Shown here: piece by piece, positions 1 through 64,000 of the stretch
How positions within the stretch are numbered: the first letter of the stretch is position 1
How the letters are laid out: every line of letters begins with the position of its first letter
Assembly: GCA_963975245.1 (NCBI GenBank)
Contig: CAXBFJ010000009.1
Coordinates: 24,048 to 88,047, forward strand
DNA: 64,000 bases
Source: an uncultured Panacagrimonas sp.
Lineage (GTDB): Bacteria; Pseudomonadota; Gammaproteobacteria; Nevskiales; Nevskiaceae
Direction: 5' to 3'
The notes under the pieces: model-generated
Told to the model about the DNA's origin: nothing
Databases searched by the model: none
The model's input: only the letters and a program-made list of their open reading frames with translations
Made by a program: the position numbers and the translations under genes

Positions 1-421
1 GTTCGGGCGGGATTCCGAACTTGATGCGCTGGAGCAGGAAGCCGTTGCAAAGGCACTTCGCTCGGTCCCGCGAACGCTCGCCAGTGCCGCTAACGATCCT
101 ACCTGCGCATACGTGTGCCCTGAGGCGAGGCGACTCGATGCCATTTATGAATTCGCGTCAGCGGCCGTGACGGGCGATGGCACCGTGACACGCAATGAGT
201 GGGCTCGGGCCACAGCGGCTGGTTTGCGGCAGGGCCAGCTCAGCGAGGTGCTTGCGGTGTATGGCCTGCTGAAAGAGATCGAGGAATTTCCGACGCCATC
301 TATCAGCGAAGACGTTCGATTGCAGCGCCTGGAGACGACACAGCCGGCGGCCAATCGACTGTCGGGCGGTATCGGGCGTGCCTTCCGGAACAGAATGCGG
401 GCCATATTTCGGGCCGCATGA
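1..421 (+). CDS. 5'-truncated protein, possibly AhpD/carboxymuconolactone decarboxylase-like fold
   Basis: Frame 2 is open from the window edge to TGA at 421. Segment RLDAIYEFASAAVTGDGTVTRNEWARATAAGL..GQLSEVLAV resembles the C-terminal helices of AhpD-like proteins. Confidence 0.35.
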   Translation, partial: FGRDSELDALEQEAVAKALRSVPRTLASAANDPTCAYVCPEARRLDAIYEFASAAVTGDGTVTRNEWARATAAGLRQGQLSEVLAVYGLLKEIEEFPTPSISEDVRLQRLETTQPAANRLSGGIGRAFRNRMRAIFRAA

Positions 422-455
422 AAAGTGGATCAGGCCAAAGTGGGGCCCTTCTCGC

Positions 456-1064
456 CTAGCCCGCCTGCCGGGCGCGTGTCAGGTAATCCTGATGCAAGCT
501 TGCGACATTCTGCGCTGCCTCTTCGCGGCTGGCAGTATTGAGCAACACATCATCTGCCCGCTTGAGACGCTCTGAACGCGCACTTTGGGCGGCGAGCATT
601 TTTTCGACCAGGTCGGCATCGATATTGTCGCGTTGCATCAGCCGGGCGCGCTGGACGTCTTCGGGAACGTCGACCAGCAAAACGCGGTCAACCAGCTTGT
701 CCATGCCGGATTCGAACAGGATGGCGTTTTCGAGCACGCAGTAAGGGTCGGCTTGTGCCTCCATCCAGTCAAGGATGCGTTGGCGGATTCGCGGATGCGT
801 AATCTTCTCAAGTTTGCGCCGCGCGTTAGCGTCGGAGAAGACCACTTTTCGCAGGTGCATGCGATTGAGTTGGCCGTCTTCAAGCAGACTCTCTTTGCCA
901 AACTCCTCGGCAATCTCAGCAAGGGCAGGTTCTCCGCGCGCGACCACATCGCGCGACACCTGATCGACATCGAGTACCGGGACCCCGAGCGCGCGGAACG
1001 CCGCACTGATCGTGGATTTTCCGCTGGCCACTCCGCCTGTGAGCCCTAGCTTGAAACAGCCCAT
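456..1064 (-). CDS. coaE: dephospho-CoA kinase
   Basis: LGLTGGVASGKST P-loop, THPRIR, LFESG motifs; directly downstream of pilD. Start trimmed to ATG 1064. Confidence 0.95.
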   Translation of the reverse strand: MGCFKLGLTGGVASGKSTISAAFRALGVPVLDVDQVSRDVVARGEPALAEIAEEFGKESLLEDGQLNRMHLRKVVFSDANARRKLEKITHPRIRQRILDWMEAQADPYCVLENAILFESGMDKLVDRVLLVDVPEDVQRARLMQRDNIDADLVEKMLAAQSARSERLKRADDVLLNTASREEAAQNVASLHQDYLTRARQAG

Positions 1065-1087
1065 CAGTTCAGTCTGCTCCCAGGCAT

Positions 1088-1945
1088 CTAGAACGCGCCG
1101 AGATAGGTGCTGTTGATCTGTTCGCCCCAGATCAGCGCAATCCAGCCCGCACCGGCGAGGTAAGGGCCAAACGGAATGCGCGAAGACCATTCCGCCTTTC
1201 GTGCAGCCATCAGGGATACGCCCACCGCCGCGCCGACGACCGCCGAGAGCAGGATGATCTGCGGGAGAATCTGCCAGCCCAGCCAGGCCCCCAGCGCCGC
1301 GAGCAGCTTGAAGTCGCCGTAACCCATGCCTTCTTTGCCGGTGGCGAGTTTGAACAACCAGTAGATGCTCCAGAGGATCAGATAGCCTGCCGCAGCACCG
1401 ACGATGGCTGCCGCGGGCTCGGCAAACACGCCCTTGAGGCTGAACAGCAGGCCCAGCCATACCAAGGGCAGAGTAATGTTGTCAGGCAGGTACATCGTGC
1501 GCAGGTCTGTGACCGTGAGCGCGATGAGCGCCCAGGTCAGCGTCAGCGCCGCGACAAGTTCCAGCGAAAAGCCGAATCGCCATACGCAGACCACCGAGAA
1601 CACGGCCGTCAGCAATTCCACAATCGGGTACTGCACGGATATAGGCGCTGAACATGCTGCGCATTTTCCGCGCAGCATCAGCCAGCCAATAACCGGCAGG
1701 TTGTGCCAGGGTTTGATCGCGGTGTCGCAGGCCGCGCAGGTTGATGCGGGCTTGGACAGGCTCACGCGAGGGCTGCCGTCGTCTTTGGGAACCCCAAACT
1801 GCTCGCGGCAAGCCTCGGCAAAATCCTGCTCGATCATCTTGGGTAGACGAAACGCCACTACATTCAGAAAGCTGCCCACGCAGAGGCCGAGCAACGCAAC
1901 AACCACACAGAGCGTCGTCGGGCTGGTTTGTAGGAGTTCAATCAT
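1088..1945 (-). CDS. pilD: prepilin peptidase / N-methyltransferase
   Basis: GSFLNVVAFRLP, two CxxC pairs (CAAC..CAAC), EGMGYGDFKL, IPFGPYLA. Start trimmed to MIELLQ at 1945. Confidence 0.95.
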   Translation of the reverse strand: MIELLQTSPTTLCVVVALLGLCVGSFLNVVAFRLPKMIEQDFAEACREQFGVPKDDGSPRVSLSKPASTCAACDTAIKPWHNLPVIGWLMLRGKCAACSAPISVQYPIVELLTAVFSVVCVWRFGFSLELVAALTLTWALIALTVTDLRTMYLPDNITLPLVWLGLLFSLKGVFAEPAAAIVGAAAGYLILWSIYWLFKLATGKEGMGYGDFKLLAALGAWLGWQILPQIILLSAVVGAAVGVSLMAARKAEWSSRIPFGPYLAGAGWIALIWGEQINSTYLGAF

Positions 1946-2078
1946 GTGGTCTTCATCAGTTTGCGAATTTGATCCGAAGGCGCAGGTCGCCATCCGGGCG
2001 CAGCGGCGCCGCTTCCGCGTCTGCGAACAGACGCAGCGTATGACACGGAGTGTGGCAAAGCGCCGCGTCGGGGATGGA

Positions 2079-3296
2079 TCAGATGGCCTGGCCGAGTTTG
2101 AAGATCGGAAGGTACATGCCCACCACAAGGCCACCCACCAGCACGCCAAGCACCGCCATGATCATGGGTTCGAGCAGGCTGGTCAGTGAGTCCACAAGGT
2201 TGTCGACTTCTTCTTCATAGAACTCGGCGACCTTGGCGCACATCTGATCCAGAGAGCCAGACTCTTCGCCGATCGCCACCATCTGCACGGCCATGGACGG
2301 GAAAATGCCGCTCTGCTGCATGGCGAGCTGAAGCTGCTGGCCAGAAGAAACCTGATCCTTCATGACGAAGATGGCGTCTTCAAAAACAATATTGCCCGCT
2401 GCCTTGGCGACCGAATCCAGCGCTTCCACCAGCGGCACACCGGCCGCGAACATGGTCGACAGGGTGCGTGCATAGCGGGCAACAGAAGATTTGTAGAGGA
2501 TGTCGCCCACCACCGGAATCTTGAGGCTGATGCGGTCGAGTGCACGGCGCATCTTGAGTGAGCGCTTCTTGAAGTAGAAGAAAATAAAGAAGCTGCCACC
2601 GATGCCGCCGATCATGGCCCACCAGTAATTGCGGACAAAATCGGACAGGGCCACGATCATTTTGGTGAATGCGGGCAAGTCAGCGCCAAAACCCTCAAAC
2701 AGGGACTGGAACTGCGGCACCACGAAGTACAGCATGATGCCGGTGACGATGAAGGCCACGACCATGACCGCAGAAGGGTAGACCAAGGCCTTCTTGACCT
2801 TCTTCTTGATTTTCTCGGTCTTTTCCTTGTACGTAGCGATCTTGTCCAGCAAGGTTTCCAGCGTACCGGAGCGTTCGCCCGCGTCCACCAGGTGCACAAA
2901 CAGATCGTCAAAGTGCAGTGGATACTGCGCCAGTGACTCGGCCAGGCTGCGACCTGACTCGATGTTGGTCTTGATGCCGAGAATCAGCTCGCCCATGGAC
3001 GGGTTCTCGTGCCCGCGCCCCACAATCTCCAGTGCCTGCACCAACGGCACGCCGGCTGACATCATGGTGGCCAGCTGGCGACTGAAGATGGCGATGTCGC
3101 CACTGGTGATCTTGCGCTTGGTCTTGAACAGTTCGATGTTCTTGCGAACCCGGATCGGGTTGACGCCCTGGCGTCGCAACTGCATGCGCACCGAGTTCTC
3201 GTTGGGGCCCTGAGACACACCCTTGACCCGAGTGCCCTTTCGGTCGGTCCCTTCCCACTGGAAGCTGTATTCCTTGACTGCTGCTGCCTGCGCCAT
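2079..3296 (-). CDS. pilC: type IV pilus inner-membrane platform protein (T2SS F family)
   Basis: FSRQLATMMSAGVPL, GERSGTLE, IGEESGSLD, LLEP motifs; pilB-pilC-pilD order. Confidence 0.95.
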   Translation of the reverse strand: MAQAAAVKEYSFQWEGTDRKGTRVKGVSQGPNENSVRMQLRRQGVNPIRVRKNIELFKTKRKITSGDIAIFSRQLATMMSAGVPLVQALEIVGRGHENPSMGELILGIKTNIESGRSLAESLAQYPLHFDDLFVHLVDAGERSGTLETLLDKIATYKEKTEKIKKKVKKALVYPSAVMVVAFIVTGIMLYFVVPQFQSLFEGFGADLPAFTKMIVALSDFVRNYWWAMIGGIGGSFFIFFYFKKRSLKMRRALDRISLKIPVVGDILYKSSVARYARTLSTMFAAGVPLVEALDSVAKAAGNIVFEDAIFVMKDQVSSGQQLQLAMQQSGIFPSMAVQMVAIGEESGSLDQMCAKVAEFYEEEVDNLVDSLTSLLEPMIMAVLGVLVGGLVVGMYLPIFKLGQAI

Positions 3297-3358
3297 CTTC
3301 TGTTCCCTCAGATCCCTCGCAATTCGCCGCTGATTTTTCTAGAACGCCTGGATTTATT

Positions 3359-5107
3359 CTAGTCGGCCATCGTGACGCGGTTGGCTTCTAGCAGATCAAT
3401 GGCGCCATTTCGCACCTTGACCAACGCGGAAGTACGCAAATCCTTGACGCCTTCCTTGGTCGCCTGGTCCGCCAGATCAATGGCGCTTCCTCCTTCCATG
3501 ATGATTCGTCCCATGGTCTCGGAAAAAGGCATGACTTCATAGATGCCGGTTCGACCCTTGTAGCCGCGATCGCACTGATCGCAGCCCACGGCCTTGTAGA
3601 TCTTGAAGTCAGGAGCGTCGATCTCGGCCTCGCTGAAACCTTCCGTGATCAGTTCGGGCCGTGGGATGTCCACCGGCTGCTTGCAGCTCTGGCACAACTT
3701 GCGGGCCAGACGCTGGGCGATGATCAGGGTCAGTGTGGATGCCAGGTTGTAGGCCGGAACGCCCATGTTGATGAGGCGGACAATGGTCTGTGGCGCATCA
3801 TTGGTGTGTAGCGTCGACAGCACCAAATGTCCTGTCTGTGCGGCCTTGATTGCGATCTCGGCGGTTTCAAGATCACGAATCTCACCGACCATAATCACGT
3901 CGGGATCTTGTCGAAGAAAGGCTTTCAATGCAGCGGCAAAGGTGAGCCCCACACGAGGATTGACGTTAACCTGATTGATGCCGGCGAGATTGATTTCGGC
4001 CGGATCTTCGGCGGTTGAGATGTTCACATCCTCGGTATTGAGAATGTTCAGACCGGTATAAAGAGAAACTGTTTTGCCCGAGCCGGTAGGGCCGGTGACC
4101 AGGATCATGCCCTGCGGCTTCTCAAGCGCCTTGAGATAGGCTTGCTTCTGTTCCGGCTCATAGCCCAAGGCATCGATGCCCATCTTGGCGCTGGATGCGT
4201 CGAGAATACGGCAAACGATCTTTTCGCCCCACAAGGTCGGGCAGGTGCTGACACGAAAGTCGATGGACTTGGTTCGGGACACCTGCAACTTGATGCGACC
4301 ATCCTGTGGCACGCGGCGTTCCGCCAGGTCCAGACGGCTCATGACCTTCACGCGTGCGGCGATACGCACTGCAAGCTGCTGCGGCGGACTGGCCACCACC
4401 TTGAGTTCGCCGTCCTTGCGATAACGGATGCGATAGATCTTCTCGTAAGGCTCGAAGTGAACGTCCGAAGCCCCCTGATTGATCGCATCCACCATCAGTT
4501 TATTGACGAACTTGACGATCGGCGCGTCATCCGCGTCCGAGCGCGAGACTTCCTGGCCGGCGTCATCGTCGGTATCGATGACTTCAAGGTTGGCCAGCTC
4601 TTCTTCGCTGCCCAGATTGAGGCTGTCGCTTTCCATGGTCGAGGCGGCCGTCTCGATCGCCTTGGCCAGCTTGTCCTCTTCAACCAGGATCGCCTCGGTA
4701 TTGAGTCCGGTTGCAAACTTGATCTCGTCTAGCGCTTGCAGGTTGGTCGGATCGGAAACGCCGAGGAACAATTTTCGGCCGCGTTTGTAGAGAGGTAGCG
4801 CGTGGCACTTTCTAAGCAGCTTTTCACTGACGGAATTGATGACTTCGCCGTCCAGTGAAAAGGCCGACAGATCCATCAGGGGAACGCCGAACTCCTGGCT
4901 TGCGGCTTCGGCCAGTTTCAATGCCGGAATGGTCTTGCCTTCTACCAGAACCGTAACGATCGGCGTGCCGGTGCGCAGGGACTTGGTCTGCAAGTCTCGC
5001 GCCTGGTCTTCGGTGATCAGTTTGTCAGCTACCAGGCGACGTGTCAGGCCGCCCAAGAATACGCCCTTGGGCTCAATTGCCGCTTCTTTTTGTGGGTTGA
5101 TCGCCAT
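3359..5107 (-). CDS. pilB: type IV pilus assembly ATPase
   Basis: GPTGSGKT Walker A, LRQDPDVIMVGEIRD, TGHLVLSTLHTN, tetracysteine zinc motif. Confidence 0.96.
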   Translation of the reverse strand: MAINPQKEAAIEPKGVFLGGLTRRLVADKLITEDQARDLQTKSLRTGTPIVTVLVEGKTIPALKLAEAASQEFGVPLMDLSAFSLDGEVINSVSEKLLRKCHALPLYKRGRKLFLGVSDPTNLQALDEIKFATGLNTEAILVEEDKLAKAIETAASTMESDSLNLGSEEELANLEVIDTDDDAGQEVSRSDADDAPIVKFVNKLMVDAINQGASDVHFEPYEKIYRIRYRKDGELKVVASPPQQLAVRIAARVKVMSRLDLAERRVPQDGRIKLQVSRTKSIDFRVSTCPTLWGEKIVCRILDASSAKMGIDALGYEPEQKQAYLKALEKPQGMILVTGPTGSGKTVSLYTGLNILNTEDVNISTAEDPAEINLAGINQVNVNPRVGLTFAAALKAFLRQDPDVIMVGEIRDLETAEIAIKAAQTGHLVLSTLHTNDAPQTIVRLINMGVPAYNLASTLTLIIAQRLARKLCQSCKQPVDIPRPELITEGFSEAEIDAPDFKIYKAVGCDQCDRGYKGRTGIYEVMPFSETMGRIIMEGGSAIDLADQATKEGVKDLRTSALVKVRNGAIDLLEANRVTMAD

Positions 5108-5184
5108 TAAAAAAATTCGTGAGTCCCGCTAGCCGAACCTTCAGGGTACGCAGTTTGTGGTCTTGAATGAAATGCCTGGAGCGT

Positions 5185-5625
5185 TCAGGGGCTTACCGGA
5201 GTCACCAGCCAAGGACCGTTCCCTGTAATTTGTACCACCGAATCCTCTGCAAAGCTCAAGAAATGTGGAATACCGGGGGGGGTCAAATAGTAATCCCCAG
5301 TTCTGAAAACCCGCAGCTTGGTCTGGTCGTAATAGTCGCCAAAGCCCACGCCGACGGCGCCGCTGATGATGGTGACGCGCTCCGGTTTGGGGTGGGTGTG
5401 AGCCGCCACACGCGCGCCTGCAGGCGCACGCACCCGCAGGGTGAAAATGCCAGATTTGCCGGGGTTTCCCTCCAGCACTGCCACTTTCGAGCCTTTGGGC
5501 AGGCTCGGGGGCCCCTCTTTCCAGGGGATCTGGTCTGCGCTGATTTGTATTGCACCTGCTGGCAAATCGCTCGCGCGCAGTGCGGCGCAGAGCAGCAGGC
5601 CCAAAATTAGAACGGCGATGCGCAT
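5185..5625 (-). CDS. exported cupin-domain protein
   Basis: Signal-like MRIAVLILGLLLCAALRA; cupin motifs AHTHPKPERVTIISG and PPGIPHF. Confidence 0.75.
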   Translation of the reverse strand: MRIAVLILGLLLCAALRASDLPAGAIQISADQIPWKEGPPSLPKGSKVAVLEGNPGKSGIFTLRVRAPAGARVAAHTHPKPERVTIISGAVGVGFGDYYDQTKLRVFRTGDYYLTPPGIPHFLSFAEDSVVQITGNGPWLVTPVSP

Positions 5626-5771
5626 CGTGGTCCTCCTGTTTGACTGGCCAGAGAAAAGGTCGCGGGTCCGGCATGCGGCAACGCGCGCAGGGCGACCGAT
5701 ACCCTTCAACAGCACTATAGTAATAGGACTACGACGATCCCCGCCCGAAACACGGATTCCAGATTCCTCGC

Positions 5772-6731
5772 ATGAGTTACTCGCGCATTGTTGGTACCGG
5801 CAGCTACCTGCCGAAGAAAGTTGTCACGAACCAGGATCTGGAGAGTCGTATCGACACTTCAGACGAATGGGTTTTTCAGCGCACCGGCATTCGCAGCCGT
5901 CGCGTCGCGGCCGAAGGCGAGCAGACCTCCGATCTGGCCGTGCAGGCGTCCAGAATGGCGATGGAAATGGCTGGGGTCACCGAGGCCGATATCGATCTCA
6001 TCGTGGTGGCCACCACCACGCCGGACATCGTGTTTCCGTCCACCGCCTGCATTCTTCAGCGCAAGCTCGGGATCAAGCAGGGCGCGGCCTTCGACGTGCA
6101 GGCGGTCTGCACCGGTTTTGTCTATGCACTCGCGGTGGCAGACAAGTTCGTGGCCTCGGGTCAGAACAAATGCGCGCTGGTCGTGGGCGCCGAAGTCTTC
6201 TCGCGTCTGCTCGACTGGACCGACCGGCGCACCTGCGTCCTGTTTGGTGATGGCGCGGGCGCGGTCATTCTCAAGCCATCGGAAAAGCCCGGAATCTTGT
6301 CCACGCATCTTCATTCGGAAGGCTCGCAGGGCGACATTCTCTGTGTGCCGGGGACGGTCCACGGCGGCGAGCAGCAAGGCCACCCGTTTGTGAAGATGGA
6401 TGGTCAGGCTGTGTTTCGCTTCGCGGTTCGGGTGCTTGATCAGGTTTGCCGCGAAACGGTCGAGCACAATGGCATCACAGGCGCGGACATCGACTGGCTG
6501 GTTCCGCATCAGGCCAATATCCGCATCATCATGGCCACCGCGCAGAAACTGGGCATGCCGCCGGAGCGGGTGGTGACCACGCTCGAACACCAGGGCAATA
6601 CCTCGGCGGCCTCGGTGCCGCTGGCGCTGGACCTGGCCGTACGTGATGGCCGGATCAAACCGGATCAGCTGATCATGCTGGAAGCCGTAGGCGGCGGCAT
6701 GACCTGGGGATCGGCGCTTCTACGCTGGTAG
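5772..6731 (+). CDS. fabH: 3-oxoacyl-ACP synthase III
   Basis: DVQAVCTGF (catalytic Cys), [22 protein letters not shown]. Confidence 0.95.
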
Positions 6732-6755
6732 TGCGCGTCGTTTGACCGGACTCTG

Positions 6756-7313
6756 CTACTCAGGGACGCCCGTGCCTTCCAGCAGTTCCAGCGCCAGTTC
6801 CTTGATGTCGTCGGCAAAGTTGTCGGCATATCCGAGCCATATCATGTGCACCTTTCCTTCAGGGGTTAGCAGAAAGGTCGCGGGTAGTTTCCAGGGACCA
6901 TAGCGTTGCATGGCGATGCCAATCGGGTCGCCGATGATCGGGTACGAGACCGGGTTGACCTCCAGAAACTTGCGCGCCTTCGGAATGTCGCGATCCACAT
7001 TGACTCCGATGATCTCGAAGCGGTCGCCCCAGCCCAAATCTGCGATCTCGCTGCGGATGCGATCGTACTCCGGCATGGATTGGAGGCAGGGAGCGCACCA
7101 AGTCGCCCAGAAATCCACCGCAACCACTTTGCCGCGATAGTCAGACAGTTTGGTGCCTTTTTTCCCACTGAGAATCAGGCCTGCAATCTCCGGCGCTTCG
7201 GAGCCAAAGGGAATCAGTTCAGAGCGCTGCTGGGCTTGCGCCGTGGCAGCAAAGAACATCAGCAGCAAACCGTAAATTCCACTCTTGAGTTTGGGCATAA
7301 GTCGCATCGGCAC
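6756..7313 (-). CDS. TlpA/ResA-family thiol-disulfide reductase
   Basis: VDFWATWCAPC thioredoxin motif, LPATFLL, N-terminal signal/anchor. Confidence 0.9.
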   Translation of the reverse strand: MPMRLMPKLKSGIYGLLLMFFAATAQAQQRSELIPFGSEAPEIAGLILSGKKGTKLSDYRGKVVAVDFWATWCAPCLQSMPEYDRIRSEIADLGWGDRFEIIGVNVDRDIPKARKFLEVNPVSYPIIGDPIGIAMQRYGPWKLPATFLLTPEGKVHMIWLGYADNFADDIKELALELLEGTGVPE

Positions 7314-7482
7314 AACGGGCGCGGCAAAATGGAGTCACACCCTAGCCTTTCTCTCCCGATTCGGGAATTGCGAGTGCGCATATCTCAAGCTGCTTCTCTC
7401 AAGTGATGCCCATCATCTTCCCGGCCAACGCGAGCTGCCGGCAAACTGATGGCGCGCAAACACCTCTTTCAGCCACGACCCG

Positions 7483-8142
7483 ATGAGCACCCTGATCCTT
7501 CTGCGCCACGCACAGGCCTCGTTCGGTGCGGACAAGTACGATGCCCTGTCGGATCGCGGGCACATGCAGGCCAAGATTCTGGGCCAGTTCTGGGCTGAGC
7601 GCGCACCCCGGTTCGATCAGATTTTAGTGGGGCCGCGGGACAGGCATCGTCTGACGGCGAAACTCGCTCTGAGCCCCATCGGCCTGAATTGGCAGGTGGA
7701 GGCAACGCCGGAGCTCGACGAGTTTGCCGAGGGCCAGCAGATTCTGGCTTCGGTCAAGCAGCGCCAACGTCACACGTTGGACGGCAAGGAAGCCGCGCGC
7801 CAGTACGCGCGCGAGATCGACGACTGGTCCGCGGGCCGCGTCGAGCTTTCCGGGATACGCTCTGCGGCAAGTTTCCGCGCCGATGTCGGGCGCTGGCTGC
7901 ACGACGCAACAACGCAGTCCAAGAAATCAGGTCAGTCCTTGCTGGCCGTGACTTCCGGCGGTGTTATTGCAGCCGTCATGTGCATCGTGCTGGATCTGCC
8001 GGACGCGAAATTGTCCGCTTTCATGAATGCCATTCACAACGCGTCCCTGACTCAGCTGGCGTTTTCGGCCGGCCGCAGCCCCTCGCTGCAGTCATTCAAT
8101 GTCGCAGGACACTTGCCGGACGACATGCTGACGCGCTTGTAG
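7483..8142 (+). CDS. histidine phosphatase family protein
   Basis: LILLRHAQASFG (RHG-like) at the N-terminus; VTSGG and NASLT motifs. Confidence 0.85.
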   Translation: MSTLILLRHAQASFGADKYDALSDRGHMQAKILGQFWAERAPRFDQILVGPRDRHRLTAKLALSPIGLNWQVEATPELDEFAEGQQILASVKQRQRHTLDGKEAARQYAREIDDWSAGRVELSGIRSAASFRADVGRWLHDATTQSKKSGQSLLAVTSGGVIAAVMCIVLDLPDAKLSAFMNAIHNASLTQLAFSAGRSPSLQSFNVAGHLPDDMLTRL

Positions 8143-8155
8143 TTTCGCGCTGAGT

Positions 8156-9061
8156 TCAGGCGCGCGCGGCGTTGGCGCTAATCAGTTCGGCCCAGCGCGG
8201 CATCAGACCCGGCGCAAAGTCATGGCCCATTCCGGGAATCAGCTCGAGCTTTGCATTGCGGATAAGTTGTGCGCTGCGTCGGCCACATTCGGGTCGCAGC
8301 AAGGGGTCAGCCAAACCGTGAACAACCTGGGTCGGTGCCTTGATCTGTGGCAGCAGGTCTTCAAAGCTGCCGGTGCTGATGATGGCGTGGGCCTGGCGCA
8401 TGTGCCCTGCGGGCCGAAAGGCGCGGTCATAAGCACGGCCAACCAGTTGGCGTCGTCGCTCAATAGGCGTTGGATATCCGGGGCTGCCCACACGGCGCAA
8501 CATGCGAGTCGAACATTGAATCACTTCCTCACGTGTTTTCGGGCGCGGTCCGATGCCCGCCATTCGCCAGAGCACATCGAGCCTGGCCGGAGGCAACTTG
8601 TGATGGTTGGTGCTCGACATGATTGAGGTCAGGCTGCGCACGCGCGGTGCATGACGGCCTGCCGCAATCTGGGCAATCATCCCGCCCATGGAAACGCCAA
8701 CAAAATGCGCCTTCTTCAGGCCCAGCGTATCCAGCAGGCCGATGCTGTCATCGGCCATGTCATGCAGCGTGTAGTTGGAGGCAGCGCGCTGCCCAAAACG
8801 CGAACGTAGCCAGTCGCGTGCAATGTTGACGGTGACACCCTTGTCCGCATCTGCAGACAGGCCCGCATCACGGTTGTCGAAGCGGATGACGCGAAAGCCG
8901 CGGTCGACCAGCTCACAAGCCAAGTCGTCTGGCCAGTGAATGAGCTGCCCGCCCAGTCCCATCAACAGCAAAACCGGGTCGCCCCGTTCAGGGCCACACG
9001 CTTCCCAATGCATGTTCAGGCCATTGACGCAGGCACTGTTCGCGGACCAACACATTTCCAT
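8156..9061 (-). CDS. alpha/beta hydrolase (paralog A)
   Basis: RFDNRDAGLS, GVSMGG nucleophile elbow, VVHGLADPL, GMGHD. Confidence 0.9.
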   Translation of the reverse strand: MEMCWSANSACVNGLNMHWEACGPERGDPVLLLMGLGGQLIHWPDDLACELVDRGFRVIRFDNRDAGLSADADKGVTVNIARDWLRSRFGQRAASNYTLHDMADDSIGLLDTLGLKKAHFVGVSMGGMIAQIAAGRHAPRVRSLTSIMSSTNHHKLPPARLDVLWRMAGIGPRPKTREEVIQCSTRMLRRVGSPGYPTPIERRRQLVGRAYDRAFRPAGHMRQAHAIISTGSFEDLLPQIKAPTQVVHGLADPLLRPECGRRSAQLIRNAKLELIPGMGHDFAPGLMPRWAELISANAARA

Positions 9062-9266
9062 GACAGCCTGTTTTCACTCCCATGACGGTTTTGTGAACGG
9101 CTGCGGAAACTATCAATAATTTTTTTTCAGTGTCACCTTGAAATCGGATGAGGCGACGAACGGTCCCCTGGACCCGTTCGAATCTGCATGGCATTCGTGT
9201 CAACCGATTCTCCGGCTGCTCGTTTTCATAGTGTCTGACCGGAACCTCACCAAAGGAATCATTGAA

Positions 9267-9773
9267 ATGAAAACCTCTCCATTGAAAAACCTGCTGAAGA
9301 TCTGCGTGGTCCTGCCGGTCCTCGCATTCACCGCCCCGAGCTTTGCCCAATCTCCTGACTTTTCGCGTCTGGACGCGCATGTCTTGAAAGTCTGCACGGA
9401 CGCTCCCGAACGTTGTGCCAGTGCAACTGAGCGCGCCAACAAGATGAAAGCCAAATGTGCCGAAGACCCTGTTGCCTGCGAAAAGAAGAAAGCCAAATTC
9501 GAAGAGCGCCGCCTGCGGCACGAAAAATTCTGCGAGGAAAACCCCGAGACCTGCGCTGAGCGCAAGGCACGTCACGAAGAGCGGCGCAAGAAATGCGAAG
9601 CTGATCCTGAAGCCTGCAAGGCGGAACGTGAGGCCAAGCGGGAAGAGCGTCGCGCCAAGTGCGAGGCCAATCCGGAAAAGTGCAAGAAGTGGCGCTCAAA
9701 GCATGGCCACCACCGCGACCACGGTCGGGACGATGGTGCAGTCGATGCCCCGGCAGAGGCGACGACCAACTGA
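9267..9773 (+). CDS. secreted hypothetical protein with five CxxxPxxC repeats
   Basis: AAAGGA RBS at ~9252, signal peptide ending PSFA-Q, five C-x3-P-x2-C motifs separated by charged segments, His-rich tail. Confidence 0.8.
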   Translation: MKTSPLKNLLKICVVLPVLAFTAPSFAQSPDFSRLDAHVLKVCTDAPERCASATERANKMKAKCAEDPVACEKKKAKFEERRLRHEKFCEENPETCAERKARHEERRKKCEADPEACKAEREAKREERRAKCEANPEKCKKWRSKHGHHRDHGRDDGAVDAPAEATTN

Positions 9774-9802
9774 TCCGTCTCTCTAGCTGATGCGTTTTTT
9801 AT

Positions 9803-9833
9803 GGGCGAGGGCCTGCAAGGCCTCGCCCGTTTT
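9803..9833 (+). terminator. probable intrinsic terminator
   Basis: GGGCGAGG / CCTCGCCC stem (9803-9810 / 9821-9828) followed by GTTTT, 30 bp after the 9773 stop. Confidence 0.65.
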
Positions 9834-9845
9834 GCTGTCTGGCGA

Positions 9846-10754
9846 TCAGGCGCGGCCAGCGTTGTCCGCAATCAGTTCTGCCCAGCGGGGCATCAGCGCG
9901 TCCGGACAGTCATGGCCCATGCCGTCGATGATTTCCAGCCTCGCGCCGGGAATGAATCGGGCGCTTCGCTTTCCGCAAATGGGCCGAAGCAGCCGGTCCT
10001 GTGCGCCGTGAATAATCTGCGTGGGCGCAGTCACGTTCCTGAGCCGCTTTTCGAAACCGCCGGTGGCGACAATGGCGTGCGTCTGGCGAAGGATGCCAGC
10101 GGGGCGAAAGGCCCGGTCAAAGGCGCGTTCGGAGAACTCGCGTAGTTCGGGCTCGGGTGTTGTATAGCCCGGGCTACCGATCAATCGGAATGTCTCGACC
10201 CGGCGATTGATGATGGTGTCGCGCTGATGATTGGGCGGCGGTGATCCCATACGCCACAACAGGCCCAGATCCGTCTGCCAGGTCCAGGGATGATTCACCC
10301 CGGACATGATCGACGTCAGGCTGTGTACGCGATCAGGAAACGTGGCCGCAGCAAGCTGGGCGATCATGCCCCCCATGGACACCCCGACCAGGTGAGCGCG
10401 TCGGATCTCCAGCGCGTCCATCAGGCCGACGGTGTCCGCGGCCATGTCGTGCAGCAGATAATTGGCCGGCCGGGGCTTCAGTCCCAGGCGAACACGGAAA
10501 TAGTCAGCACGGATGTTGAATCGAATGCCGCGATCCGCATCGGCAGAAAGACCGATATCCCGGTTGTCGAAGCGAATGACGCGAAACCCGCGTTCGATCA
10601 GGGCGGTGCAGAGCGACTCTGGCCACTGGATCAGCTGGCAGCCCAGCCCCATGATCAGGATCACCGGTTCGCCGTGGTCGGGGCCGGCCGCTTCGAGGTG
10701 CAGTTTCAGGCCGTTGGCCTGAACGAAGGTGCGGTGCCAGTTGAGGGCAGTCAT
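9846..10754 (-). CDS. alpha/beta hydrolase (paralog B)
   Basis: RFDNRDIGLS, GVSMGG, IIHGAQDRL, GMGHD; collinear with 8156..9061. Confidence 0.9.
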   Translation of the reverse strand: MTALNWHRTFVQANGLKLHLEAAGPDHGEPVILIMGLGCQLIQWPESLCTALIERGFRVIRFDNRDIGLSADADRGIRFNIRADYFRVRLGLKPRPANYLLHDMAADTVGLMDALEIRRAHLVGVSMGGMIAQLAAATFPDRVHSLTSIMSGVNHPWTWQTDLGLLWRMGSPPPNHQRDTIINRRVETFRLIGSPGYTTPEPELREFSERAFDRAFRPAGILRQTHAIVATGGFEKRLRNVTAPTQIIHGAQDRLLRPICGKRSARFIPGARLEIIDGMGHDCPDALMPRWAELIADNAGRA

Positions 10755-10909
10755 GTTTGCCAACCTTTAGGGATGAGACTTGCCCGTACAAGCGGTGCAG
10801 TGGTGGTGGGACAAGTTTTCATCAAGCGCTGCGGAATAAACCATCAGGGCCGCAAGCGCGGCCCTGATGTTCAGCAGATCAATTGGGTGCGTCGGGCCCG
10901 CTGACCCAA

Positions 10910-11845
10910 TCAGGCAAACTGCCCTTTCAGCCACTGGCAGGATTCATTGATGGCATCGCGGCCCTGATCCAGTACGGGATAGAAATTGTAGAAACCGTGG
11001 ATGGCGCCGTCGTAGCGTGATTTGGAAGTGGGTACGCCGGCTTTCTGCAGGGCATCCGCATAGTCCTCACCTTCGTCACACAAGGGGTCGTACTCCGCAG
11101 TGATCACCAGTGCGGGTGGCAGACCGGACAGGTCCTTGGAAAGAAGCGGGGAGGCGTGGACGTTGACGCCGTCGGTGTCAGAGGCCAAGTAGTGGCTGAG
11201 AAACCATTCCATGTCGCGCTTTTCCAGCAGATAGCCCGAGGCGTTCCTTTTCATTGACTCTGTCTCGACGCCGTCAACGCGAGCAACCGGATAGATCAAG
11301 AGCTGCGCGGCTAGCTTGGGGCCATTCTCATCGCGACAGCGAATGGCCGTGACTGTGGAAAGGTTTCCGCCTGCGCTGTCGCCGCCCACTGCAATCTTGC
11401 TGGCATCAACGTTCAGAGAGGCTGCGTTATCTGCCACCCATTGCGTGGCGGTCAGGCAGTCGTCGGTTGCTGAAGGAAACTTGGCTTCCGGGCTCAGGCG
11501 GTAGTCCACCGCAGCTACGACACATCCGGCGCCCTCGCTGAGCTCTCGACAGACGCTGTCGTGCGTATCGATGTCGCCGATGACCCAGCCGCCGCCGTGG
11601 ATGTATACCAAGGCAGGAAACGGGCCTGATCCCTTGGGCGTATAGATGCGTACTTTGAGATCACCGCCGGGGCCGGGGATGTTGCGGTCTTCGACGTTTG
11701 CGAGCTGGGCTGCGCTTGGAGGCAACATGCCCAGCAAGCCCTTGAAGGTGGCGCGGCACTCGGGGACACTCATTTCGGCGAAGCCTTTTCCGCCGGCGTC
11801 GGCCATTTGCTTGAGCAGCCCTTCAACTTGTGGGTTCAGCGGCAT
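10910..11845 (-). CDS. HSL-family esterase/lipase
   Basis: HGGG oxyanion motif, GDSAG nucleophile, EYDPL, HGF. Confidence 0.92.
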   Translation of the reverse strand: MPLNPQVEGLLKQMADAGGKGFAEMSVPECRATFKGLLGMLPPSAAQLANVEDRNIPGPGGDLKVRIYTPKGSGPFPALVYIHGGGWVIGDIDTHDSVCRELSEGAGCVVAAVDYRLSPEAKFPSATDDCLTATQWVADNAASLNVDASKIAVGGDSAGGNLSTVTAIRCRDENGPKLAAQLLIYPVARVDGVETESMKRNASGYLLEKRDMEWFLSHYLASDTDGVNVHASPLLSKDLSGLPPALVITAEYDPLCDEGEDYADALQKAGVPTSKSRYDGAIHGFYNFYPVLDQGRDAINESCQWLKGQFA

Positions 11846-11940
11846 CTTGTTTCTCCTGAATTAGAAATTTGGAATGGTTCTGAGCGGTCCAAAGCTTACT
11901 TCGCTTGGCAGCGACCGCACACTACCCATGGACCCACCCA

Positions 11941-13533
11941 TCAAGGCCTGGAGGCATCGCGCAGACGTCGCCAGAGCGTGGTGCGGGAGATGCCCAGCAT
12001 TCGCGCTGCAGCCGCGCGGTCGCCGCCCGATCTTTGCAGGGCGGCCTCGATCTGCCGCACATCCTGCGAGGGCCGGGATTCCGGCGACAATGCAGCTTCC
12101 TGCAATGAGCCCAACAATTCTGGCGCGACGGCGTGCAGGAGGGTCAGGCTGATTTCCCGGGTCTGATCGTCGCAGTACACAGCGAGGCGGTCGATCACGT
12201 TGCGAAGTTCGCGGACATTGCCGGGCCAGGAGAAATGCGCGATGGCGTCGAGGGCCTGCACTTGCCAGCCCAGCTTGCGCCCGGAAAGTGCCTGATCCAG
12301 AAAGTGCCGGGCCAGTTGCGTGGCATCTCCAGCGCGCAGTCGCAGCGGAGGGATCTCGACGCGAAGTACGTTTAGTCGGTAGAAAAGGTCCTGGCGGAAG
12401 TGGCCCTGTCTCACCATTTCGCCCAGATCCGTGTGGGTCGCGGCCAGCACGCGAGCATCAACCGGGGTGGGCCGTGATGAGCCCAGTTTCACGACCTCGC
12501 GTTGTTCGAGCACGCGCAGCAATCGCGTTTGCAGGTTCAGCGGCATCTCGCCGATTTCGTCCAGAAACAGGGTGCCGCCGTGCGCGGCCTGGACCAGGCC
12601 GGTATGACCGCCCCGACGCGCCCCGGTAAACGCACCTTCTTCGTAGCCAAACAGTTCGGATTCGAGCAGGGATTCTGCGATTGCGCCGCAATTGACCGCG
12701 ACAAAACGCGATTTCCTGCGCGGACTGCCCAGGTGCAAGGCCTGCGCTGCCAGCTCCTTGCCGGTGCCGGTCTCGCCGGAGATCAGCACGGTGTGTTCGC
12801 TGGCGGCGAAACGGTCAATCCGATCGCGCAATGCACGCATGGACGCGCTCTCGCCAAGCAGGTCTGCCGTCGAGTAAGCAGCCTGGGCGGCTACCGATCG
12901 TGCTGATGAATTCCGGGAGGGAGCCTCGGGGCGGCCGATGGCGGTGGCCATATCCAGCGCCGCCTCAAACGCCTGACGCACGGTATCGGCGGAGTACAGG
13001 AGAATGCCGCTGGCTCCGGCGCGCTCGGCAAGATCAGCCGCCATGCCCGTGCCCACGATGGCCTTGCAGCCTTCCGCGATCAGTTCGCGAACCTGGGTGC
13101 GTGCATCTTCGGCCGTGACGAAGGCGCGCTGGGCAATCTTGAGACCAAAGTTTTCCTGAAATTCGGCAAAGGCCGGCACTTCAGTGGCGTGTGTCAGCAG
13201 GCCGATCTGCGACGACAGACGATGCGCCTTGGACAGGGCCTGCATCAGGTCAAAGCCATCCGGCCGCACCAGCAGGACAGGGCGATCGATCCTGTTTTTC
13301 AGATAGGCGCCGTTTGATCCCGCGGCAATCAGGACGTCGCAGCGCTCCGTGCGCAGGCGACCGCGCAAGGTCGTGACGGCCTGCTCAAAACCGAGATGGA
13401 TGTTCTCGATACGGGCACGGTCATCGAACTCGGGCGTTACGTCTCGCAGCAGGCGAGAAAGACGCGACACGCTGACCGTCCAGATGACGGGGCGGTCATC
13501 ACTGCCATCCGCAGCGTTCGTGTTGCGTTTCAT
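11941..13533 (-). CDS. prpR: sigma54-dependent propionate catabolism regulator
   Basis: PrpR N-domain (VIWTVSVSRL), GETGTGKE, GAFTGA, WPGNVREL, Fis-type HTH; divergent from prpB. Start trimmed to 13533. Confidence 0.92.
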   Translation of the reverse strand: MKRNTNAADGSDDRPVIWTVSVSRLSRLLRDVTPEFDDRARIENIHLGFEQAVTTLRGRLRTERCDVLIAAGSNGAYLKNRIDRPVLLVRPDGFDLMQALSKAHRLSSQIGLLTHATEVPAFAEFQENFGLKIAQRAFVTAEDARTQVRELIAEGCKAIVGTGMAADLAERAGASGILLYSADTVRQAFEAALDMATAIGRPEAPSRNSSARSVAAQAAYSTADLLGESASMRALRDRIDRFAASEHTVLISGETGTGKELAAQALHLGSPRRKSRFVAVNCGAIAESLLESELFGYEEGAFTGARRGGHTGLVQAAHGGTLFLDEIGEMPLNLQTRLLRVLEQREVVKLGSSRPTPVDARVLAATHTDLGEMVRQGHFRQDLFYRLNVLRVEIPPLRLRAGDATQLARHFLDQALSGRKLGWQVQALDAIAHFSWPGNVRELRNVIDRLAVYCDDQTREISLTLLHAVAPELLGSLQEAALSPESRPSQDVRQIEAALQRSGGDRAAAARMLGISRTTLWRRLRDASRP

Positions 13534-13633
13534 ATGTATCAGTATGAAACATAATGAAACAATATGAAACGTTGCATGTTCAATCCTCAGGCCCTCCCCT
13601 GAGGGGTGGCACGCCATGAAAAGACCATGAAAA
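13527..13633. promoter_or_regulatory. PrpR-like upstream activator array
   Basis: GTTTCAT at 13527-13533; ATGAAAC at 13544, 13554 and 13564 (10-bp period); CCATGAAAA at 13614 and 13625. These match half-sites of the palindrome CGTTTCATGAAACG that I recall for enterobacterial PrpR. Confidence 0.7.
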
Positions 13634-13683
13634 TCCCGTAATTTACGCGGCCTGCCACGGCCGTCGTTATGATCGGCGGCGCT

Positions 13684-13698
13684 TGGCATGGGCCTTGT
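13684..13698 (+). promoter_or_regulatory. candidate sigma54 -24/-12 promoter of prpB
   Basis: TGGCATGGGCCTTGT is GG-N10-GT, one mismatch from GG-N10-GC; ~45 bp upstream of prpB and ~115 bp downstream of the ATGAAAC array. Confidence 0.5.
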
Positions 13699-13741
13699 AC
13701 CCAGAGCTGCCTACCAACCGGCATCACAACAGGAGAACCCC

Positions 13742-14626
13742 ATGAGCAAATCCGCAGGCGCACAATTTCGCGCCGCCTTGGCCGCAGAGAAGCCGCTTCA
13801 AATTGTGGGGGCAATCAATGCCAACCACGCGCTGATTGCCAAGCGCGAAGGATTCAAGGCGATTTACCTCTCTGGTGGTGGTGTTGCCGCTGGGTCGCTG
13901 GGTTTGCCGGATCTGGGTATTTCCGGACTCGAAGACGTTCTCATTGATGTGCGCCGAATCACCGATGTGTGCGATCTGCCGCTGCTGGTAGACGTGGATA
14001 CCGGCTTTGGTTCGAGTGCCTTCAATGTGGCGCGCACGGTCAAGAGCCTGATCAAGGCCGGTGCCGGTGCGATGCATATCGAAGATCAGGTCGGCGCCAA
14101 GCGCTGCGGTCATCGTCCTAACAAGGAGATCGTCACGCAGGCGGAAATGGTGGATCGTGTCCGCGCGGCAGTGGATGCCCGGACCGACGACGACTTCGTG
14201 GTGATGGCGCGTACCGATGCATTGGCTGTTGAGGGTCTGGACAAGGCTATCGAACGCGCCGTGGCCTGCGTGGAAGCCGGCGCTGATGCCATCTTCCCGG
14301 AGGCGATGACTGACCTTGCGATGTACAAGAAATTTGCCGCAGCGGTAAAGGTGCCGGTGCTGGCCAACATCACTGAGTTCGGCTCAACCCCCCTGTTCAC
14401 CGTGGACGAACTGCGCGGCGCAGATGTGAGCATGGTGCTGTATCCGCTTTCGGCGTTCCGCGCCATGAACAAGGCGGCTCAGAATGTGTACTCCGCCCTG
14501 CGCCGTGATGGCACGCAAAAGAGTGTTGTGGATACCATGCAGACCCGCATGGAGCTGTACGACGTGATTGACTATCACAGCTTCGAGCAAAAGCTGGATG
14601 CGCTTTTCGAGGCGTCCAAGAAGTAG
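13742..14626 (+). CDS. prpB: 2-methylisocitrate lyase
   Basis: [24 protein letters not shown] signature; AGGAGA RBS before 13742. Confidence 0.97.
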
Positions 14627-14710
14627 CAGAGCAAAGATAAAGACATTTTCAAAACCTCATTCCTGCACGGCAGGACATGACGGAAGGCAAACAGAAGTTC
14701 AGGAGAAATA

Positions 14711-15868
14711 ATGAGCGAAGCAACTGCAAAACCCGGTTTCAAGCCCAAGAAATCCGTCGCCTTGAGCGGCACTGCTGCGGGCAACACCGCACTGTGCACC
14801 GTGGGCAAGACCGGCAACGATCTGCATTACCGCGGGTTCGACATTCTCGATGTGGCCAACACCTGTGAATTTGAGGAAATTGCCTACCTGCTGGTGCACG
14901 GCAAATTGCCGACGCAACCCGAGCTGAATTTCTACAAGAAAAAACTCAAGGCGCTGCGCGGCCTGCCGGCTGCGGTCAAGACTGCGCTCGAGCAGCTTCC
15001 GCCTTCAGCGCATCCGATGGACGTGATGCGCACCGGCGTTTCGGTGCTGGGCTGCGTCAAGCCTGAGAAGGACGACCACAACCATCCGGGCGCGCGTGAC
15101 ATTGCAGACAAGCTCATGGCTTGCCTGGGTTCCATGCTGCTGTACTGGTATCACTATGCCTACAACGGCGAGATCATCGACGTTGAAACCGATGATGACT
15201 CCATCGGCGGGCACTTCCTGCATTTGCTGCACGGTGAAAAGCCACGCGAGTCCTGGGTCAAGGCCATGCACACCTCGCTGATCCTGTACGCAGAGCACGA
15301 GTTCAACGCCTCCACCTTCACCAGCCGCGTTGTGGCCGGTACGGGTTCGGACATGTATTCCGCCATCTGCGGTGGTATTGGCGCGCTGCGTGGCCCCAAG
15401 CATGGCGGTGCCAACGAAGTGGCTTTCGAAATCCAGAAGCGCTACGACAGCCCGGATGAAGCCGAGGCCGACATCAAGGCGCGCGTCGAGCGAAAAGAAG
15501 TGGTCATCGGCTTTGGCCACCCGGTCTACACCGTGAGCGATCCACGCAACAAGGTCATCAAGCAGGTGGCCAAGGATCTGTCCAAAGAAGAAGAGAACAT
15601 GAAGATGTTCGACATCGCCGAGCGTCTGGAAACGGTGATGTGGGATGCCAAGAAGATGTTCCCCAATCTCGACTGGTTCAGCGCGGTGAGCTATCACATG
15701 ATGGGCGTGCCTACCGACATGTTCACCCCGCTGTTCGTGATTGCGCGTACCGCTGGCTGGAGCGCTCACATCATCGAGCAGCGTATCGACGGCAAGATCA
15801 TCCGTCCTTCGGCGAACTACAACGGACCGGAAGACCAGAAGTTCGTGCCTATCAACAAGCGCAAGTAA
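14711..15868 (+). CDS. prpC: 2-methylcitrate synthase
   Basis: [45 protein letters not shown]. Confidence 0.97.
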
Positions 15869-15880
15869 GACTGCCCATGG

Positions 15881-15914
15881 CGCTGGCCCCGGCGCATAAG
15901 CGAAGGGGCCAGCG
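15881..15914. other. intercistronic stem-loop
   Basis: CGCTGGCCCC / GGGGCCAGCG perfect 10-bp stem with a 14-nt loop between prpC and acnD. Confidence 0.6.
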
Positions 15915-15974
15915 TTGTGAGTCCGCGCAACGTCCGACCCGTCTCCGTCCATTCCAGCTCTCAGTGAAAACCTC

Positions 15975-18578
15975 ATGAACACTGCACATCGCAAGAATCT
16001 CCCCGGCACCCAACTCGATTACTTTGACACTCAGGAAGCGGTCGATGCCATTGAGCCCGGGGCGTACGCAAAACTGCCGTACAGCTCGCGTGTGTACTGT
16101 GAGAATCTGGTGCGGCGCTGCGAGCCAGAGATGCTGACCGAGGCGCTCAAGCAACACATCGAGCGCAAGCGCGATGTTGATTTCCCGTGGTTTCCGGCGC
16201 GCGTGGTATGCCACGACATCCTGGGTCAGACGGCTTTGGTGGATCTGGCCGGATTGCGTGATGCCATCGCCGAAGGTGGTGGTGATCCGGCCAAGGTCAA
16301 TCCGGTGGTGCCCACGCAGCTGATCGTTGATCACTCGCTGGCAGTGGAACATGGCGGGTTTGAGAAGGACGCCTTTGAAAAGAATCGCGCCATCGAAGAT
16401 CGCCGGAACGAAGATCGTTTCCACTTCATCAACTGGACCAAGAAGGCGTTCAAGAATGTGGATGTGGTGCCGCCGGGTAACGGCATCATGCATCAGATCA
16501 ATCTGGAGAAGATGTCGCCGGTGGTGCACGCACGAGACGGCGTGGCCTTCCCCGATACTCTGGTCGGAACCGACAGTCATACCCCGCATGTCGATGCACT
16601 GGGCGTGATTGCCATTGGCGTCGGCGGCCTTGAAGCCGAGTCCGTGATGCTGGGCCGCGCCTCTTGGCTGCGCCTGCCAGACATCATCGGCGTTGAGCTG
16701 ACCGGTACGCGTCAGCCGGGCATCACCGCGACCGATATCGTGCTCGCCATCACCGAGTTCCTGCGCAAGGAAAAAGTGGTTGGCGCCTATCTCGAATTCT
16801 ATGGTGACGGCGCGTCGAGCCTGACGCTGGGCGACCGCGCAACCATCTCCAACATGACTCCTGAATATGGTGCGACTGCTGCCATGTTCTCCATCGATGA
16901 CAAGACCATCGAGTATCTGCGCCTGACCGGCCGCGAAGAAGCGCAGGTCCAGTTGGTCGAAACCTATGCCAAGACTGCGGGCCTTTGGTCGGACAGTCTC
17001 AAGACCGCCGAGTACGAGCGTGTCCTGAAATTCGACCTTTCAACGGTAGGCCGCACCATGGCCGGGCCGTCCAATCCGCACAAGCGCCTGAACACTTCGG
17101 ACCTGGCATCGCGCAGCATTGCTTCTGAATGGTCCATGCCGGCAGAAGGCGAGGGCACCATGCCCGACGGCGCAGTGATCATTGCCGCCATCACCAGCTG
17201 CACCAACACCTCCAATCCACGCAATGTCGTGGCGGCTGGATTGCTGGCGCGCAACGCCAATGCCAGAGGGCTGGGCCGCAAACCCTGGGTGAAGTCTTCG
17301 TTTGCACCCGGCTCCAAGACCGTGCAGTTGTACATGGAAGACTCCGGTCTGCAGGCAGAACTCGACAAGCTGGGCTTTGGCATCGTTGCCTTCGCCTGTA
17401 CCACCTGTAACGGCATGAGCGGTGCGTTGGACCCGGCGATCCAGAAAGAAGTGATAGAGCGCGATCTGTATGCCACCGCCGTGCTCTCTGGTAACCGCAA
17501 TTTTGATGGCCGCATCCATCCCTATGCCAAGCAAGCGTTCCTGGCATCACCGCCGCTGGTGGTGGCCTATGCCATCGCCGGAACCGTGCGCTTTGATATC
17601 GAAAAAGACGTGCTGGGTATCGACAAGGACGGCAATGAAGTCAGGCTGGCCGACATCTGGCCGGACGACTCCGAGATTGATGAAGTTGTGGGCAAGAGCG
17701 TACGTCCTGAGATGTTCCGCTCGGTCTACGATCCGATGTTCAATTTCAAGATTGTCGACGACCCGGATCTTAGCCCGCTTTACGACTGGCGCGAAAAGAG
17801 CACCTACATCCGTCGTCCACCGTACTGGGAAGGTGCGCTGGCGGGTGAGCGCACGCTCAAGGGCATGCGTCCGCTGGCGGTGCTGCCGGACAACATCACG
17901 ACGGATCACCTGTCGCCGTCCAATGCCATCATGATGGACAGCGCAGCAGGCGAATACCTGCATAAGATGGGATTGCCGGAAGAAGATTTCAATTCTTACG
18001 CAACTCATCGCGGCGACCATCTCACCGCGCAGCGTGCCACCTTTGCCAACCCCAAGCTGATCAACGAAATGGCCGTGGTCGATGGCAATGTGAAGCAGGG
18101 ATCGCTGACGCGACTGGAGCCGGAAGGCAAGGTCATGCGCATGTGGGAAGCCATTGAAACCTACATGGAGCGCAAGCAGCCTCTGATCATCATTGCCGGT
18201 GCCGACTACGGTCAGGGCTCGTCACGCGACTGGGCCGCCAAGGGCGTGCGACTGGCTGGTGTGGAGGCCATTGCCGCTGAAGGCTTCGAGCGCATTCATC
18301 ACACCAACCTGATCGGCATGGGTGTGCTGCCGCTGGAATTCGAGGCCGGCACCACGCGCAAGACACTGGTTCTGGAAGGATCGGAAACCTATGACGTGGT
18401 CGGTGAGCGTTCGCCGCGTGCAACCCTGACCCTGGTTATTCATCGCAAGAATGGTGAAACGGTCGAGGTGCCTGTGACATGCCGTCTGGATACCAAGGAA
18501 GAGGTTTCCATCTATGAAGCCGGCGGCGTGCTGCAGCGCTTCGCGCAGGATTTCCTGGAGTCCGTGAAAGCCGCCTGA
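15975..18578 (+). CDS. acnD: Fe/S-dependent 2-methylcitrate dehydratase
   Basis: [12 protein letters not shown] start, [52 protein letters not shown]; located in the prp operon. Confidence 0.96.
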
Positions 18579-18634
18579 TCTATCGCAAGCCCCAGCGGCT
18601 AAGGCCGCATCATCCCTTTCCTGAGGAGCAGGCC

Positions 18635-19273
18635 GTGATCACCATTCACCATCTGTGCAAGTCGCAGTCAGACCGGGTTGTCTGGCTGATGGAAGAATTA
18701 AACCTTCCCTACAAGCTCAAGTGGTACGAGCGTGGTCCGGACCTGCTGGCCCCCAAGGAATTCCTGGCGCTGCACCCGGTTGCAACGGCGCCGGTGATTG
18801 AGGATGACGGACAGATCCTGGTGGAGTCCGGCGTCATCGTTGAGCACATTTGCCATCGGCATGCCGGTGGCAGGTTCACCGTTGGCCCGGACCAGTCCAA
18901 CTACACCGACTATCTGTACTGGATGCACTTCAACAACAATGTGCTGGGCCTGTTCTTTGCCAGGACCGCGCTTGGTGCGGAAGGCTCAAGTCCGCAGTGC
19001 GACATGATGCGCAAGGTGATTGAGCGCAGGGAGGCATCCTACTTCCGGTATCTGGACCAGTGCCTTTCCCGGTCGGCGTTCGCCGCCGGCTCGGAGTTCA
19101 CCTGTGCGGATGTCATGGTGATGTTCAACGTGGCATCGCTACCCCTGTTCGGCGGCTTCCGAACCCAGGGCATGCCGAATATCCAGGCCTACATGAAGCG
19201 CATCGAAGAGCGGCCCGCCTATCAGAAAGCAATGCAGATCGCTGGCCCTAGGGCCAGCGCCCCCGTGGTCTGA
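18635..19273 (+). CDS. glutathione S-transferase family protein
   Basis: [41 protein letters not shown]; GTG start with GAGGAG RBS. Confidence 0.88.
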
Positions 19274-19460
19274 GGTGAGATCAATTAAGCTGCTTCCCAG
19301 CGATCTGCGCGCGAGAATCAGCGGGGAGCGAAGGGGTAGAGAAGAACGAGATTCTCAATGCGAGTTGCTTTGACCAGACACGTTTGAGCATCGCTCAGGC
19401 GTGGCCCGGCCGGTCCTGGCAATGATGATTGCCAGCGGCTTTTCAAACAGATGAATTTTC

Positions 19461-20303
19461 ATGATGATTCGCCGCCTGCTGCAATGGCCAGTTCTTCAAG
19501 ATCGTGAGGTCTGGACCTTTCTCCTGCTGATTGTTCTGGCGAACGTTGTCTTTGTCCATGCCATCGATCAGGGTTGGCTGCGCATGGCCTATTACAATTA
19601 CGGACGCTTTCTTCTGCTTGGGCTGGTGCTCGGAGCCGTCGTCTTTCTATTCCGTGGATGGAAAGCACCGTTTGCCCTGCTCGCGCCGTTGACGGTCTGG
19701 CGCTTCAATCCCGCCTGGCTGCTTCTGGCCGTGCTTTGGCCGCCGACCATCGGGCTTGTGACCCTGATTGGCAAAGGCCTGATCTTGGGGACCGGATTTG
19801 ATGAAATCCGTCCAACTTTGTCTGTCGCCCTGGATCCCGGTGTTTATCCCACCGTTCTGGTCGGCGCTTTCATTGGTGAAATTGTCTGGGTGGGCTACGC
19901 GGTGTCTCGTTTGAGCCAGCGCACCACCATTTTTATGTCCAGTGCGATCGTAGGCTTCTTCTGGTCTTCGTGGTGGCTTCCGATCGTGTTGATCGGGGTT
20001 GGCGTTGTCCCAGGCATTCCAGTGTTTGGGTTATTCATCAGCATGATTGGCATCGCGCTCATGTGCGGCTTTATCTACTCGCACACCAGGAGCGGCATCG
20101 TGGTCCTGGCGCTGCAGATCAGTGTGAATAATTCCCTTCTGATATTTCCGGTGGCGCCGAACTCGGGTGGCACGACAACGTTTGTCGTGTTCTCCTCGGT
20201 GTATCTGCTGTCTTCCTTGCTCCTCTATGTCTTCTTTGGTCCGCGACCTTTGTTGAAAGCGCCCTCAAGTTCTAAAGTGGTGGCGCCTGCCTGGCAGAGC
20301 TGA
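19461..20303 (+). CDS. CPBP/CAAX-protease-like multi-pass membrane protein, catalytic motifs degenerate
   Basis: About 8 hydrophobic segments. GEIVWVGY, FWSSWWLP and LALQISVNN fall at the positions of CPBP motifs EExxWRGY, WxxWHLP and HxxxN. Confidence 0.7.
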   Translation: MMIRRLLQWPVLQDREVWTFLLLIVLANVVFVHAIDQGWLRMAYYNYGRFLLLGLVLGAVVFLFRGWKAPFALLAPLTVWRFNPAWLLLAVLWPPTIGLVTLIGKGLILGTGFDEIRPTLSVALDPGVYPTVLVGAFIGEIVWVGYAVSRLSQRTTIFMSSAIVGFFWSSWWLPIVLIGVGVVPGIPVFGLFISMIGIALMCGFIYSHTRSGIVVLALQISVNNSLLIFPVAPNSGGTTTFVVFSSVYLLSSLLLYVFFGPRPLLKAPSSSKVVAPAWQS

Positions 20304-20363
20304 TCTCCAGCTTCGGGCCATCGGCACGAGCGAGCCAATCATTCAACGCAGTGGAGAAGACTC

Positions 20364-20771
20364 ATGCCGGTCACCAAAGGCGTCAGACAACTGGTTGCAG
20401 AGGCCAGTGCCCGAATCACGACCCTGCCGCTCAATGAAGCCATCAAGAAACTAGGCGACGAGCATGTGGTCTTTGTCGATATTCGGGATGTACGCGAACT
20501 CTGGCGCGATGGAAAAGTAACTGGAGCCGTCCACGCGCCACGTGGCATGCTCGAGTTCTGGTTTGACCCGGATAGCCCGTATCACAAGCCGATGTTTGCC
20601 GACGAGAGCAAGCAGTTCATTCTCTACTGCCGTTCCGCATGGCGCTCCGCACTGGCAACCGCGGCGCTCAAGGACATGGGACTCGATAACGTTGCGCATA
20701 TCGAAGGCGGCTACACCGCCTGGCTTGAGGCGGGCGCTTCCACCGAGGCCGTGCAACCAAAATCAAAGTGA
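20364..20771 (+). CDS. rhodanese-like sulfurtransferase
   Basis: VDIRDVRE, HAPRGMLEF, YCRSAWRS active loop, IEGGYTAW. Confidence 0.9.
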   Translation: MPVTKGVRQLVAEASARITTLPLNEAIKKLGDEHVVFVDIRDVRELWRDGKVTGAVHAPRGMLEFWFDPDSPYHKPMFADESKQFILYCRSAWRSALATAALKDMGLDNVAHIEGGYTAWLEAGASTEAVQPKSK

Positions 20772-20772
20772 C

Positions 20773-21270
20773 GTGCGCCCGGCTGAAGATTTAGAAGCCA
20801 GTGACCAGCGCGTTTTCATCATTGATGGCCTCAATCTGGCTTACTGGTGCGGGAGCCCGCCGGCACTGCGAATTCCCCTGAGTCTGTTGGCCAGTTTGCT
20901 GGAGGCAGGACATGCCGCCCGGGCTATTTTTGATGCCAGCGCGCGGTATCAGCTGCGCGCCGAGTTGGGGTGTTACGAGCAACTGCTGAACTGCTCGCAA
21001 CTGGCCATCGAGGTGCCGTCAGGCCAGCCCGCGGATCGCGAACTCATCAAGCAGGCTCGCGCTTGTGGCGGCGCTATCATCAGCCGCGACAAGTTCCGTG
21101 ACCATCGCAAGAAATTCAGGAAGCTGATTGATGACCCGGAGAGATTGCTCTCCGGGCGGGTGTTCAATGAGCTGTTGGAATTGCCTGCCCTTGGGCCAGG
21201 CGTTCCGCTCGAACCTTCGGCGAACAAGGCATTGGCGCGTGTTCAGGATGCAGTGGACGCCCGGGAATGA
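20773..21270 (+). CDS. NYN/PIN-like ribonuclease (Zc3h12a/Regnase-type)
   Basis: FIIDGLNLA, IFDAS, PADRELI, IISRDKFRDH; GTG start 1 bp after the rhodanese stop. Confidence 0.72.
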   Translation: MRPAEDLEASDQRVFIIDGLNLAYWCGSPPALRIPLSLLASLLEAGHAARAIFDASARYQLRAELGCYEQLLNCSQLAIEVPSGQPADRELIKQARACGGAIISRDKFRDHRKKFRKLIDDPERLLSGRVFNELLELPALGPGVPLEPSANKALARVQDAVDARE

Positions 21271-21351
21271 AGGCCGCCGGATAAAAGCGATTGACGACGT
21301 TCCAGTGTTGGAGCGTTCGTCAGCTCGCTGATACCCGAGCAGCTGCTGTCA

Positions 21352-22641
21352 TTATGATTTCCAGGGCGAATCCCATTTGGCCGTTTTTTCCGCCTCCATG
21401 GGTGGATACAAGTGCAGCGCGTCGGCCAGGCTTGCATCCAGCATCGGCGCCTTGCCGTCGCCCATGAGGAACAGATTCATGTAGAACCAACCGAGATGGC
21501 CGAAGGTATTGGCGGTCAAACGAATTTCATCGGGTGCGCCTTCCAGTTGCTCGGCGGTGACAGGCACAAGCCGGTCTTCAACTTTCACCAGTTCTTCAAC
21601 GCTGCCGCTCAGAAGCGCGCCGACGGATTCTGGATTGCAGACCATCGGTCGGCCAATGCCAATAAGGTCCAGCTCACCATTGTTGAGCGCCTGCTCCATG
21701 GCCTCGCGGCTTCGGAACCCGCCCGTGATCATCAGCGGCTTGTGCCAGGCCTGCCGGGCCTTCTTGGCGTATTCAATGAAGTAGGCTTCGCGCTTGATGG
21801 TGCTTTCGCGCATGACATTGCCATTGGCGTCCTTGTCTCCGAACAGGACGGCTGTCGATTCATAGTTTCCACCTGAGATCTCGACCAGATCGAGGGCTTC
21901 GGCATCAAGCAGGTTTAGCACTTGCAGCGATTCCTCCTCGGTAAAGCCTCCCTTCTGGAAGTCCGCCGAATTGAGCTTGAGCGCTATCGGGAAGTCGCGG
22001 CCGACCGCTTCGCGGCAGGCGCGTATCACCTCGATATGAATCCGCGCGCGATTCTCCAGGCTCCCGCCCCACTGATCTGTCCGTTGATTCGATAGTGGCG
22101 ACAGGAAGGAGCTGAGCAGATACCCGTGTGCGCCATGAATTTGAATGCCGGTGAAGCCGTTGCGTTTGCAGGTTTCTGCGGTGTGCGCGAAGCGGCGAAT
22201 GAGGTCCTTGATTTCCGCTTCACTGGCGGCGTGCGGTTGATTGAATTCCGCTCCCGGCATTTGCAGGCCAATGGCCGACGGGGCGACCGGGTCATCGCAG
22301 ATGGCGGCAGGGGACTGACGCCCGGCGTGCGCAATCTGTGCCCAGAACTGGGTGCCGTCGGCGGTGACCTGCTTCGTCCATTTCTGCATGGCCTCGTCGC
22401 CGCCATTTCCATCCACAGCCACGTTGCCGGCGCGTTCCATGTTGCGCCGATCAATCAGGATATTGCCGGTTAGCGACAAGCCGACGCCTGCCTGCTGCCA
22501 GAATTCGTACAAGCGGAGGTGTCTTTCAGTAGCCCGATTCTGGCTGTCAGCCAGGCCTTCGGTCATGGCCGCCTTGCACAGGCGATTTCGAATTTGTGTT
22601 CCGCAGGGTAGGTCGATCGGGTCCGTAATTTTGATGGTCAT
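21352..22641 (-). CDS. NADH:flavin oxidoreductase (old yellow enzyme family)
   Basis: NRLCKAAMTE, QIAHAGRQ, IHGAHGYLLSSFLSP, NQRTDQWGGSLENR. Confidence 0.92.
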   Translation of the reverse strand: MTIKITDPIDLPCGTQIRNRLCKAAMTEGLADSQNRATERHLRLYEFWQQAGVGLSLTGNILIDRRNMERAGNVAVDGNGGDEAMQKWTKQVTADGTQFWAQIAHAGRQSPAAICDDPVAPSAIGLQMPGAEFNQPHAASEAEIKDLIRRFAHTAETCKRNGFTGIQIHGAHGYLLSSFLSPLSNQRTDQWGGSLENRARIHIEVIRACREAVGRDFPIALKLNSADFQKGGFTEEESLQVLNLLDAEALDLVEISGGNYESTAVLFGDKDANGNVMRESTIKREAYFIEYAKKARQAWHKPLMITGGFRSREAMEQALNNGELDLIGIGRPMVCNPESVGALLSGSVEELVKVEDRLVPVTAEQLEGAPDEIRLTANTFGHLGWFYMNLFLMGDGKAPMLDASLADALHLYPPMEAEKTAKWDSPWKS

Positions 22642-22785
22642 GAGCAACTCCAGTGTGAAGGTTCAATTTGTTGACAGAGAATATGCACGACAGAACTCGT
22701 AATTGCATGGTGCTTCCTGCATGCGCTCTGTATTCAGTGCTTTATCCAGTTCAATACATTTTATGGCCGGCGCACGCATCGTTCT

Positions 22786-24033
22786 TCAGCCAGCTTCCAT
22801 CGAATGCGCCTGACCAGACTTCTGCAGGTGCTGGTCCAGCCATTCGATCCAGTGCAATACGATTTGTTCTGTGCCGGATTGCAGATGCATCTGGCAGCCG
22901 ATATTGGCGGTGAGAATGATCTGGCCTCCCGTCTCTTTCAGCGTTGCCAGTTTCTGGTCCCGCAAGGTGGAAGACAGTTCGGGCTGCGTAATCGAATACA
23001 TGCCGGCAGACCCACAGCACAGATGTGCGTCGCGAGGCTCCAGGACATCAGCACCCAGAGTCCGCAGCAAATGCACCACGGTGTGACGCGATTTCAGACC
23101 ATGCTGCAGCGTGCACGGGGCCTGAAAACTGGCGCGGGCCTTGAGTGGCGGAATCTGCTTCTTGAGCAATGCAAGCTGCTCATTCACAAGTTCGCTGACA
23201 TCCCTGAACAGTTCGCTGATCCTGGCCGCACGCACGGCATAGTCCGGCTCATGTGCCAGCAGGCGACCATAATCTTTGACGGTAATGCCGCAGCCAGACG
23301 CATTATTGGTAATGGCCGTGACTTGATCCAAAAGGGGCTCCCAGGCATCGATGTTGCGGCGGACCTGAGCCAGACCCTTGTCATGCGATCCGTAATGCAA
23401 GTGCATGGCGCCGCAGCAGCCTGAGTCTTGGATTTCCAGACAGGAAATCTGGAGCGAATCCAGTACGCGCAGCGTGGCGGCATCAATGCCGCCGTTGAGT
23501 GCAGGCTGTACGCAGCCTTTGAGCAGTAGAACTTGTTGCGGATGTCGCACGGCCGGCACGGAGCCTGTTGCTCTTGCCAACGGTACCCGCTGCTGGACGC
23601 TGCGAGGTAACAGGGGGCGCATCAAGCGCCCGCAGGCGATCGCCAGACCAAACAGGGCACGGCTTTGCATGAACCCGATGAGCACGTGCCGCCACAGCTG
23701 TTTAAACGGCGCGACCTTGTCCTGTGCAAGTTGCGCTTTGGTGACATCCAGTAAAGAGGAGTAGGTCACGCCCGACGGGCAGGTTGTTTCACAGGCGCGG
23801 CAGGTCAGACAGCGATCGATATGTGGAAAAACTGCATCGGCATCCGACTCGCCTTCCAGATACTGCTTCATGAGATAGATGCGACCGCGTGGTCCATCCA
23901 GTTCATCGCCCAGTATCTGATAGGTGGGGCAGGTTGCGTTGCAGAATCCGCAGTGCACGCATTTGCCAAGTTCGCGGGCCGCTGTTGTGCCCGAAACAGT
24001 ATTTTGCAAAGCAGGTTTCAGATTCGCGTGCAT
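22786..24033 (-). CDS. glcF: glycolate oxidase iron-sulfur subunit
   Basis: CVHCGFCNATCP and CLTCRACETTCP ferredoxin motifs; two CCG domains. Confidence 0.93.
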   Translation of the reverse strand: MHANLKPALQNTVSGTTAARELGKCVHCGFCNATCPTYQILGDELDGPRGRIYLMKQYLEGESDADAVFPHIDRCLTCRACETTCPSGVTYSSLLDVTKAQLAQDKVAPFKQLWRHVLIGFMQSRALFGLAIACGRLMRPLLPRSVQQRVPLARATGSVPAVRHPQQVLLLKGCVQPALNGGIDAATLRVLDSLQISCLEIQDSGCCGAMHLHYGSHDKGLAQVRRNIDAWEPLLDQVTAITNNASGCGITVKDYGRLLAHEPDYAVRAARISELFRDVSELVNEQLALLKKQIPPLKARASFQAPCTLQHGLKSRHTVVHLLRTLGADVLEPRDAHLCCGSAGMYSITQPELSSTLRDQKLATLKETGGQIILTANIGCQMHLQSGTEQIVLHWIEWLDQHLQKSGQAHSMEAG

Positions 24034-24044
24034 GGCTGCAAGGC

Positions 24045-25121
24045 TCAGAGCTGTCGATAGAGCCGACTACCATCAAACACCGCGTTCGGGTCGAAGCTGC
24101 GTTTGAGTCGTCGTTGAATATTCAGTTGCACCGGGCCAGGTGCGGAAAAAACCTCATGTCCTTCGGGCGGATTTCGAAACGCTGTGGCATGTCCGCCGGC
24201 TGATGCAGCTGCCGTTCTGATTTTCTCTGCCGGTTCCGCACTGAACAACCAACGTTGCTGGCCCTGCCATTCGAGTAGCGTGGATTCGCTCAGATGCATC
24301 GGCGGGGTTTCGGCAGGAAGCGACAGACGCCAAAGTGTTTGCTCGTTGCTGTGTTGGAAGAGTTCATGTGTTTGATCACGCAGGCGCTTCCAGAATGCCT
24401 CAGCCTCCTCGGCAGGCATCAGCTCGCCCGCAATGTGGTCCTGTGCAAGCTTTACCGCTGCTGCTGCGCCGGACAGGCGCAGGTAACATTTTCCTGCATG
24501 CCAGACGCTGGCCGTTATGGGCAGCGTTTTCGGCCGCAGCTCATCAAACATAGCCAAAGCCTGACGCTCATCGCACCTGAGCACGAGTGTGCTGCTGCTG
24601 ACGGGGCGAGGCATGACCTTGAGGGATACCTGCAAGATGATGCCCAGGGTGCCCATCGACCCTGACATGAGTCTTGCAACGTCATAACCGGCGACGTTCT
24701 TCATCACTTGGCCGCCAAACTTGAGGATCTGGCCTTCGCCGTTCATGACCACGGCACCTAAGAGGCTGTCCTTCAACGCGCCGCCCGACATGCGACCGGG
24801 GCCGCTCAGTCCAGCGGCGACTGCGCCGCCAATGCTGGCCTGCTGATCAAAATCCGGCGGCTCGAATCCCAGTTGTTGATGTCGCTCTGCCAGCGCTTGA
24901 TCAATTTCATTCAGGGGCGTGCCACAGGCCGCGGTGATGACTAACTCTGCCGGGTCGTAGTTGATGATGCCGGCGTAAGCGGCGACATCCAGGAACTCGA
25001 AATGACCAGCATTGCCATACCAGTGCTTGCTGCCGTTGCCCCGGATTCGAAGTTTCTGTCCCTTGCCTGCTGCGTGAAGCAATTGCTCACGGATGGCGGC
25101 CAATCTGTTGTCGTTGGCCAT
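24045..25121 (-). CDS. glcE: glycolate oxidase FAD-binding subunit
   Basis: YDPAELVITAACGT, FGGQVMKNVAGYD, EWQGQQRW, FDPNAVF. Confidence 0.92.
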   Translation of the reverse strand: MANDNRLAAIREQLLHAAGKGQKLRIRGNGSKHWYGNAGHFEFLDVAAYAGIINYDPAELVITAACGTPLNEIDQALAERHQQLGFEPPDFDQQASIGGAVAAGLSGPGRMSGGALKDSLLGAVVMNGEGQILKFGGQVMKNVAGYDVARLMSGSMGTLGIILQVSLKVMPRPVSSSTLVLRCDERQALAMFDELRPKTLPITASVWHAGKCYLRLSGAAAAVKLAQDHIAGELMPAEEAEAFWKRLRDQTHELFQHSNEQTLWRLSLPAETPPMHLSESTLLEWQGQQRWLFSAEPAEKIRTAAASAGGHATAFRNPPEGHEVFSAPGPVQLNIQRRLKRSFDPNAVFDGSRLYRQL

Positions 25122-25122
25122 G

Positions 25123-26607
25123 TCAGAAGCGCGGAATTTCAGGAAAAGGAATGACGCCGCCGCGGATATGCATCTTGCCGTACTCTGCGCAGCGGGCCTT
25201 GGTCGGAATGCCCTTGTCCGGATTCAGCAGGCGGTCCGGGTCGAACGCAGCCTTCACCTCGTGAAACAGCGCGTTCTCAGCCGGCGAGAACTGCACGCAC
25301 ATCGAGTTGATCTTTTCCAGGCCCACGCCATGTTCACCGGTGATGCTGCCGCCCAGCTCAACGCAGGTTTCGATAATTTCGGAACCAAACCGTTCGGCGC
25401 GTTCCCATTCGTCTGGGTCGGCGCCGTTGAACAGGATTAGCGGGTGCATGTTGCCGTCGCCTGCGTGGAAGACATTGATGCATCGCAGGCCGTAGTGCTC
25501 GCTCATCCTGGAGATTCTGGAGAGCAAAGGCCCAACGCTGCGTCGGGGCACGGTTCCATCCATGCAGTAGTAGTCAGGCGAAACACGACCGGCTGCTGGG
25601 AATGCTGCTTTTCGTCCGCTCCAGAACAGCACGCGCTGCTGCTCGCTTTGGGAGACCTCGATTCCGGTTGCGCCAGCGCCGAGCAAGATCGCTTTCATGC
25701 GGCCAATCTCTTCTTCTACCTCGGCGGGCGCTCCGTCTGACTCACATAGCAGGATCGCCTCAGCGTTGAGGTCATAGCCCGCCTGCGCAAACTGTTCCAC
25801 AGCGTGGATCGCCCCCTTGTCCATCATCTCCAGCCCGGCCGGAATGATGCCGTTTGAAATCAGGCTGGCCACCGCATCGCCACCTTTCACCACATCATCA
25901 AAGCTGGCCATGATGACGCGGGCGGTGGCGGGAATCGGGGTCAGCTTCACCGTGATCTCGGTGACCACGGCGAACATGCCCTCACTGCCTATCAGGACGG
26001 ATAAGAGGTCCAGTCCCGGGGTGTCCGGCGCCAGACTGCCGAACTCGACGATCTCTCCCCGCAGGGTAATGGCCCGGACTTTCAGAACGTTGTGCAAGGT
26101 CAGCCCGTACTTGAGGCAATGCACCCCGCCGGAGTTCTCTGACACATTGCCACCGATGGTGCAGGCAATTTGCGAGGAAGGATCTGGTGCGTAGTAGAGG
26201 CCGTATGGCTTTGCGGCTTCTGATACCGAAATATTCCGCACGCCGCATTGGACCGTGGCAGTGCAGGCGTTTGGATTGATGTTGAGGATTTTGTCGAGCC
26301 GGGCCAGAGACAGGACCAGGCCGCCCGCAATGGGTAAGGCCCCGCCGGACAGGCCGGTGCCGGCGCCGCGCGGGACGACCGGCACACGGTGCTGATGACA
26401 GAGTTTCAGGATCGCTTGTACAGCGGTTTCGTTGTCCGGAATCACGACCGCACCGGGAACGCTTCGGTAGGCCGCCAGGCCATCGCATTCGTAAGGCCTG
26501 AGATGGTCTGTCCGCGTAATCAGGCGGCTGTTGGGCACGCGGTCCAATGCCCGTACAAACTCAGCAGACAAAGGCGGTGGTGATGCAGCAGCGGCGCTCG
26601 CGTTCAT
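25123..26607 (-). CDS. glcD: glycolate oxidase subunit D
   Basis: PRGAGTGLSGGA, YAPDPSSQIACTIGGN, FHAGDGNMHP, GEHGVGLEK. Confidence 0.95.
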   Translation of the reverse strand: MNASAAAASPPPLSAEFVRALDRVPNSRLITRTDHLRPYECDGLAAYRSVPGAVVIPDNETAVQAILKLCHQHRVPVVPRGAGTGLSGGALPIAGGLVLSLARLDKILNINPNACTATVQCGVRNISVSEAAKPYGLYYAPDPSSQIACTIGGNVSENSGGVHCLKYGLTLHNVLKVRAITLRGEIVEFGSLAPDTPGLDLLSVLIGSEGMFAVVTEITVKLTPIPATARVIMASFDDVVKGGDAVASLISNGIIPAGLEMMDKGAIHAVEQFAQAGYDLNAEAILLCESDGAPAEVEEEIGRMKAILLGAGATGIEVSQSEQQRVLFWSGRKAAFPAAGRVSPDYYCMDGTVPRRSVGPLLSRISRMSEHYGLRCINVFHAGDGNMHPLILFNGADPDEWERAERFGSEIIETCVELGGSITGEHGVGLEKINSMCVQFSPAENALFHEVKAAFDPDRLLNPDKGIPTKARCAEYGKMHIRGGVIPFPEIPRF

Positions 26608-26924
26608 GATTCAGATCAGCTGGTCTATTCGGAACTGCGGCAACAAGACATGCCTCTGGTCGCAATTGAATGATGGCGCCGTTTCGCTACACCTTATTAA
26701 TTTCGGCGCTTTTGATATCGACACGGCCGCTCTCCAGCCAATGAATCGTCGCCCTCCAATCGCATCTTGGCTTGAATTCGCCGACTTTGCAGTAGGAAGA
26801 ACCCGTATAATTTTTCTTGGACGCCCCGCGCCAAGGGCAAAGCTACCTTTACCGCACTCGCTTCACAGCGCTCAGGTCGCCGGCATTGGTAGAATCCGCA
26901 TTCCTTCTTCAAATCGGCTTGGCT

Positions 26925-28112
26925 ATGTCGCAGGTTCCGCAAATCAAGATTCCCGCCACCTACATGCGCGGAGGTACCAGCAAGGGTACGTTCTTCAATG
27001 TTCAGGATTTGCCCGAGGCAGCCAGGGTGCCAGGCGCGGCGCGCGACAAGCTGCTGCTGCGCGTCATCGGAAGTCCCGATCCCTATGCCAAGCAGATTGA
27101 TGGCATGGGCGGCGCGACTTCGTCCACCAGCAAAGCTGTGTTGTTGTCCAAGAGCACGCAGCCGGATCACGACGTCGACTACCTGTTCGGCCAGGTTTCC
27201 ATCGACAAGGCATTTGTGGACTGGAGCGGCAACTGCGGCAATCTTTCATCAGCCGTCGGGCCCTTCGCCATTTCAAACGGACTTGTGGACCCGGCGCGCG
27301 TGCCCAAGGACGGGCTTTGCACGGTGCGTATCTGGCAGGCCAACATTGGCAAGACCATCATTGCTCATGTGCCCATGACCAACGGGCAGGTACAGGAAAC
27401 GGGCGATTTCGAACTCGACGGCGTGACCTTTCCTGCCGCGGAAGTGCAGATTGAGTTCATGTATCCGGCCGATGATGGCGAAGATGGCGGAGCCATGTTC
27501 CCAACGGGCAACCTGGTTGATGACCTGGACGTGCCCGGTGTCGGCACCCTCAAGGCAACGCTAATCAACGCAGGTATTCCGACGGTTTTCGTCAACGCCG
27601 ATGCCATCGGTTACACCGGCACCGAGTTGCAGGAAGCGATCAACGGCGATGCCAAGGCGCTCGCCATGTTCGAAACCATCCGTGCTTATGGCGCGGTGCG
27701 CATGGGTCTGATCAAGCACATCGATGAAGCTGCCAACCGGCAGCACACGCCCAAGGTTGCGTTCGTGGCCAAGCCCAAGGCCTACGCCTCATCCAGCGGC
27801 AAGGCTGTCGCGGAAGGTGACGTTGATCTGCTGGTGCGCGCGCTGTCCATGGGCAAGTTGCATCACGCCATGATGGGCACCGCAGCGGTGGCCATCGGTA
27901 CTGCCGCCGCCATTCCGGGCACGCTGGTCAATCTGGCGGCGGGCGGCGGTGATCGCAAGGCGGTCGTGTTTGGCCATCCTTCGGGAACCTTGCGCGTGGG
28001 CGCGGAAGCGACCCAAGAAGGCGGTCAGTGGCAGGTGCGCAAAGCCATCATGTCGCGATCAGCTCGTGTGCTGATGGAAGGTTGGGTGCGGGTGCCGGGC
28101 GATACCTTCTAG
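26925..28112 (+). CDS. prpF: 2-methylaconitate cis-trans isomerase
   Basis: IPATYMRGGTSKG, DGMGGATSSTSK, WSGNCGNL, SMGKLHHAM, HPSG, RSARVLM. Start trimmed to 26925. Confidence 0.96.
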   Translation: MSQVPQIKIPATYMRGGTSKGTFFNVQDLPEAARVPGAARDKLLLRVIGSPDPYAKQIDGMGGATSSTSKAVLLSKSTQPDHDVDYLFGQVSIDKAFVDWSGNCGNLSSAVGPFAISNGLVDPARVPKDGLCTVRIWQANIGKTIIAHVPMTNGQVQETGDFELDGVTFPAAEVQIEFMYPADDGEDGGAMFPTGNLVDDLDVPGVGTLKATLINAGIPTVFVNADAIGYTGTELQEAINGDAKALAMFETIRAYGAVRMGLIKHIDEAANRQHTPKVAFVAKPKAYASSSGKAVAEGDVDLLVRALSMGKLHHAMMGTAAVAIGTAAAIPGTLVNLAAGGGDRKAVVFGHPSGTLRVGAEATQEGGQWQVRKAIMSRSARVLMEGWVRVPGDTF

Positions 28113-28181
28113 CGTTTCAAAGTTTGTGTCGGCAAACGTCCTGATCCTGGGCGAGCCGGTATCAGGGGCGGGGAGATAGCC

Positions 28182-30413
28182 ATGCGACGAGTCGTGACAG
28201 CGGCACTATTGTTTGCAGGCGGGATGATGAGTGCCTGCAGCTTGCTGCCGCAGAAGCCGGTTGATCTGGAGCAGACGCTGGGGGCGCAGGCGTCGGCAAT
28301 GTTCAGTGCCGACAACGCTCAGGCCATTCTGGACAACGACAGCGCATTTGAAAGCAAGATTGCGCTGATCAACAGCGCGCGGCACAGCATTGAACTGGCC
28401 TATTTCATCTTCGGTGATGACTACAGTTCTTCGCATATGGCGATGGCGCTGCTGGATGCCGCAGAGCGCGGGGTCAAGGTGCGCATATTGGTTGATTACC
28501 ATCAGGCCTACGCACAGTTGGACCGCTACGACATGCTGCGCCAGTTTGGTCGGGGCAACGTCGATGTGCGCTTCTACAGCCGACCAAGTCGCAACATCAT
28601 CAAGGATGCGGCCTATCTGACTCTGGGGTGCGGGGAGAGCAAAAAGCAGGATGCGGATTGTTCTGCGCAGAAATTCGCCGACATCGAGCGACAGTTTGCC
28701 GCTGAGCAGTTTGGCGAACAGCCCGCGAGTGACTACAACTTTTCCAATCTCGATGTGGCAGCGTCCGGGCAGTTTCTGGCCGGGTTGTACGGGAAGAATG
28801 CGGACCTGATGGCGTTTGCGGTGCAGGAAGGGCAGGGTATCGATCCGAAGGCCTTGCGCGCGTCTTCAGCAGCGCCGGATCCCAAGCAAGCCGCGCAGCT
28901 CAAGCGCATTGGAAAGATCTGGTTCAGGGCACGATATGCCGGTGGCTTCGACGGCTTGAAAGCCAAGTTCGAAGCGGCGGCGGCCCAGGCATTCTTTGGT
29001 GAGCAGATTGATCCGCTGTATGCGGCGGTCACCGCGCACTTGCCTGCGGAGCGCGCGGATAATAGTGCAGCACGTCGCGATTGGGATTACTTCAGCGAGT
29101 TCCTTCATCACAAGATTCTGATGGTGGATGGGCGCCGCCTGCAGTTCGGTGGGCGCAACACTGAGGATGCCTATCACATGAATGCGAATGAGTTGTCCGA
29201 CAAGTACGTGTTCAGTGACACGGATGTGGTCACCGATGTTGATGCGCAGGGAGCAACGCAGCTCAAGGCGGCTTTCAACAAGCTTTGGCAGTTTCGCAGC
29301 ATGGTCGCCTCGCTTGATGAGGTGCGCATGCATGCCCCGAATGATCTGCTGGTGAATTTCGATGTTCACAAGGCCGCGGTCGCTGGTTGCGCTGAACGCG
29401 CAGGCGATGATGATTGCGTGGCACAGCACTACGCTGAAAATTTTGAGCCTCTGGCGCAGCGTATCCAGAAGCACCATCAGCAGATGCTTGCGCGTAGCGA
29501 GGTCTACCAGACCGACTATGTTCCGGTGCCGAAACCACAACGTGATGCGACGCTGGCAATTGATTCAGGCGCGCGCTTGTTCTATCTGGAAAACCTGCCG
29601 TTCAAGGCTGGCGTGCGTGGATATGGCAGCAGCGATCCTGAGCCTGGTCTTCATGGCAAACATATCCATCAGGTCTGGACCGATGCCATGCGCAGGACCT
29701 GTGAAAGTGCCAGCGCGGAACAGCCCGGGCGCATCATCTTCTACAACGCCTATTTCTTTCTTCCAGCCAACCTGCTGCATGCGCTGGGTTCAACACTCAA
29801 CGGCAACTGGGATTGTCGTCATGTCACCGTCACGCTGATCACCAATTCATTCCAGACCACGGACCTGAATGTGGTGAACATTGTTGCGGGCTGGCAGCTT
29901 AAGGCGCTGACGGAATATCGCGACAAGCTGGGAGCGCAAGACAAGGCAGCTCACTTGGAATACCAGGAGATTCAATCACAGGGCGATGCCGACAAGCTCA
30001 GCCTGCACAGCAAGCTGATGGTTTTTGGCGATGCTGTCTTCATCGGCTCTGCAAATGCCGACGTGCGCAGCTTCATGCTCGACAGCAACAACGGCGCGAT
30101 GATTCTGGATGCGCCGAAATTCATCGCCGATTGGCAGGCATGGTTGGCGGCGCGCCAGCAGCGTGGACTGATTCGGGACCAGTTGGCCGAGATCTCCATA
30201 CCTCTGGCTCAGCTTGATCAGCAAAGTACGCAACTGCTGCGCGAGCTTCTTGAGAAGTACGACCGCAAAGGTCGGGTTACTCCGGAGAAGCGGGCAGAGC
30301 TGGAGGCGCGAACGCGCGAAGTACTGGGCAAGGTGCGCACGCTGAGCATGGGTATCCTGGAAGGGAAGGCGTCAGCACGTGAAGAGTTCAATCGCCTGTT
30401 CAAGGCGATATGA
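28182..30413 (+). CDS. large phospholipase D-family lipoprotein
   Basis: Lipobox-like MSAC; HHKILMVD..GGRN (canonical HKD); LHSKLMVFGD..GSAN (Asp shifted by one); cls-like ARHSIELAYFIF segment. Confidence 0.85.
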   Translation: MRRVVTAALLFAGGMMSACSLLPQKPVDLEQTLGAQASAMFSADNAQAILDNDSAFESKIALINSARHSIELAYFIFGDDYSSSHMAMALLDAAERGVKVRILVDYHQAYAQLDRYDMLRQFGRGNVDVRFYSRPSRNIIKDAAYLTLGCGESKKQDADCSAQKFADIERQFAAEQFGEQPASDYNFSNLDVAASGQFLAGLYGKNADLMAFAVQEGQGIDPKALRASSAAPDPKQAAQLKRIGKIWFRARYAGGFDGLKAKFEAAAAQAFFGEQIDPLYAAVTAHLPAERADNSAARRDWDYFSEFLHHKILMVDGRRLQFGGRNTEDAYHMNANELSDKYVFSDTDVVTDVDAQGATQLKAAFNKLWQFRSMVASLDEVRMHAPNDLLVNFDVHKAAVAGCAERAGDDDCVAQHYAENFEPLAQRIQKHHQQMLARSEVYQTDYVPVPKPQRDATLAIDSGARLFYLENLPFKAGVRGYGSSDPEPGLHGKHIHQVWTDAMRRTCESASAEQPGRIIFYNAYFFLPANLLHALGSTLNGNWDCRHVTVTLITNSFQTTDLNVVNIVAGWQLKALTEYRDKLGAQDKAAHLEYQEIQSQGDADKLSLHSKLMVFGDAVFIGSANADVRSFMLDSNNGAMILDAPKFIADWQAWLAARQQRGLIRDQLAEISIPLAQLDQQSTQLLRELLEKYDRKGRVTPEKRAELEARTREVLGKVRTLSMGILEGKASAREEFNRLFKAI

Positions 30414-30416
30414 GGC

Positions 30417-30479
30417 CCCGCAAATCTGCGGGACAAGTGTTTTCGAGCGATCCATCGGCCAGGTCCTCCCGGCCGATGG
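30417..30479. terminator. two hairpins between convergent genes
   Basis: CCCGCA/TGCGGG (30417-30432) and CCATCGGCC/GGCCGATGG (30452-30479); U-tracts are weak. Confidence 0.4.
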
Positions 30480-30488
30480 TGAACATGC

Positions 30489-32129
30489 TCAGGCGATCTC
30501 GAAGCCCTCGTAGCCTTTCTCCTTGACCTCATCGCAAAGCTGTCGGTAGACACCCACGCCGCCGATATAGCCGAGCAGACGGTTCGTCTTGCCCTCAATA
30601 TTGGCGCCGGTGTACCAGGATTTTGTCTTGGCTACCAAGGTCATGCTGGCCACTTCTTCATGATGGGCGATCCAGTTGGCTTCGGTTTCGGCGCTGGGTT
30701 CGATCTTCGTGGCCTGTTTGGCACGCACATGTTCGATGCAGTCGCTGATCCATTCCACTTGCTGCTGCAGGCAGGTCGGCGCATTGCAGAACGCAGCGGC
30801 CGGTGCCAGCGGTGCCATTGTCATGAACATGTTGGGGAAGCCGTGCACCTGCAGGCCCATGGTGCTGCGCAGGTCACGCTCCCACTCTTCTTTCAGAGAG
30901 ATGTTGTCCCGGCCACGAATATCAATTCGGGTCAGCGCACCCGTTGCGGCGTCAAAGCCGGTGGCGAAGATCAGTACATCCAGATCGTACTCGCCGACAG
31001 AAGTGCGGATGCCTTTCTCGGTGATGGCTTCGATGGCTTCAGTGCGTAAATCGACCAGCGTCACATTGTCGCGGTTATAGGTTTCAAAATAGCCGTTCTC
31101 TAGAGGAACGCGCTTGGTACCGAAACCGTGATCGCTAGGCAACAGTTTCTCGGCCAGTGCCGGGTCCTTGATGCGTGGACGAATCTTGCTTTTGACGAAA
31201 TCTGAAATTTCTTTATTGATGTCCGCGTCCATGAACACTTCCTTGAAGCCGGCCATCCAGAACTTCAAGGAGCCATCTGCCCACAATTCTTCCAGGCGGG
31301 CGAGCCGTTCGTCAGCAGGAACGTCGTGCCAGTCTCGCGGGTCAATGTCGGCATCAAAACCAACGAAGGTATTGCGAACCACTTCCCTGGTCGTTGGGTA
31401 GTTTTGCCGAATCTGTTCAAAGTCAGATTTGCTGTATTGGGGGTTGCGGATGGGAATCGCGTAATTGGGTGTGCGCTGAAAAACCGTGAGATGTGCTGCT
31501 TCAGGCGCAACACTCTGAATGACCTGTATGCCCGTGGCGCCGGTGCCGATGACGGCAAGCCGCTTGCCCTTGAGATCAACCCCTTCCCTGGGCCAGCGGG
31601 CGGTGTGCAGGGTCTTGCCCTTGAAAGCCTTGTTTCCAGCAAATGGCGGCGTGACAGGGGCCGATACCGTGCCGACGCAGGTCACCAGGAACTGTGCGCT
31701 GATTTTTTCGCCGGTGTCGGTCTGTATCAACCATCGCTGCGCGGCCTCATCCCACCGCGCGGACTCCACACGCGTACTGAGGGTGATGTCCTTGCGCAGG
31801 TCAAAGCGGTCAGCGACATGGTTCAGATACCGCTCCGCTTCCTGCTGCCCGGGATAGCGCTCTTGCCAGTCCCACTCGTCGAGGAGTTCGTCAGAGAACC
31901 AGAACTGATAGACGTGCGAGGGCGAGTCCGTGCGCGCGCCCGGATAGCAGTTCCAGTACCAGGTGCCGCCAACTTCAGGGGCGGCTTCAATGGCGCGGAC
32001 CTTCATGCCCTGACCGCGCAGTTTGTGCAGTTGGTAGAGGCCGGAAAAACCAGCGCCGATGATGACGGCGTCGAGCAAAGTCGTTGCGCCGGTCGCGGAA
32101 CGGGCGGCAGTCGCATTGGACGTGGACAT
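30489..32129 (-). CDS. type I Baeyer-Villiger monooxygenase (cyclohexanone/phenylacetone-like)
   Basis: GAGFSG, GGTWYWNCYPGARTD, FKGKTLHTARWP fingerprint, GTGATG, ATGFDA. Start trimmed to 32129. Confidence 0.93.
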   Translation of the reverse strand: MSTSNATAARSATGATTLLDAVIIGAGFSGLYQLHKLRGQGMKVRAIEAAPEVGGTWYWNCYPGARTDSPSHVYQFWFSDELLDEWDWQERYPGQQEAERYLNHVADRFDLRKDITLSTRVESARWDEAAQRWLIQTDTGEKISAQFLVTCVGTVSAPVTPPFAGNKAFKGKTLHTARWPREGVDLKGKRLAVIGTGATGIQVIQSVAPEAAHLTVFQRTPNYAIPIRNPQYSKSDFEQIRQNYPTTREVVRNTFVGFDADIDPRDWHDVPADERLARLEELWADGSLKFWMAGFKEVFMDADINKEISDFVKSKIRPRIKDPALAEKLLPSDHGFGTKRVPLENGYFETYNRDNVTLVDLRTEAIEAITEKGIRTSVGEYDLDVLIFATGFDAATGALTRIDIRGRDNISLKEEWERDLRSTMGLQVHGFPNMFMTMAPLAPAAAFCNAPTCLQQQVEWISDCIEHVRAKQATKIEPSAETEANWIAHHEEVASMTLVAKTKSWYTGANIEGKTNRLLGYIGGVGVYRQLCDEVKEKGYEGFEIA

Positions 32130-32256
32130 GGGTGTTCTCCTCACTCCATTAGTTGAATCATCGCGGGAATCGGCAGTGCCTATGCATCCCATCTGAATTC
32201 ATCATGCACCATGCAACAGAGCCGGAGTTGACTTTGCGCGCGTGATTGTTGTCATT

Positions 32257-33300
32257 ATGCGCAAAAGCGAATCGGAGTCATGGGTGCCCGGAAACCTGAT
32301 CAGAAGTGCCGTTCTCAGCGGTAGCGAGGCCTTGATTCAGTCGCATGGGAAGCGTGCGGCGGGAATCGCGCTGCGTGCCGGAATCCCCATGGAGGCCCTG
32401 CGTGATCCCGATATTCTGATTTCCGGAAGTGCTGCGATTCTGTTCTTCGAGATTGCTGCACAGACTTGTGAAAACCGGACCTGGGGCTTGCAGCTGTCGC
32501 GTAACGCAAGGTTGGCAGCGGTGCTGGGGCCCTTGTGGATTCTGCTCCACAACGCGCGCAATGTTCGTCAGATGCTGGAAGATTTTTCTGCCTACTTCGA
32601 GCTCTACAGTAGCGCCGCAGTCGTGACCTGGGAGAAGCGGCCGGGTGGCGGCGAGCTCAGTTGGTCGGCAGCAGCTGGAAAAGCAGTCAGCGACGTTCAG
32701 ATGGCCGAGTTTTCGCTCAGCACCATCGGTCATGAAATTGCCTCGCATATGCCACACAACTGGACGCCCAAAGCAGTTGGATTCAGGCACGCAGCACCAA
32801 AGGATCTGCGGCTGCATCGCCAGCTGTTCTGTGAGGACGTCTTCTTTGATCAGGACCGCAATAGCCTGTTTCTGGATGACGCCACGCTCGATAGGCCGCT
32901 GCACAGTGCAGGTCATGCCCGCTCGCTGATACGAGGCGTCCTGCAGCACGAGAACGTGGTTGCACGGGCCTCACGTCTGCAAGTGGTGACCAACGTCGAG
33001 AGCATCGTGCGTGCGCTGTTGCCGTTCTCCGCCTGCACCTTGAAGGAAGTCAGTCAGGCCATGGGCTTGCCGACGCGCACTCTGCAGGAGCATCTGCAGC
33101 GAGCAGGCGGCAAGACTTTCAAGCAGATTAAAGACGGCGTTCGCGCGGATCTGGCCATGAAGTATCTGCAACATTCGCAGATGCCAGTGGGACAGATTGC
33201 CGACGTTCTGGGTTACGCGGATATCACGGCATTCAGTCGCTCATTCAGACGCTGGCATGGCCGTAGTGCGCGTGAAGTGCGCGCAACTTCGCTGCACTGA
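32257..33300 (+). CDS. AraC-family transcriptional regulator
   Basis: C-terminal RTLQEHL and IADVLGYADITAFSRSFRRWHG; divergent from the BVMO. Start uncertain (32242-32284). Confidence 0.9.
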   Translation: MRKSESESWVPGNLIRSAVLSGSEALIQSHGKRAAGIALRAGIPMEALRDPDILISGSAAILFFEIAAQTCENRTWGLQLSRNARLAAVLGPLWILLHNARNVRQMLEDFSAYFELYSSAAVVTWEKRPGGGELSWSAAAGKAVSDVQMAEFSLSTIGHEIASHMPHNWTPKAVGFRHAAPKDLRLHRQLFCEDVFFDQDRNSLFLDDATLDRPLHSAGHARSLIRGVLQHENVVARASRLQVVTNVESIVRALLPFSACTLKEVSQAMGLPTRTLQEHLQRAGGKTFKQIKDGVRADLAMKYLQHSQMPVGQIADVLGYADITAFSRSFRRWHGRSAREVRATSLH

Positions 33301-33337
33301 CCCGTCCGTGCGAGTCAGCGCAGCGTTGCACTTTCTC

Positions 33338-34231
33338 TTATTCTTTTGGCGTGAGTTTGTCTTGCGTGCGCAGATCAAAGTCACTAGCGTCATGACGCTC
33401 ATGTAACTGGTCTGAAAGCTCGCCAAAAGGCCGGTTGACCTTGCGTCCGCGTTGCGCAGCCGGCCGCTCTGATATCTGCGCGGTCCAGCGATTCACGTGC
33501 TTGTAGTCCTGCACGGACAAAAACTCACCCGCGTTGTAGAGCAGGCCGCGTGCAAGTGCGCCGTACCAGGGCCAAACGGCCATGTCCGCGATGGAATACT
33601 CCTTGCCGGCAAGATACTCGTGATGGGCAAGATGCTGGTCCAATACGTCAAGCTGTCGTTTGACTTCCATCGTGAAGCGATCTATCGGGTACTCCATCTT
33701 GCTTGGCGCATAGGCATAGAAGTGTCCGAATCCTCCGCCCAGATAGGGCGCGCTGCCCATCTGCCAGAACAGCCAGTTCAGGGCTTCGGTCCGACTCGCA
33801 TGATCCTTTGGAAGGAACGCGCCAAACTTCTCTGCGAGGTAGAGCAGGATGGAGCCGGACTCAAAGACTCGGGTGGGCTCCGCGGTGCTGTGATCCACCA
33901 TCACCGGAATCTTGGAGTTGGGGTTGATCTTCACGTAGCCGCTGGAGAACTGATCACCTTCATTGATGTTGATCAGCCAGGCGTCGTACTCCGCACCGCT
34001 GTGCCCGGCAGCGAGCAGTTCTTCGAACATTACGGTGACTTTCACGCCATTGGGCGTGCCCAGCGAATACAGCTGAAACGGATGTCTCCCAACCGGGAGC
34101 TCCTTGTCATGCGTCGCACCCGCGATGGGGCGATTGATGTTGGCGAACTGACCGCCGCTTTGCTTGTTCCAGGTCCAGACCTTGGGCGGGGTGTAGCTGT
34201 CGTCAGCGGACTTGTTCTCTGGCGTGCTCAT
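33338..34231 (-). CDS. yghU: glutathione-dependent disulfide-bond oxidoreductase (GST nu class)
   Basis: YTPPKVWTW, QLYSLGTPNGVKV, NPNSKIP, FESGSIL, FWQMGSAP. Confidence 0.93.
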   Translation of the reverse strand: MSTPENKSADDSYTPPKVWTWNKQSGGQFANINRPIAGATHDKELPVGRHPFQLYSLGTPNGVKVTVMFEELLAAGHSGAEYDAWLININEGDQFSSGYVKINPNSKIPVMVDHSTAEPTRVFESGSILLYLAEKFGAFLPKDHASRTEALNWLFWQMGSAPYLGGGFGHFYAYAPSKMEYPIDRFTMEVKRQLDVLDQHLAHHEYLAGKEYSIADMAVWPWYGALARGLLYNAGEFLSVQDYKHVNRWTAQISERPAAQRGRKVNRPFGELSDQLHERHDASDFDLRTQDKLTPKE

Positions 34232-34322
34232 GGTTCAGTCTCTCTGTTCAAGGATGAAGGAGTTAATTGCGGCGATTGTTATCGGCAGTCGCCAGCTCAA
34301 GTTTGCGTGCGGATAAACAACA

Positions 34323-35129
34323 TCAGGCTCCTGCAAGCTTGAGTTGCTGGTCGACCAATGGCAGATAACCTTGGCCGAAGAGTCGCAAATGTACCAGTGC
34401 CGGCCAAAGCCGGTAGATGGCCAGGCGTTGTTCATGGCCAGGCTGTGCGCTGCCATAAGCGTCAAAGAACGCAGCGCCGGGAACATCAAACAGTTGCAGC
34501 ATCGCGATGTCCACTTCCGCATCGCCGTAATAGCAGGCGGGGTCAATCAATGCCGCGAGCGATTGGCCCTGCATCAGAATGTTTCCACTCCATAGATCAC
34601 CGTGTAGCAACGCAGACGAAGGCTTTGCAGGCAGGCGATTGGGCAGATCTTGCGCCAGGGCTTCAATGCGTCTTCCGATCTCAGGTGGCAGTGCTGGCAA
34701 ATGCGGCCGCAAGCGACATTGCGCCCAGAAATTGGGCCAGTTGTCATGCCAGGTGTTGGTAATGCTGAGTCCGCCAAATGCGTAGTTCTGCTGCCATCCG
34801 TAGCGTGGTGCCGTGTTGGCATGCAGCCCTTGCAGCGCCAAGCCCAGACTGGCCCAGCCGCTTCTGAGTGATCCGCTGGTCTCAATCCAGGATAGTGCCA
34901 GCACTGTATCGTTTGCCCCAAGCACGGTGGGCGCAGGTGCGCCGCCTTCGCTGATGCAACCGAGCATCTGCGCTTCGATCATCGGCAGGGGCCCGTTCTT
35001 GAACACGACCCGGCTGCCATCGTCGAGTTCGGCGCAGATGATGTCGGAGAGATCTCCGCCGGCCAGCGGTGTTTCGCTGCGCACCGAGCGATGAAGCAGC
35101 GAAGCACCCTGCTGTGCCAGTGGGCTCAC
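34323..35129 (-). CDS. fructosamine/ribulosamine 3-kinase family
   Basis: LHGDLWSGN, LIDPACYYGDAEVDIAML, YRLWPALVHL; GTG start 1 bp after the upstream phosphatase stop. Confidence 0.9.
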   Translation of the reverse strand: MSPLAQQGASLLHRSVRSETPLAGGDLSDIICAELDDGSRVVFKNGPLPMIEAQMLGCISEGGAPAPTVLGANDTVLALSWIETSGSLRSGWASLGLALQGLHANTAPRYGWQQNYAFGGLSITNTWHDNWPNFWAQCRLRPHLPALPPEIGRRIEALAQDLPNRLPAKPSSALLHGDLWSGNILMQGQSLAALIDPACYYGDAEVDIAMLQLFDVPGAAFFDAYGSAQPGHEQRLAIYRLWPALVHLRLFGQGYLPLVDQQLKLAGA

Positions 35130-35130
35130 A

Positions 35131-35601
35131 TCAGCTTCCCTTGAGTTTCCTGACCAGCGCCGCTGCACCCGCACTGACATCGCGCCAGGTTGTTTCAAAG
35201 CCGTCTGCATCGCCGTAGTAGGGGTCGGCCACATCGCCGCCCTGATTCTCGACATGGTCCAGCAACAGGCTCAGTTGTGCGGCTGAATCTGCGGGCTTCA
35301 GATCATGTAGGTCAGCAAGGTTCTGCCGGTCCATTGCAACGATATGGGAAAAGCGTGCGAAGTCGGCAGCGTTGACCTGTCGTGCGCGATAGCGGCTGAT
35401 GTCCTGCCCATGCTTGCGGGCCACCGCCTGTGCGCGCGCATCAGGCGCATGCCCGATGTGCCAGTCGCCTGTACCTGCCGAATCAATCTCAATGCGCAGA
35501 CCAGCATGTGCGGCTTCTGCGCGTAGCGCAGCTTCGGCCAGTGGTGAGCGACAGATGTTTCCCAGGCAAACCAGCAGGACGGATGTGGTTTCATTCGGCA
35601 T
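35131..35601 (-). CDS. low-molecular-weight protein tyrosine phosphatase
   Basis: VCLGNICRSP P-loop, DSAGTGDWHIG, VADPYYG. Confidence 0.95.
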   Translation of the reverse strand: MPNETTSVLLVCLGNICRSPLAEAALRAEAAHAGLRIEIDSAGTGDWHIGHAPDARAQAVARKHGQDISRYRARQVNAADFARFSHIVAMDRQNLADLHDLKPADSAAQLSLLLDHVENQGGDVADPYYGDADGFETTWRDVSAGAAALVRKLKGS

Positions 35602-35763
35602 GCGAATATTCTCGTGATTGATTCGGGTGGCAGCGAGCGTCTCTATTCTAGTTGCCATGACGTGATCGTTCTCACATCGGCGATGCCCAATGTGGAACTG
35701 CATGCCAATGAGTTCGCTAAAGTAAGGGCAGTTGCCGGACAGACTGACGCTTGGGGAGAGCCA

Positions 35764-37143
35764 ATGCGCCGCAGAAGCAAACATCTTCAGAACACATGCG
35801 CCCTCATCGGCGCGTTTATGCTGCTTGGGCAGGGTACGGCGATATCGTCGGAGTCATCACAACGCCCGGTAGCGGAGCCTCAGTTGCGCATGAGTTCCGG
35901 ACTCGCGCATCAGCCTGCTTCATTGCCACCACCCCCGGCGGTGGAAGACGTGCCGGGATTGGTTCGCTATTACCTGAAGGAACATCCGCGCCTCAAGCCG
36001 CCGCCCGAAGCGATAGAGGCCATGGCCCGTTACTACTGCAGTGAGCATCCGCAGCTGCCGATGCCTGCAGGTCTGATGCGGCGCATGTACCAGTACTACG
36101 CGGTTGAAAACCCCAATGCGCGTCCGCCGGAAGGATTGTGGGCCCGGATCGACGAGGATCGTCGTCGCGCTTCAAGTCATGGTGTTGCACCCGAGTGGAG
36201 TGACGGCAGGCATGTCTTTGATGGCCCGCGGCAGATGCCCGATGAGCGCGAGAAAGCCAAGCCCGCACCAGTGCTCATGCCGGCTCCAGACCCCGTTGCC
36301 GCGCCAGATGAGCCGGAGCCAGATTCATCGCCGGAACCAACCCCCGTCGCTGAGCCTGTGGCAGGGGATGGAGATGAGCAGGAACAGGTTCCCGCAACCG
36401 CGCCAGTACCTGCACCTGCACCAACTCCAGCACCAGAAGTCGTAACAGCGGGCGAGGCCGACAAAGTGCCGGTTCAAACCCCTGTCGCCGGCGGTGCGGC
36501 GTCTGCGGCGACAGACTGGACGCCCGTCGCGGTGACGCAGCTCAGTGAGGAGGAGCTCAAATCCTCCGACCCGATTCAATTGCGCGCTGTGGTGTCCCTG
36601 CAACGCAGTGTTTCGCAGCTCGAAGCTTTCCTGCGCGAAGAGTTCAGAAAGGATGACGCGGATGCAGTGCCGGGCGCCGCACGCCCGACCCAGTTGGCTG
36701 CTGAAAACTGGAACAATTTTGTCGAGATTGGCGCCTATGTCCGAAACTGCCCCGAATTCATGCAGTGCGACGCGCTCAATGAACGGCGAAGCTTCAACCC
36801 GGACCTGATGTCCTGGGTGTGGAATCTTTCTCTTAAGCCTGAGATCGAGGCCACGCAGGACTCCGGCATCCTGCACGTGGAGTTTCGGGGTTTTGACCAG
36901 GCCAGCACCACGCAGGGCGAGGGCGTTTTGATCGAGGCCATTCCGGTGGTGCGGCTGAAATTCCGCCTCGAATGCGACGGTCCCTGTGTGCAGGGCAAGT
37001 TGAAGGCGGTTGCGGAATCGCTGGAGGTGACCAAGGGCATCCTTGGCAGCCTGCAAGGTATCCTGATTTCCGTCGGGGCCATTGTTGCCCTGCTTGCAGG
37101 CTGGTTTGGCTTTCGCCGCAAGAAGACGACGGACGCGGCCTGA
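35764..37143 (+). CDS. exported, C-terminally anchored hypothetical protein with 21-aa repeats and a Pro-rich linker
   Basis: Signal-like N-terminus; three YYxxE[HN]P repeats; Pro/Ala/Glu linker; Cys-containing globular region; terminal TM helix plus FRRKK. Start uncertain. Confidence 0.75.
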   Translation: MRRRSKHLQNTCALIGAFMLLGQGTAISSESSQRPVAEPQLRMSSGLAHQPASLPPPPAVEDVPGLVRYYLKEHPRLKPPPEAIEAMARYYCSEHPQLPMPAGLMRRMYQYYAVENPNARPPEGLWARIDEDRRRASSHGVAPEWSDGRHVFDGPRQMPDEREKAKPAPVLMPAPDPVAAPDEPEPDSSPEPTPVAEPVAGDGDEQEQVPATAPVPAPAPTPAPEVVTAGEADKVPVQTPVAGGAASAATDWTPVAVTQLSEEELKSSDPIQLRAVVSLQRSVSQLEAFLREEFRKDDADAVPGAARPTQLAAENWNNFVEIGAYVRNCPEFMQCDALNERRSFNPDLMSWVWNLSLKPEIEATQDSGILHVEFRGFDQASTTQGEGVLIEAIPVVRLKFRLECDGPCVQGKLKAVAESLEVTKGILGSLQGILISVGAIVALLAGWFGFRRKKTTDAA

Positions 37144-37156
37144 AGTCTCAGGCAGC

Positions 37157-37819
37157 TCAGAGCCCCTGGCTTAGTCCTTCGACGAAACGGTGCAGGCCGC
37201 GTTTCACGCGTTGATGAAATTTCTCATCAACGTAGGGCGCCAGTGTCATCGCTATCAGTTCGAGGCCATGTGCAATTGATGCCTGGTCCACACGCTCGTT
37301 GACGCGATAAAACTCTGCATGACGAGGCCATCCGTTCCACAGTACCCACATGTTCTCCGCAAGATTCACGCAATCCTTATCACTTGCGTGCACAGCGCCA
37401 GGGGCACGCGTAACTACTTTCTGAATGATTCGCCGCACCATGTCCATGCCCTCGATGCTGAACTCCCTATACTCCTTGGCCAGTTCCGGATCGCGTTGCG
37501 TCAGTTCGAGCGCTGACGACACCATGAATCGATAGCGCCACAGCACCATCGCGCCTTCAGAGTAATAAGTGACCAGCTGAGCTTCGTCGACCTCGCCGCT
37601 GGCGGGCAGCGAAAGTGTCTCGGAGAGTTCCTTGCGGAGCCGGCGAAGTACCTCGCGGACAATCTCTTCCCGGTTGGCGAAGTGGTAGTAGAGGTTGCCC
37701 GGACTGATCTTGAGATGTTCGGCAATCTGCGAGGTGCCGACACCGCCGCCTTGTTCGCCCATCAGTGCAATCGCGGTCTCAATAATGCGCTCGCGATTAC
37801 TGACGCGTCTCTCCTTCAT
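37157..37819 (-). CDS. TetR/AcrR-family transcriptional regulator
   Basis: NRERIIETAIAL...IAEHLKISPGNLYYHF HTH; start at 37819 or 37843; divergent from the SDR-P450 operon. Confidence 0.92.
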   Translation of the reverse strand: MKERRVSNRERIIETAIALMGEQGGGVGTSQIAEHLKISPGNLYYHFANREEIVREVLRRLRKELSETLSLPASGEVDEAQLVTYYSEGAMVLWRYRFMVSSALELTQRDPELAKEYREFSIEGMDMVRRIIQKVVTRAPGAVHASDKDCVNLAENMWVLWNGWPRHAEFYRVNERVDQASIAHGLELIAMTLAPYVDEKFHQRVKRGLHRFVEGLSQGL

Positions 37820-37878
37820 TCGTTTCCTGGGCTCCTGATTCATGCGTGGTCTGAGGGCGCGGTTGTCTCTTCCGCCTA

Positions 37879-37931
37879 TTGACATTCTCCCAGAATGGAG
37901 TAAAAAGTCTAATTAGAGTGTTTACTCTAAT
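37879..37931 (+). promoter_or_regulatory. sigma70-like promoter plus palindromic operator
   Basis: TTGACA at 37879, TAAAAA at 37901 (16-bp spacer), then perfect inverted repeat ATTAGAGT-GTTT-ACTCTAAT (37912-37931). Confidence 0.7.
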
Positions 37932-37983
37932 AAAGAAATAGCGGCTCAGATGGCCCGCAGACAATTCGGAGCGAGATCAAAAT

Positions 37984-38742
37984 ATGGAAAAAATACTTGC
38001 AGGACGCAGGATTATTGTGACCGGCGCCGCTACTGGTATTGGTCAGGCCGCAGCGCGTGCCATCTCTGCGCAGGGCGCCGCCGTGGCGCTCTGGGATATC
38101 GACGGCGAAGCTGTCGCGGCTCTGGCCAAGGAACTGACAAGTGAGGCCGCTCCTTGCGTGGGGATCGGTGTGGATGTGGTCTCCAACGCGGCCGTATCGC
38201 AGGCGATGGCTCAAACTCTGCACGCCCTTGGTGGTGTTGATGGTGCGTTCAATAATGCCGGCATCGGTGCTAAATCCGTGCCCATCGACGAGATTGATGA
38301 GGCGGACTTCGATCGTATTGTCGGGGTCAATCTGAAAGGTGTCTGGCTGTGCATGAAGCATCAGATTGGGCAGATGAAAGCGGGTAACGGTGGCGCCATC
38401 GTCAACAACGCTTCGGTCGCCGGTCTGGTTGGCTTCCAGGGGCAGGCCGGTTACTCGGCCACCAAGCATGGCGTTATAGGGCTGAGCAAATCAGCCGCCG
38501 TGGAATGTGCCCCCGTCAAGATTCGCGTCAATGCCGTCTGTCCCGGCGCGGTTCGCACGCCCATCCTTCGACATCTCGAAGCCGCTGGTGTGACAGAGGC
38601 CATGCTTGAGTCGATGTCGCCTCAGGGGCGAATCGCGGAACCCTCTGAAATTGCGGAAGCCGTCGTTTGGCTTCTTTCTGAAAAATCCAGTTTTGTCACC
38701 GGCGCCGCAATGCCGATCGATGGCGGCTGGACCACCCAATAA
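37984..38742 (+). CDS. short-chain dehydrogenase/reductase
   Basis: TGAATGIG, FNNAG, YSATKHG, NAVCPG. Confidence 0.93.
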   Translation: MEKILAGRRIIVTGAATGIGQAAARAISAQGAAVALWDIDGEAVAALAKELTSEAAPCVGIGVDVVSNAAVSQAMAQTLHALGGVDGAFNNAGIGAKSVPIDEIDEADFDRIVGVNLKGVWLCMKHQIGQMKAGNGGAIVNNASVAGLVGFQGQAGYSATKHGVIGLSKSAAVECAPVKIRVNAVCPGAVRTPILRHLEAAGVTEAMLESMSPQGRIAEPSEIAEAVVWLLSEKSSFVTGAAMPIDGGWTTQ

Positions 38743-38761
38743 TTCCGCACAGGAGAGATAC

Positions 38762-39985
38762 ATGAGCGACGCACAAGAAATTCCGTCCGTCCCCGGTGGC
38801 GACTGGTGTGGGGCCGATCCTTTCGAGCCCAGCTTCCGTGACGATCCCTATCCCGCACTGAATGGTTTGCGAGAAAGGGATCCGGTCAATCTGACACCCG
38901 TGGGAACCTGGCGCATCAGTCGATACGACGATGTGATGAAGATTTTTCGTGAGGCCAAGACCAGCCAGACGCTGTCCAACGGCGAATCTCCCAACTTCGA
39001 TCCGCTGGACAAGCGCGGCAGCTTTCTCGAGTTCATGCTCAACAAAGATGGCGACGAGCACATGCGCCTGCGCAGGCTGGCGACGCTGACCCTGAACCCC
39101 AAGACCGCTCGATTGATGGAGGATGAAGTCAAGCTGACGGTCAAGGATTCCATGGACGCCGCGCTTGAACGCGGCGGCATGGATGTGGTTCCTCACATGG
39201 CGCACAACGTGCCCTCGCGCATGGTCTGCAAGATCATGGGGATTCCGGAAAGTGATCGCGAAAAATTCAATGAATGGACCGCGGCGCGCACTAATGCATT
39301 CTTCGCCAAGTTCCTGCCGCCGGAAGTCCAGCAGCGCACGCGTGACGCCGGAAATGCCATGGCGGATTACTTTGAGGCGCTGCTGCCGGAGCGGCGCAAG
39401 AACCTGGGCGATGATCTGATCAGCACCATGATCAAGGCCAATGATGCTGCCGACAAACTCGACGATGATGCACTGATCATTCAGGCCATCGGCATCATCA
39501 TCGCCGGCTATGAGACCACCATCGGCCTGATCGGCAATGGCATGCGCGCCCTGATGGATCACCCGGATCAGATGAACAAGCTGCGCGAAAAGCCGGAGCT
39601 GATCAACAACGCGGTCAACGAGATCCTGCGTTTCGATGCACCGATCCTGTTCAACTGGCGTGTGCTGGAAGAGCCCTACGAGGTCGGCGGCAAGACCTTG
39701 CCTGCAGACGCCGTCATCTGGCAGATGCTCGCCTGTGCCAATCATGATCCGGCTCGGTTCGAGAATCCGGATGTCTTTGATATCGAGCGCAAGGATGTGG
39801 CGCACCAATCCTTTGGTGGCGGTGTTCACCACTGCATAGGCAATACGCTCGCGCGCATGGAGGCGCGTCACGCTTTCACCGAATTTGTCCAGCGCACCAA
39901 AGGTCTGAAGATCGAGCAGGGCAAGCTCGAATGGTCGCACTCGTTTTTCCGCGTCATGGCATCACTGCCGATCACTTTCAAATAA
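38762..39985 (+). CDS. cytochrome P450
   Basis: AGYETT I-helix, EILR (ExxR), FGGGVHHCIG heme motif; AGGAGA RBS. Confidence 0.96.
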   Translation: MSDAQEIPSVPGGDWCGADPFEPSFRDDPYPALNGLRERDPVNLTPVGTWRISRYDDVMKIFREAKTSQTLSNGESPNFDPLDKRGSFLEFMLNKDGDEHMRLRRLATLTLNPKTARLMEDEVKLTVKDSMDAALERGGMDVVPHMAHNVPSRMVCKIMGIPESDREKFNEWTAARTNAFFAKFLPPEVQQRTRDAGNAMADYFEALLPERRKNLGDDLISTMIKANDAADKLDDDALIIQAIGIIIAGYETTIGLIGNGMRALMDHPDQMNKLREKPELINNAVNEILRFDAPILFNWRVLEEPYEVGGKTLPADAVIWQMLACANHDPARFENPDVFDIERKDVAHQSFGGGVHHCIGNTLARMEARHAFTEFVQRTKGLKIEQGKLEWSHSFFRVMASLPITFK

Positions 39986-40005
39986 ATCTATTGAGGAGAT
40001 ATTTC

Positions 40006-40461
40006 ATGAGCGAACCCAAACTCGAAACCCGCTGGCTGGCCTCCCTCGTCGGGTCCATTCCCGAGCCGGTCATGCCCAGCGCAAACATGATGGTCTTCAA
40101 TGTGCTCGACGCAGAGCTCAAGAGCCCTCGGATCAATGCCAAGGCCATGGGCCCGAGCGGTGACTGGGTGCAGGTTCAGCCCAACGGAAACTGGATGCTC
40201 GACGTCAGGTTGATGATGAAAGCTGACGATGGCGAAGTGATCTACCTGTTCTACAACGGGGTCCTGAAAATGACGCCAGAGCTCGGCCAGAAAATGGCAA
40301 ATGGCGAAGAAATTCCAGGCGATCAAATGTACTTCCGCAGCGCGCCGTACTTCCGCACCCAGTCCAAGAAATACGCCTGGCTCAATGACATCCTTGCGGT
40401 TGGAAAAATGACCAGCTTTGGCGGCGGCAACGTCGTGTACGATCTCTTCGAGGTTCTGTGA
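40006..40461 (+). CDS. DUF3237-like beta-barrel protein
   Basis: GDWVQVQPNG..LDVRLMMKADDGEVIY, YFRSAPYFRT, YAWLNDILAVG, VYDLFEV. Confidence 0.8.
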   Translation: MSEPKLETRWLASLVGSIPEPVMPSANMMVFNVLDAELKSPRINAKAMGPSGDWVQVQPNGNWMLDVRLMMKADDGEVIYLFYNGVLKMTPELGQKMANGEEIPGDQMYFRSAPYFRTQSKKYAWLNDILAVGKMTSFGGGNVVYDLFEVL

Positions 40462-41915
40462 GCGGCGCGGCGCCCCAGCCGCGGATACTGATCGTCGGTG
40501 CCGGCATGTCCGGCATGCTGCTGGCGATCAAGCTGACCGAGGCGGGTCTGGATAATTACCAGATCTATGACAAGGCATCGGAGATCGGTGGCACCTGGCG
40601 CGAGAACACTTACCCAGGTGTCGCTTGTGACGTGGCCGCACACTACTACACCTACCAGGACGCTCCCAACGCAGAGTGGAACACGCGCCTCCCACAGGGG
40701 CCAGAAATCCAGCAGTACCTGCTGGGTGTCGTGGAGAAGCATCAACTACGCAAGCGCATCGCCTTCAACAAGGAAGTGGCTGATGCCCGCCACGACGGCG
40801 AACAGTGGACGGTGACCTTCAAGGATGGTCAGACGGAGCAGGCAGATTTCGTGATTGCCTGCTGCGGCCTCCTGCACCATCCCCGGTATCCGAATGTGCC
40901 GGGGCTGGAAGATTTTGCGGGAGCCAAGTTTCATTCAGCGCGTTGGGATCATTCCGTGCCGCTCGAAGGCAAGCGGGTTGGGGTTCTGGGGACGGGTTCA
41001 ACCGGTGCACAGATCATCTCCAAGCTATCCCAGCGGGAGCTGGAGCTGAAAGTATTCCAGCGCACGCCACAATGGATTTTTCCCTTGCCGGATCGCCGCT
41101 ATAACGCCGTTGACAAGGCCTTGATTCGTTACTTCCCGGGTGTTGCCAAGCTGATTCATCACACATACCGGGTGGCTTTCGAGAATCTGTTTGCCAAAGC
41201 GGTACTCAAGCCCAATTGGCAGCGTCGGTTAATGAGCTGGCTTTGCAAATGGAATCTGAACACGGTGAAGGATCCGGAGCTGCGTGCCAAACTCACGCCG
41301 GACTACCAGCCTTTATGCAAGCGTCTGGTGATGAGCATGGAGTTCTATCCTGCCATTCAGCGCAAGAATGTCGAGCTGATCGTTGAGGATATAGATCACA
41401 TCGAGGCCCGGGGCATTGTGACCAAGGACGGCAAACTGCACGAGATCGATGTGCTGGCGATGGCGACCGGATTCGATGCGCATGCCTATTTCCGACCCCT
41501 GGAACTGCACAATGCTCAAGGCCAGCGTCTCAGCGAAGTCTGGAAAGACGGGCCGTTCGCGCTGCGTACAGTGGCTGTGCCCGGGTTTCCGAATTTTTTC
41601 TTTACGCTGGGGCCGCAAAGTCCGATTGGCAATTTCTCTGCCATCAGCATTTCCGAAACGCAGATTCACTACATCATGGAGTGCATCAAGCTGCATCGCG
41701 ATGGAAAGGTCAAAACCCTCCATCCCAAGATGCAGGCAACGGACAAGTTCAACGCATTTGTTCGTGCTGCCATGCCGGACACGATCTGGGTGACGGGTTG
41801 CACCAATTGGTACATGAGCAAGAACGGCGTTCCCTCCGCCTGGCCCTACAGCGGTGCGCGCTTCCGCAAGGAGCTGCGTGCGCCGGACCTGTCGGAGTTT
41901 GAAGTCACGACCTGA
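40458..41915 (+). CDS. flavin-containing/Baeyer-Villiger monooxygenase
   Basis: VGAGMSG, GGTWRENTYPGVACD, FAGAKFHSARWD, GTGSTG, ATGF; GTGA overlap with the upstream gene. Confidence 0.92.
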   Translation: MSGAAPQPRILIVGAGMSGMLLAIKLTEAGLDNYQIYDKASEIGGTWRENTYPGVACDVAAHYYTYQDAPNAEWNTRLPQGPEIQQYLLGVVEKHQLRKRIAFNKEVADARHDGEQWTVTFKDGQTEQADFVIACCGLLHHPRYPNVPGLEDFAGAKFHSARWDHSVPLEGKRVGVLGTGSTGAQIISKLSQRELELKVFQRTPQWIFPLPDRRYNAVDKALIRYFPGVAKLIHHTYRVAFENLFAKAVLKPNWQRRLMSWLCKWNLNTVKDPELRAKLTPDYQPLCKRLVMSMEFYPAIQRKNVELIVEDIDHIEARGIVTKDGKLHEIDVLAMATGFDAHAYFRPLELHNAQGQRLSEVWKDGPFALRTVAVPGFPNFFFTLGPQSPIGNFSAISISETQIHYIMECIKLHRDGKVKTLHPKMQATDKFNAFVRAAMPDTIWVTGCTNWYMSKNGVPSAWPYSGARFRKELRAPDLSEFEVTT

Positions 41916-41954
41916 GCTGGCGCTGGCCGCCGGATCTTTCTAACTGGAGTCAAC

Positions 41955-42980
41955 ATGAAAAACCAACGCGTGGTGTTGGCCAGTCGCCCTGTCGACGCGC
42001 CAACGCCAGAAAACTTTCGTCTTGAAGAAGTCCCGGTGCGCGAGCTCGAGGACGGAGAGGTATTGATCAAGACCTTGTATCTATCCCTTGATCCCTACAT
42101 GCGCATGCGCATGAATGATGGTGACTCCTATGCCGATCCGGTCAAGATTGGCGAAGAAATGTTTGGCGGCATGGTGGGCAGAATCCTCAAGTCGCGCCGC
42201 AAAGGATTCTCCGAAGGAGACCTGGTCACTGGCTATACCGGCTGGCAAAGCCTGGCCATCACCAGCGATCCAACGCTCGCCAGGTTGCCCAGCGATATGG
42301 CACAGCCCTCTCTGGCGCTGAGCCTGCTCGGCATGCCCGGCTTTACCGCGCATTACGGGCTCTTGAAACTGGGCAAGCCCAAGGCCGGCGAAACCGTCGT
42401 CGTTGGTGCAGCCACCGGTGCAGTGGGAACCGTGGTCGGCCAGATCGCCAAGCTCAAGGGTTGCCGGGTTGTGGGTATTGCCGGAGGCAGCGAGAAGTGC
42501 GCATTTGCAGTCGACAGCCTTGGCTTTGACGCGTGCATCGATCACCGCTCCCCCGACTTCCGGAAAGACTTGAAAGCAGCCTGTCCGGACGGCGTTGATG
42601 TCTACTTCGAGAACGTCGGCGGTGATGTGCTGCGCGCCGTGCTCCCGCTGCTCAATGAGTTTGCACGTGTGCCTCTTTGCGGCGTGATCGCATGGTACGA
42701 CGGCGAGAAGAGCGGCAAGCCGGTGCTCGCTGCTGAGGTGATGACCACAATGCTGGTCAAGCGTATTGAAATGACCGGATTCGTGATCCTTGATCAGTAC
42801 GCTGATCATTACGCCGAATTCGCGCGTGACATGCAGGGCTGGGTCGCCAGCGGAAAAATGACGATTCGTGAAGATGTTGTCGAAGGCCTAGCCAATGCGC
42901 CCGAGGCGTTCATAGGTCTTCTGAAAGGAAAGAACTTTGGAAAGTTAGTCGTGCGCGTTGCAAGCGACGACGGCATCTGA
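41955..42980 (+). CDS. NADP-dependent alkenal/one (ene) reductase, MDR family
   Basis: YLSLDPYMR, LGMPGFTAHYG, AATGAVG, DVYFENVGG. Confidence 0.9.
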   Translation: MKNQRVVLASRPVDAPTPENFRLEEVPVRELEDGEVLIKTLYLSLDPYMRMRMNDGDSYADPVKIGEEMFGGMVGRILKSRRKGFSEGDLVTGYTGWQSLAITSDPTLARLPSDMAQPSLALSLLGMPGFTAHYGLLKLGKPKAGETVVVGAATGAVGTVVGQIAKLKGCRVVGIAGGSEKCAFAVDSLGFDACIDHRSPDFRKDLKAACPDGVDVYFENVGGDVLRAVLPLLNEFARVPLCGVIAWYDGEKSGKPVLAAEVMTTMLVKRIEMTGFVILDQYADHYAEFARDMQGWVASGKMTIREDVVEGLANAPEAFIGLLKGKNFGKLVVRVASDDGI

Positions 42981-43001
42981 AGCAGATCTAAGAGGCTGAA
43001 T

Positions 43002-43331
43002 ATGAGTACCTGTCAAATCACATTTATCGAGCACGATGGCGAGTCGCGTGTGGTCCAGGCACAGGAGGGACAAACCCTGATGCAGGCTGCAATTGATAAC
43101 GGCGTGACTGGCATCGTCGCCGAATGCGGTGGTGCCCGCGTCTGCGGTACCTGCCACTGCTACCTTGACGAGCCCTGGCTCAGCGCATCTGGAGAGCAGG
43201 AGGAAGACGAGAAAATGCTGGTTGAATTTTCTGAAAACTATCGCCAGGAGAGCAGCCGCCTGAGCTGCCAGATCGAGGTCAGCAAGGCGCTCGATGGCAT
43301 GGTCGTCAAACTGCCGGTGTCACAGCCATGA
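43002..43331 (+). CDS. 2Fe-2S ferredoxin, putidaredoxin type
   Basis: CGGARVCGTCH ... SRLSCQ (C-x5-C-x2-C-xn-C). Confidence 0.93.
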   Translation: MSTCQITFIEHDGESRVVQAQEGQTLMQAAIDNGVTGIVAECGGARVCGTCHCYLDEPWLSASGEQEEDEKMLVEFSENYRQESSRLSCQIEVSKALDGMVVKLPVSQP

Positions 43332-45154
43332 GCAATGATTCCCTGCTGTTATCACGACGCGACCTGGAATTCATGCTCTACGAATGGCTCGATGTAGAGT
43401 CGCTGACCCAAGCGGCCCGTTTCGAGGATCACTCAAGAGAAACGTTCGACACGGTGCTCGACACCTACGAGCGAATTGCTGTCGACCTGTTTGAGCCTCA
43501 CTACCAGAAGTCCGATCGTGAGGAGCCGGCGTTCGTCGAAGGCAAGGCCAAACTGATTCCGGAGATTTCGACCGCGCTGAAAGCGGTAGCGGAGTCGGGC
43601 CTGATGGCGGCCGGGCACGACTATGATCGTGGTGGCATGCAGTTGCCTTCGATCATCGAACGCACCGGCATGGCTTATCTGCAGGCCGCCAACGTAGGCA
43701 CCGCCGCGTACCCATTCCTCAGCATTGCAAATGCCAATTTGTTAGCCGCATTGGCCAGCGAAGCGCAGATCAAGCGCTTCGCAGAGCCGACGCTGAGAGG
43801 CGAGTTCTTCGGAACCATGTGTCTGTCCGAGCCACAGGCGGGTTCATCACTGTCAGACATCAAGACGCGCGCAGAATTTGAGTGTGAGTCCGAGTTAGGG
43901 CCGCAGTACCGCATCACCGGTAACAAGATGTGGATCTCTGCTGGTGAGCACGAGATTACGCGCAACATTGTGCATCTGGTGCTGGCCCGAGAGGTGGCTC
44001 AGGACGGCAGCTCCGTGCCTGGCGTCAAGGGTCTTTCCCTGTACATCGTGCCGAAATTCCTCGTCAATGAAAGCGGCAGCAACGGTGAACGCAATGACGT
44101 TGTGCTGGGCGGCCTGAATCACAAGATGGGTTATCGCGGCACCACCAATTGCCTGCTCAACTTCGGCGAAGGCCGCGAGCATCAGCCCGGCGGACGAGGT
44201 GGCGCGGTTGGCTATCGCATTGGTGAGGCCGGCAAGGGCATGGCCTACATGTTCCACATGATGAACGAGGCGCGTATTGGCGTGGGTCTTGGTGCTACGG
44301 CGCTGGGCTACACCGGCTACCTGCATTCGCTCAAATACGCGCGGGAACGGCCGCAGGGTAGAAGCGTCAAGGACCCGAGCACGCCGCAGCAGGCGATCTC
44401 GGAACATGCAGACGTCAAGCGCATGATCCTGGCACAGAAGGTCTACGCCGAAGGCTCGATGGCGCTGAACATGTACTGCTCTCTGCTGATCGATCAGATG
44501 ACGGTATGCGACGATGAGGCGCAGAACCAGCAGATGCATCTGTTGCTTGAGATTCTGACCCCGATTGCCAAGAGCTGGCCCTCACAGTGGTGCGTGGTCG
44601 GCAACGACATGGCCATCCAGATTCACGGCGGCTACGGCTATACCCGTGAGTTCAAGGTTGAGCAGTTCTATCGCGATAATCGCCTCAATCCGATTCATGA
44701 AGGGACGCATGGCATTCAAGGCCTGGACCTGTTGGGTCGCAAGGTGGTGATGAGCAATGGCGCGGCCCTGAAGATTCTCAGTGAGCGAATACAGCAGACC
44801 ATCGCGCGGGCCGCTCAGTCTTCACGCCACGAGCAGATGGCGCAGTCCGCCATCCTGTCCGAGAAACTGCAGCAGCTTGGCGAAGCCACCCAGACCCTGC
44901 TTGGATGCGCAGACATCTCCGCAAGGTTGGCCAATGCCACTGCCTACCTCGAGGCGTTCGGGCACATCGTGCTGGCCTGGATATGGCTCGAACAGGCGCT
45001 TGCCTGCGGTGAATCAGACGGTGATTTCCATGCTGCCAAGCGCAACGCCTGCAAGTTCTTCTTTACCTACGAACTGCCGCGCGTTGAACCTCAGCTGGCG
45101 CTGCTCAAGACCCTGGATCGAACCACGCTGGACACACCGGACAACTGGCTATGA
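43328..45154 (+). CDS. acyl-CoA dehydrogenase (long form)
   Basis: MCLSEPQAGSSL, GNKMWIS, MFHMMNEARIG, QIHGGYGY, IHEGTHGIQ. Confidence 0.93.
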   Translation: MSNDSLLLSRRDLEFMLYEWLDVESLTQAARFEDHSRETFDTVLDTYERIAVDLFEPHYQKSDREEPAFVEGKAKLIPEISTALKAVAESGLMAAGHDYDRGGMQLPSIIERTGMAYLQAANVGTAAYPFLSIANANLLAALASEAQIKRFAEPTLRGEFFGTMCLSEPQAGSSLSDIKTRAEFECESELGPQYRITGNKMWISAGEHEITRNIVHLVLAREVAQDGSSVPGVKGLSLYIVPKFLVNESGSNGERNDVVLGGLNHKMGYRGTTNCLLNFGEGREHQPGGRGGAVGYRIGEAGKGMAYMFHMMNEARIGVGLGATALGYTGYLHSLKYARERPQGRSVKDPSTPQQAISEHADVKRMILAQKVYAEGSMALNMYCSLLIDQMTVCDDEAQNQQMHLLLEILTPIAKSWPSQWCVVGNDMAIQIHGGYGYTREFKVEQFYRDNRLNPIHEGTHGIQGLDLLGRKVVMSNGAALKILSERIQQTIARAAQSSRHEQMAQSAILSEKLQQLGEATQTLLGCADISARLANATAYLEAFGHIVLAWIWLEQALACGESDGDFHAAKRNACKFFFTYELPRVEPQLALLKTLDRTTLDTPDNWL

Positions 45155-45939
45155 ATGCACAGACATTGGCTTCTCCGTTTGATCTGCGCGGACGAACCGC
45201 ACTGGTAACGGGTGGCTCGCGAAATCTCGGCCTGCAGATGGCCAAGGCGCTCGGTTTGCAGGGTGCGCGCGTCATCATTACAGCGCGAAAGCAGGCCGAA
45301 CTTGAATCAGCCACCGCAGAGCTCATCCACCTCGGCATCGAGGCCAGCTGGATTGCAGCAGATGTCTCCAAGGAGGATGAAATCAACCGTCTTTCCGAGC
45401 AGGCGCTGAAGCAAGCCGGTGAAGTGCACATCCTGGTCAATAACGCTGGAAACACCTGGGGTGCCCCAGCTGAAGATTATCCGGTGGAAGGTTGGGACCG
45501 AGTGTTCAACCTCAACGTTCGCGGTCAGTTCCCGCTGACGCGAAACCTCGCCAAGCAATCCATGATTCCTGGCCGTTACGGACGCATCATCAACATCGCG
45601 TCGGTGGGCGGACTGCAGGGCACGATGCCCGATGTCATGCAGGCCATTGCCTACAACAGCAGCAAGGGCGCGCTGATCAACTTCACACGTGCGCTGGCAG
45701 CCGAGTGGGGGCACTACGGCATTACCGTCAATGCCTTGGCGCCCGGATTCTTCCCGTCCAATCTCACCAATGGATTGATTGATGCGGTTGGCAATGAGCG
45801 CATGACAGCCAATGTTCCAATGGGCCGACTCGGCGGTGATGAAGATCTGATCGGACCTGTTCTGATGTTTGCATCCGAAGCGGGGCGCTATGTCACGGGA
45901 CAGATTCTGGCAGTTGATGGCGGTGCATCTATCGTCTGA
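45151..45939 (+). CDS. short-chain dehydrogenase/reductase
   Basis: TGGSRNLG, LVNNAG, YNSSKGA, NALAPG. Confidence 0.93.
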   Translation: MNAQTLASPFDLRGRTALVTGGSRNLGLQMAKALGLQGARVIITARKQAELESATAELIHLGIEASWIAADVSKEDEINRLSEQALKQAGEVHILVNNAGNTWGAPAEDYPVEGWDRVFNLNVRGQFPLTRNLAKQSMIPGRYGRIINIASVGGLQGTMPDVMQAIAYNSSKGALINFTRALAAEWGHYGITVNALAPGFFPSNLTNGLIDAVGNERMTANVPMGRLGGDEDLIGPVLMFASEAGRYVTGQILAVDGGASIV

Positions 45940-45999
45940 ACGTTGATCAACAGCGGCGCGAAGAGCATCGCGTTCTGGTGCAGGAAAGGGGAAAGATTC

Positions 46000-46533
46000 A
46001 TGGAAGCTTTTGCAACATCGGAAAGACGTGCAGATGAGCTGACGCATCGCGATGCCTCTGCGCGCTCACAAGTCGCCGCCGAGCCTGCCAAAGCCAGGAC
46101 TTCGCAAGGCAAGGCGCGGCCCTGGCAGTATCGGCGCGACGAGTCACGAGGGCGCGAATCCGTTTCGAGTCTGGCCATGGCCTGTAAGCGCTCGGGCCAT
46201 GAAGACGGCGCCATGGATGGTGTCTCCGACCCGGCTGCACCAGACGGAATGATGCATTCCGATCCTGCCAGGAACGATGGCCTTGCCGAGCCTCTGAGTC
46301 CGCGTGAACTGGAAGTGCTGGTGGCCATTTGCGAAGGTGAATCCAATCGCGAGATCGCGAGCAAGTTGGCTATCCGGGTTGGAACAGTGAAATACCACAC
46401 TGCCCATATTTTCGGAAAGCTGGGTGTCTTGCGTCGCACTCAGGCGGTGGCTGTAGCGATCTATCTGGGACTGGTCCGGCCTGAATGGCCACGCCTGCGC
46501 CCGGTGGCATGCCGCCAGGATCATCTGGAGTGA
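46000..46533 (+). CDS. LuxR-type HTH regulator without a recognisable sensor domain
   Basis: EPLSPRELEVL..GESNREIA..TVKYH..IFGKLGV..RTQAV; N-terminal ~95 aa look low-complexity. Confidence 0.75.
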   Translation: MEAFATSERRADELTHRDASARSQVAAEPAKARTSQGKARPWQYRRDESRGRESVSSLAMACKRSGHEDGAMDGVSDPAAPDGMMHSDPARNDGLAEPLSPRELEVLVAICEGESNREIASKLAIRVGTVKYHTAHIFGKLGVLRRTQAVAVAIYLGLVRPEWPRLRPVACRQDHLE

Positions 46534-46569
46534 TGCGTCCCTGAATTGCTTGCGTGAAGAGAAAGCCGT

Positions 46570-47400
46570 ATGACTGTCGTGCAACTTTCTGACAAGAAGT
46601 CTGAGCCAGAAATTGGCAGTCGCGCCGAGCTTGAGAAGCTTTCCGCGCCATCGCTCGCCTTGCAGCTCAGGGACGGACCGAGTGCAACCCTGTCGTGGTT
46701 GATATCGCAGACATCACTGAACTTCGCACCCGGTCTTTTTGACAAATGGCCACGCGGTGACGGGCATCCAGTGCTGGTCGTGCCAGGCTTTCTCGCCGGC
46801 CGTGCCTCCACGCAGGTGTTGCGACGTTTTCTTCGACGACAGGGCTATTTCGTTCATGACTGGCATGGTGGCCGCAATCTCGGCATTCGTCATGGGATGA
46901 TCGACAGACTGGCGGGACGATTGCGCGAGATCCACGCGCAACACCAGCGCCGGATTTCCATCGTCGGGTGGAGTGCAGGGGGCATTTACGCACGCGAACT
47001 GGCGCGCCGACACCCCGAACTCGTGCGCTGCGTCATCACACTGGGCAGTCCGATTCGCGGCAATCCGAAGGCAGCATCAATCTGGTGGCTGTATTCAATG
47101 CTCAATACGCGCACGCCGCAACAACGCGCTGCGCTCGAGCCGGAGGCTCGCCGCCTGACCGAGCAGCCTCTGCAAGTGCCGACCAGCTGCCTGTTCAGTC
47201 GCGCCGATGGTGTCGTTGCCTGGCAACGGTGTACGAGCCTGCCGGGGCCAAGAACCGAAAACATCGAGGTGCAGGCGACGCATCTTGGACTGGGCAACAG
47301 CCTGGAAACCCTTTTCGTAATCGCTGATCGACTGGCGCAAGAGGAAGGTTCCTGGCGTGCCTTTTCACCCTCACCAGATGATCGTCCCAATCCAGACTGA
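46570..47400 (+). CDS. alpha/beta-fold lipase/esterase-like hydrolase
   Basis: VLVVPGF, GWSAGG nucleophile, TLGSP, DGVVAW, HLGLG. Confidence 0.85.
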   Translation: MTVVQLSDKKSEPEIGSRAELEKLSAPSLALQLRDGPSATLSWLISQTSLNFAPGLFDKWPRGDGHPVLVVPGFLAGRASTQVLRRFLRRQGYFVHDWHGGRNLGIRHGMIDRLAGRLREIHAQHQRRISIVGWSAGGIYARELARRHPELVRCVITLGSPIRGNPKAASIWWLYSMLNTRTPQQRAALEPEARRLTEQPLQVPTSCLFSRADGVVAWQRCTSLPGPRTENIEVQATHLGLGNSLETLFVIADRLAQEEGSWRAFSPSPDDRPNPD

Positions 47401-47409
47401 GACTCCAAT

Positions 47410-48810
47410 ATGAACACCGCCCGCATCAGCGCTTTTGACTCGCTATTCCTGCTGGGAGAATCGCGGCAAATCATGATGCATGTAGCGGGCATGATGATCT
47501 TTGAGCTTCCCGAAGGCGCATCTCCGGATTATCTGCGTCAGCTTGGGCAGCGGATGAAGGACAGTGCGGCGCTCTTTCCACCCTGGAATCGGCGCCCGAC
47601 AATGCCTGATGCCTTGTGGAATCCAAGGAATCGCTGGAAAGAAGAAGCCGACGTGGACATGGACTACCACGTGCGTCGTCTGGCCCTGCCAGCACCCGGG
47701 GATGAACGCGAACTCGGCGTGCTGATTTCGCGCCTGCACAGCAATCCACTCGACTTTTCGCGTCCGCTGTGGGAGGTGTATGTCATCGAGGGCCTTGAGC
47801 GAAACCGCTTCGCGATTTACACCAAGGTTCATCACGCGCTCATGGATGGATACACCGCCGTGCGATCCATGTCCCGTGCACTGGCCAGCACCCCGGAAGA
47901 ACCAGCGCGTCCATTTTTCTTTTCCGAGCCGCCTGAGCGGCGACCGACTCCGAACTACCCCGCGATCAAGTTCAATATCGGCCGCATGAGCAAAGCGCCG
48001 GTCGAGCAGGTCCAGTCGACTTATCACGCCGCTTCCGCTTTGGCGCGCTTCTGGCAGCGCGATCGAAGCGAAGCGAACAAGGATCTGGTGTCCTCATGGG
48101 AGGCGCCGATGACCATCCTGAATCAGCGTATTGGCCGCAATCGGCGTTATGCCACCCAGCAGATTGCATTGGCGGATGCCAAGGCTCTGGCAAAGCAAAA
48201 CGGCGGCACGCTCAACGACGTCGTTATCGCGCTCTGTGCAGGCGGCCTGCGTCGCTATCTGATGGAGTTCGGCGACCTGCCGGAAAAACCTCTGGTGGCC
48301 ATGGTCCCCGTCAATATCCGGCCCAAGGATGACCCGGGGGGCGGTAACGCGGTTGGCACCATTCTCGTATCCATGGCCACGCATCTTGAAGATCCTGCTG
48401 AGCGCCTGCGCGCCATCATTGCGTCGAGTCGCGCGGCCAAGGCGCAGCTCGAAGGCATGTCCACCAGCGCGATCATGCAGTACAGCAGCTTGCTGATGGC
48501 CCCATTCGGTGCGCAGGCAGCGCTCGCTTACATGGGCGTTCGAGCGCCGATTCCATTGGCCTTCAACCTGATCATTTCCAATGTCCGCGGTTCGAACGAG
48601 CCGCAGTACCTCGACGGCGCCCGCGTCGAAGCCGTCTATCCGGTTTCCATTCCGACCCACGGGACCGCGCTCAACATCACGGTGCAGAGTCATGTTGAGA
48701 GCCTCAATTTCGGATTCGTGGGATGCCGGGACACTGTGCCCAGTTTGCAGAAGCTGGCCGTATTTACCGGTCAGGAAATGCGGGCATTGCAGCAGGCGCC
48801 AGTGTCCTGA
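47410..48810 (+). CDS. wax ester synthase/diacylglycerol acyltransferase (WS/DGAT)
   Basis: HHALMDG catalytic motif, PLDFSRPLWE, TLNDVV, FNLIISNV. Confidence 0.95.
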   Translation: MNTARISAFDSLFLLGESRQIMMHVAGMMIFELPEGASPDYLRQLGQRMKDSAALFPPWNRRPTMPDALWNPRNRWKEEADVDMDYHVRRLALPAPGDERELGVLISRLHSNPLDFSRPLWEVYVIEGLERNRFAIYTKVHHALMDGYTAVRSMSRALASTPEEPARPFFFSEPPERRPTPNYPAIKFNIGRMSKAPVEQVQSTYHAASALARFWQRDRSEANKDLVSSWEAPMTILNQRIGRNRRYATQQIALADAKALAKQNGGTLNDVVIALCAGGLRRYLMEFGDLPEKPLVAMVPVNIRPKDDPGGGNAVGTILVSMATHLEDPAERLRAIIASSRAAKAQLEGMSTSAIMQYSSLLMAPFGAQAALAYMGVRAPIPLAFNLIISNVRGSNEPQYLDGARVEAVYPVSIPTHGTALNITVQSHVESLNFGFVGCRDTVPSLQKLAVFTGQEMRALQQAPVS

Positions 48811-48872
48811 AAGAAAGCTTGCCAGCGGTGATCCCTGATCAAAGCCGCGCCCACAACAACAGGAGAATTTGA

Positions 48873-49880
48873 ATGAAAGCTGTTCGCGTCATGCAACCCG
48901 CCGGTCTGGACAATCTGCGGCTGGTCGAGATGGATAAACCCAGTCCGGGTCGCGGAGAAATTCTGGTCAAGGCGGCAGCCAGTTCGCTGAACTATCACGA
49001 TTACGTCGTCGTCGTTGGCGGCCGGCCTGCCGAAGACGGTCGGATTCCCATGTCTGACATGGCCGGTGAAGTGGTCGAGGTAGGCGAGGGTGTCTCCGAG
49101 TTCAAGGTGGGCGACAAGGTGATGAGCATGGTGTTTCCCACTTGGTTGTCGGGCGAACCCACGGACGCCAACACCTGGGGCTGTATAGCCGGAGACACGG
49201 TGGATGGTTCGGCTAGCGAGTTTGTCTGTGGGCTGGAAGCCGCGTTTACGCGAATCCCGCGTGGTTACAGTCTTGAGCAGGCTGCAACATTGCCGTGCGC
49301 CGCTTTGACGGCCTGGCGAGCGTTGTTTGTAGAGGGCCAACTGCAGTCTGGCGAGACGGTGCTGATACAGGGGACGGGCGGCGTTTCGATATTTGCACTG
49401 CAAATGGTCAAGGCCGCCGGCGGCATTGCCATCGTCACCTCTTCTTCGGATGAAAAGCTCGAAAAGGCGCGTGCACTGGGCGCAGACCACCTGATCAATT
49501 ACAAGAAGAACCCCCAATGGGGCGAGGCTGCGGCCAAACTCTGCGAACGCGACGGGGTAGATCACGTGCTCGAACTTGGCGGCCCCGGTACGCTGGATCA
49601 ATCCATCGCCGCCTGCCGCACACGCGGTCATATTTCGCTAATCGGCATTCTCACAGGCTGGAAAGGCGAGGTTTCTACTGCCGCCATGATGATGAAACAG
49701 CAGCGCATGATCGGCATTACCGTGGCGTGTCGCGAAGACCAGCAGGCCATGGTTCGCGGCATTGAAAGCACCGGCATCATGCCGGTCATCGACCGCAGTT
49801 TTGCGCTGGACGAAATTGCCGAGGCTTTCCGTTATCAGGAAAGCCAGAAGCACTTTGGAAAAATCGTTCTGCGTTACTAG
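48873..49880 (+). CDS. MDR-family NAD(P)-dependent oxidoreductase (quinone-reductase/ADH-like)
   Basis: SLNYHD, LPCAALTAW, QGTGGVS, HFGKIV. Confidence 0.88.
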   Translation: MKAVRVMQPAGLDNLRLVEMDKPSPGRGEILVKAAASSLNYHDYVVVVGGRPAEDGRIPMSDMAGEVVEVGEGVSEFKVGDKVMSMVFPTWLSGEPTDANTWGCIAGDTVDGSASEFVCGLEAAFTRIPRGYSLEQAATLPCAALTAWRALFVEGQLQSGETVLIQGTGGVSIFALQMVKAAGGIAIVTSSSDEKLEKARALGADHLINYKKNPQWGEAAAKLCERDGVDHVLELGGPGTLDQSIAACRTRGHISLIGILTGWKGEVSTAAMMMKQQRMIGITVACREDQQAMVRGIESTGIMPVIDRSFALDEIAEAFRYQESQKHFGKIVLRY

Positions 49881-50746
49881 GCCTCAGCCCGTGATGGCCC
49901 GTCTTGCTGCAGAAATTCGGTGGTGAGACGGGCGATGGTTTCAGGCTGATCCAGTGGAATCCAATGCCCGCCGGGAATAACTTCTACCTTGAGGGGGGCG
50001 TTGACGAACCTGCTCGAGCCGCGCATCTGACGTTCTGTGAGATACGCGTCTTGCTGGCTCCAGATGCCCAGAACCGGGCATTGCGCAGCGGGGTAGGTCT
50101 TGAACAGAAGGTCTTTCATGTTGGCGCGGTACAGGTTCAGCGTTGCGGTGAAGCGACCGGGCCGGCGCATGCGCTCCATAACTTCTGAAATTTCTGGATG
50201 CAGGGAGAGCAGTCTGGAAAGACTTGTAGGGCCGTCGCGGAGCATGAGGTACTCGGTAACGCCGCGGAGTTGGAAGAAAAGCGTGTACCAGCCGCGCAAT
50301 TTCTGCTCCAGACCTGCATGAGCATAAGAGCTGGGGTGGCCTACCGACACGGCGACGAGTCGGCTGACGCGCTGCGGAAAATAAATGCTCAGGTACCAGG
50401 CCAGAACTGCGCCCCAGTCGTGACCCACAAGCGCGACTTTGTTGATATTCAGCTGATCAAGTAGGGCGATGAAGTCCGCAGTCACTTCGGACATGCGGTA
50501 GGCAGCGACGCTGCTAGCCATGGCGGAATCGCCGTGACCCACCGTATCGGGCGCAATGCAGCGGTAACCCGCTTCTCGCAGGTGCCCCATCACGCCAGAC
50601 CACATTTCCGCCTTGTCCGGAAATCCATGCAAGAGCAGGACGACAGGCTTGTCCGTGGCCTCAGGGGCGGTGTCCAGATAGGACAGCGACAGACCGCGAT
50701 TCTGGTAGCTCAAACGTGTGAAGTCAGCCATGGAAACCGGGAGCAT
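49877..50746 (-). CDS. epoxide hydrolase-like alpha/beta hydrolase
   Basis: LLHGFPD, GHDWGA (Asp nucleophile), GGHW. Confidence 0.85.
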   Translation of the reverse strand: MLPVSMADFTRLSYQNRGLSLSYLDTAPEATDKPVVLLLHGFPDKAEMWSGVMGHLREAGYRCIAPDTVGHGDSAMASSVAAYRMSEVTADFIALLDQLNINKVALVGHDWGAVLAWYLSIYFPQRVSRLVAVSVGHPSSYAHAGLEQKLRGWYTLFFQLRGVTEYLMLRDGPTSLSRLLSLHPEISEVMERMRRPGRFTATLNLYRANMKDLLFKTYPAAQCPVLGIWSQQDAYLTERQMRGSSRFVNAPLKVEVIPGGHWIPLDQPETIARLTTEFLQQDGPSRAEA

Positions 50747-50782
50747 CTGTTGGAAAATCCTGCTGGCAGGATCAATCAGGAA

Positions 50783-50819
50783 TGTCGGGGCGGTCTGGCA
50801 TGCTCAGGCCGCCCCGACA
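50783..50819 (-). terminator. hairpin downstream of aldehyde dehydrogenase
   Basis: TGTCGGGGCGG / CCGCCCCGACA 11-bp stem just after the 50828 stop. Confidence 0.55.
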
Positions 50820-50827
50820 CGGACCTC

Positions 50828-52252
50828 TTAGTTGGGTAAGCCAGTGATGGACTTCACTTCCATGAAATCCTTCAGGCCATGCAGGCCAGCTTCGCGACCA
50901 TTGCCGGACTGCTTGTAGCCGCCAAACGGCGCACCAGGTGCAGGCATCCAGGAGTTGATGATGACCATGCCGGCACGAAGCCGTGGTGCCACCTTGGCTG
51001 CTTCGGCGGGATCGCCGGAGATGACGGATGACAGGCCGTACTCGGTGTTGTTGGCAATCTCCACGGCTTCGTCGACTGTGTCATAGCTCATCACCGTGAC
51101 GACCGGGCCAAACACCTCTTCGCGTGCAATGCGCATCTTGGGGGTGACGCCGCTGAACAAGGTCGGTTTGATGAAGTAACCCTGACTGACGTTGTCCGGC
51201 AGGCCGACACCGCCGGTTTCCAGAGTTGCACCTTCATCAATGGCCGATTGAATCAGGCCCTGAATCTTGTCGAACTGCGCCTTGTTCACGACCGGGCCAA
51301 TGTGCTCGCCTTCCTGGCTGGGGTCGCCAACCTTGACGCTCTCCACAACGGCCTTGATGAACTGAGCGGCCTGAGCTGCCTGGTCCTTGTGCACCAGTAC
51401 GCGCGTGGGCGAAATGCAGCTCTGTCCGGTGTTGGCCATGACGCCAGATACGGTCGGTGGCAACACTTCTTCGAGCTTGGCACCCGGCAGCACGATGTTG
51501 GGCGTCTTGCCGCCCAGCTCCTGATGAACACGCTTGACCGAATCAGCCGCAGCCTTGGCAATCATGACGCCGGCGCGGGTCGAACCGGTGAAGCTCACCA
51601 TGTCGATATCGGGGTGGCTGGAAATGGCGGCGCCTACGGTCGGGCCATCGCCCTGGACCAGATTGAAAACACCGGGGGGAACGCCGGCTGCGTCCATGAT
51701 TTCCGCCAGAATGGCGGCGTTGCCTGGGCATTCTTCCGAGGGCTTGAGCACCATGGTGTTGCCGCCGGCCAGTGCAGGAGCCACCTTCAGGCAGATCTGG
51801 TTCAGCGGCCAGTTCCACGGCGTGATCATGCCGATGACGCCGATAGGCTCATAGACCACCGAGAAGCCTTCACGTTTTTCAACGAATTCGAAGTTCTTCA
51901 GCGCTTCGGCCGTGCCCATGAATGCACCCAGGCCAATGGGGGCCTGCGCGGCATTGCCGAAGCTGATGGGTGCGCCCATCTCCAGTGCCATCGAACGCGC
52001 GAGATCAGGGATGCGCTTCTGATACTCCTCCACGATGCGGCCCATCAGGGCAAGGCGTTCTTCGCGCGTGGTCTGCGAGAAGCTCTTGAAGGCTTCGCGA
52101 GCGGCAGCCACAGCCTGATCCACATCATCCTGCGTGCCCATGGTGATGCGAGTCGTGGGCGCTTCCGTCGCCGGGTTCACAACGTCATAAGGTTTGCCGC
52201 CTGGTGACGAAACCCATTTTCCATTGATGTATTGCTGTTCGTACTGATCCAT
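50828..52252 (-). CDS. aldehyde dehydrogenase
   Basis: ITPWNWP, FTGSTRAG, QELGGK, GQSC, REEVFGPV. Start trimmed to 52252. Confidence 0.95.
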   Translation of the reverse strand: MDQYEQQYINGKWVSSPGGKPYDVVNPATEAPTTRITMGTQDDVDQAVAAAREAFKSFSQTTREERLALMGRIVEEYQKRIPDLARSMALEMGAPISFGNAAQAPIGLGAFMGTAEALKNFEFVEKREGFSVVYEPIGVIGMITPWNWPLNQICLKVAPALAGGNTMVLKPSEECPGNAAILAEIMDAAGVPPGVFNLVQGDGPTVGAAISSHPDIDMVSFTGSTRAGVMIAKAAADSVKRVHQELGGKTPNIVLPGAKLEEVLPPTVSGVMANTGQSCISPTRVLVHKDQAAQAAQFIKAVVESVKVGDPSQEGEHIGPVVNKAQFDKIQGLIQSAIDEGATLETGGVGLPDNVSQGYFIKPTLFSGVTPKMRIAREEVFGPVVTVMSYDTVDEAVEIANNTEYGLSSVISGDPAEAAKVAPRLRAGMVIINSWMPAPGAPFGGYKQSGNGREAGLHGLKDFMEVKSITGLPN

Positions 52253-52403
52253 CGGTGTCTCTCCAGTCGTTGTAATAAAAAAATCTTGGATTCTGCAGTG
52301 CCCGGCTTGAGGCTCAGGCATATCCAATGCGCTCAAGCCAATTCCTTCCGGGATGTCAGTCATGCAAGCAGAACCAGCGTCCGGTCATGCTCCGCTGGGT
52401 GGT

Positions 52404-52441
52404 CTTGCAGCGCCCCCGGCCGACCAGGGGCGTCCTGCAAG
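52404..52441 (-). terminator. hairpin downstream of pyc
   Basis: CTTGCAG-CGCCCC ... GGGGCG-(TC)-CTGCAAG inverted repeat 25 bp after the pyc stop. Confidence 0.45.
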
Positions 52442-52465
52442 CTTGAAGGCTGACCCGATCAGTGA

Positions 52466-55400
52466 TCAGGCCAGTTCGATCATCAACTCATGTGCATCAA
52501 CCGGCGTGCCGGCCTTGACATGGATGGCCTTGATTGTCGCGTCGCGCGGTGCCGCGATGACGGTTTCCATTTTCATAGCTTCGAGCACGACCAGTGCTTC
52601 TCCCTTTTTGACAGATGCGCCCTCTGCTGCCGCGACACGCACGACCATGCCGGGCATGGGCGCGCCGATCTGATTGGGGTCCTTGTCATCAGCCTTGGGA
52701 CGCATGGCCGTTGCGGTGGCACCGGCTTTGGGCACACGAATCTGGCGCGACTGTCCATTGAGTTCGAAGAAGAGTTTCACTACACCTTCTTCCTCGATCT
52801 CCGTGCTGCCCTGCAGGCGGATCACCAGGGTTTTGCCCTTGTCGATATCCACGCTGATTTCTTCGTGCTCTCGCAAACCGTAGAAGAATGCCGGAGTAGG
52901 CAATTCGGCCAGATCGCCGTAGAGGGTTCGTGCCTTGGCAAAGTCCGAGTACACCTTCGGATAAAGCAGGTAAGAAGACAGGTCGCTGTCGCTGAGCTTG
53001 TAGCCAACAGCTTCCTCGGCCTCGGCGCGTGCGGCTTCCAGATCCACCGGAGGCAGTGTTGCGCCAGGTCGATCTGTCAGCGGCGACTGGCCGTTGAGCA
53101 CTTTCTGTTGCAGGGCCTGCGGCCAGCCATCTGCCGGGAAACCCAGATCACCGCGGAAAAGCTGCACAACGGACTGTGGAAAATCAATTGGGGTGTCGGG
53201 ATCACTGATGTCGTCCGGCGTGAGGTCCTTGCTGACCATGAACAGCGCCAGGTCGCCTACCACCTTTGAACTCGGGGTGACCTTGACGATATCGCCAAAG
53301 AGTTTGTTAACGTCGGCGTAGGCTTTGGAAACGCGCGGCCATTTGGATTCGAGCCCCAGTCCGCGTGCCTGCTCGCGCAGGTTGGTGTACTGGCCGCCCG
53401 GCATTTCGTGGTTGTAGACATCGCCGGTGCCGGAGCGGATATCAGCTTCGAAGGGTGCGTAGTAGCGCCGCACGCCTTCCCAGTAATCCGACAGCTCTCG
53501 CAATGCGCCGAGATCAATCTGCGGGTCACGCGCGCTGCCTTCCAGTGCGGCGGCAATGGAGCCCAGATTGGGTTGCGAGGTCAGTCCGGACATGGCGTCC
53601 AGAGCGCCGTCCACCGCATCGCAACCGGCTTCCACGGCGGCCAGAACGCTGGCTGCTGCGATGCCGCTGGTGTCGTGCGTGTGGAAGTGCAGCGGGATAC
53701 CCACTTCGTTCTTGAGCGCCTTGACCAGTTCGCGCGCAGCGCGTGGCCGGCAAACACCGGCCATGTCCTTGATGCCCAGAATATGCGCGCCGGCTTTCTC
53801 CAGCTGCTTGGCCATATTCACGTAATAGGCCAGGTTGTACTTCGGCCGGCTTTCGTCGAAGAGATCAGCCGTGTAGCAGATGGTGCCCTCACAGACGCCG
53901 CCGGCTTCGAGCACTGCATCCATCGCAACGCGCATGTTCTCGACCCAGTTCAGCGAATCGAAGACGCGGAAGATATCCACGCCGGATTTTGCCGCCTGCT
54001 GGATGAAAAACTTGACCACGTTGTCCGAATAATTGGTGTAGCCCACCGCATTGGCAGAACGCAGCAGCATCTGCAGGGGAATATTCGGAATCGCCTGGCG
54101 CAATGCGGCCAGGCGATCAAAAGGGTCTTCCTTGAGAAAACGCAGCGCGACGTCAAAGGTTGCGCCGCCCCAGCATTCAACGGAGAACAGCTCAGGTGCC
54201 ATGTGCGCGTAGTAGGGCGCAATGATCTGCATGTCCTTGCTGCGCATGCGCGTGGCAAACAGCGACTGGTGTGCGTCGCGCATGGTGGTGTCGGTGAGAC
54301 GGACGCGCTTTTCGTCCTTGAGCCAGTCGGCGAAACCCTTGGGGCCGCGTTCAATCAGGATGTCGCGGGTGCCCTTGGGCGGCGCGCCGTTGACATTCGC
54401 CGACGGCAGGATCGGTGCTTCGAAAGGACCGTCCGGCATTTTCCGGCCTTTCATTTCCGGGTTGCCGTTGACGATGACTTCGCCAATGAAATTGAGCAGC
54501 TTGGTTGCGCGATCCTTGCGCGGTGTGAACTCGAACAACTCCGGCGTGGTGTCAATGAACCGTGTCGTGCATTCGCCGCTGGCAAACAGCGGGTGACGAA
54601 TCACGTTGTCCACGAACATCAGGTTGGTGGCCAGCCCGCGAATGCGGAACTCGGTGAGCGCGCGATGCATGCGCGCAATGGCTTCATCCGAGTCATTGGC
54701 CCAGGCGGTGACTTTCACCAGCAAGGAATCGTAATAAGGGGTGATGACGGCGCCTGCGTATGAAGTGCCGCCATCAAGACGAATGCCGAAACCCGATGGA
54801 CTGCGATATGCAATCAGGCGGCCATAGTCCGGTGTAAAGCCGTTCTCAGGGTCTTCTGTGGTGACGCGGCACTGCAGTGCATGACCATCCAGACGCACAT
54901 CTTCCTGCGCGGGGAGGTGCGAGCCGGGCTCGCCGATGCGAGCACCCTGTGCGACGCGGATCTGTGACTTGACGATGTCCACGCCGGTGACTTCTTCAGT
55001 GACCGTGTGTTCAACCTGTACGCGCGGATTGACTTCAATGAAGTAGAACTTGCCGGTGTCGGCATCCATGAGGAACTCAACCGTTCCTGCATGAGAATAA
55101 TTGACGCTCTTGCACAGGCGGACCGCCGCAGCGCAAAGGTCTTCGCGCTGCTGCTGCGTGAGGTAGGGCGCAGGTGCGCGTTCCACCACCTTCTGGTTGC
55201 GTCGCTGCACCGAGCAATCTCGCTCGAACAGGTGGATGACGTTGCCGTGGCTGTCCCCCAGCACCTGTACCTCAACGTGACGGGCACGCATCACCAGCTT
55301 TTCGAGGTAGCCCTCGTCATTGCCAAATGCCGCTGCGGCTTCGCGACGTGCCGACTCAAGCGCCACCGGCAGCTCATCTTCGGAATGGATGGCGCGCATG

Positions 55401-55906
55401 CCGCGCCCACCGCCGCCCCAGCTTGCCTTGAGCATGACCGGGTAGCCGATTTCCGCCGCGAGCTTTTTGACCTCTTCTACCGGCGTGGGCAGGGTGCCGG
55501 TTGCCGGCAGGATGGGCACGTCGGCTGCAATGGCGGCGGCGCGAGCGGCAACCTTGTCGCCAAGGGAGCGCAGCACTTCAGGAGAGGGCCCGATGAACTT
55601 GATTCCTGCCGCCGCGCAGGCTTCAGCGAAATTGGGGTTTTCCGACAGGAAGCCATAGCCGGGATGAATGGCATCGACGTGGGCTTCTGTGGCAATGCGG
55701 ATGATGTCCGCGATATCCAGATAGGCAGCGATGGGCTTCTGGCCCTGTCCAACGAGATAGCTTTCGTCAGCCTTGAATCTGTGCAGTGCGAAGCGATCTT
55801 CGTGCGCGTAGATCGCAATGGTCTTGATGCCCATTTCAGCTGCAGCGCGCATGACGCGGATGGAGATTTCGCCGCGATTGGCGACCAGCAGTTTTTTGAT
55901 CTGCAT
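52466..55906 (-). CDS. pyc: pyruvate carboxylase, single-chain
   Basis: LVANRGE biotin carboxylase, DTTMRDAHQSLFATR and ECWGGATFD carboxyltransferase, EAMKM biotinyl site, all in one 1146-aa chain. Confidence 0.97.
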   Translation of the reverse strand: MQIKKLLVANRGEISIRVMRAAAEMGIKTIAIYAHEDRFALHRFKADESYLVGQGQKPIAAYLDIADIIRIATEAHVDAIHPGYGFLSENPNFAEACAAAGIKFIGPSPEVLRSLGDKVAARAAAIAADVPILPATGTLPTPVEEVKKLAAEIGYPVMLKASWGGGGRGMRAIHSEDELPVALESARREAAAAFGNDEGYLEKLVMRARHVEVQVLGDSHGNVIHLFERDCSVQRRNQKVVERAPAPYLTQQQREDLCAAAVRLCKSVNYSHAGTVEFLMDADTGKFYFIEVNPRVQVEHTVTEEVTGVDIVKSQIRVAQGARIGEPGSHLPAQEDVRLDGHALQCRVTTEDPENGFTPDYGRLIAYRSPSGFGIRLDGGTSYAGAVITPYYDSLLVKVTAWANDSDEAIARMHRALTEFRIRGLATNLMFVDNVIRHPLFASGECTTRFIDTTPELFEFTPRKDRATKLLNFIGEVIVNGNPEMKGRKMPDGPFEAPILPSANVNGAPPKGTRDILIERGPKGFADWLKDEKRVRLTDTTMRDAHQSLFATRMRSKDMQIIAPYYAHMAPELFSVECWGGATFDVALRFLKEDPFDRLAALRQAIPNIPLQMLLRSANAVGYTNYSDNVVKFFIQQAAKSGVDIFRVFDSLNWVENMRVAMDAVLEAGGVCEGTICYTADLFDESRPKYNLAYYVNMAKQLEKAGAHILGIKDMAGVCRPRAARELVKALKNEVGIPLHFHTHDTSGIAAASVLAAVEAGCDAVDGALDAMSGLTSQPNLGSIAAALEGSARDPQIDLGALRELSDYWEGVRRYYAPFEADIRSGTGDVYNHEMPGGQYTNLREQARGLGLESKWPRVSKAYADVNKLFGDIVKVTPSSKVVGDLALFMVSKDLTPDDISDPDTPIDFPQSVVQLFRGDLGFPADGWPQALQQKVLNGQSPLTDRPGATLPPVDLEAARAEAEEAVGYKLSDSDLSSYLLYPKVYSDFAKARTLYGDLAELPTPAFFYGLREHEEISVDIDKGKTLVIRLQGSTEIEEEGVVKLFFELNGQSRQIRVPKAGATATAMRPKADDKDPNQIGAPMPGMVVRVAAAEGASVKKGEALVVLEAMKMETVIAAPRDATIKAIHVKAGTPVDAHELMIELA

Positions 55907-56022
55907 CGTGTTCCAGTCTCGTTTCAATTCAATCGAATGCTTCGGTTCATGCTCGGGGCATGCCGTAGGTTGCGCTCATCCTATTGGATGCAGCCGATGA
56001 ACGCACCGTGAAAAAGGTGGGG

Positions 56023-56739
56023 CTAGCCATCACGAGCAAGGATCGCAAGCCCCTCCAGGACCATGTGCGGGCGGTATTCCCAGGGCTCACTCAGTAGCGG
56101 CTGCAGCGTGCTGGCGTCGCCGCCGCCGATGAAGCGACGCGCGCCGGGTGCGCGTGAGGCCAGTAACTCCAAAACGCCAAGACAGGACAGCATGGCCCCC
56201 TGGCGCACGCAGGATTCGGTGTCCAGGCCCAGCCCGGCGTGCGCGTCCTGCACGGTTTCGCGTGTCTCGAATCGGGTTGCACCGAGTAATGCGGATTCGG
56301 ATGTGCTCAGGCCGGCTGCAATCACGCCGCCCTGATGCTGCCCTTGTTCGTTGAGAACATCGACGGTCAACGCAGTGCCCGCGTCGGCAACGATGCATGA
56401 TCCCTGGCTCAGCTCGAAGCAGGCGATCATGGCCAGCCAGCGGTCAATGCCCAGCCGCTGTGCTTCGGCGTAGGCGCTGATCACAGGGCCAAACTGTTTT
56501 TGTGAGCGCGCCCAATTTGGCCGCATCTGCCAGCGCGCGGTACAGGCTTCGGCGATCGCTGCGTCCTGCGCCTGACCCGCGACACTGGAAATCCAGATCG
56601 CTGCAGGCTTTTCAGTGGGCAGGCTGAGCAGGGCCTGCGCAGGTTCGCCTTTATGTGCCAGATATTCGACCGCAGTGATGTCGCGTCCTTTCAGGACCGT
56701 CCATTTGATGCGCGAATTGCCGACGTCGATGAGCAGCAT
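56023..56739 (-). CDS. coaX: type III pantothenate kinase
   Basis: LLIDVGNSRIKW, LGIDRW, ADAGTALTVD; start overlaps the birA stop. Confidence 0.93.
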   Translation of the reverse strand: MLLIDVGNSRIKWTVLKGRDITAVEYLAHKGEPAQALLSLPTEKPAAIWISSVAGQAQDAAIAEACTARWQMRPNWARSQKQFGPVISAYAEAQRLGIDRWLAMIACFELSQGSCIVADAGTALTVDVLNEQGQHQGGVIAAGLSTSESALLGATRFETRETVQDAHAGLGLDTESCVRQGAMLSCLGVLELLASRAPGARRFIGGGDASTLQPLLSEPWEYRPHMVLEGLAILARDG

Positions 56740-57719
56740 CAGCCTGGTCGCAGGGAGACGTCGCCGGCGTGGACTTCCCGCAGGCCATCGGCGGTTTCGA
56801 TGCAAAAGGCGCCGTCACTGTTGATGCCGCGACCGATGCCGCGCAGCGAGGGTTGGTCGGGCACCTGAACCGGGCGATCACGCAGGGCATCAAGTTCGCA
56901 CCAGTGGCTCAGATAGGGTGCGAATCCGGTTTGCTCGTAACGGACCAGACAGCGGCACAGTCTGGGCAGCAACTCGCAGGCCAGCCGGGTCAGGGTGATG
57001 GGTGATTTTTCGATGCGGTGCAGGCCCTCATTCACCGTGGTCCAGGGTTGATCCACCTGCGCGGCTTGAGCCGCCTGCATCGACACATTGATGCCGATGC
57101 CCACGATCACGCGGCACGCGCCGCCGGCTTCGCCAAATTGTTCAATCAGGATGCCGCCCAGTTTGCGCTGATCCAGCCACAGATCGTTTGGCCACTTGAG
57201 CCGCACGGTGTCCAGACCCAGGGCCTGCAGCGCTTGGGCGCAAACCACGCCGACGGCCAGTGACAGACTCGGCAGCTGATGCGGCCAGAGCGCGAAATTC
57301 CAGGCCACGGAGGCATACAGGTTGGCGGCAAACGGTGATTGCCAGTTCCGGCCACGGCGACCGCGGCCGGAACTCTGGTGTTCGGCGAGCAGAACCTGCG
57401 GGTCTCGTGCTGAACCAGATGCCGCGAGCACGCCATTGGTGGAGTCCAGCAGCGGCTCGACCTGAAGGCTGATGCCCGCAGGCAAAGATGCGCGAATCCG
57501 CTCCGCATCCAGGCGCTCAAGTGGCTCACGCAGCCGATAACCGAGGCCGGAGCGCGTCTCGATATCCAGGCCCCATTCGCGCAGATGCGCCATGCGCTTG
57601 GCCAATCCGGCGCGGGTAATGCCGGATTGCGCCGCCAGCTCCTCGCCGGACTGCCACTGACCGGATGCCAGGACATCCACCAGTTTGAGCAGGGCAGTGG
57701 AATCTATCGCTCGAGCCAT
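56739..57719 (-). CDS. birA: bifunctional biotin ligase/repressor
   Basis: N-terminal HTH, QSSGRGRRGR, KWPND, KLGGIL, GIGIN. Confidence 0.95.
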   Translation of the reverse strand: MARAIDSTALLKLVDVLASGQWQSGEELAAQSGITRAGLAKRMAHLREWGLDIETRSGLGYRLREPLERLDAERIRASLPAGISLQVEPLLDSTNGVLAASGSARDPQVLLAEHQSSGRGRRGRNWQSPFAANLYASVAWNFALWPHQLPSLSLAVGVVCAQALQALGLDTVRLKWPNDLWLDQRKLGGILIEQFGEAGGACRVIVGIGINVSMQAAQAAQVDQPWTTVNEGLHRIEKSPITLTRLACELLPRLCRCLVRYEQTGFAPYLSHWCELDALRDRPVQVPDQPSLRGIGRGINSDGAFCIETADGLREVHAGDVSLRPG

Positions 57720-58345
57720 CGTCCGATGAGTCTCAGTTTTTCGAAGCGGTTTTCGGTTCCGCTCATCAGGCGCGCAATATTCTCGCGGTGTTTGAATACG
57801 ATGAGCGCGGCCATGAAAGCGGTAAAGGCGCCGGCGCTGGACAGCGCACCTTGTGCATCAAAGCAGGCGACGTACAGGCCCGCCAGCGCAGCGGCGAACA
57901 GCGTGGCCAGGCTGACATAGCCGCTGAGCATCACCACCAGGACGAACCCCAGCAGCATGGCCGGCAATGCGGCGGGTAGCAGTGCGCCGAAAACACCGGC
58001 CAAAGTTGCTACGCCCTTGCCGCCCTTGAAGCCCCACAAGGCGGGATAACAGTGACCCAGGGTGACGGCAGCGCCGCAGACATAGGCCAGATGCTCGGGT
58101 GAGACGGACGCCGATCCGAGCGGCAGCAGCGGTACCAGCAGCGCACCCGCGATGCCCTTGCCCACATCAATCAGCAGGACCAGCACGGCGAAGCCCTTGC
58201 CTTGGGTGCGTAGCGCATTGGTGGCGCCCACGTTGCCGCTGCCGACCTGGCCCAGGTCGATGCCGCGCAAGCGCCCGACAATATGACCGCCCATGATGTT
58301 GCCGAGCAGATAGGCCAGCAGTGCCTTGAGCAGAAGCTCTGTCAT
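57704..58345 (-). CDS. plsY: glycerol-3-phosphate acyltransferase
   Basis: GSGNVGATNALR, DVGKG, GHCYP, FKGGKGVAT, HRENI. Confidence 0.95.
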   Translation of the reverse strand: MTELLLKALLAYLLGNIMGGHIVGRLRGIDLGQVGSGNVGATNALRTQGKGFAVLVLLIDVGKGIAGALLVPLLPLGSASVSPEHLAYVCGAAVTLGHCYPALWGFKGGKGVATLAGVFGALLPAALPAMLLGFVLVVMLSGYVSLATLFAAALAGLYVACFDAQGALSSAGAFTAFMAALIVFKHRENIARLMSGTENRFEKLRLIGRWLER

Positions 58346-58349
58346 GGTC

Positions 58350-58721
58350 TCAGGCCGGCACGTGGCTGGTGGTCACGTCTGCAATCAGTCGCTGATCGGC
58401 ACCGGTCACGGTGGTTCGCACCACACTCAGTCTGCGGCCGCGTTTGACGAACTCCGATGTCGCGCGGAAAACGCCGTCTTTCTGGTTGCCGAGCAGTTTG
58501 GCATCGAGGCTGATGGCCAGTGGAAAACCTTGCGCTCCGGGGGTCATCTCTTTACCCCCAAAGGCCAGCACGGTGGCGCAGACGTCGGCAAACCACAGGA
58601 TGGCACCAGCGTGAGCGGTACCAAAAGGGTTGAGAATGCCTTGCGTTACCGGCATTTCGCCAACGACGCGGGTTTCAGATTGCTCGGTGACTGAAAATTT
58701 GATGTTGCCGTCGACATGCAT
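58350..58721 (-). CDS. PaaI-family hotdog-fold thioesterase
   Basis: NPFGTAHAGA..FAD, GRRLSV motif. Confidence 0.85.
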   Translation of the reverse strand: MHVDGNIKFSVTEQSETRVVGEMPVTQGILNPFGTAHAGAILWFADVCATVLAFGGKEMTPGAQGFPLAISLDAKLLGNQKDGVFRATSEFVKRGRRLSVVRTTVTGADQRLIADVTTSHVPA

Positions 58722-58873
58722 GGTCTTGGTCTATCTGGGTGCGGGCGCGGCCTGTATCACGCGCTGCGCAATGTGAGCAGCGCCTGGCATGGGTCCGCTG
58801 ATGATGGTGGATGCCTTCAAGTGTAGCGAGCACGCGGCGTCGGGTCGCGGTCCGCAGGTCTTGCGCGGGCTGG

Positions 58874-61800
58874 TCAGAGGGCCGCAGCGGAATCTGCGCG
58901 TTTCAGGCTGAGCTGCTGATGCTGAGCCTGTTCAAGGTAGGTGGCAGCGCCAATACGTCGGAATATTTCCACCGCATTTTGCAACTCGGCCGACGCTTGA
59001 GTCGGCGTGTCGATCTCTGCGAGGGCGAGATGAATTTTTCCGATCTCCAGGGCTAGGCCCATTCGGACGGCTTGCTCCAGTCCAGTGCGAAGATGCTTGC
59101 GGGCCCGCTCCTTGCGGCCGATCAGCACTTCCCTGCGCGCTTCGATCAAAGCCAGCGCAGGCCGGCCAATCGGAATCAGGCGGGAGAACCCGCGCATGCT
59201 TCTGGCTGTCATGCCCAGCAGGCGAATGGCGTCCTGGTGTCTGCTGGTTTGTGTTGCCGCACTGCGCAGCACTTCTTCGATGCACAGATAGGAACTGACC
59301 TGCAGCCAGACCAGCGGGGCCTTGGACATGGCGACTTCAATGGTTTCCCGGACGAGGTCAAAGGCCTGATCGTGCTCGCCAGCGCGGTCCAGCGCCGCGC
59401 CGTGCAATCCGCGCGTGAACAGATCGGCAGCCGCATCCGGCCGGGCGGTCAGGGACTCGCGGGCGCGTCTCAACAGGCGGAGCACCGCCTGCGGATCTTT
59501 CGCGTTGCCACTGCGCAGCATCACCCCGGCAAGGCCCGCTGAGCCCCAGGCCAGGAACAGGGGGTTGTCGGTATCGGTATTTCGCTCCAACGCGGTGTTG
59601 AGGATTTCCGCCCCATCTGCCAACTGGCCGCGATAGGCCATGACATGTCCGAGGGCTGACATGACATTCCACGCGCGGGTGCGATCCCCCATGCTGTCGT
59701 AGCGATTCAGGGCGTCGCGCAGCCAGCGCTCGGAATCCGTCCACCGGCTGCCTTGTGCCAGCGCAGAGCCGCGCGCCAGACGCACCCAGGCACTGACGCC
59801 CGAATCTCGTGTGGCATCGGCTGCTTCGATGGCGGCATTGAAGGTGCGCATCGTGGTCTTTTCGCGGCCCATGCCGGATTGCAGCAGCGCGTACCAGGCG
59901 ATGGCGCGGGCTTGCTCGGGGCTGCCCAGGTTCTCCGCACCGGACAGGCGCTCAAAGCGAAGCGTGGTGTAGGCCAGCGCAAGTGGGTCATTGTCGTAAT
60001 AAAGAATGTCCGGCAGCAGGTCGTAGGCCTTGACAGCCATGCGCAGGCGTTCGGGGTCACGCAGGTGGCCGGGCGCGCGCCGCGTCAGTCGCAAGCCGCG
60101 CAGCACCAGTTCGCGCATCAGGGCCCAGACGCGGCCGGAGGTGCTGCCAGGAATGAATTCACCGAATGCGCGCAGGGCTTCTTCAATGTAGCGACGGCTG
60201 GCACGCTCGTCGCCCATCCGGTGATGGGCCTGCGCCAGGCCTAGCTCCGGTGCCCAGGCGTGGGCATGCCCCTGCAGGCTGGCGCTGCGTCCGCGCAGGC
60301 TGCGCGCGCTGGAAAAATGCTGTGCAGCTTCGCGATTGGAGAACGTCGTGAGTGCTGCATCACCCGCCTTGATTCTGGCTTCGAAGGCCTCTGGCCAGTT
60401 CTCAGCCAGTTCCCAGTTGCGCGCCAGCTCAGCCAGATGGTGGGTTGGGTGCGAGTGAGGCTGGTCTTCCAGCCACTGTGCGAACCGCGCGTGAAGCTCG
60501 CGACGCCTGCGATACGGCAGGCTGTCGTAGGCGGCGTCCCGAATGAGGGCGTGGTGAAACTTGTATTCAGCGGCGTCATCGTCCTCAACCGCGCTGATGA
60601 AGCCGCGTTCAGTCAGCAATCCGAGCTGTTCGCGGGCACTGCTTTCATCGTCCGGATGAAGATTGAGCAGCGCATCGAGTCCGAAGCTGACGCCGATGAC
60701 GGCGGCGATGCGCAAACTGATCTGTGCCTTGGGGTCGAGGCGATCCAGGCGGCTGGCGATGACGCCGTTGAGCGTATCGGGCAGGCGTGCCATGGAAGAC
60801 TGCTCCGCCTGCTGCGAAATCAGGTCCGCTTGTCCACCCTGCAAGAAGAGGCGGCCACTGTCGATGGCGGCCGCTGCAAGTTCGCGACAGAACAAGGGAT
60901 TGCCGCCGCTGCTGTTGGCAATCCATTGCGTGGCCCGTTCTGACAGTGAAGTAGCACCGATGGCCTGCTGCGCGACCCGCGCGCGGTCGGAGTCCGGCAA
61001 GGGGCCCAGCGCAATCTGATGCATACCCACGGATGACAATTGCTTGAGCACATCGGGTGGCGCGCTGGCGTCCAGTTCGCGGGTGCTGATCAGCAGCAGC
61101 AGTCCGCTTTCACTGTCGCTGGCTTCCTGGGCCAGTCGGCTGAGCAGAGCCCAGGAAAGTGAATCCATCCAGTGCGTGTCTTCAATGCACAGCAGCATGG
61201 GCGAGCGTTGCGCGGTGCTGGTGATCAGGCGGCAGATCGCGTCACGGGTGCGCAGGGCTCGCTCGGCGTCGTCGGTCTCAGGGACCTCAGCCAGCGGCTG
61301 ACCAAGGAAGCGCTGAAGGTAAGGGTCGAGCATTGCGGCAACGCCGGACTCGGTATCGCGAGACAGGGTGAGCAACTGGCGAACCACTGGTACCCAGCGG
61401 GTTTGCGGCGCGGTGTCGCCAGATTCTGCCGACGCCGTCAGGCTGATCACCGACAATGCCTCGCCACGCGCCACGACTTCGCGCACCAGACGGGTCTTGC
61501 CGATGCCGGCTTCGCCAATCAGTGCCATCAGCCCACCACGACGCTGACTGACAAGGGCATTGAGGCGGCTATTGAGAATGTCCAGCTCTGGGTCCCGGCC
61601 GTAGACCGGCGCGCGATTCGCCGCGCGCTTGCGCCGCTCGTTGCTGGCGCTGCGTTTGGAACCTGCGCGGAAATGGGTTGCCGCAGCTTCCAGGCCCTTG
61701 ACCTCGATCAGGCCTTCCAGCACGTAATTGACGCGATCCTTTGAAAGGTCGCGCGTCAATTGATCGCACAAGGGGCCCGGGGCCGCGTTCTGCATCAGGC

Positions 61801-62938
61801 GCGCGGCAAAATTCATGGTGTGGCCAATCAAGGTGTAGTGGCTGCGATGATCATTCCCGATCAGGCTGCAGAAGACGCGACCGGTTGCCACGCCCACCCC
61901 GCAGCTGATGTTGCGACGCGACAGGGCATCGACAATGTCCATCGATGCCAGCGCAGCGCGGCTGGCGTCATCTTCGTGAACGCGTGCGAGTAGGCCGAAA
62001 GCAATGATGAAGACCGGGCCCTTGTCATCCACCACAAATTGCAGAATGGTGCCTTCATGCCGGGCGACCACCTGTTGCACGGTGCGCGCTGCAACATGCG
62101 CGTTGCGGCCATCGAGAATGCCGTTGTGCAGCAAGCCGGGGAGCCGGGCGAAGATCACGCTGGGCCGCCGGAATTCAGCGAGCCAGTTGGAGTCCAGCTG
62201 ATTCAGATTGTGATGGACCGGCTCGCTCACGTGCGCCAATGCCAGTGATTCAGGGCATTCACGTGGGTGCGCGAAGGCACTCGTGCTTGCATGTCTGATG
62301 GGCTTGCAGCTGCGTACCTGCAAAATGCCATCGCCGGAGCGGCTGACCGTGATGCAGCCGTCGGCCAGCGCCCAGGCTTCAGGGGAGACGATCAGCATAT
62401 TGTTCTGGGCCAGCGCGTCCGCCCGTCCGACCTGTTCAAATGCCGGACCACTGAGCAGGCACTGCCAGCGACCAAACTCGCCGCCGACACGGTGTGCGGC
62501 AAATGCGCCCGCGCCGAGTGAAAAGCGCATCAGCGGCGTGTCGGCCTGGCTTCGCGCATTGTGTTTTTTCAAGGCATTCAGCGCTGCCGAGCTGGCCCGA
62601 TTGATGGCGCCAGACAAATCCGCTTCGATGCTGGTCGCCGGCCACAGCACGAACAAGGCGTCACCGCCAAAGACCACGACGTCGCCGCCCTCTGCTGTCA
62701 ATTCGGCAATGAGCTGGCCGATGCTGTTCTCGATCAGCTCATTGGCCAGCTCCACCCCCTCTGGCCCCCCGGCCACCAGACGTTCCACCTTGCCGGTGAA
62801 ACCCACGACATCGACAAACACCAGTGCGCCGGAGATGGTCCACTCTTCAAAACCCGGCTTTACGTCCGCGCCCAGTGCATAGCGTTCGCGTAGGAAGCGC
62901 GGCAGGAAGCGGCCCAGAGAATCAGATGTGATACTCAT
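58874..62938 (-). CDS. soluble adenylyl cyclase (ADCY10)-like protein: two class III cyclase domains + STAND/AAA NTPase + TPR-like helices
   Basis: FVDVVGFT, GGDVVVFGGDA, DDKG, GVATG.VF, TLIGHTMNFAARL, EVKG; YGRDPEL, GEAGIGKT (aa 475-482), LCIEDTHW, GNPLF, YKFHHALIRDAAY. Start trimmed to MSITSD at 62938 (~1354 aa). Confidence 0.9.
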   Translation of the reverse strand: MSITSDSLGRFLPRFLRERYALGADVKPGFEEWTISGALVFVDVVGFTGKVERLVAGGPEGVELANELIENSIGQLIAELTAEGGDVVVFGGDALFVLWPATSIEADLSGAINRASSAALNALKKHNARSQADTPLMRFSLGAGAFAAHRVGGEFGRWQCLLSGPAFEQVGRADALAQNNMLIVSPEAWALADGCITVSRSGDGILQVRSCKPIRHASTSAFAHPRECPESLALAHVSEPVHHNLNQLDSNWLAEFRRPSVIFARLPGLLHNGILDGRNAHVAARTVQQVVARHEGTILQFVVDDKGPVFIIAFGLLARVHEDDASRAALASMDIVDALSRRNISCGVGVATGRVFCSLIGNDHRSHYTLIGHTMNFAARLMQNAAPGPLCDQLTRDLSKDRVNYVLEGLIEVKGLEAAATHFRAGSKRSASNERRKRAANRAPVYGRDPELDILNSRLNALVSQRRGGLMALIGEAGIGKTRLVREVVARGEALSVISLTASAESGDTAPQTRWVPVVRQLLTLSRDTESGVAAMLDPYLQRFLGQPLAEVPETDDAERALRTRDAICRLITSTAQRSPMLLCIEDTHWMDSLSWALLSRLAQEASDSESGLLLLISTRELDASAPPDVLKQLSSVGMHQIALGPLPDSDRARVAQQAIGATSLSERATQWIANSSGGNPLFCRELAAAAIDSGRLFLQGGQADLISQQAEQSSMARLPDTLNGVIASRLDRLDPKAQISLRIAAVIGVSFGLDALLNLHPDDESSAREQLGLLTERGFISAVEDDDAAEYKFHHALIRDAAYDSLPYRRRRELHARFAQWLEDQPHSHPTHHLAELARNWELAENWPEAFEARIKAGDAALTTFSNREAAQHFSSARSLRGRSASLQGHAHAWAPELGLAQAHHRMGDERASRRYIEEALRAFGEFIPGSTSGRVWALMRELVLRGLRLTRRAPGHLRDPERLRMAVKAYDLLPDILYYDNDPLALAYTTLRFERLSGAENLGSPEQARAIAWYALLQSGMGREKTTMRTFNAAIEAADATRDSGVSAWVRLARGSALAQGSRWTDSERWLRDALNRYDSMGDRTRAWNVMSALGHVMAYRGQLADGAEILNTALERNTDTDNPLFLAWGSAGLAGVMLRSGNAKDPQAVLRLLRRARESLTARPDAAADLFTRGLHGAALDRAGEHDQAFDLVRETIEVAMSKAPLVWLQVSSYLCIEEVLRSAATQTSRHQDAIRLLGMTARSMRGFSRLIPIGRPALALIEARREVLIGRKERARKHLRTGLEQAVRMGLALEIGKIHLALAEIDTPTQASAELQNAVEIFRRIGAATYLEQAQHQQLSLKRADSAAAL

Positions 62939-63047
62939 GGCGCCTTCGCAATGCTGCGGGATTGGAGACGATGGGCGGGCACGGGGTCTCTGTGGGCAAG
63001 GCCGAAGTGATGAAGATGTGCAGGATACGGATTTTGAGGGAGCAGGG

Positions 63048-64000
63048 ATGGCAGGTACGGGCAAGAGGGTATTGATTTTGGGAGGTGGTGTCGCCGGCAT
63101 GAGCGCTGCCCATGAACTGATTGATCGCGGCTTCGCGGTCACCGTCCTTGAGGCGCGGGATATCCCCGGCGGCAAGGCACGCAGCATGGCGAGTCATTCG
63201 GACGGCTTGCCCGGCGAGCACGGGTTCCGTTTTTTCCCCAGTTTCTATCAGCACCTGACCCACACCTTGCAGAACATCCCCTACCGGAATAACCGGCTGG
63301 GTGTGCTCGGCAATCTGGTGGACACCACGCGTGCGGGTGCAGCGAGATTCGGCAAGGATCTGATCATCCTCAACTCGGGATTTCCTGATACGCCGGACGC
63401 CTTCATGGAAATGGCGGATGATCTGGTGGGGAATCCTTTCGGTCTCAGCGCCGAGGAAACCCGCTTTTTTGGCGCGCGCATGATGCAGATTGCCAGTAGT
63501 TGTCACGAGCGTCGTGTTGAGGAATACGAAAAGATCGGCTGGTGGCAGTTCATCGAGGCGGACCGATTTTCTGACAACTATCGCAGTGTCCTGGGATCGA
63601 CAACCCGATCCCTGGTGGCCGCTGATCCACGCAAGGCCAGTGCGCGCACCATTGGCGACATCACCCTGCAGGCCGTCATGGGGCTGAGTACGCCAGGCAA
63701 AACCTATGATCGCGTGCTCAATGGCCCCACCAGCAAGGTGTGGATTGATCCCTGGCTGGAGCATCTGCGCGCGCGTGGGGTGGACTACCGCTTATCCTGC
63801 CCGGTCACCGCCTTGCAGGGCGATGCGCGCGGGCTGTGCGGCGTCACCGCCAGTACCCCCAGCGGCGAGCAGACATTCGAAGCGGATTGGTATGTCGTGG
63901 CCTTGCCGGTGGAAAAAATTGCTGGGCTGCTGACCGATGACCTGCGCGCGGCTGATCCGGCGCTGGCGGCCGTTGATGGTTTGTCACAGCACGTTGCCTG
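63048..64000 (+). CDS. 3'-truncated FAD-dependent oxidoreductase (amine oxidase / carotenoid-desaturase-like family)
   Basis: Absent from the ORF track because it runs off the window. MAGTGKRVLILGGGVAGMSAAHEL...EARDIPGGKARS, LPGEHGFRFFP, LNGPTSKVWIDPW. Confidence 0.88.
   Translation, partial: MAGTGKRVLILGGGVAGMSAAHELIDRGFAVTVLEARDIPGGKARSMASHSDGLPGEHGFRFFPSFYQHLTHTLQNIPYRNNRLGVLGNLVDTTRAGAARFGKDLIILNSGFPDTPDAFMEMADDLVGNPFGLSAEETRFFGARMMQIASSCHERRVEEYEKIGWWQFIEADRFSDNYRSVLGSTTRSLVAADPRKASARTIGDITLQAVMGLSTPGKTYDRVLNGPTSKVWIDPWLEHLRARGVDYRLSCPVTALQGDARGLCGVTASTPSGEQTFEADWYVVALPVEKIAGLLTDDLRAADPALAAVDGLSQHVA

Follow-up and report, generated by a model that had tools for sequence, protein, structure and literature searches.

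A soluble adenylyl cyclase-like cyclase-STAND-TPR protein encoded by Panacagrimonas (Nevskiales)

Full-length mammalian soluble adenylyl cyclase (sACfl; ADCY10) is a cytosolic protein of 187 kDa, for which haem-binding and autoinhibitory segments have been reported. In bacteria, a class III cyclase domain followed by an AAA_16 NTPase and TPRs is found in the TOMM kinase/cyclase fusions (TIGR03903) and in the mycobacterial Rv0386 group, the latter with a cyclase-ATPase-TPR-HTH architecture. These proteins have a single cyclase domain, which has to dimerise to form a site, and come with either a LuxR HTH or a kinase at the N terminus. The STAND-TPR protein PH0952 and the MalT/LAL/AfsR regulators share an AAA_16 NTPase, a DDxHWxD-like Walker B region, a GxP motif, a winged helix and a C-terminal TPR sensor; in MalT/LAL/AfsR the effector is a DNA-binding domain. 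A STAND/P-loop domain has also been predicted in sACfl, with its role unexplained (PMC12802110, citing Leipe 2004 and Danot 2009).

Bacterial proteins are among the closest described. They are labelled 'AAA family ATPase' in Kouleothrix, Chloroflexus, Archangium, Myxococcales and Nevskiaceae, and JGI has named them 'class 3 adenylate cyclase/TPR repeat protein'. The protein described here is encoded within a 64-kb stretch of DNA (the window) and is a member of this family: it is collinear over its full length with the other members (27-63% identity, 96-99% coverage, 1,250-1,450 aa) and has the same Pfam content. A Nevskiales clade is 48-63% identical to the window protein, with a sharp fall to about 30% for all other members. 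At E<=1e-30, the C1-C2 cyclase module is matched by 1,386 representatives of clusters formed at 50% identity. Among the 150 best of these, the majority are about 1,250-1,450 aa long and share the layout. Because the family is very large and already recognised, the present result is a sound annotation rather than a discovery; it adds one member to a recognised family, and the architecture is not unusual.

Gene and domain layout

The gene and its modules are the following.

58874..62938, minus strand: sAC-like cyclase-STAND-TPR protein, complete coding sequence of 1354 aa plus stop (open reading frame and translation)
62939..63047, no strand assigned: divergent intergenic region of 109 bp, presumed promoter region (sequence)
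62303..62938, minus strand: C1 cyclase domain, aa 1-212, with metal-binding D43 and D93 (alignment to sAC 39-201; sAC-like fold)
62192..62302, minus strand: C1-C2 linker, aa 213-249 (lower AF2 pLDDT, about 73, at aa 211-230)
61649..62191, minus strand: C2 cyclase domain, aa 250-430, with K306, T369, N376 and R380 (Pfam Guanylate_cyc at aa 307-423; sAC 283-433)
60515..61606, minus strand: STAND NTPase module, aa 445-808, with nucleotide-binding, helical and winged-helix domains (Pfam AAA_16, motifs, Foldseek)
61493..61516, minus strand: Walker A/P-loop GEAGIGKT, aa 475-482, with K481 (motif position and conservation; an avian ADCY10-like fragment has its P-loop aligned here)
61163..61195, minus strand: Walker B region LLCIEDTHWMD, aa 582-592, with D587 and D592 (motif position and conservation)
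58877..60514, minus strand: TPR-like helical sensor region, aa 809-1354, about 546 aa (all-helical in AF2, pLDDT above 90)

In the ORF listing, the minus-strand frame ending at 58874 mechanically reaches 63187. The start was placed at 62938; the longer frame would run into the divergent plus-strand gene starting at 63048. The ATG at this position is, on sequence grounds, the true start; it is conserved across four orthologous loci (L001, L002 and L004 among them) and is preceded at a distance of a few bases by GAAGG. No match to the sigma-70 consensus was found in the 109-bp intergenic region. The host of the gene is Panacagrimonas, and a protein identical to the 1354-aa product was found on 6 database contigs.

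An earlier reading of the sequence, made without database searches, had described the tandem cyclase domains as collinear with ADCY10, and this comparison stands. With the single sequence as query (phmmer against the PDB), human sAC/ADCY10 was matched at E 3e-25 in two collinear stretches, residues 35-196 with sAC 39-201 and residues 250-397 with sAC 283-433. The motif pairs quoted in that reading are genuine and lie inside these stretches (window protein/sAC: FVDVVGFT/FVDISGFT, GVATGRVFC/GVASGIVFC, AQNNMLIVSPEAWAL/AQMNDVILSPNCWQL and TLIGHTMNFAARL/TVIGQKVNLAARM). The C1-C2 linker has its counterpart in sAC residues 216-249 (PMC12867704, Table 1). A 54-sequence family profile matched sAC with an E-value of 4e-89, the alignment running in a single stretch from profile positions 10-433 to sAC 17-469. 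In addition, an avian ADCY10-like fragment aligns unbroken from C1 through C2 to the P-loop. Of the two cyclase domains, Pfam detects only the C2-like one (aa 307-423, E 3e-7). C1 has diverged too far for the Pfam model to find it, but is clear from the sAC alignment and the predicted fold. The AF2 model of aa 1-440 has a pLDDT of 92.3 and a pTM of 0.92, and its top 24 Foldseek matches are all human sAC (TM 0.80-0.84). The alignments and the model show aa 1-430 to be an intramolecular C1-C2 class III pseudo-heterodimer with one complete predicted active site.

The C-terminal half also corresponds to what had been read from the sequence, namely an intact P-loop with K481, winged-helix motifs and about 550 aa of TPR-like helices. 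Pfam AAA_16 was detected at aa 445-613 (E 1e-19). Within the STAND module, G475, G478, G480, K481, D592 and R620 are invariant; R620 is the sensor-1 arginine, the GxP of the helical domain is found in GGNPLF (678-683), and the winged helix carries FHH (794-796). Walker A, Walker B, the sensor-1 arginine, GxP and the winged-helix histidine are all conserved, showing at the motif level a MalT/AAA_16-type STAND NTPase with every nucleotide-binding motif intact. The AF2 model of aa 431-1354 (pLDDT 92.3) has PH0952 as its best Foldseek match, with Apaf-1 and Cdc6/ORC next. For the TPR region, Pfam gives weak TPR_12/TPR_2 hits, and the family profile is matched by PH0952, AfsR, LGN/Pins and designed TPRs. 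Among regulators, AfsR is the best match.

The absence of TM segments and of an HTH, also part of the sequence-only reading, was confirmed. A single hydrophobic 19-mer was found, at aa 740-758 (Kyte-Doolittle 1.84), and the confident model places it as a buried helix in the winged-helix domain. No HTH family was found by Pfam in the window protein, nor in the precomputed Pfam lists of its homologues. A transcription regulator of the LAL/MalT type was rejected on these Pfam results, which lack GerE/HTH, and on the TPR helices, which run to the last residue of the AF2 model; unlike in MalT/LAL/AfsR, the effector here is an N-terminal cyclase pair. A TOMM kinase/cyclase fusion was also rejected. 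TIGR03903 aligns only to aa 275-878 (model positions 314-917) with 172 bits, and as the NCBIfam equivalog cut-off is 706, the window protein is not a TIGR03903 member; it also has no kinase domain in Pfam.

Compared through the P-loop, since a search with the human sAC core gave ADCY10 fragments of at most 542 aa, the window protein and sACfl share the module order C1, linker, C2 and STAND P-loop NTPase, in addition to the catalytic residue set, a superimposable core fold (TM 0.80-0.84) and a cytosolic nature without TM segment. They differ in sequence (about 23% identity) and in length, the window protein being about 250 aa shorter. Sequence, fold and motif evidence together bear out the proposed cytoplasmic sAC/ADCY10-type layout of C1-C2, STAND NTPase with winged helix, and TPR.

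Catalytic and bicarbonate-site residues

The catalytic residues of sAC, with roles described in PMC12867704 (Table 1) and PMC12250328, are D47, D99, K334, T405, N412 and R416, equivalent to D43, D93, K306, T369, N376 and R380 in the window protein. Among 54 homologues, D43, D93 and R380 are fully conserved (54/54 each), N376 is found in 52/54 and K306 in 50/54, whereas T369 is kept in 37/54, with Ala or Ser in the rest. The residue set, with Thr (T369) at the base-recognition position, shows by alignment a class IIIb-type cyclase. These residues bear on the possibility that the protein is catalytically silent, with C1-C2 binding ATP as a ligand or scaffold and making no cyclic nucleotide. One degenerate site is common in tandem cyclases, C1 is divergent to the point of escaping Pfam, and 6yii, whose PDB title implies such a role for a P. 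aeruginosa class III AC-like ATP-binding protein, is among the fold matches with a TM of 0.56. However, all sAC catalytic residues are present and almost invariant across the family, and the predicted fold is far closer to active human sAC (TM 0.84, E 2.6e-34) than to 6yii (E 5.5e-14, 12% identity), which is undetectable by sequence with phmmer against the PDB. A silent protein is therefore considered very unlikely.

The human bicarbonate site is a different matter. V89 is found at the position of sAC K95 and G171 at that of R176, showing in the alignment that the human bicarbonate-site residues are not conserved in the window protein. Lys at the K95-equivalent position is found in 35/54 family members, including most bacterial members outside the Nevskiales clade, whereas Val is found in the window protein and its seven closest relatives; Arg at the R176-equivalent position is found in only 5/54. 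Animal sAC orthologues substituted at either residue are not activated by bicarbonate, and the site is missing from many animal orthologues (PMC12867704); it therefore marks mammalian regulation and not the family. A bicarbonate/CO2 sensor like mammalian sAC, in which STAND-TPR would have only a structural or localisation role, could still be proposed from the class IIIb-type T369, from the frequent Lys at the K95 position in the family and from Chloroflexus, a bacterium whose sAC-like enzyme reportedly responds to bicarbonate (Kobayashi 2004, as cited in PMC11006738). Given the Val and Gly at the two positions and the behaviour of the substituted animal enzymes, this reading is hardly probable at all for the window protein, and mammalian-style bicarbonate regulation is probably not present.

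Genomic context and the antiviral reading

The gene is located between oxidoreductase genes and plsY-birA-coaX-pyc, a position that is syntenic in four Nevskiales genomes; neighbours in the window include an FAD oxidase and a hotdog thioesterase. Across the seven homologue contexts examined, no recurring partner or effector gene was found. No cNMP-binding protein was found within the 64-kb window, in agreement with the sequence-only reading, and neither was a cAMP receptor or phosphodiesterase; the search was of limited sensitivity, consisting of two single-sequence probes in six frames with nothing at E<=10.

The same reading had suggested a phage protein as a possible cue. In its full form, an NLR-like antiviral sensor would recognise a phage protein through its TPR region, oligomerise through STAND and produce a cyclic-nucleotide alarm for an abortive-infection effector encoded elsewhere, comparable to an Avs-type sensor combined with Pycsar or CBASS signalling. 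The STAND and TPR layout is like that of antiviral STAND proteins, and some distant homologues have been observed near toxin/immunity, reverse-transcriptase or toxin-antitoxin genes (Archangium L006, L008 with HigB, L009 with VapBC). PADLOC matches to PycC are also present, but these are weak and generic (best E 6e-8, aa 320-383), covering about 60 residues of the cyclase core. PycC was the sole PADLOC match of the window protein; none of the STAND defence models, Avs and NACHT included, was hit. Pycsar cyclases produce pyrimidine cyclic nucleotides, whereas base recognition here would be of the sAC adenine type (K306/T369). Pycsar itself was rejected on the weak, partial PycC matches and because no cNMP-binding effector was found adjacent or, with the two probes, in the window. 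An antiviral STAND system (Avs/bNACHT) was rejected on the lack of a defence-model match, the conserved core-genome position and an effector that is a cyclase. In the four related genomes the gene has a fixed chromosomal place among housekeeping and lipid-metabolism genes and does not lie in a variable island, and an effector is adjacent in none of the seven contexts (0/7). With this syntenic housekeeping-gene site and no recurring partner gene, the surroundings of the gene do not support a role in phage defence; the phage cue is not borne out by them, and the antiviral sensor appears very improbable.

Proposed function and significance

Synthesis of a cyclic nucleotide on some cue is a reasonable proposal from the residues, and a ligand-gated cAMP synthase is the most likely function suggested by the sequence. 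The protein is probably a cytoplasmic bacterial sAC homologue making 3',5'-cAMP under STAND-TPR control. The C1-C2 enzyme would convert ATP to 3',5'-cAMP, and the TPR region would bind a cytoplasmic ligand or protein. Binding may lead to ADP/ATP exchange, with the STAND module changing its conformation or oligomeric state and so altering cyclase output. Oligomerisation had been put forward as the step that switches on the effector; since C1 and C2 complete the catalytic dimer within one chain, this is less compelling. Release from autoinhibition is no less likely, and would be the most likely route. The cAMP would act via cAMP receptors encoded elsewhere in the genome, which would make the protein a general signalling enzyme, not a self-contained defence module. 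When purified, full-length mammalian sAC was only some 3-fold less active than its truncated counterpart, and no isoform-specific effect of nucleotides was seen (PMC12802110). The latter result leaves the STAND switch hypothetical even in the family member studied best.

A more far-reaching proposal is that bacterial sAC-like STAND-TPR proteins are NLR-style switches, in which a TPR ligand and ATP-dependent oligomerisation set cAMP output, with the Nevskiales clade answering a non-bicarbonate cue. This is rather unlikely as a whole. A different cue for this clade would follow from the absence of the bicarbonate site; it could be a protein from an invader or, as the conserved neighbours (oxidoreductase and fatty-acyl-reductase genes) suggest, a lipid/hydrocarbon-derived metabolite.

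With well over a thousand sequence clusters of the same architecture, the protein is ordinary as a stand-alone finding. For annotation, it gains a better name than 'AAA family ATPase', and the loss of bicarbonate-site residues in its clade is flagged. The role of the STAND/TPR half of sAC is puzzling even in mammals, and in 2025 purified full-length sAC revealed no isoform-specific regulator (PMC12802110). The bacterial homologues are compact, confidently modelled and probably easier to express; they could help test this role, with a possible use in testing STAND control of a cyclase with its active site complete in one chain. If the NLR-style switch were true, they would be a tractable prokaryotic stand-in for the regulatory region of mammalian ADCY10, which is roughly 1,100 residues long.

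Gene model and cyclase module

The protein under study is cytoplasmic. Its active site, of the soluble adenylyl cyclase (sAC, ADCY10) type, is complete within one chain and is followed by a STAND NTPase with intact motifs and an extended TPR sensor. At its coordinates a single long ORF lies on the minus strand, with its 3' end at 58874, and mechanically reaches 63187. Counted from the ATG at 62938, which is preceded by GAAGG, the product has 1354 aa, precisely the CDS (58874-62938) claimed by the sequence-only reading. This ATG is kept in three orthologous Nevskiales loci (L001, L002 and L004), and the sequence 5' of it is divergent. The longer ORF was discarded because it overlaps a divergent FAD-oxidase gene, while the ATG at 62938 is conserved. 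Promoter and terminator scans gave 0 promoter-like sites and terminator-like sites at or below chance, and the window had no Rfam or tRNA matches.

Pfam recognizes just one Guanylate_cyc domain in the protein (aa 307-423, E 3e-7). In a phmmer search against all PDB sequences, human sAC was the sole strong match (E 3e-25), in two collinear stretches (query 35-196 with sAC 39-201, and query 250-397 with sAC 283-433) that contain all the ADCY10 motif pairs quoted earlier from the sequence. A family profile built from 54 full-length homologues matched sAC in one stretch spanning C1 and C2 (E 4e-89), followed by a single-domain cyanobacterial cyclase (E 1e-31). The AlphaFold2 model of aa 1-440 (pLDDT 92.3, pTM 0.92) was compared with the PDB using Foldseek, and the top 24 matches were all human sAC (TM 0.80-0.84, best E 2.6e-34), followed by the soluble domains of membrane AC9 (TM ~0.7). 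Profile and fold thus bear out the proposed collinearity of the tandem class III cyclase domains with sAC. The best NCBIfam model, the TOMM kinase/cyclase fusion (TIGR03903), was matched with 172 bits, below its cut-off of 706, which sets the protein apart from that fusion.

Residue roles in human sAC were taken from PMC12867704 (Table 1) and PMC12250328, and conservation was counted in the 54-sequence alignment.

Equivalents of human sAC catalytic residues in the window protein
Metal binding: sAC D47, here D43; 54 of 54
Metal binding: sAC D99, here D93; 54 of 54
Base recognition: sAC K334, here K306; 50 of 54
Base recognition: sAC T405, here T369; 37 of 54
Product release (steric clash): sAC N412, here N376; 52 of 54
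Alpha-phosphate interaction: sAC R416, here R380; 54 of 54
PPi receptor: sAC K144, here R138; from the phmmer alignment to sAC

From these equivalents and their conservation, catalytic competence and adenine specificity are predicted for the C1-C2 module; an inactive ATP binder is possible but disfavoured. The enzyme would then synthesise cAMP from ATP.

Both human bicarbonate-binding residues are replaced. K95 corresponds to V89, at a position with Lys in 35 of the 54 homologues and Val in the eight sequences of the protein's own clade, and R176 corresponds to G171, where just 5 of the 54 carry Arg. Since bicarbonate activation is absent in animal sAC orthologues substituted at K95 or R176 (PMC12867704), we infer from these residues that the enzyme lacks mammalian-style bicarbonate regulation. 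A bicarbonate sensor, the property reported in 2004 for a Chloroflexus sAC-like enzyme (Kobayashi et al., as cited in PMC11006738), is possible but disfavoured here.

The STAND-TPR half and its likely role

In the C-terminal half, Pfam assigns aa 445-613 to AAA_16 (E 1e-19), whereas its P-loop matches to NACHT and NB-ARC are marginal. The STAND motifs are intact and conserved across homologues.

STAND motifs of the window protein
475-482: Walker A, GEAGIGKT; G475, G478, G480 and K481 invariant
582-592: Walker B region, LLCIEDTHWMD; D587 nearly invariant, D592 invariant
620: sensor-1, R620
678-683: GxP, GGNPLF
729-734: SRLDRL motif
794-796: winged-helix FHH

The AlphaFold2 model of aa 431-1354 (pLDDT 92.3, pTM 0.89) runs from a Rossmann-type NTPase through a helical and a winged-helix domain to helical hairpins, which extend from ~809 to the C-terminus. 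In the PDB, its fold is closest to the TPR-sensor STAND protein PH0952 (E 2.7e-13), ahead of Apaf-1, Cdc6/ORC and plant NLRs, and the family sequence profile relates the C-terminal part to PH0952, AfsR, LGN/Pins and designed TPR proteins. No HTH was found by Pfam in the protein, nor in the precomputed lists of its homologues. The sole hydrophobic 19-mer falls inside the well-modelled winged-helix domain, so the protein has no TM segment. The P-loop, winged helix and TPR-like helices described from the sequence, and the lack of TM segment and HTH, were therefore all recovered.

For the C-terminal regions of ADCY10, a database of 5.8 billion proteins was queried with a human sAC core rebuilt from the PDB alignment. 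The ADCY10 sequences returned were fragments of at most 542 aa, with which the comparison reaches the P-loop only. An avian ADCY10-like fragment aligns continuously through C1 and C2 into the P-loop (PVYGRDPELD...GEAGIGKTRL in the window protein, PLLGRKQETD...GTMGCGKSHL in the bird), and the STAND module therefore sits where it does in animal sAC. A STAND domain that includes a P-loop has already been predicted in full-length sAC (sACfl; PMC12802110, citing Leipe 2004 and Danot 2009). Mammalian sACfl has ~3-fold lower activity than truncated sAC, with no regulator found among nucleotides (PMC12802110).

Judged from the domain architecture, it is reasonable that cAMP output is governed by the STAND-TPR module, which would set it in answer to some ligand. 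Of the STAND switching proposed earlier, the intact NTPase stands, whereas activation by proximity is not required. Induced proximity is the logic of single-domain cyclase-STAND fusions and NLR effectors; here, C1 and C2 are already paired within one chain. More probably, the switch acts by relieving autoinhibition or through higher-order assembly with an effect on kcat.

Genomic context and the defence reading

The closest genome loci belong to Panacagrimonas sp. MAGs (Nevskiales), with protein identities of 95% and 63%. The sequence occurs in metagenomes of marine, marsh, marine-sediment and algal origin, and the runs listed for it, which also include two coded organisms, all carry the type 'DNA?'. 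Four Nevskiales loci (the window, L001, L002 and L004) place the cyclase gene identically and share a conserved divergent block upstream of it. Downstream, variable small genes are followed by plsY, birA, coaX and pyruvate carboxylase.

Genes flanking the cyclase gene
Divergent three-gene block: window 63048-64000 (plus strand); L001 3937-9900; L002 3942-9909; L004 1937-7903
First gene of the block: FAD amine-oxidase-like, ~545 aa, in the window with its ATG at 63048, a product beginning MAGTGKRVLILGGG and truncated by the window end
Second gene: FAD/NAD(P)-binding oxidoreductase, ~730-750 aa
Third gene: fatty-acyl-reductase (NAD_binding_4) and SDR fusion, ~690 aa
Variable downstream set, window: hotdog thioesterase
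Variable downstream set, L002: an SDR gene, the only one read before the contig ends
Variable downstream set, L004: hydrolase, HxlR, SDR, 123-aa protein and 145-aa protein

An operon of the cyclase gene with the hotdog thioesterase gene was discarded, because L002 and L004 carry other genes downstream. G+C is ~0.635-0.64 at 56001-62000, over coaX-birA-plsY and the cyclase gene, and 0.575-0.62 before 56 kb; since the rise extends beyond the cyclase gene, it is no sign of recent transfer.

Around five distant homologues (Kouleothrix, Archangium and three metagenomic genomes), the neighbours are mutually unrelated and no gene recurs; toxin-antitoxin or toxin/immunity genes lie near some of them. 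At one distant locus (L009, 5351-6865, minus strand), a fusion of a cNMP-binding domain and a Ser/Thr protein kinase is encoded two genes upstream of the cyclase homologue's gene and may serve as a local cAMP receptor, though with a single occurrence. In the window's six-frame translation, no cNMP-binding ORF was found with this kinase and E. coli CRP as probes of low sensitivity, and none was seen among the genes read by eye (pilBCD, fabH, prpR-BC-acnD, glcDEF, monooxygenases, P450, WS/DGAT and dehydrogenases), which agrees, within these two single-sequence probes and the reading, with the earlier statement that the window holds no such effector.

A defence role, in which the cue might be a phage protein as had been suggested, is possible but disfavoured and was set aside as the leading explanation. 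PADLOC gives just weak, partial matches to PycC, its Pycsar cyclase model, reflecting generic cyclase homology, and no effector recurs in the homologue contexts examined.

Other observations in the window
9138-9773, plus strand: 211-aa ORF, signal-peptide-like N-terminus, no Pfam match; several tandem C-x-(E/A)-(D/N)-P-(E/V)-x-C repeats, several followed by a Lys/Arg/Glu-rich stretch, e.g. CEADPEACKAEREAKREERRAK
11941-18578 and 26817-28112: methylcitrate-cycle genes, by eye prpR, prpB, prpC and acnD; a prpF-like gene is displaced by ~8 kb, past a glcDEF-like glycolate oxidase cluster (22786-26607)
30489-32192, 38606-45154 and 47410-52363: dense lipid/hydrocarbon-type oxidation genes (by eye), including two Baeyer-Villiger/flavin monooxygenase-like genes, P450 with DUF3237, 2Fe-2S ferredoxin, acyl-CoA dehydrogenase, WS/DGAT-like wax-ester synthase, epoxide-hydrolase-like alpha/beta hydrolase and aldehyde dehydrogenase
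35614-37143, plus strand: 509-aa Pro/Ala-rich ORF, hydrophobic C-terminal anchor, no Pfam match

A large and recognised family

In a word-indexed search that scored 8,000 candidates, 1,497 proteins had E<=1e-10. Those matching over their full length, with 96-99% coverage and 27-31% identity, belong to Kouleothrix, Chloroflexus, Archangium and Myxococcales or stem from metagenomes, and shorter or partial ones include Isosphaeraceae and Acidobacteriota. Many carry the JGI name 'class 3 adenylate cyclase/TPR repeat protein'. When the C1-C2 module alone served as query, an exhaustive HMMER search gave 13,023 cluster representatives at E<=0.001, of which 1,386 reached E<=1e-30; among the best 150 matches, most have 1,250-1,450 aa with the module N-terminal and in one stretch. 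One database protein from this search (P0192, 5,195 aa) has four separate C1-C2-matching stretches and is maybe a giant multi-sAC protein.

Given the family size, the existing names and the 2004 Chloroflexus report, the window protein is a further member of a large, recognised family with little biochemical study, and the novelty implied by the sequence-only reading was overstated. The observation itself is accurate and far beyond chance, and its structural interpretation is right. Its value is modest and lies in a possible use of the protein as a model of how the regulatory half of ADCY10 works.

Follow-up and report, generated by a model that had tools for sequence, protein, structure and literature searches.

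A Panacagrimonas sAC-like cyclase with altered base-site and bicarbonate-site residues

We found that a gene from an uncultured Panacagrimonas sp. encodes a protein with the fold and the catalytic residues of mammalian sAC, in which the Lys at the base site and both residues of the sAC bicarbonate site are replaced. The gene lies in a window (the whole stretch of DNA analyzed) of 64,000 nucleotides from contig CAXBFJ010000009.1. On balance, we favor the interpretation that the protein is an active sAC-type (class IIIb-like) cyclase that forms mainly cAMP, has no sAC bicarbonate switch, and is controlled by its STAND/TPR part. By sequence, it represents a common variant within a very large family of bacterial sAC-like proteins. 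A first-pass annotation of this DNA had proposed a bicarbonate-insensitive enzyme with a product that might not be cAMP, or not cAMP alone, with reference to Pycsar enzymes. Its residue map held, and its view that sAC-type bicarbonate control is missing is reasonable. The proposed non-cAMP product is unsupported and the Pycsar analogy is weak.

Gene, domains and predicted fold

The gene (58874-62938) encodes a protein of 1354 amino acids (P0001), in which the open reading frame, its translation and Pfam matches indicate a C1-C2 cyclase core, a STAND ATPase and TPR repeats. All features described here are on the minus strand, and coordinates are those of the window. The open frame extends from 58874 to 63187, and the ATG at 62938 is the most likely start because the next upstream ATG would overlap a divergent flavoprotein gene and because homologues align from residue 1. 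This start gives the same residue numbering as the first-pass annotation. There are at least 120 full-length homologues, nearly all with an identical set of Pfam domains.

Cyclase domain C1 (approximately residues 30-200; 62339-62851), the source of the metal-binding Asp pair, aligns to sAC 39-201. Domain C2 (approximately residues 250-430; 61649-62191), the source of the base-contact and transition-state residues, aligns to sAC 283-433. The Pfam class III match is to C2 only (PF00211, Guanylate_cyc, residues 307-423; 30.5 bits with a cut-off of 21.9), and C1 was recognized not via Pfam but via the alignment to sAC, using phmmer and a family profile. The cyclase core is followed by a STAND/AAA_16 ATPase (residues 445-613; 61100-61606; Pfam AAA_16, E 1.2e-19) with the P-loop GEAGIGKT, a region that also gave weak Pfam matches to NACHT and NB-ARC. 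A C-terminal TPR-like repeat region (approximately residues 870-1354; 58877-60331) gave weak Pfam TPR matches, and the family profile matched TPR structures at profile positions 870-1220. We rejected membership in the NCBIfam family TOMM_kin_cyc; the score of 171 bits was below the cut-off of 706, and the match was confined to C2 and the ATPase part.

An AF2 model of residues 1-440 (pLDDT 93.2, pTM 0.92) has strands and helices across residues 31-200 of C1. The top 24 matches in a Foldseek search with this model were all human sAC (TM 0.81-0.84, rmsd ~3.2-3.7 Å over ~460 columns). In the model, C1 and C2 on one chain are predicted to pair as an sAC-type pseudo-heterodimer, and no structure matched better than sAC.

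Residue map against human sAC

We aligned the protein to human sAC (4clf/4cm2, in which the chain numbering is native, with D47 within FVDISGFT) by three methods: phmmer (E 7e-27, two stretches), MAFFT with 120 homologues and pieces of sAC, and a 61-sequence family profile compared with sAC 16-469 (one stretch, E 5e-93). All three gave an identical residue map.

The catalytic residues are kept. D43 (codon GAT, 62810-62812) corresponds to the first metal ligand of sAC, D47, and D93 (GAC, 62660-62662) corresponds to the second, D99; both are invariant in the 61-sequence alignment. The motif NFAAR (61799-61813) contains the transition-state pair, N376 (61811-61813) and R380 (61799-61801), equivalent to N412 and R416 and nearly invariant in the family. 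T369 (61832-61834) corresponds to T405, the class IIIb Thr. In sAC this residue interacts with adenine (PMC12250328), and the change from Asp to Thr at this position partly defines class IIIb (PMC2613629). The PPi-binding residue of sAC, K144, is R138 here.

In contrast, the residues associated with base choice and bicarbonate are changed. Q300 (CAA, 62039-62041) is found in place of the base-site Lys, K334, and V89 (GTC, 62672-62674) in place of the bicarbonate-docking Lys, K95. The switch Arg of sAC, R176, is replaced by G171, with an Arg one residue later (R172, equivalent to L177; codons 62423-62428), and both residues are within a helix (165-175) in the AF2 model. R265 (CGG, 62144-62146) corresponds to N298 in the MAFFT alignment, and comparison of the C1 and C2 motifs indicates that this C2 position is pseudo-symmetric to that of the metal ligand D47. 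Thus, as the first-pass annotation had proposed from a manual alignment, D43, D93, N376, R380 and T369 are intact and K334, K95 and R176 are replaced, and the three alignments agree at every one of these positions.

The placement of Q300 does not depend on a choice of register. The alignment is gap-free from Q300 to the near-invariant DDKG (FDKG in sAC), and no alternative Lys was found at the base site; the nearest, K306, aligns with sAC K340. We rejected other registers, in which the base site would be occupied by a Lys or the R176 position by an Arg, because phmmer, hmmsearch with the family profile, and MAFFT all give one ungapped register between fixed motifs. The canonical adenylyl cyclase pair is therefore half present, with Gln (Q300) rather than Lys at the first position and Thr (T369) at the second. 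The pair typical of guanylyl cyclases (Glu plus Cys, Gly, Ala or others) is not present, as the first position is Gln and not Glu. The sAC bicarbonate site (K95 plus R176) is likewise missing, with V89 and G171 in its place.

Distribution among bacterial relatives

A total of 1386 representatives (50%-identity) matched the 440-residue cyclase core at E<=1e-30, irrespective of domain order. We counted residues in the nearest 150 of these, nearly all of which are full-length. The base site is Lys in 100/150 and Gln in 35/150. The changes seen here are thus less exceptional than the first-pass annotation had assumed. At the K95 position, 100/150 have Lys and 50/150 lack it (Val in 3/150). The R176 position is Arg in 8/150, and this Arg is absent from 142/150. 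With Arg in so few, R176 does not characterize the bacterial family, and its absence here says little. The commonest type, K/K/T, accounts for 84/150 of the representatives and 116/268 of the surveyed proteins.

All database proteins of a small Panacagrimonas/Nevskiaceae clade (9/9, 53-68% identity) have the V89/Q300 pair. This V/Q/T minority clade is monophyletic (FastTree support 100), and R172 and R265 are also fixed in its nine members. Among same-genus orthologues, Q300 is present in 6/6 and V89 in 5/6; the exception (L012) has Ser in place of V89. The V89/Q300 pair is not a chance lesion, as it is common to all nine clade members and as Q300 is found in all six same-genus orthologues.

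Across the surveyed relatives, Arg or Lys at position 265 was found in 30/107 proteins without K89 and 14/155 with K89 (Fisher p 8e-5, uncorrected for phylogeny). We also considered co-evolution of the two pseudo-symmetric lysines, K89 and K300. The raw association was strong (odds ratio 9.8, Fisher p 9e-17), but phylogenetically independent pairs gave no significant association (median p 0.6, 8 supported pairs), and we therefore make no claim of co-evolution.

Gln-type proteins generally keep the catalytic residues. The full D/D/N/R set is present in 60/67 Gln-type members of the family, indicating that they are still under selection for catalysis. In the Gln-type proteins outside the clade, the second base contact is changed in 39/58 (29 Ala, 8 Gly, 2 Val). 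Such changes suggest that the base pocket has been remodelled in a coordinated way, a hint that the substrate of Gln-type proteins may differ. Base-contact pairs across the family loci include K/T, Q/T, Q/S, H/G, R/G, R/S and C/A.

Activity, product and regulation, and comparison with known systems

We suggest that the two cyclase domains on one chain would form a pseudo-heterodimer with a single active site, to which C1 would contribute the metal-binding D43 and D93, and C2 the transition-state residues N376 and R380 and the base contacts Q300 and T369. Such a site should be competent for catalysis. The product would be mainly cAMP, perhaps with looser purine selectivity, because the adenine-contacting Thr is kept and because the lost Lys makes only a water-mediated contact with the base in sAC. 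In the pseudo-symmetric regulatory pocket, V89 and G171 would take the places of the docking Lys and the switch Arg. There would then be no R176 for bicarbonate to draw away from D99, and the sAC mechanism could not operate. The C-terminal STAND ATPase and TPR module probably sets activity.

The protein might instead not be a working cyclase, in which case its core would bind but not convert nucleotide and would act as the sensor, or the scaffold, of the STAND/TPR part. The low Pfam score, with C2 alone detected, and the presence of a class III cyclase-like ATP-binding protein of P. aeruginosa (6yii) among the structural matches are consistent with this. However, 6yii is a much weaker match than sAC (TM 0.59 vs 0.84), and the metal Asp pair, the Asn/Arg pair, the phosphate-loop Thr and the basic residue of the PPi site are all present and are conserved in the clade and in 254/262 surveyed relatives. 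We consider a loss of catalysis very improbable.

The change from Lys to Gln might also alter or relax nucleotide choice, so that the enzyme would signal through cGMP, a pyrimidine cNMP or a mixed product. In class III cyclases, specificity for ATP is classically assigned to a Lys at the base site (PMC4215837), base-contact pairs are highly variable within this one bacterial family, and Gln-type relatives often also have Ala or Gly in place of the Thr. The scaffold is able to change product, as Dictyostelium sGC, an sAC homologue, makes cGMP (PMC8684759), and the title of PDB entry 4ust indicates turnover of GTP by sAC in crystals. On the other hand, it is Glu, not Gln, that marks guanylyl cyclases at this site (PMC4215837), and K334 of sAC "recognizes ATP base (via H2O)" (PMC12867704), a contact mediated only by water. 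The adenine contact T369 is kept here. Rv0386, which has Gln, reportedly remains mainly an adenylyl cyclase. The earlier suggestion that the product may not be cAMP thus gained no positive support, given that Gln is common, that K334 acts via water and that T369 is kept, and we regard a changed or relaxed product as possible but doubtful. A broader notion is that the Gln-type branch (about a quarter of a family that has well over 1000 50%-identity clusters) is a distinct functional class that makes a signal other than plain cAMP, such as cGMP, a pyrimidine cNMP or both, and is switched by STAND/TPR rather than bicarbonate, with the V89/R265/Q300 clade as a tractable example. This seems to us a speculative and distinctly unlikely extension.

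Evidence for a Pycsar-type product or role in defense was sought in PycC models and in the gene neighborhood. The PycC models gave partial matches only, the best of 30.2 bits over residues 320-383 (~65 residues), and no effector gene with a cNMP-binding domain was found next door, where the neighbors are a 4HBT thioesterase, PlsY, BirA, CoaX and a flavin amine oxidase. We therefore rejected membership in a Pycsar or other defense system, and these results also argue against a changed nucleotide choice. The neighbors at a related locus (L002) are an amine oxidase and an SDR. The genome has seven genes with cNMP-binding domains, which are possible receivers.

The bicarbonate switch of sAC is the R176-D99 salt bridge (PMC12250328), and natural sACs with a single change, K95N in salmon or R176N in sea urchin, have lost sensitivity to HCO3- (PMC12867704, PNAS 2026). 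Both residues are gone here, so insensitivity in the sAC manner, as proposed by the first-pass annotation, is a reasonable expectation; its more general claim of insensitivity is less secure, as R176 is rare in the family and a CO2 route is possible. Prokaryotic class IIIb cyclases respond to inorganic carbon in a manner ascribed to CO2, and two such enzymes still responded after their substrate Lys had been mutated (PMC2613629), so insensitivity to inorganic carbon is not readable from this Lys alone. Inorganic carbon might accordingly still be sensed as CO2, or as an anion bound by R172 and R265, which would substitute for K95 and R176. The two arginines are fixed in the clade and could bring positive charge to the pocket, and Arg or Lys at 265 is enriched where K89 is missing, although this enrichment and the K89/K300 link may both reflect phylogeny. 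A Chloroflexus sp. member of the family (P0077, K/K/T type) likewise lacks an Arg at the position of R176, and a Chloroflexus cyclase, which may not be the same protein, is reported to be activated by bicarbonate (PMC11006738). Given that loss of either residue alone is sufficient in natural sACs, we think that sensing by either route is unlikely, and we continue to favor an active enzyme that forms mainly cAMP under the control of its STAND/TPR part.

sAC is the textbook sensor of bicarbonate/CO2, a property often called ancient. Of the bacterial relatives surveyed, hardly any have the switch Arg, about a third lack the docking Lys, and about a quarter have Gln in place of the base-site Lys. 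If these variants are active, then bicarbonate control and strict choice of ATP would be properties of sub-branches and not of the whole family.

The Panacagrimonas protein resembles mammalian sAC (ADCY10, PDB 4CLF/4CLL) in its C1-C2 pseudo-heterodimer fold (TM 0.84), in the match of D47, D99, N412, R416 and the class IIIb Thr405, and in having a C-terminal P-loop NTPase and TPR-like repeats. It differs at K334 (Gln), K95 (Val), R176 (Gly), S49 (Val) and N298 (Arg), and the two proteins are only ~23% identical. The sea-urchin and salmon sACs (PMC12867704) are similar in their natural loss of K95 or R176, but they are eukaryotic and pH-controlled, have lost only one bicarbonate ligand and keep K334. 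PycC has the same class III cyclase fold. In contrast to the two-domain Panacagrimonas protein, it is a single-domain, homodimeric enzyme encoded beside a cNMP-activated effector, a neighbor that the Panacagrimonas gene does not have.

To our knowledge, Rv0386, a mycobacterial protein with a class III cyclase, an ATPase and a LuxR part, is the one characterized class III cyclase with Gln at the base site. Castro et al. (2005) reportedly found Gln/Asn as its specificity residues and adenylyl cyclase activity accompanied by a guanylyl cyclase side activity. It is similar to the Panacagrimonas protein in the fusion of a cyclase to a STAND-type ATPase and in the replacement of the substrate Lys. 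It differs in having a single cyclase domain that must homodimerize, Asn rather than Thr as the second specificity residue, and a C-terminal HTH rather than TPR. Rv0386 is cited for an "alternative substrate-binding mechanism" (PMC3466318).

The bacterial two-CHD/AAA/TPR cyclases, including the Chloroflexus sAC-like protein, Leptospira LA_4008 and Myxococcus MXAN_4545, have the same domain order as the Panacagrimonas protein (PMC3789758). Most representatives of the family are K/K/T, as is Chloroflexus sp. P0077, whereas the Panacagrimonas protein is V/Q/T.

The cyclase gene and its correspondence with human sAC

The cyclase gene occupies an open frame on the minus strand (58874-63187). The ATG at 62938 gives a protein of 1354 aa, P0001 (58874-62938), with the residue numbering of the first-pass annotation. 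This ATG is the likely start because a GAAGG stretch lies just 5' of it, because a divergent flavoprotein gene fills most of the upstream region, and because homologues, one at 95% identity, align from residue 1. Pfam placed a cyclase domain at residues 307-423 and an AAA_16/STAND ATPase at residues 445-613, and gave weak matches to TPR repeats.

Human soluble adenylyl cyclase (sAC, ADCY10) was the phmmer match of P0001 among PDB sequences (E 7e-27 to 1e-26), in two stretches, one for each of the catalytic domains C1 and C2. In this alignment, D43 and D93 correspond to the sAC metal ligands D47 and D99, N376 and R380 to the transition-state residues N412 and R416, T369 to the adenine-contacting T405, and R138 to K144, which binds PPi in sAC. 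Q300 (codon CAA, 62039-62041) stands at K334, a base contact via water in sAC. V89 stands at the bicarbonate-docking K95 and G171 at the bicarbonate switch R176; the following R172 aligns with L177, for which no sAC role is noted. Codons read from the window agreed with the first-pass annotation. We obtained the same residue map with MAFFT (120 homologues and two sAC pieces) and with a 61-member family profile that matched sAC residues 16-469 in one stretch (E 5e-93). An AlphaFold2 model of residues 1-440 was confident (pLDDT 93.2, pTM 0.92), and the best 24 Foldseek matches to it were all human sAC (TM 0.81-0.84).

The kept residues D43, D93, T369, N376 and R380, and the changes at K334, K95 and R176 with an Arg one residue after the last, had been proposed from the sequence alone, Gln300 by manual alignment on the DKG motif. 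All three alignments bear out both sets, and none of these fuller alignments puts a Lys at the specificity site. The sequence from Q300 to the near-invariant DDKG motif is ungapped, and K306, the sole Lys near Q300, aligns with sAC K340, so no register gives a base-site Lys.

Distribution and variability of the Gln variant

Of 1.8 billion cluster representatives scanned with HMMER, 13,023 matched at E<=1e-3 and 1,386 at the stricter E<=1e-30. P0001's own group had only two representatives (P0001 and P0007), and the next relatives were at most 40% identical. Among the best 150 representatives, the K334 position held Lys in 100, Gln in 35 and Arg in 8; this survey, suggested in the first-pass annotation, makes Gln a common minority state. 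The K95 position held Lys in 100/150. Only 8/150 had Arg at the R176 position, so R176 does not characterize the bacterial family. A FastTree tree built from 262 sequences requires at least 27 changes between Gln and other residues at the K334 position; the Gln state has been repeatedly gained or lost.

The nine closest database proteins (53-68% identical to P0001, one named Nevskiaceae) were monophyletic with support 100 (FastTree). All nine have V45, V89, R265 and Q300. P0136, sister to these nine, has Lys300 yet is already without Lys89. In raw counts, Lys89 and Lys300 were strongly associated (odds ratio 9.8), but an independent-pairs test on the tree was not significant, and we therefore treat this link as unproven. 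The second base contact in the clade is Thr, except for Ser in one member; in Gln-type proteins outside it, this contact is most often Ala (29) or Gly (8), not Thr. V45 (62804-62806) aligns with sAC S49, at a position C-terminal to the first metal Asp where Ser is conserved. Val was found there in 20/262 proteins surveyed, 17 of the 20 being Gln-type and 8 of these outside the clade (raw counts, shared descent included).

The closest genomic copies of P0001 belong to Panacagrimonas sp. We sampled 81 genomes of the same bacterial family, 10 of them from the same genus. Orthologues were present in 6/10 same-genus genomes, with Gln300 in 6/6 and Lys89 in 0/6. Other sAC-like copies in the bacterial family (L015-L021) have K/T, H/G, R/G, R/S or C/A at the positions of sAC K334/T405, and two genomes each contain two different sAC-like copies. 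The base site of sAC-like cyclases is thus strikingly variable within this bacterial family.

Six two-domain sAC-like relatives, P0037, P0045, P0066 and P0106 among them, have E/A or E/G at the two base positions. These are candidate bacterial sAC-type guanylyl cyclases, since known guanylyl cyclases show the same residue pattern. In P0121, a giant of 5195 aa, four separate stretches match the cyclase core (E 6e-78), pointing to several sAC-like cores on one chain.

Genomic surroundings and other cyclases

Upstream of the cyclase gene, at a distance of about 110 bp, is a divergently transcribed flavin amine-oxidase-type gene (63048-63998, plus strand, continuing past the window end). In a second Panacagrimonas genome, at the locus (L002) of a 67% identical orthologue, an amine oxidase gene (6263-7909, minus strand) is likewise adjacent and divergent. 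Downstream of the P0001 gene are genes for a 4HBT thioesterase, PlsY, BirA and type III pantothenate kinase, unlike the downstream neighbor in L002, an SDR. There was no cNMP effector-like gene among the P0001 gene's neighbors.

The genome has five other class III cyclase-domain genes and seven cNMP-binding-domain genes. A gene at G000:C4:101070-102572 (minus strand) encodes a membrane-anchored class III cyclase that has the two metal Asp and the canonical Lys/Asp pair at the base positions; by eye, its transition-state Arg is apparently replaced (VNTACLLQS vs the expected N-x-x-x-R). Three paralogous cyclases of ~450 aa with multi-span membrane N-termini, two of them in tandem, are encoded at G000:C2:522120-524818 (plus strand) and C2:554258-555607 (minus strand); in their IKDYAGDG motif, the Lys precedes its usual position relative to the second metal Asp by one residue.

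Predicted product and control

In the mechanism we propose, C1 and C2 would form a single active site. C1 would hold both metal ions with D43 and D93 and bind the polyphosphate with its GFT loop and R138; C2 would stabilize the transition state through N376 and R380 and hold the base through T369 and Q300. Since the adenine-contacting Thr is kept and the lost Lys acts only via water in sAC, we lean toward cAMP as the main product, perhaps with a looser choice of purine. Rv0386 is said to carry Gln/Asn and to stay mainly an adenylyl cyclase (attributed to Castro et al. 2005). In human sAC, Thr405 contacts adenine (PMC12250328), and in a 2026 study K334 is listed as contacting the ATP base via water (PMC12867704). 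For these reasons the earlier suggestion that the product may not be cAMP found no positive support, and we consider a changed product rather unlikely. Guanylyl cyclases have Glu at the Lys position (PMC4215837), and Dictyostelium sGC, homologous to sAC, is a guanylyl cyclase (PMC8684759). That P0001 is a nucleotide-binding non-enzyme is highly improbable: the full Asp/Asp/Asn/Arg set is found in 60/67 Gln-type, 145/146 Lys-type and 49/49 proteins with other residues at position 300, and its retention in 60/67 argues that Gln-type proteins are probably still under selection for catalysis.

The bicarbonate site of human sAC consists of K95 and R176, and bicarbonate breaks an R176-D99 salt bridge (PMC12250328). 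The pseudo-symmetric pocket of P0001 has no docking Lys and no switch Arg, and the prediction that the sAC mechanism, as described, would be unable to work there is well grounded. The claim of a bicarbonate-insensitive enzyme holds to this extent; the absence of R176, however, is normal in bacteria. The sAC of sea urchin (R176N) and that of salmon (K95N) are regulated by pH, not bicarbonate (PMC12867704). Retention of a response to inorganic carbon by a different route, through CO2 or the conserved R172/R265, is unlikely and would be compatible with the other readings. A Thr substituted for the substrate Asp is one defining feature of class IIIb; every prokaryotic IIIb enzyme examined responded to inorganic carbon, and mutation of the substrate Lys did not affect the CO2 response of Rv1625c and Slr1991 (PMC2613629). 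Control of P0001 would presumably come from its STAND ATPase and TPR module.

P0001 belongs to a known, very large and mostly uncharacterized bacterial family. Its variant is a common minority type with precedents elsewhere among class III cyclases; Rv0386 has been cited for an 'alternative substrate-binding mechanism' (PMC3466318). The domain architecture of P0001 is that of Leptospira LA_4008 and of myxobacterial proteins, in which two CHDs are combined with AAA and TPR regions (PMC3789758).
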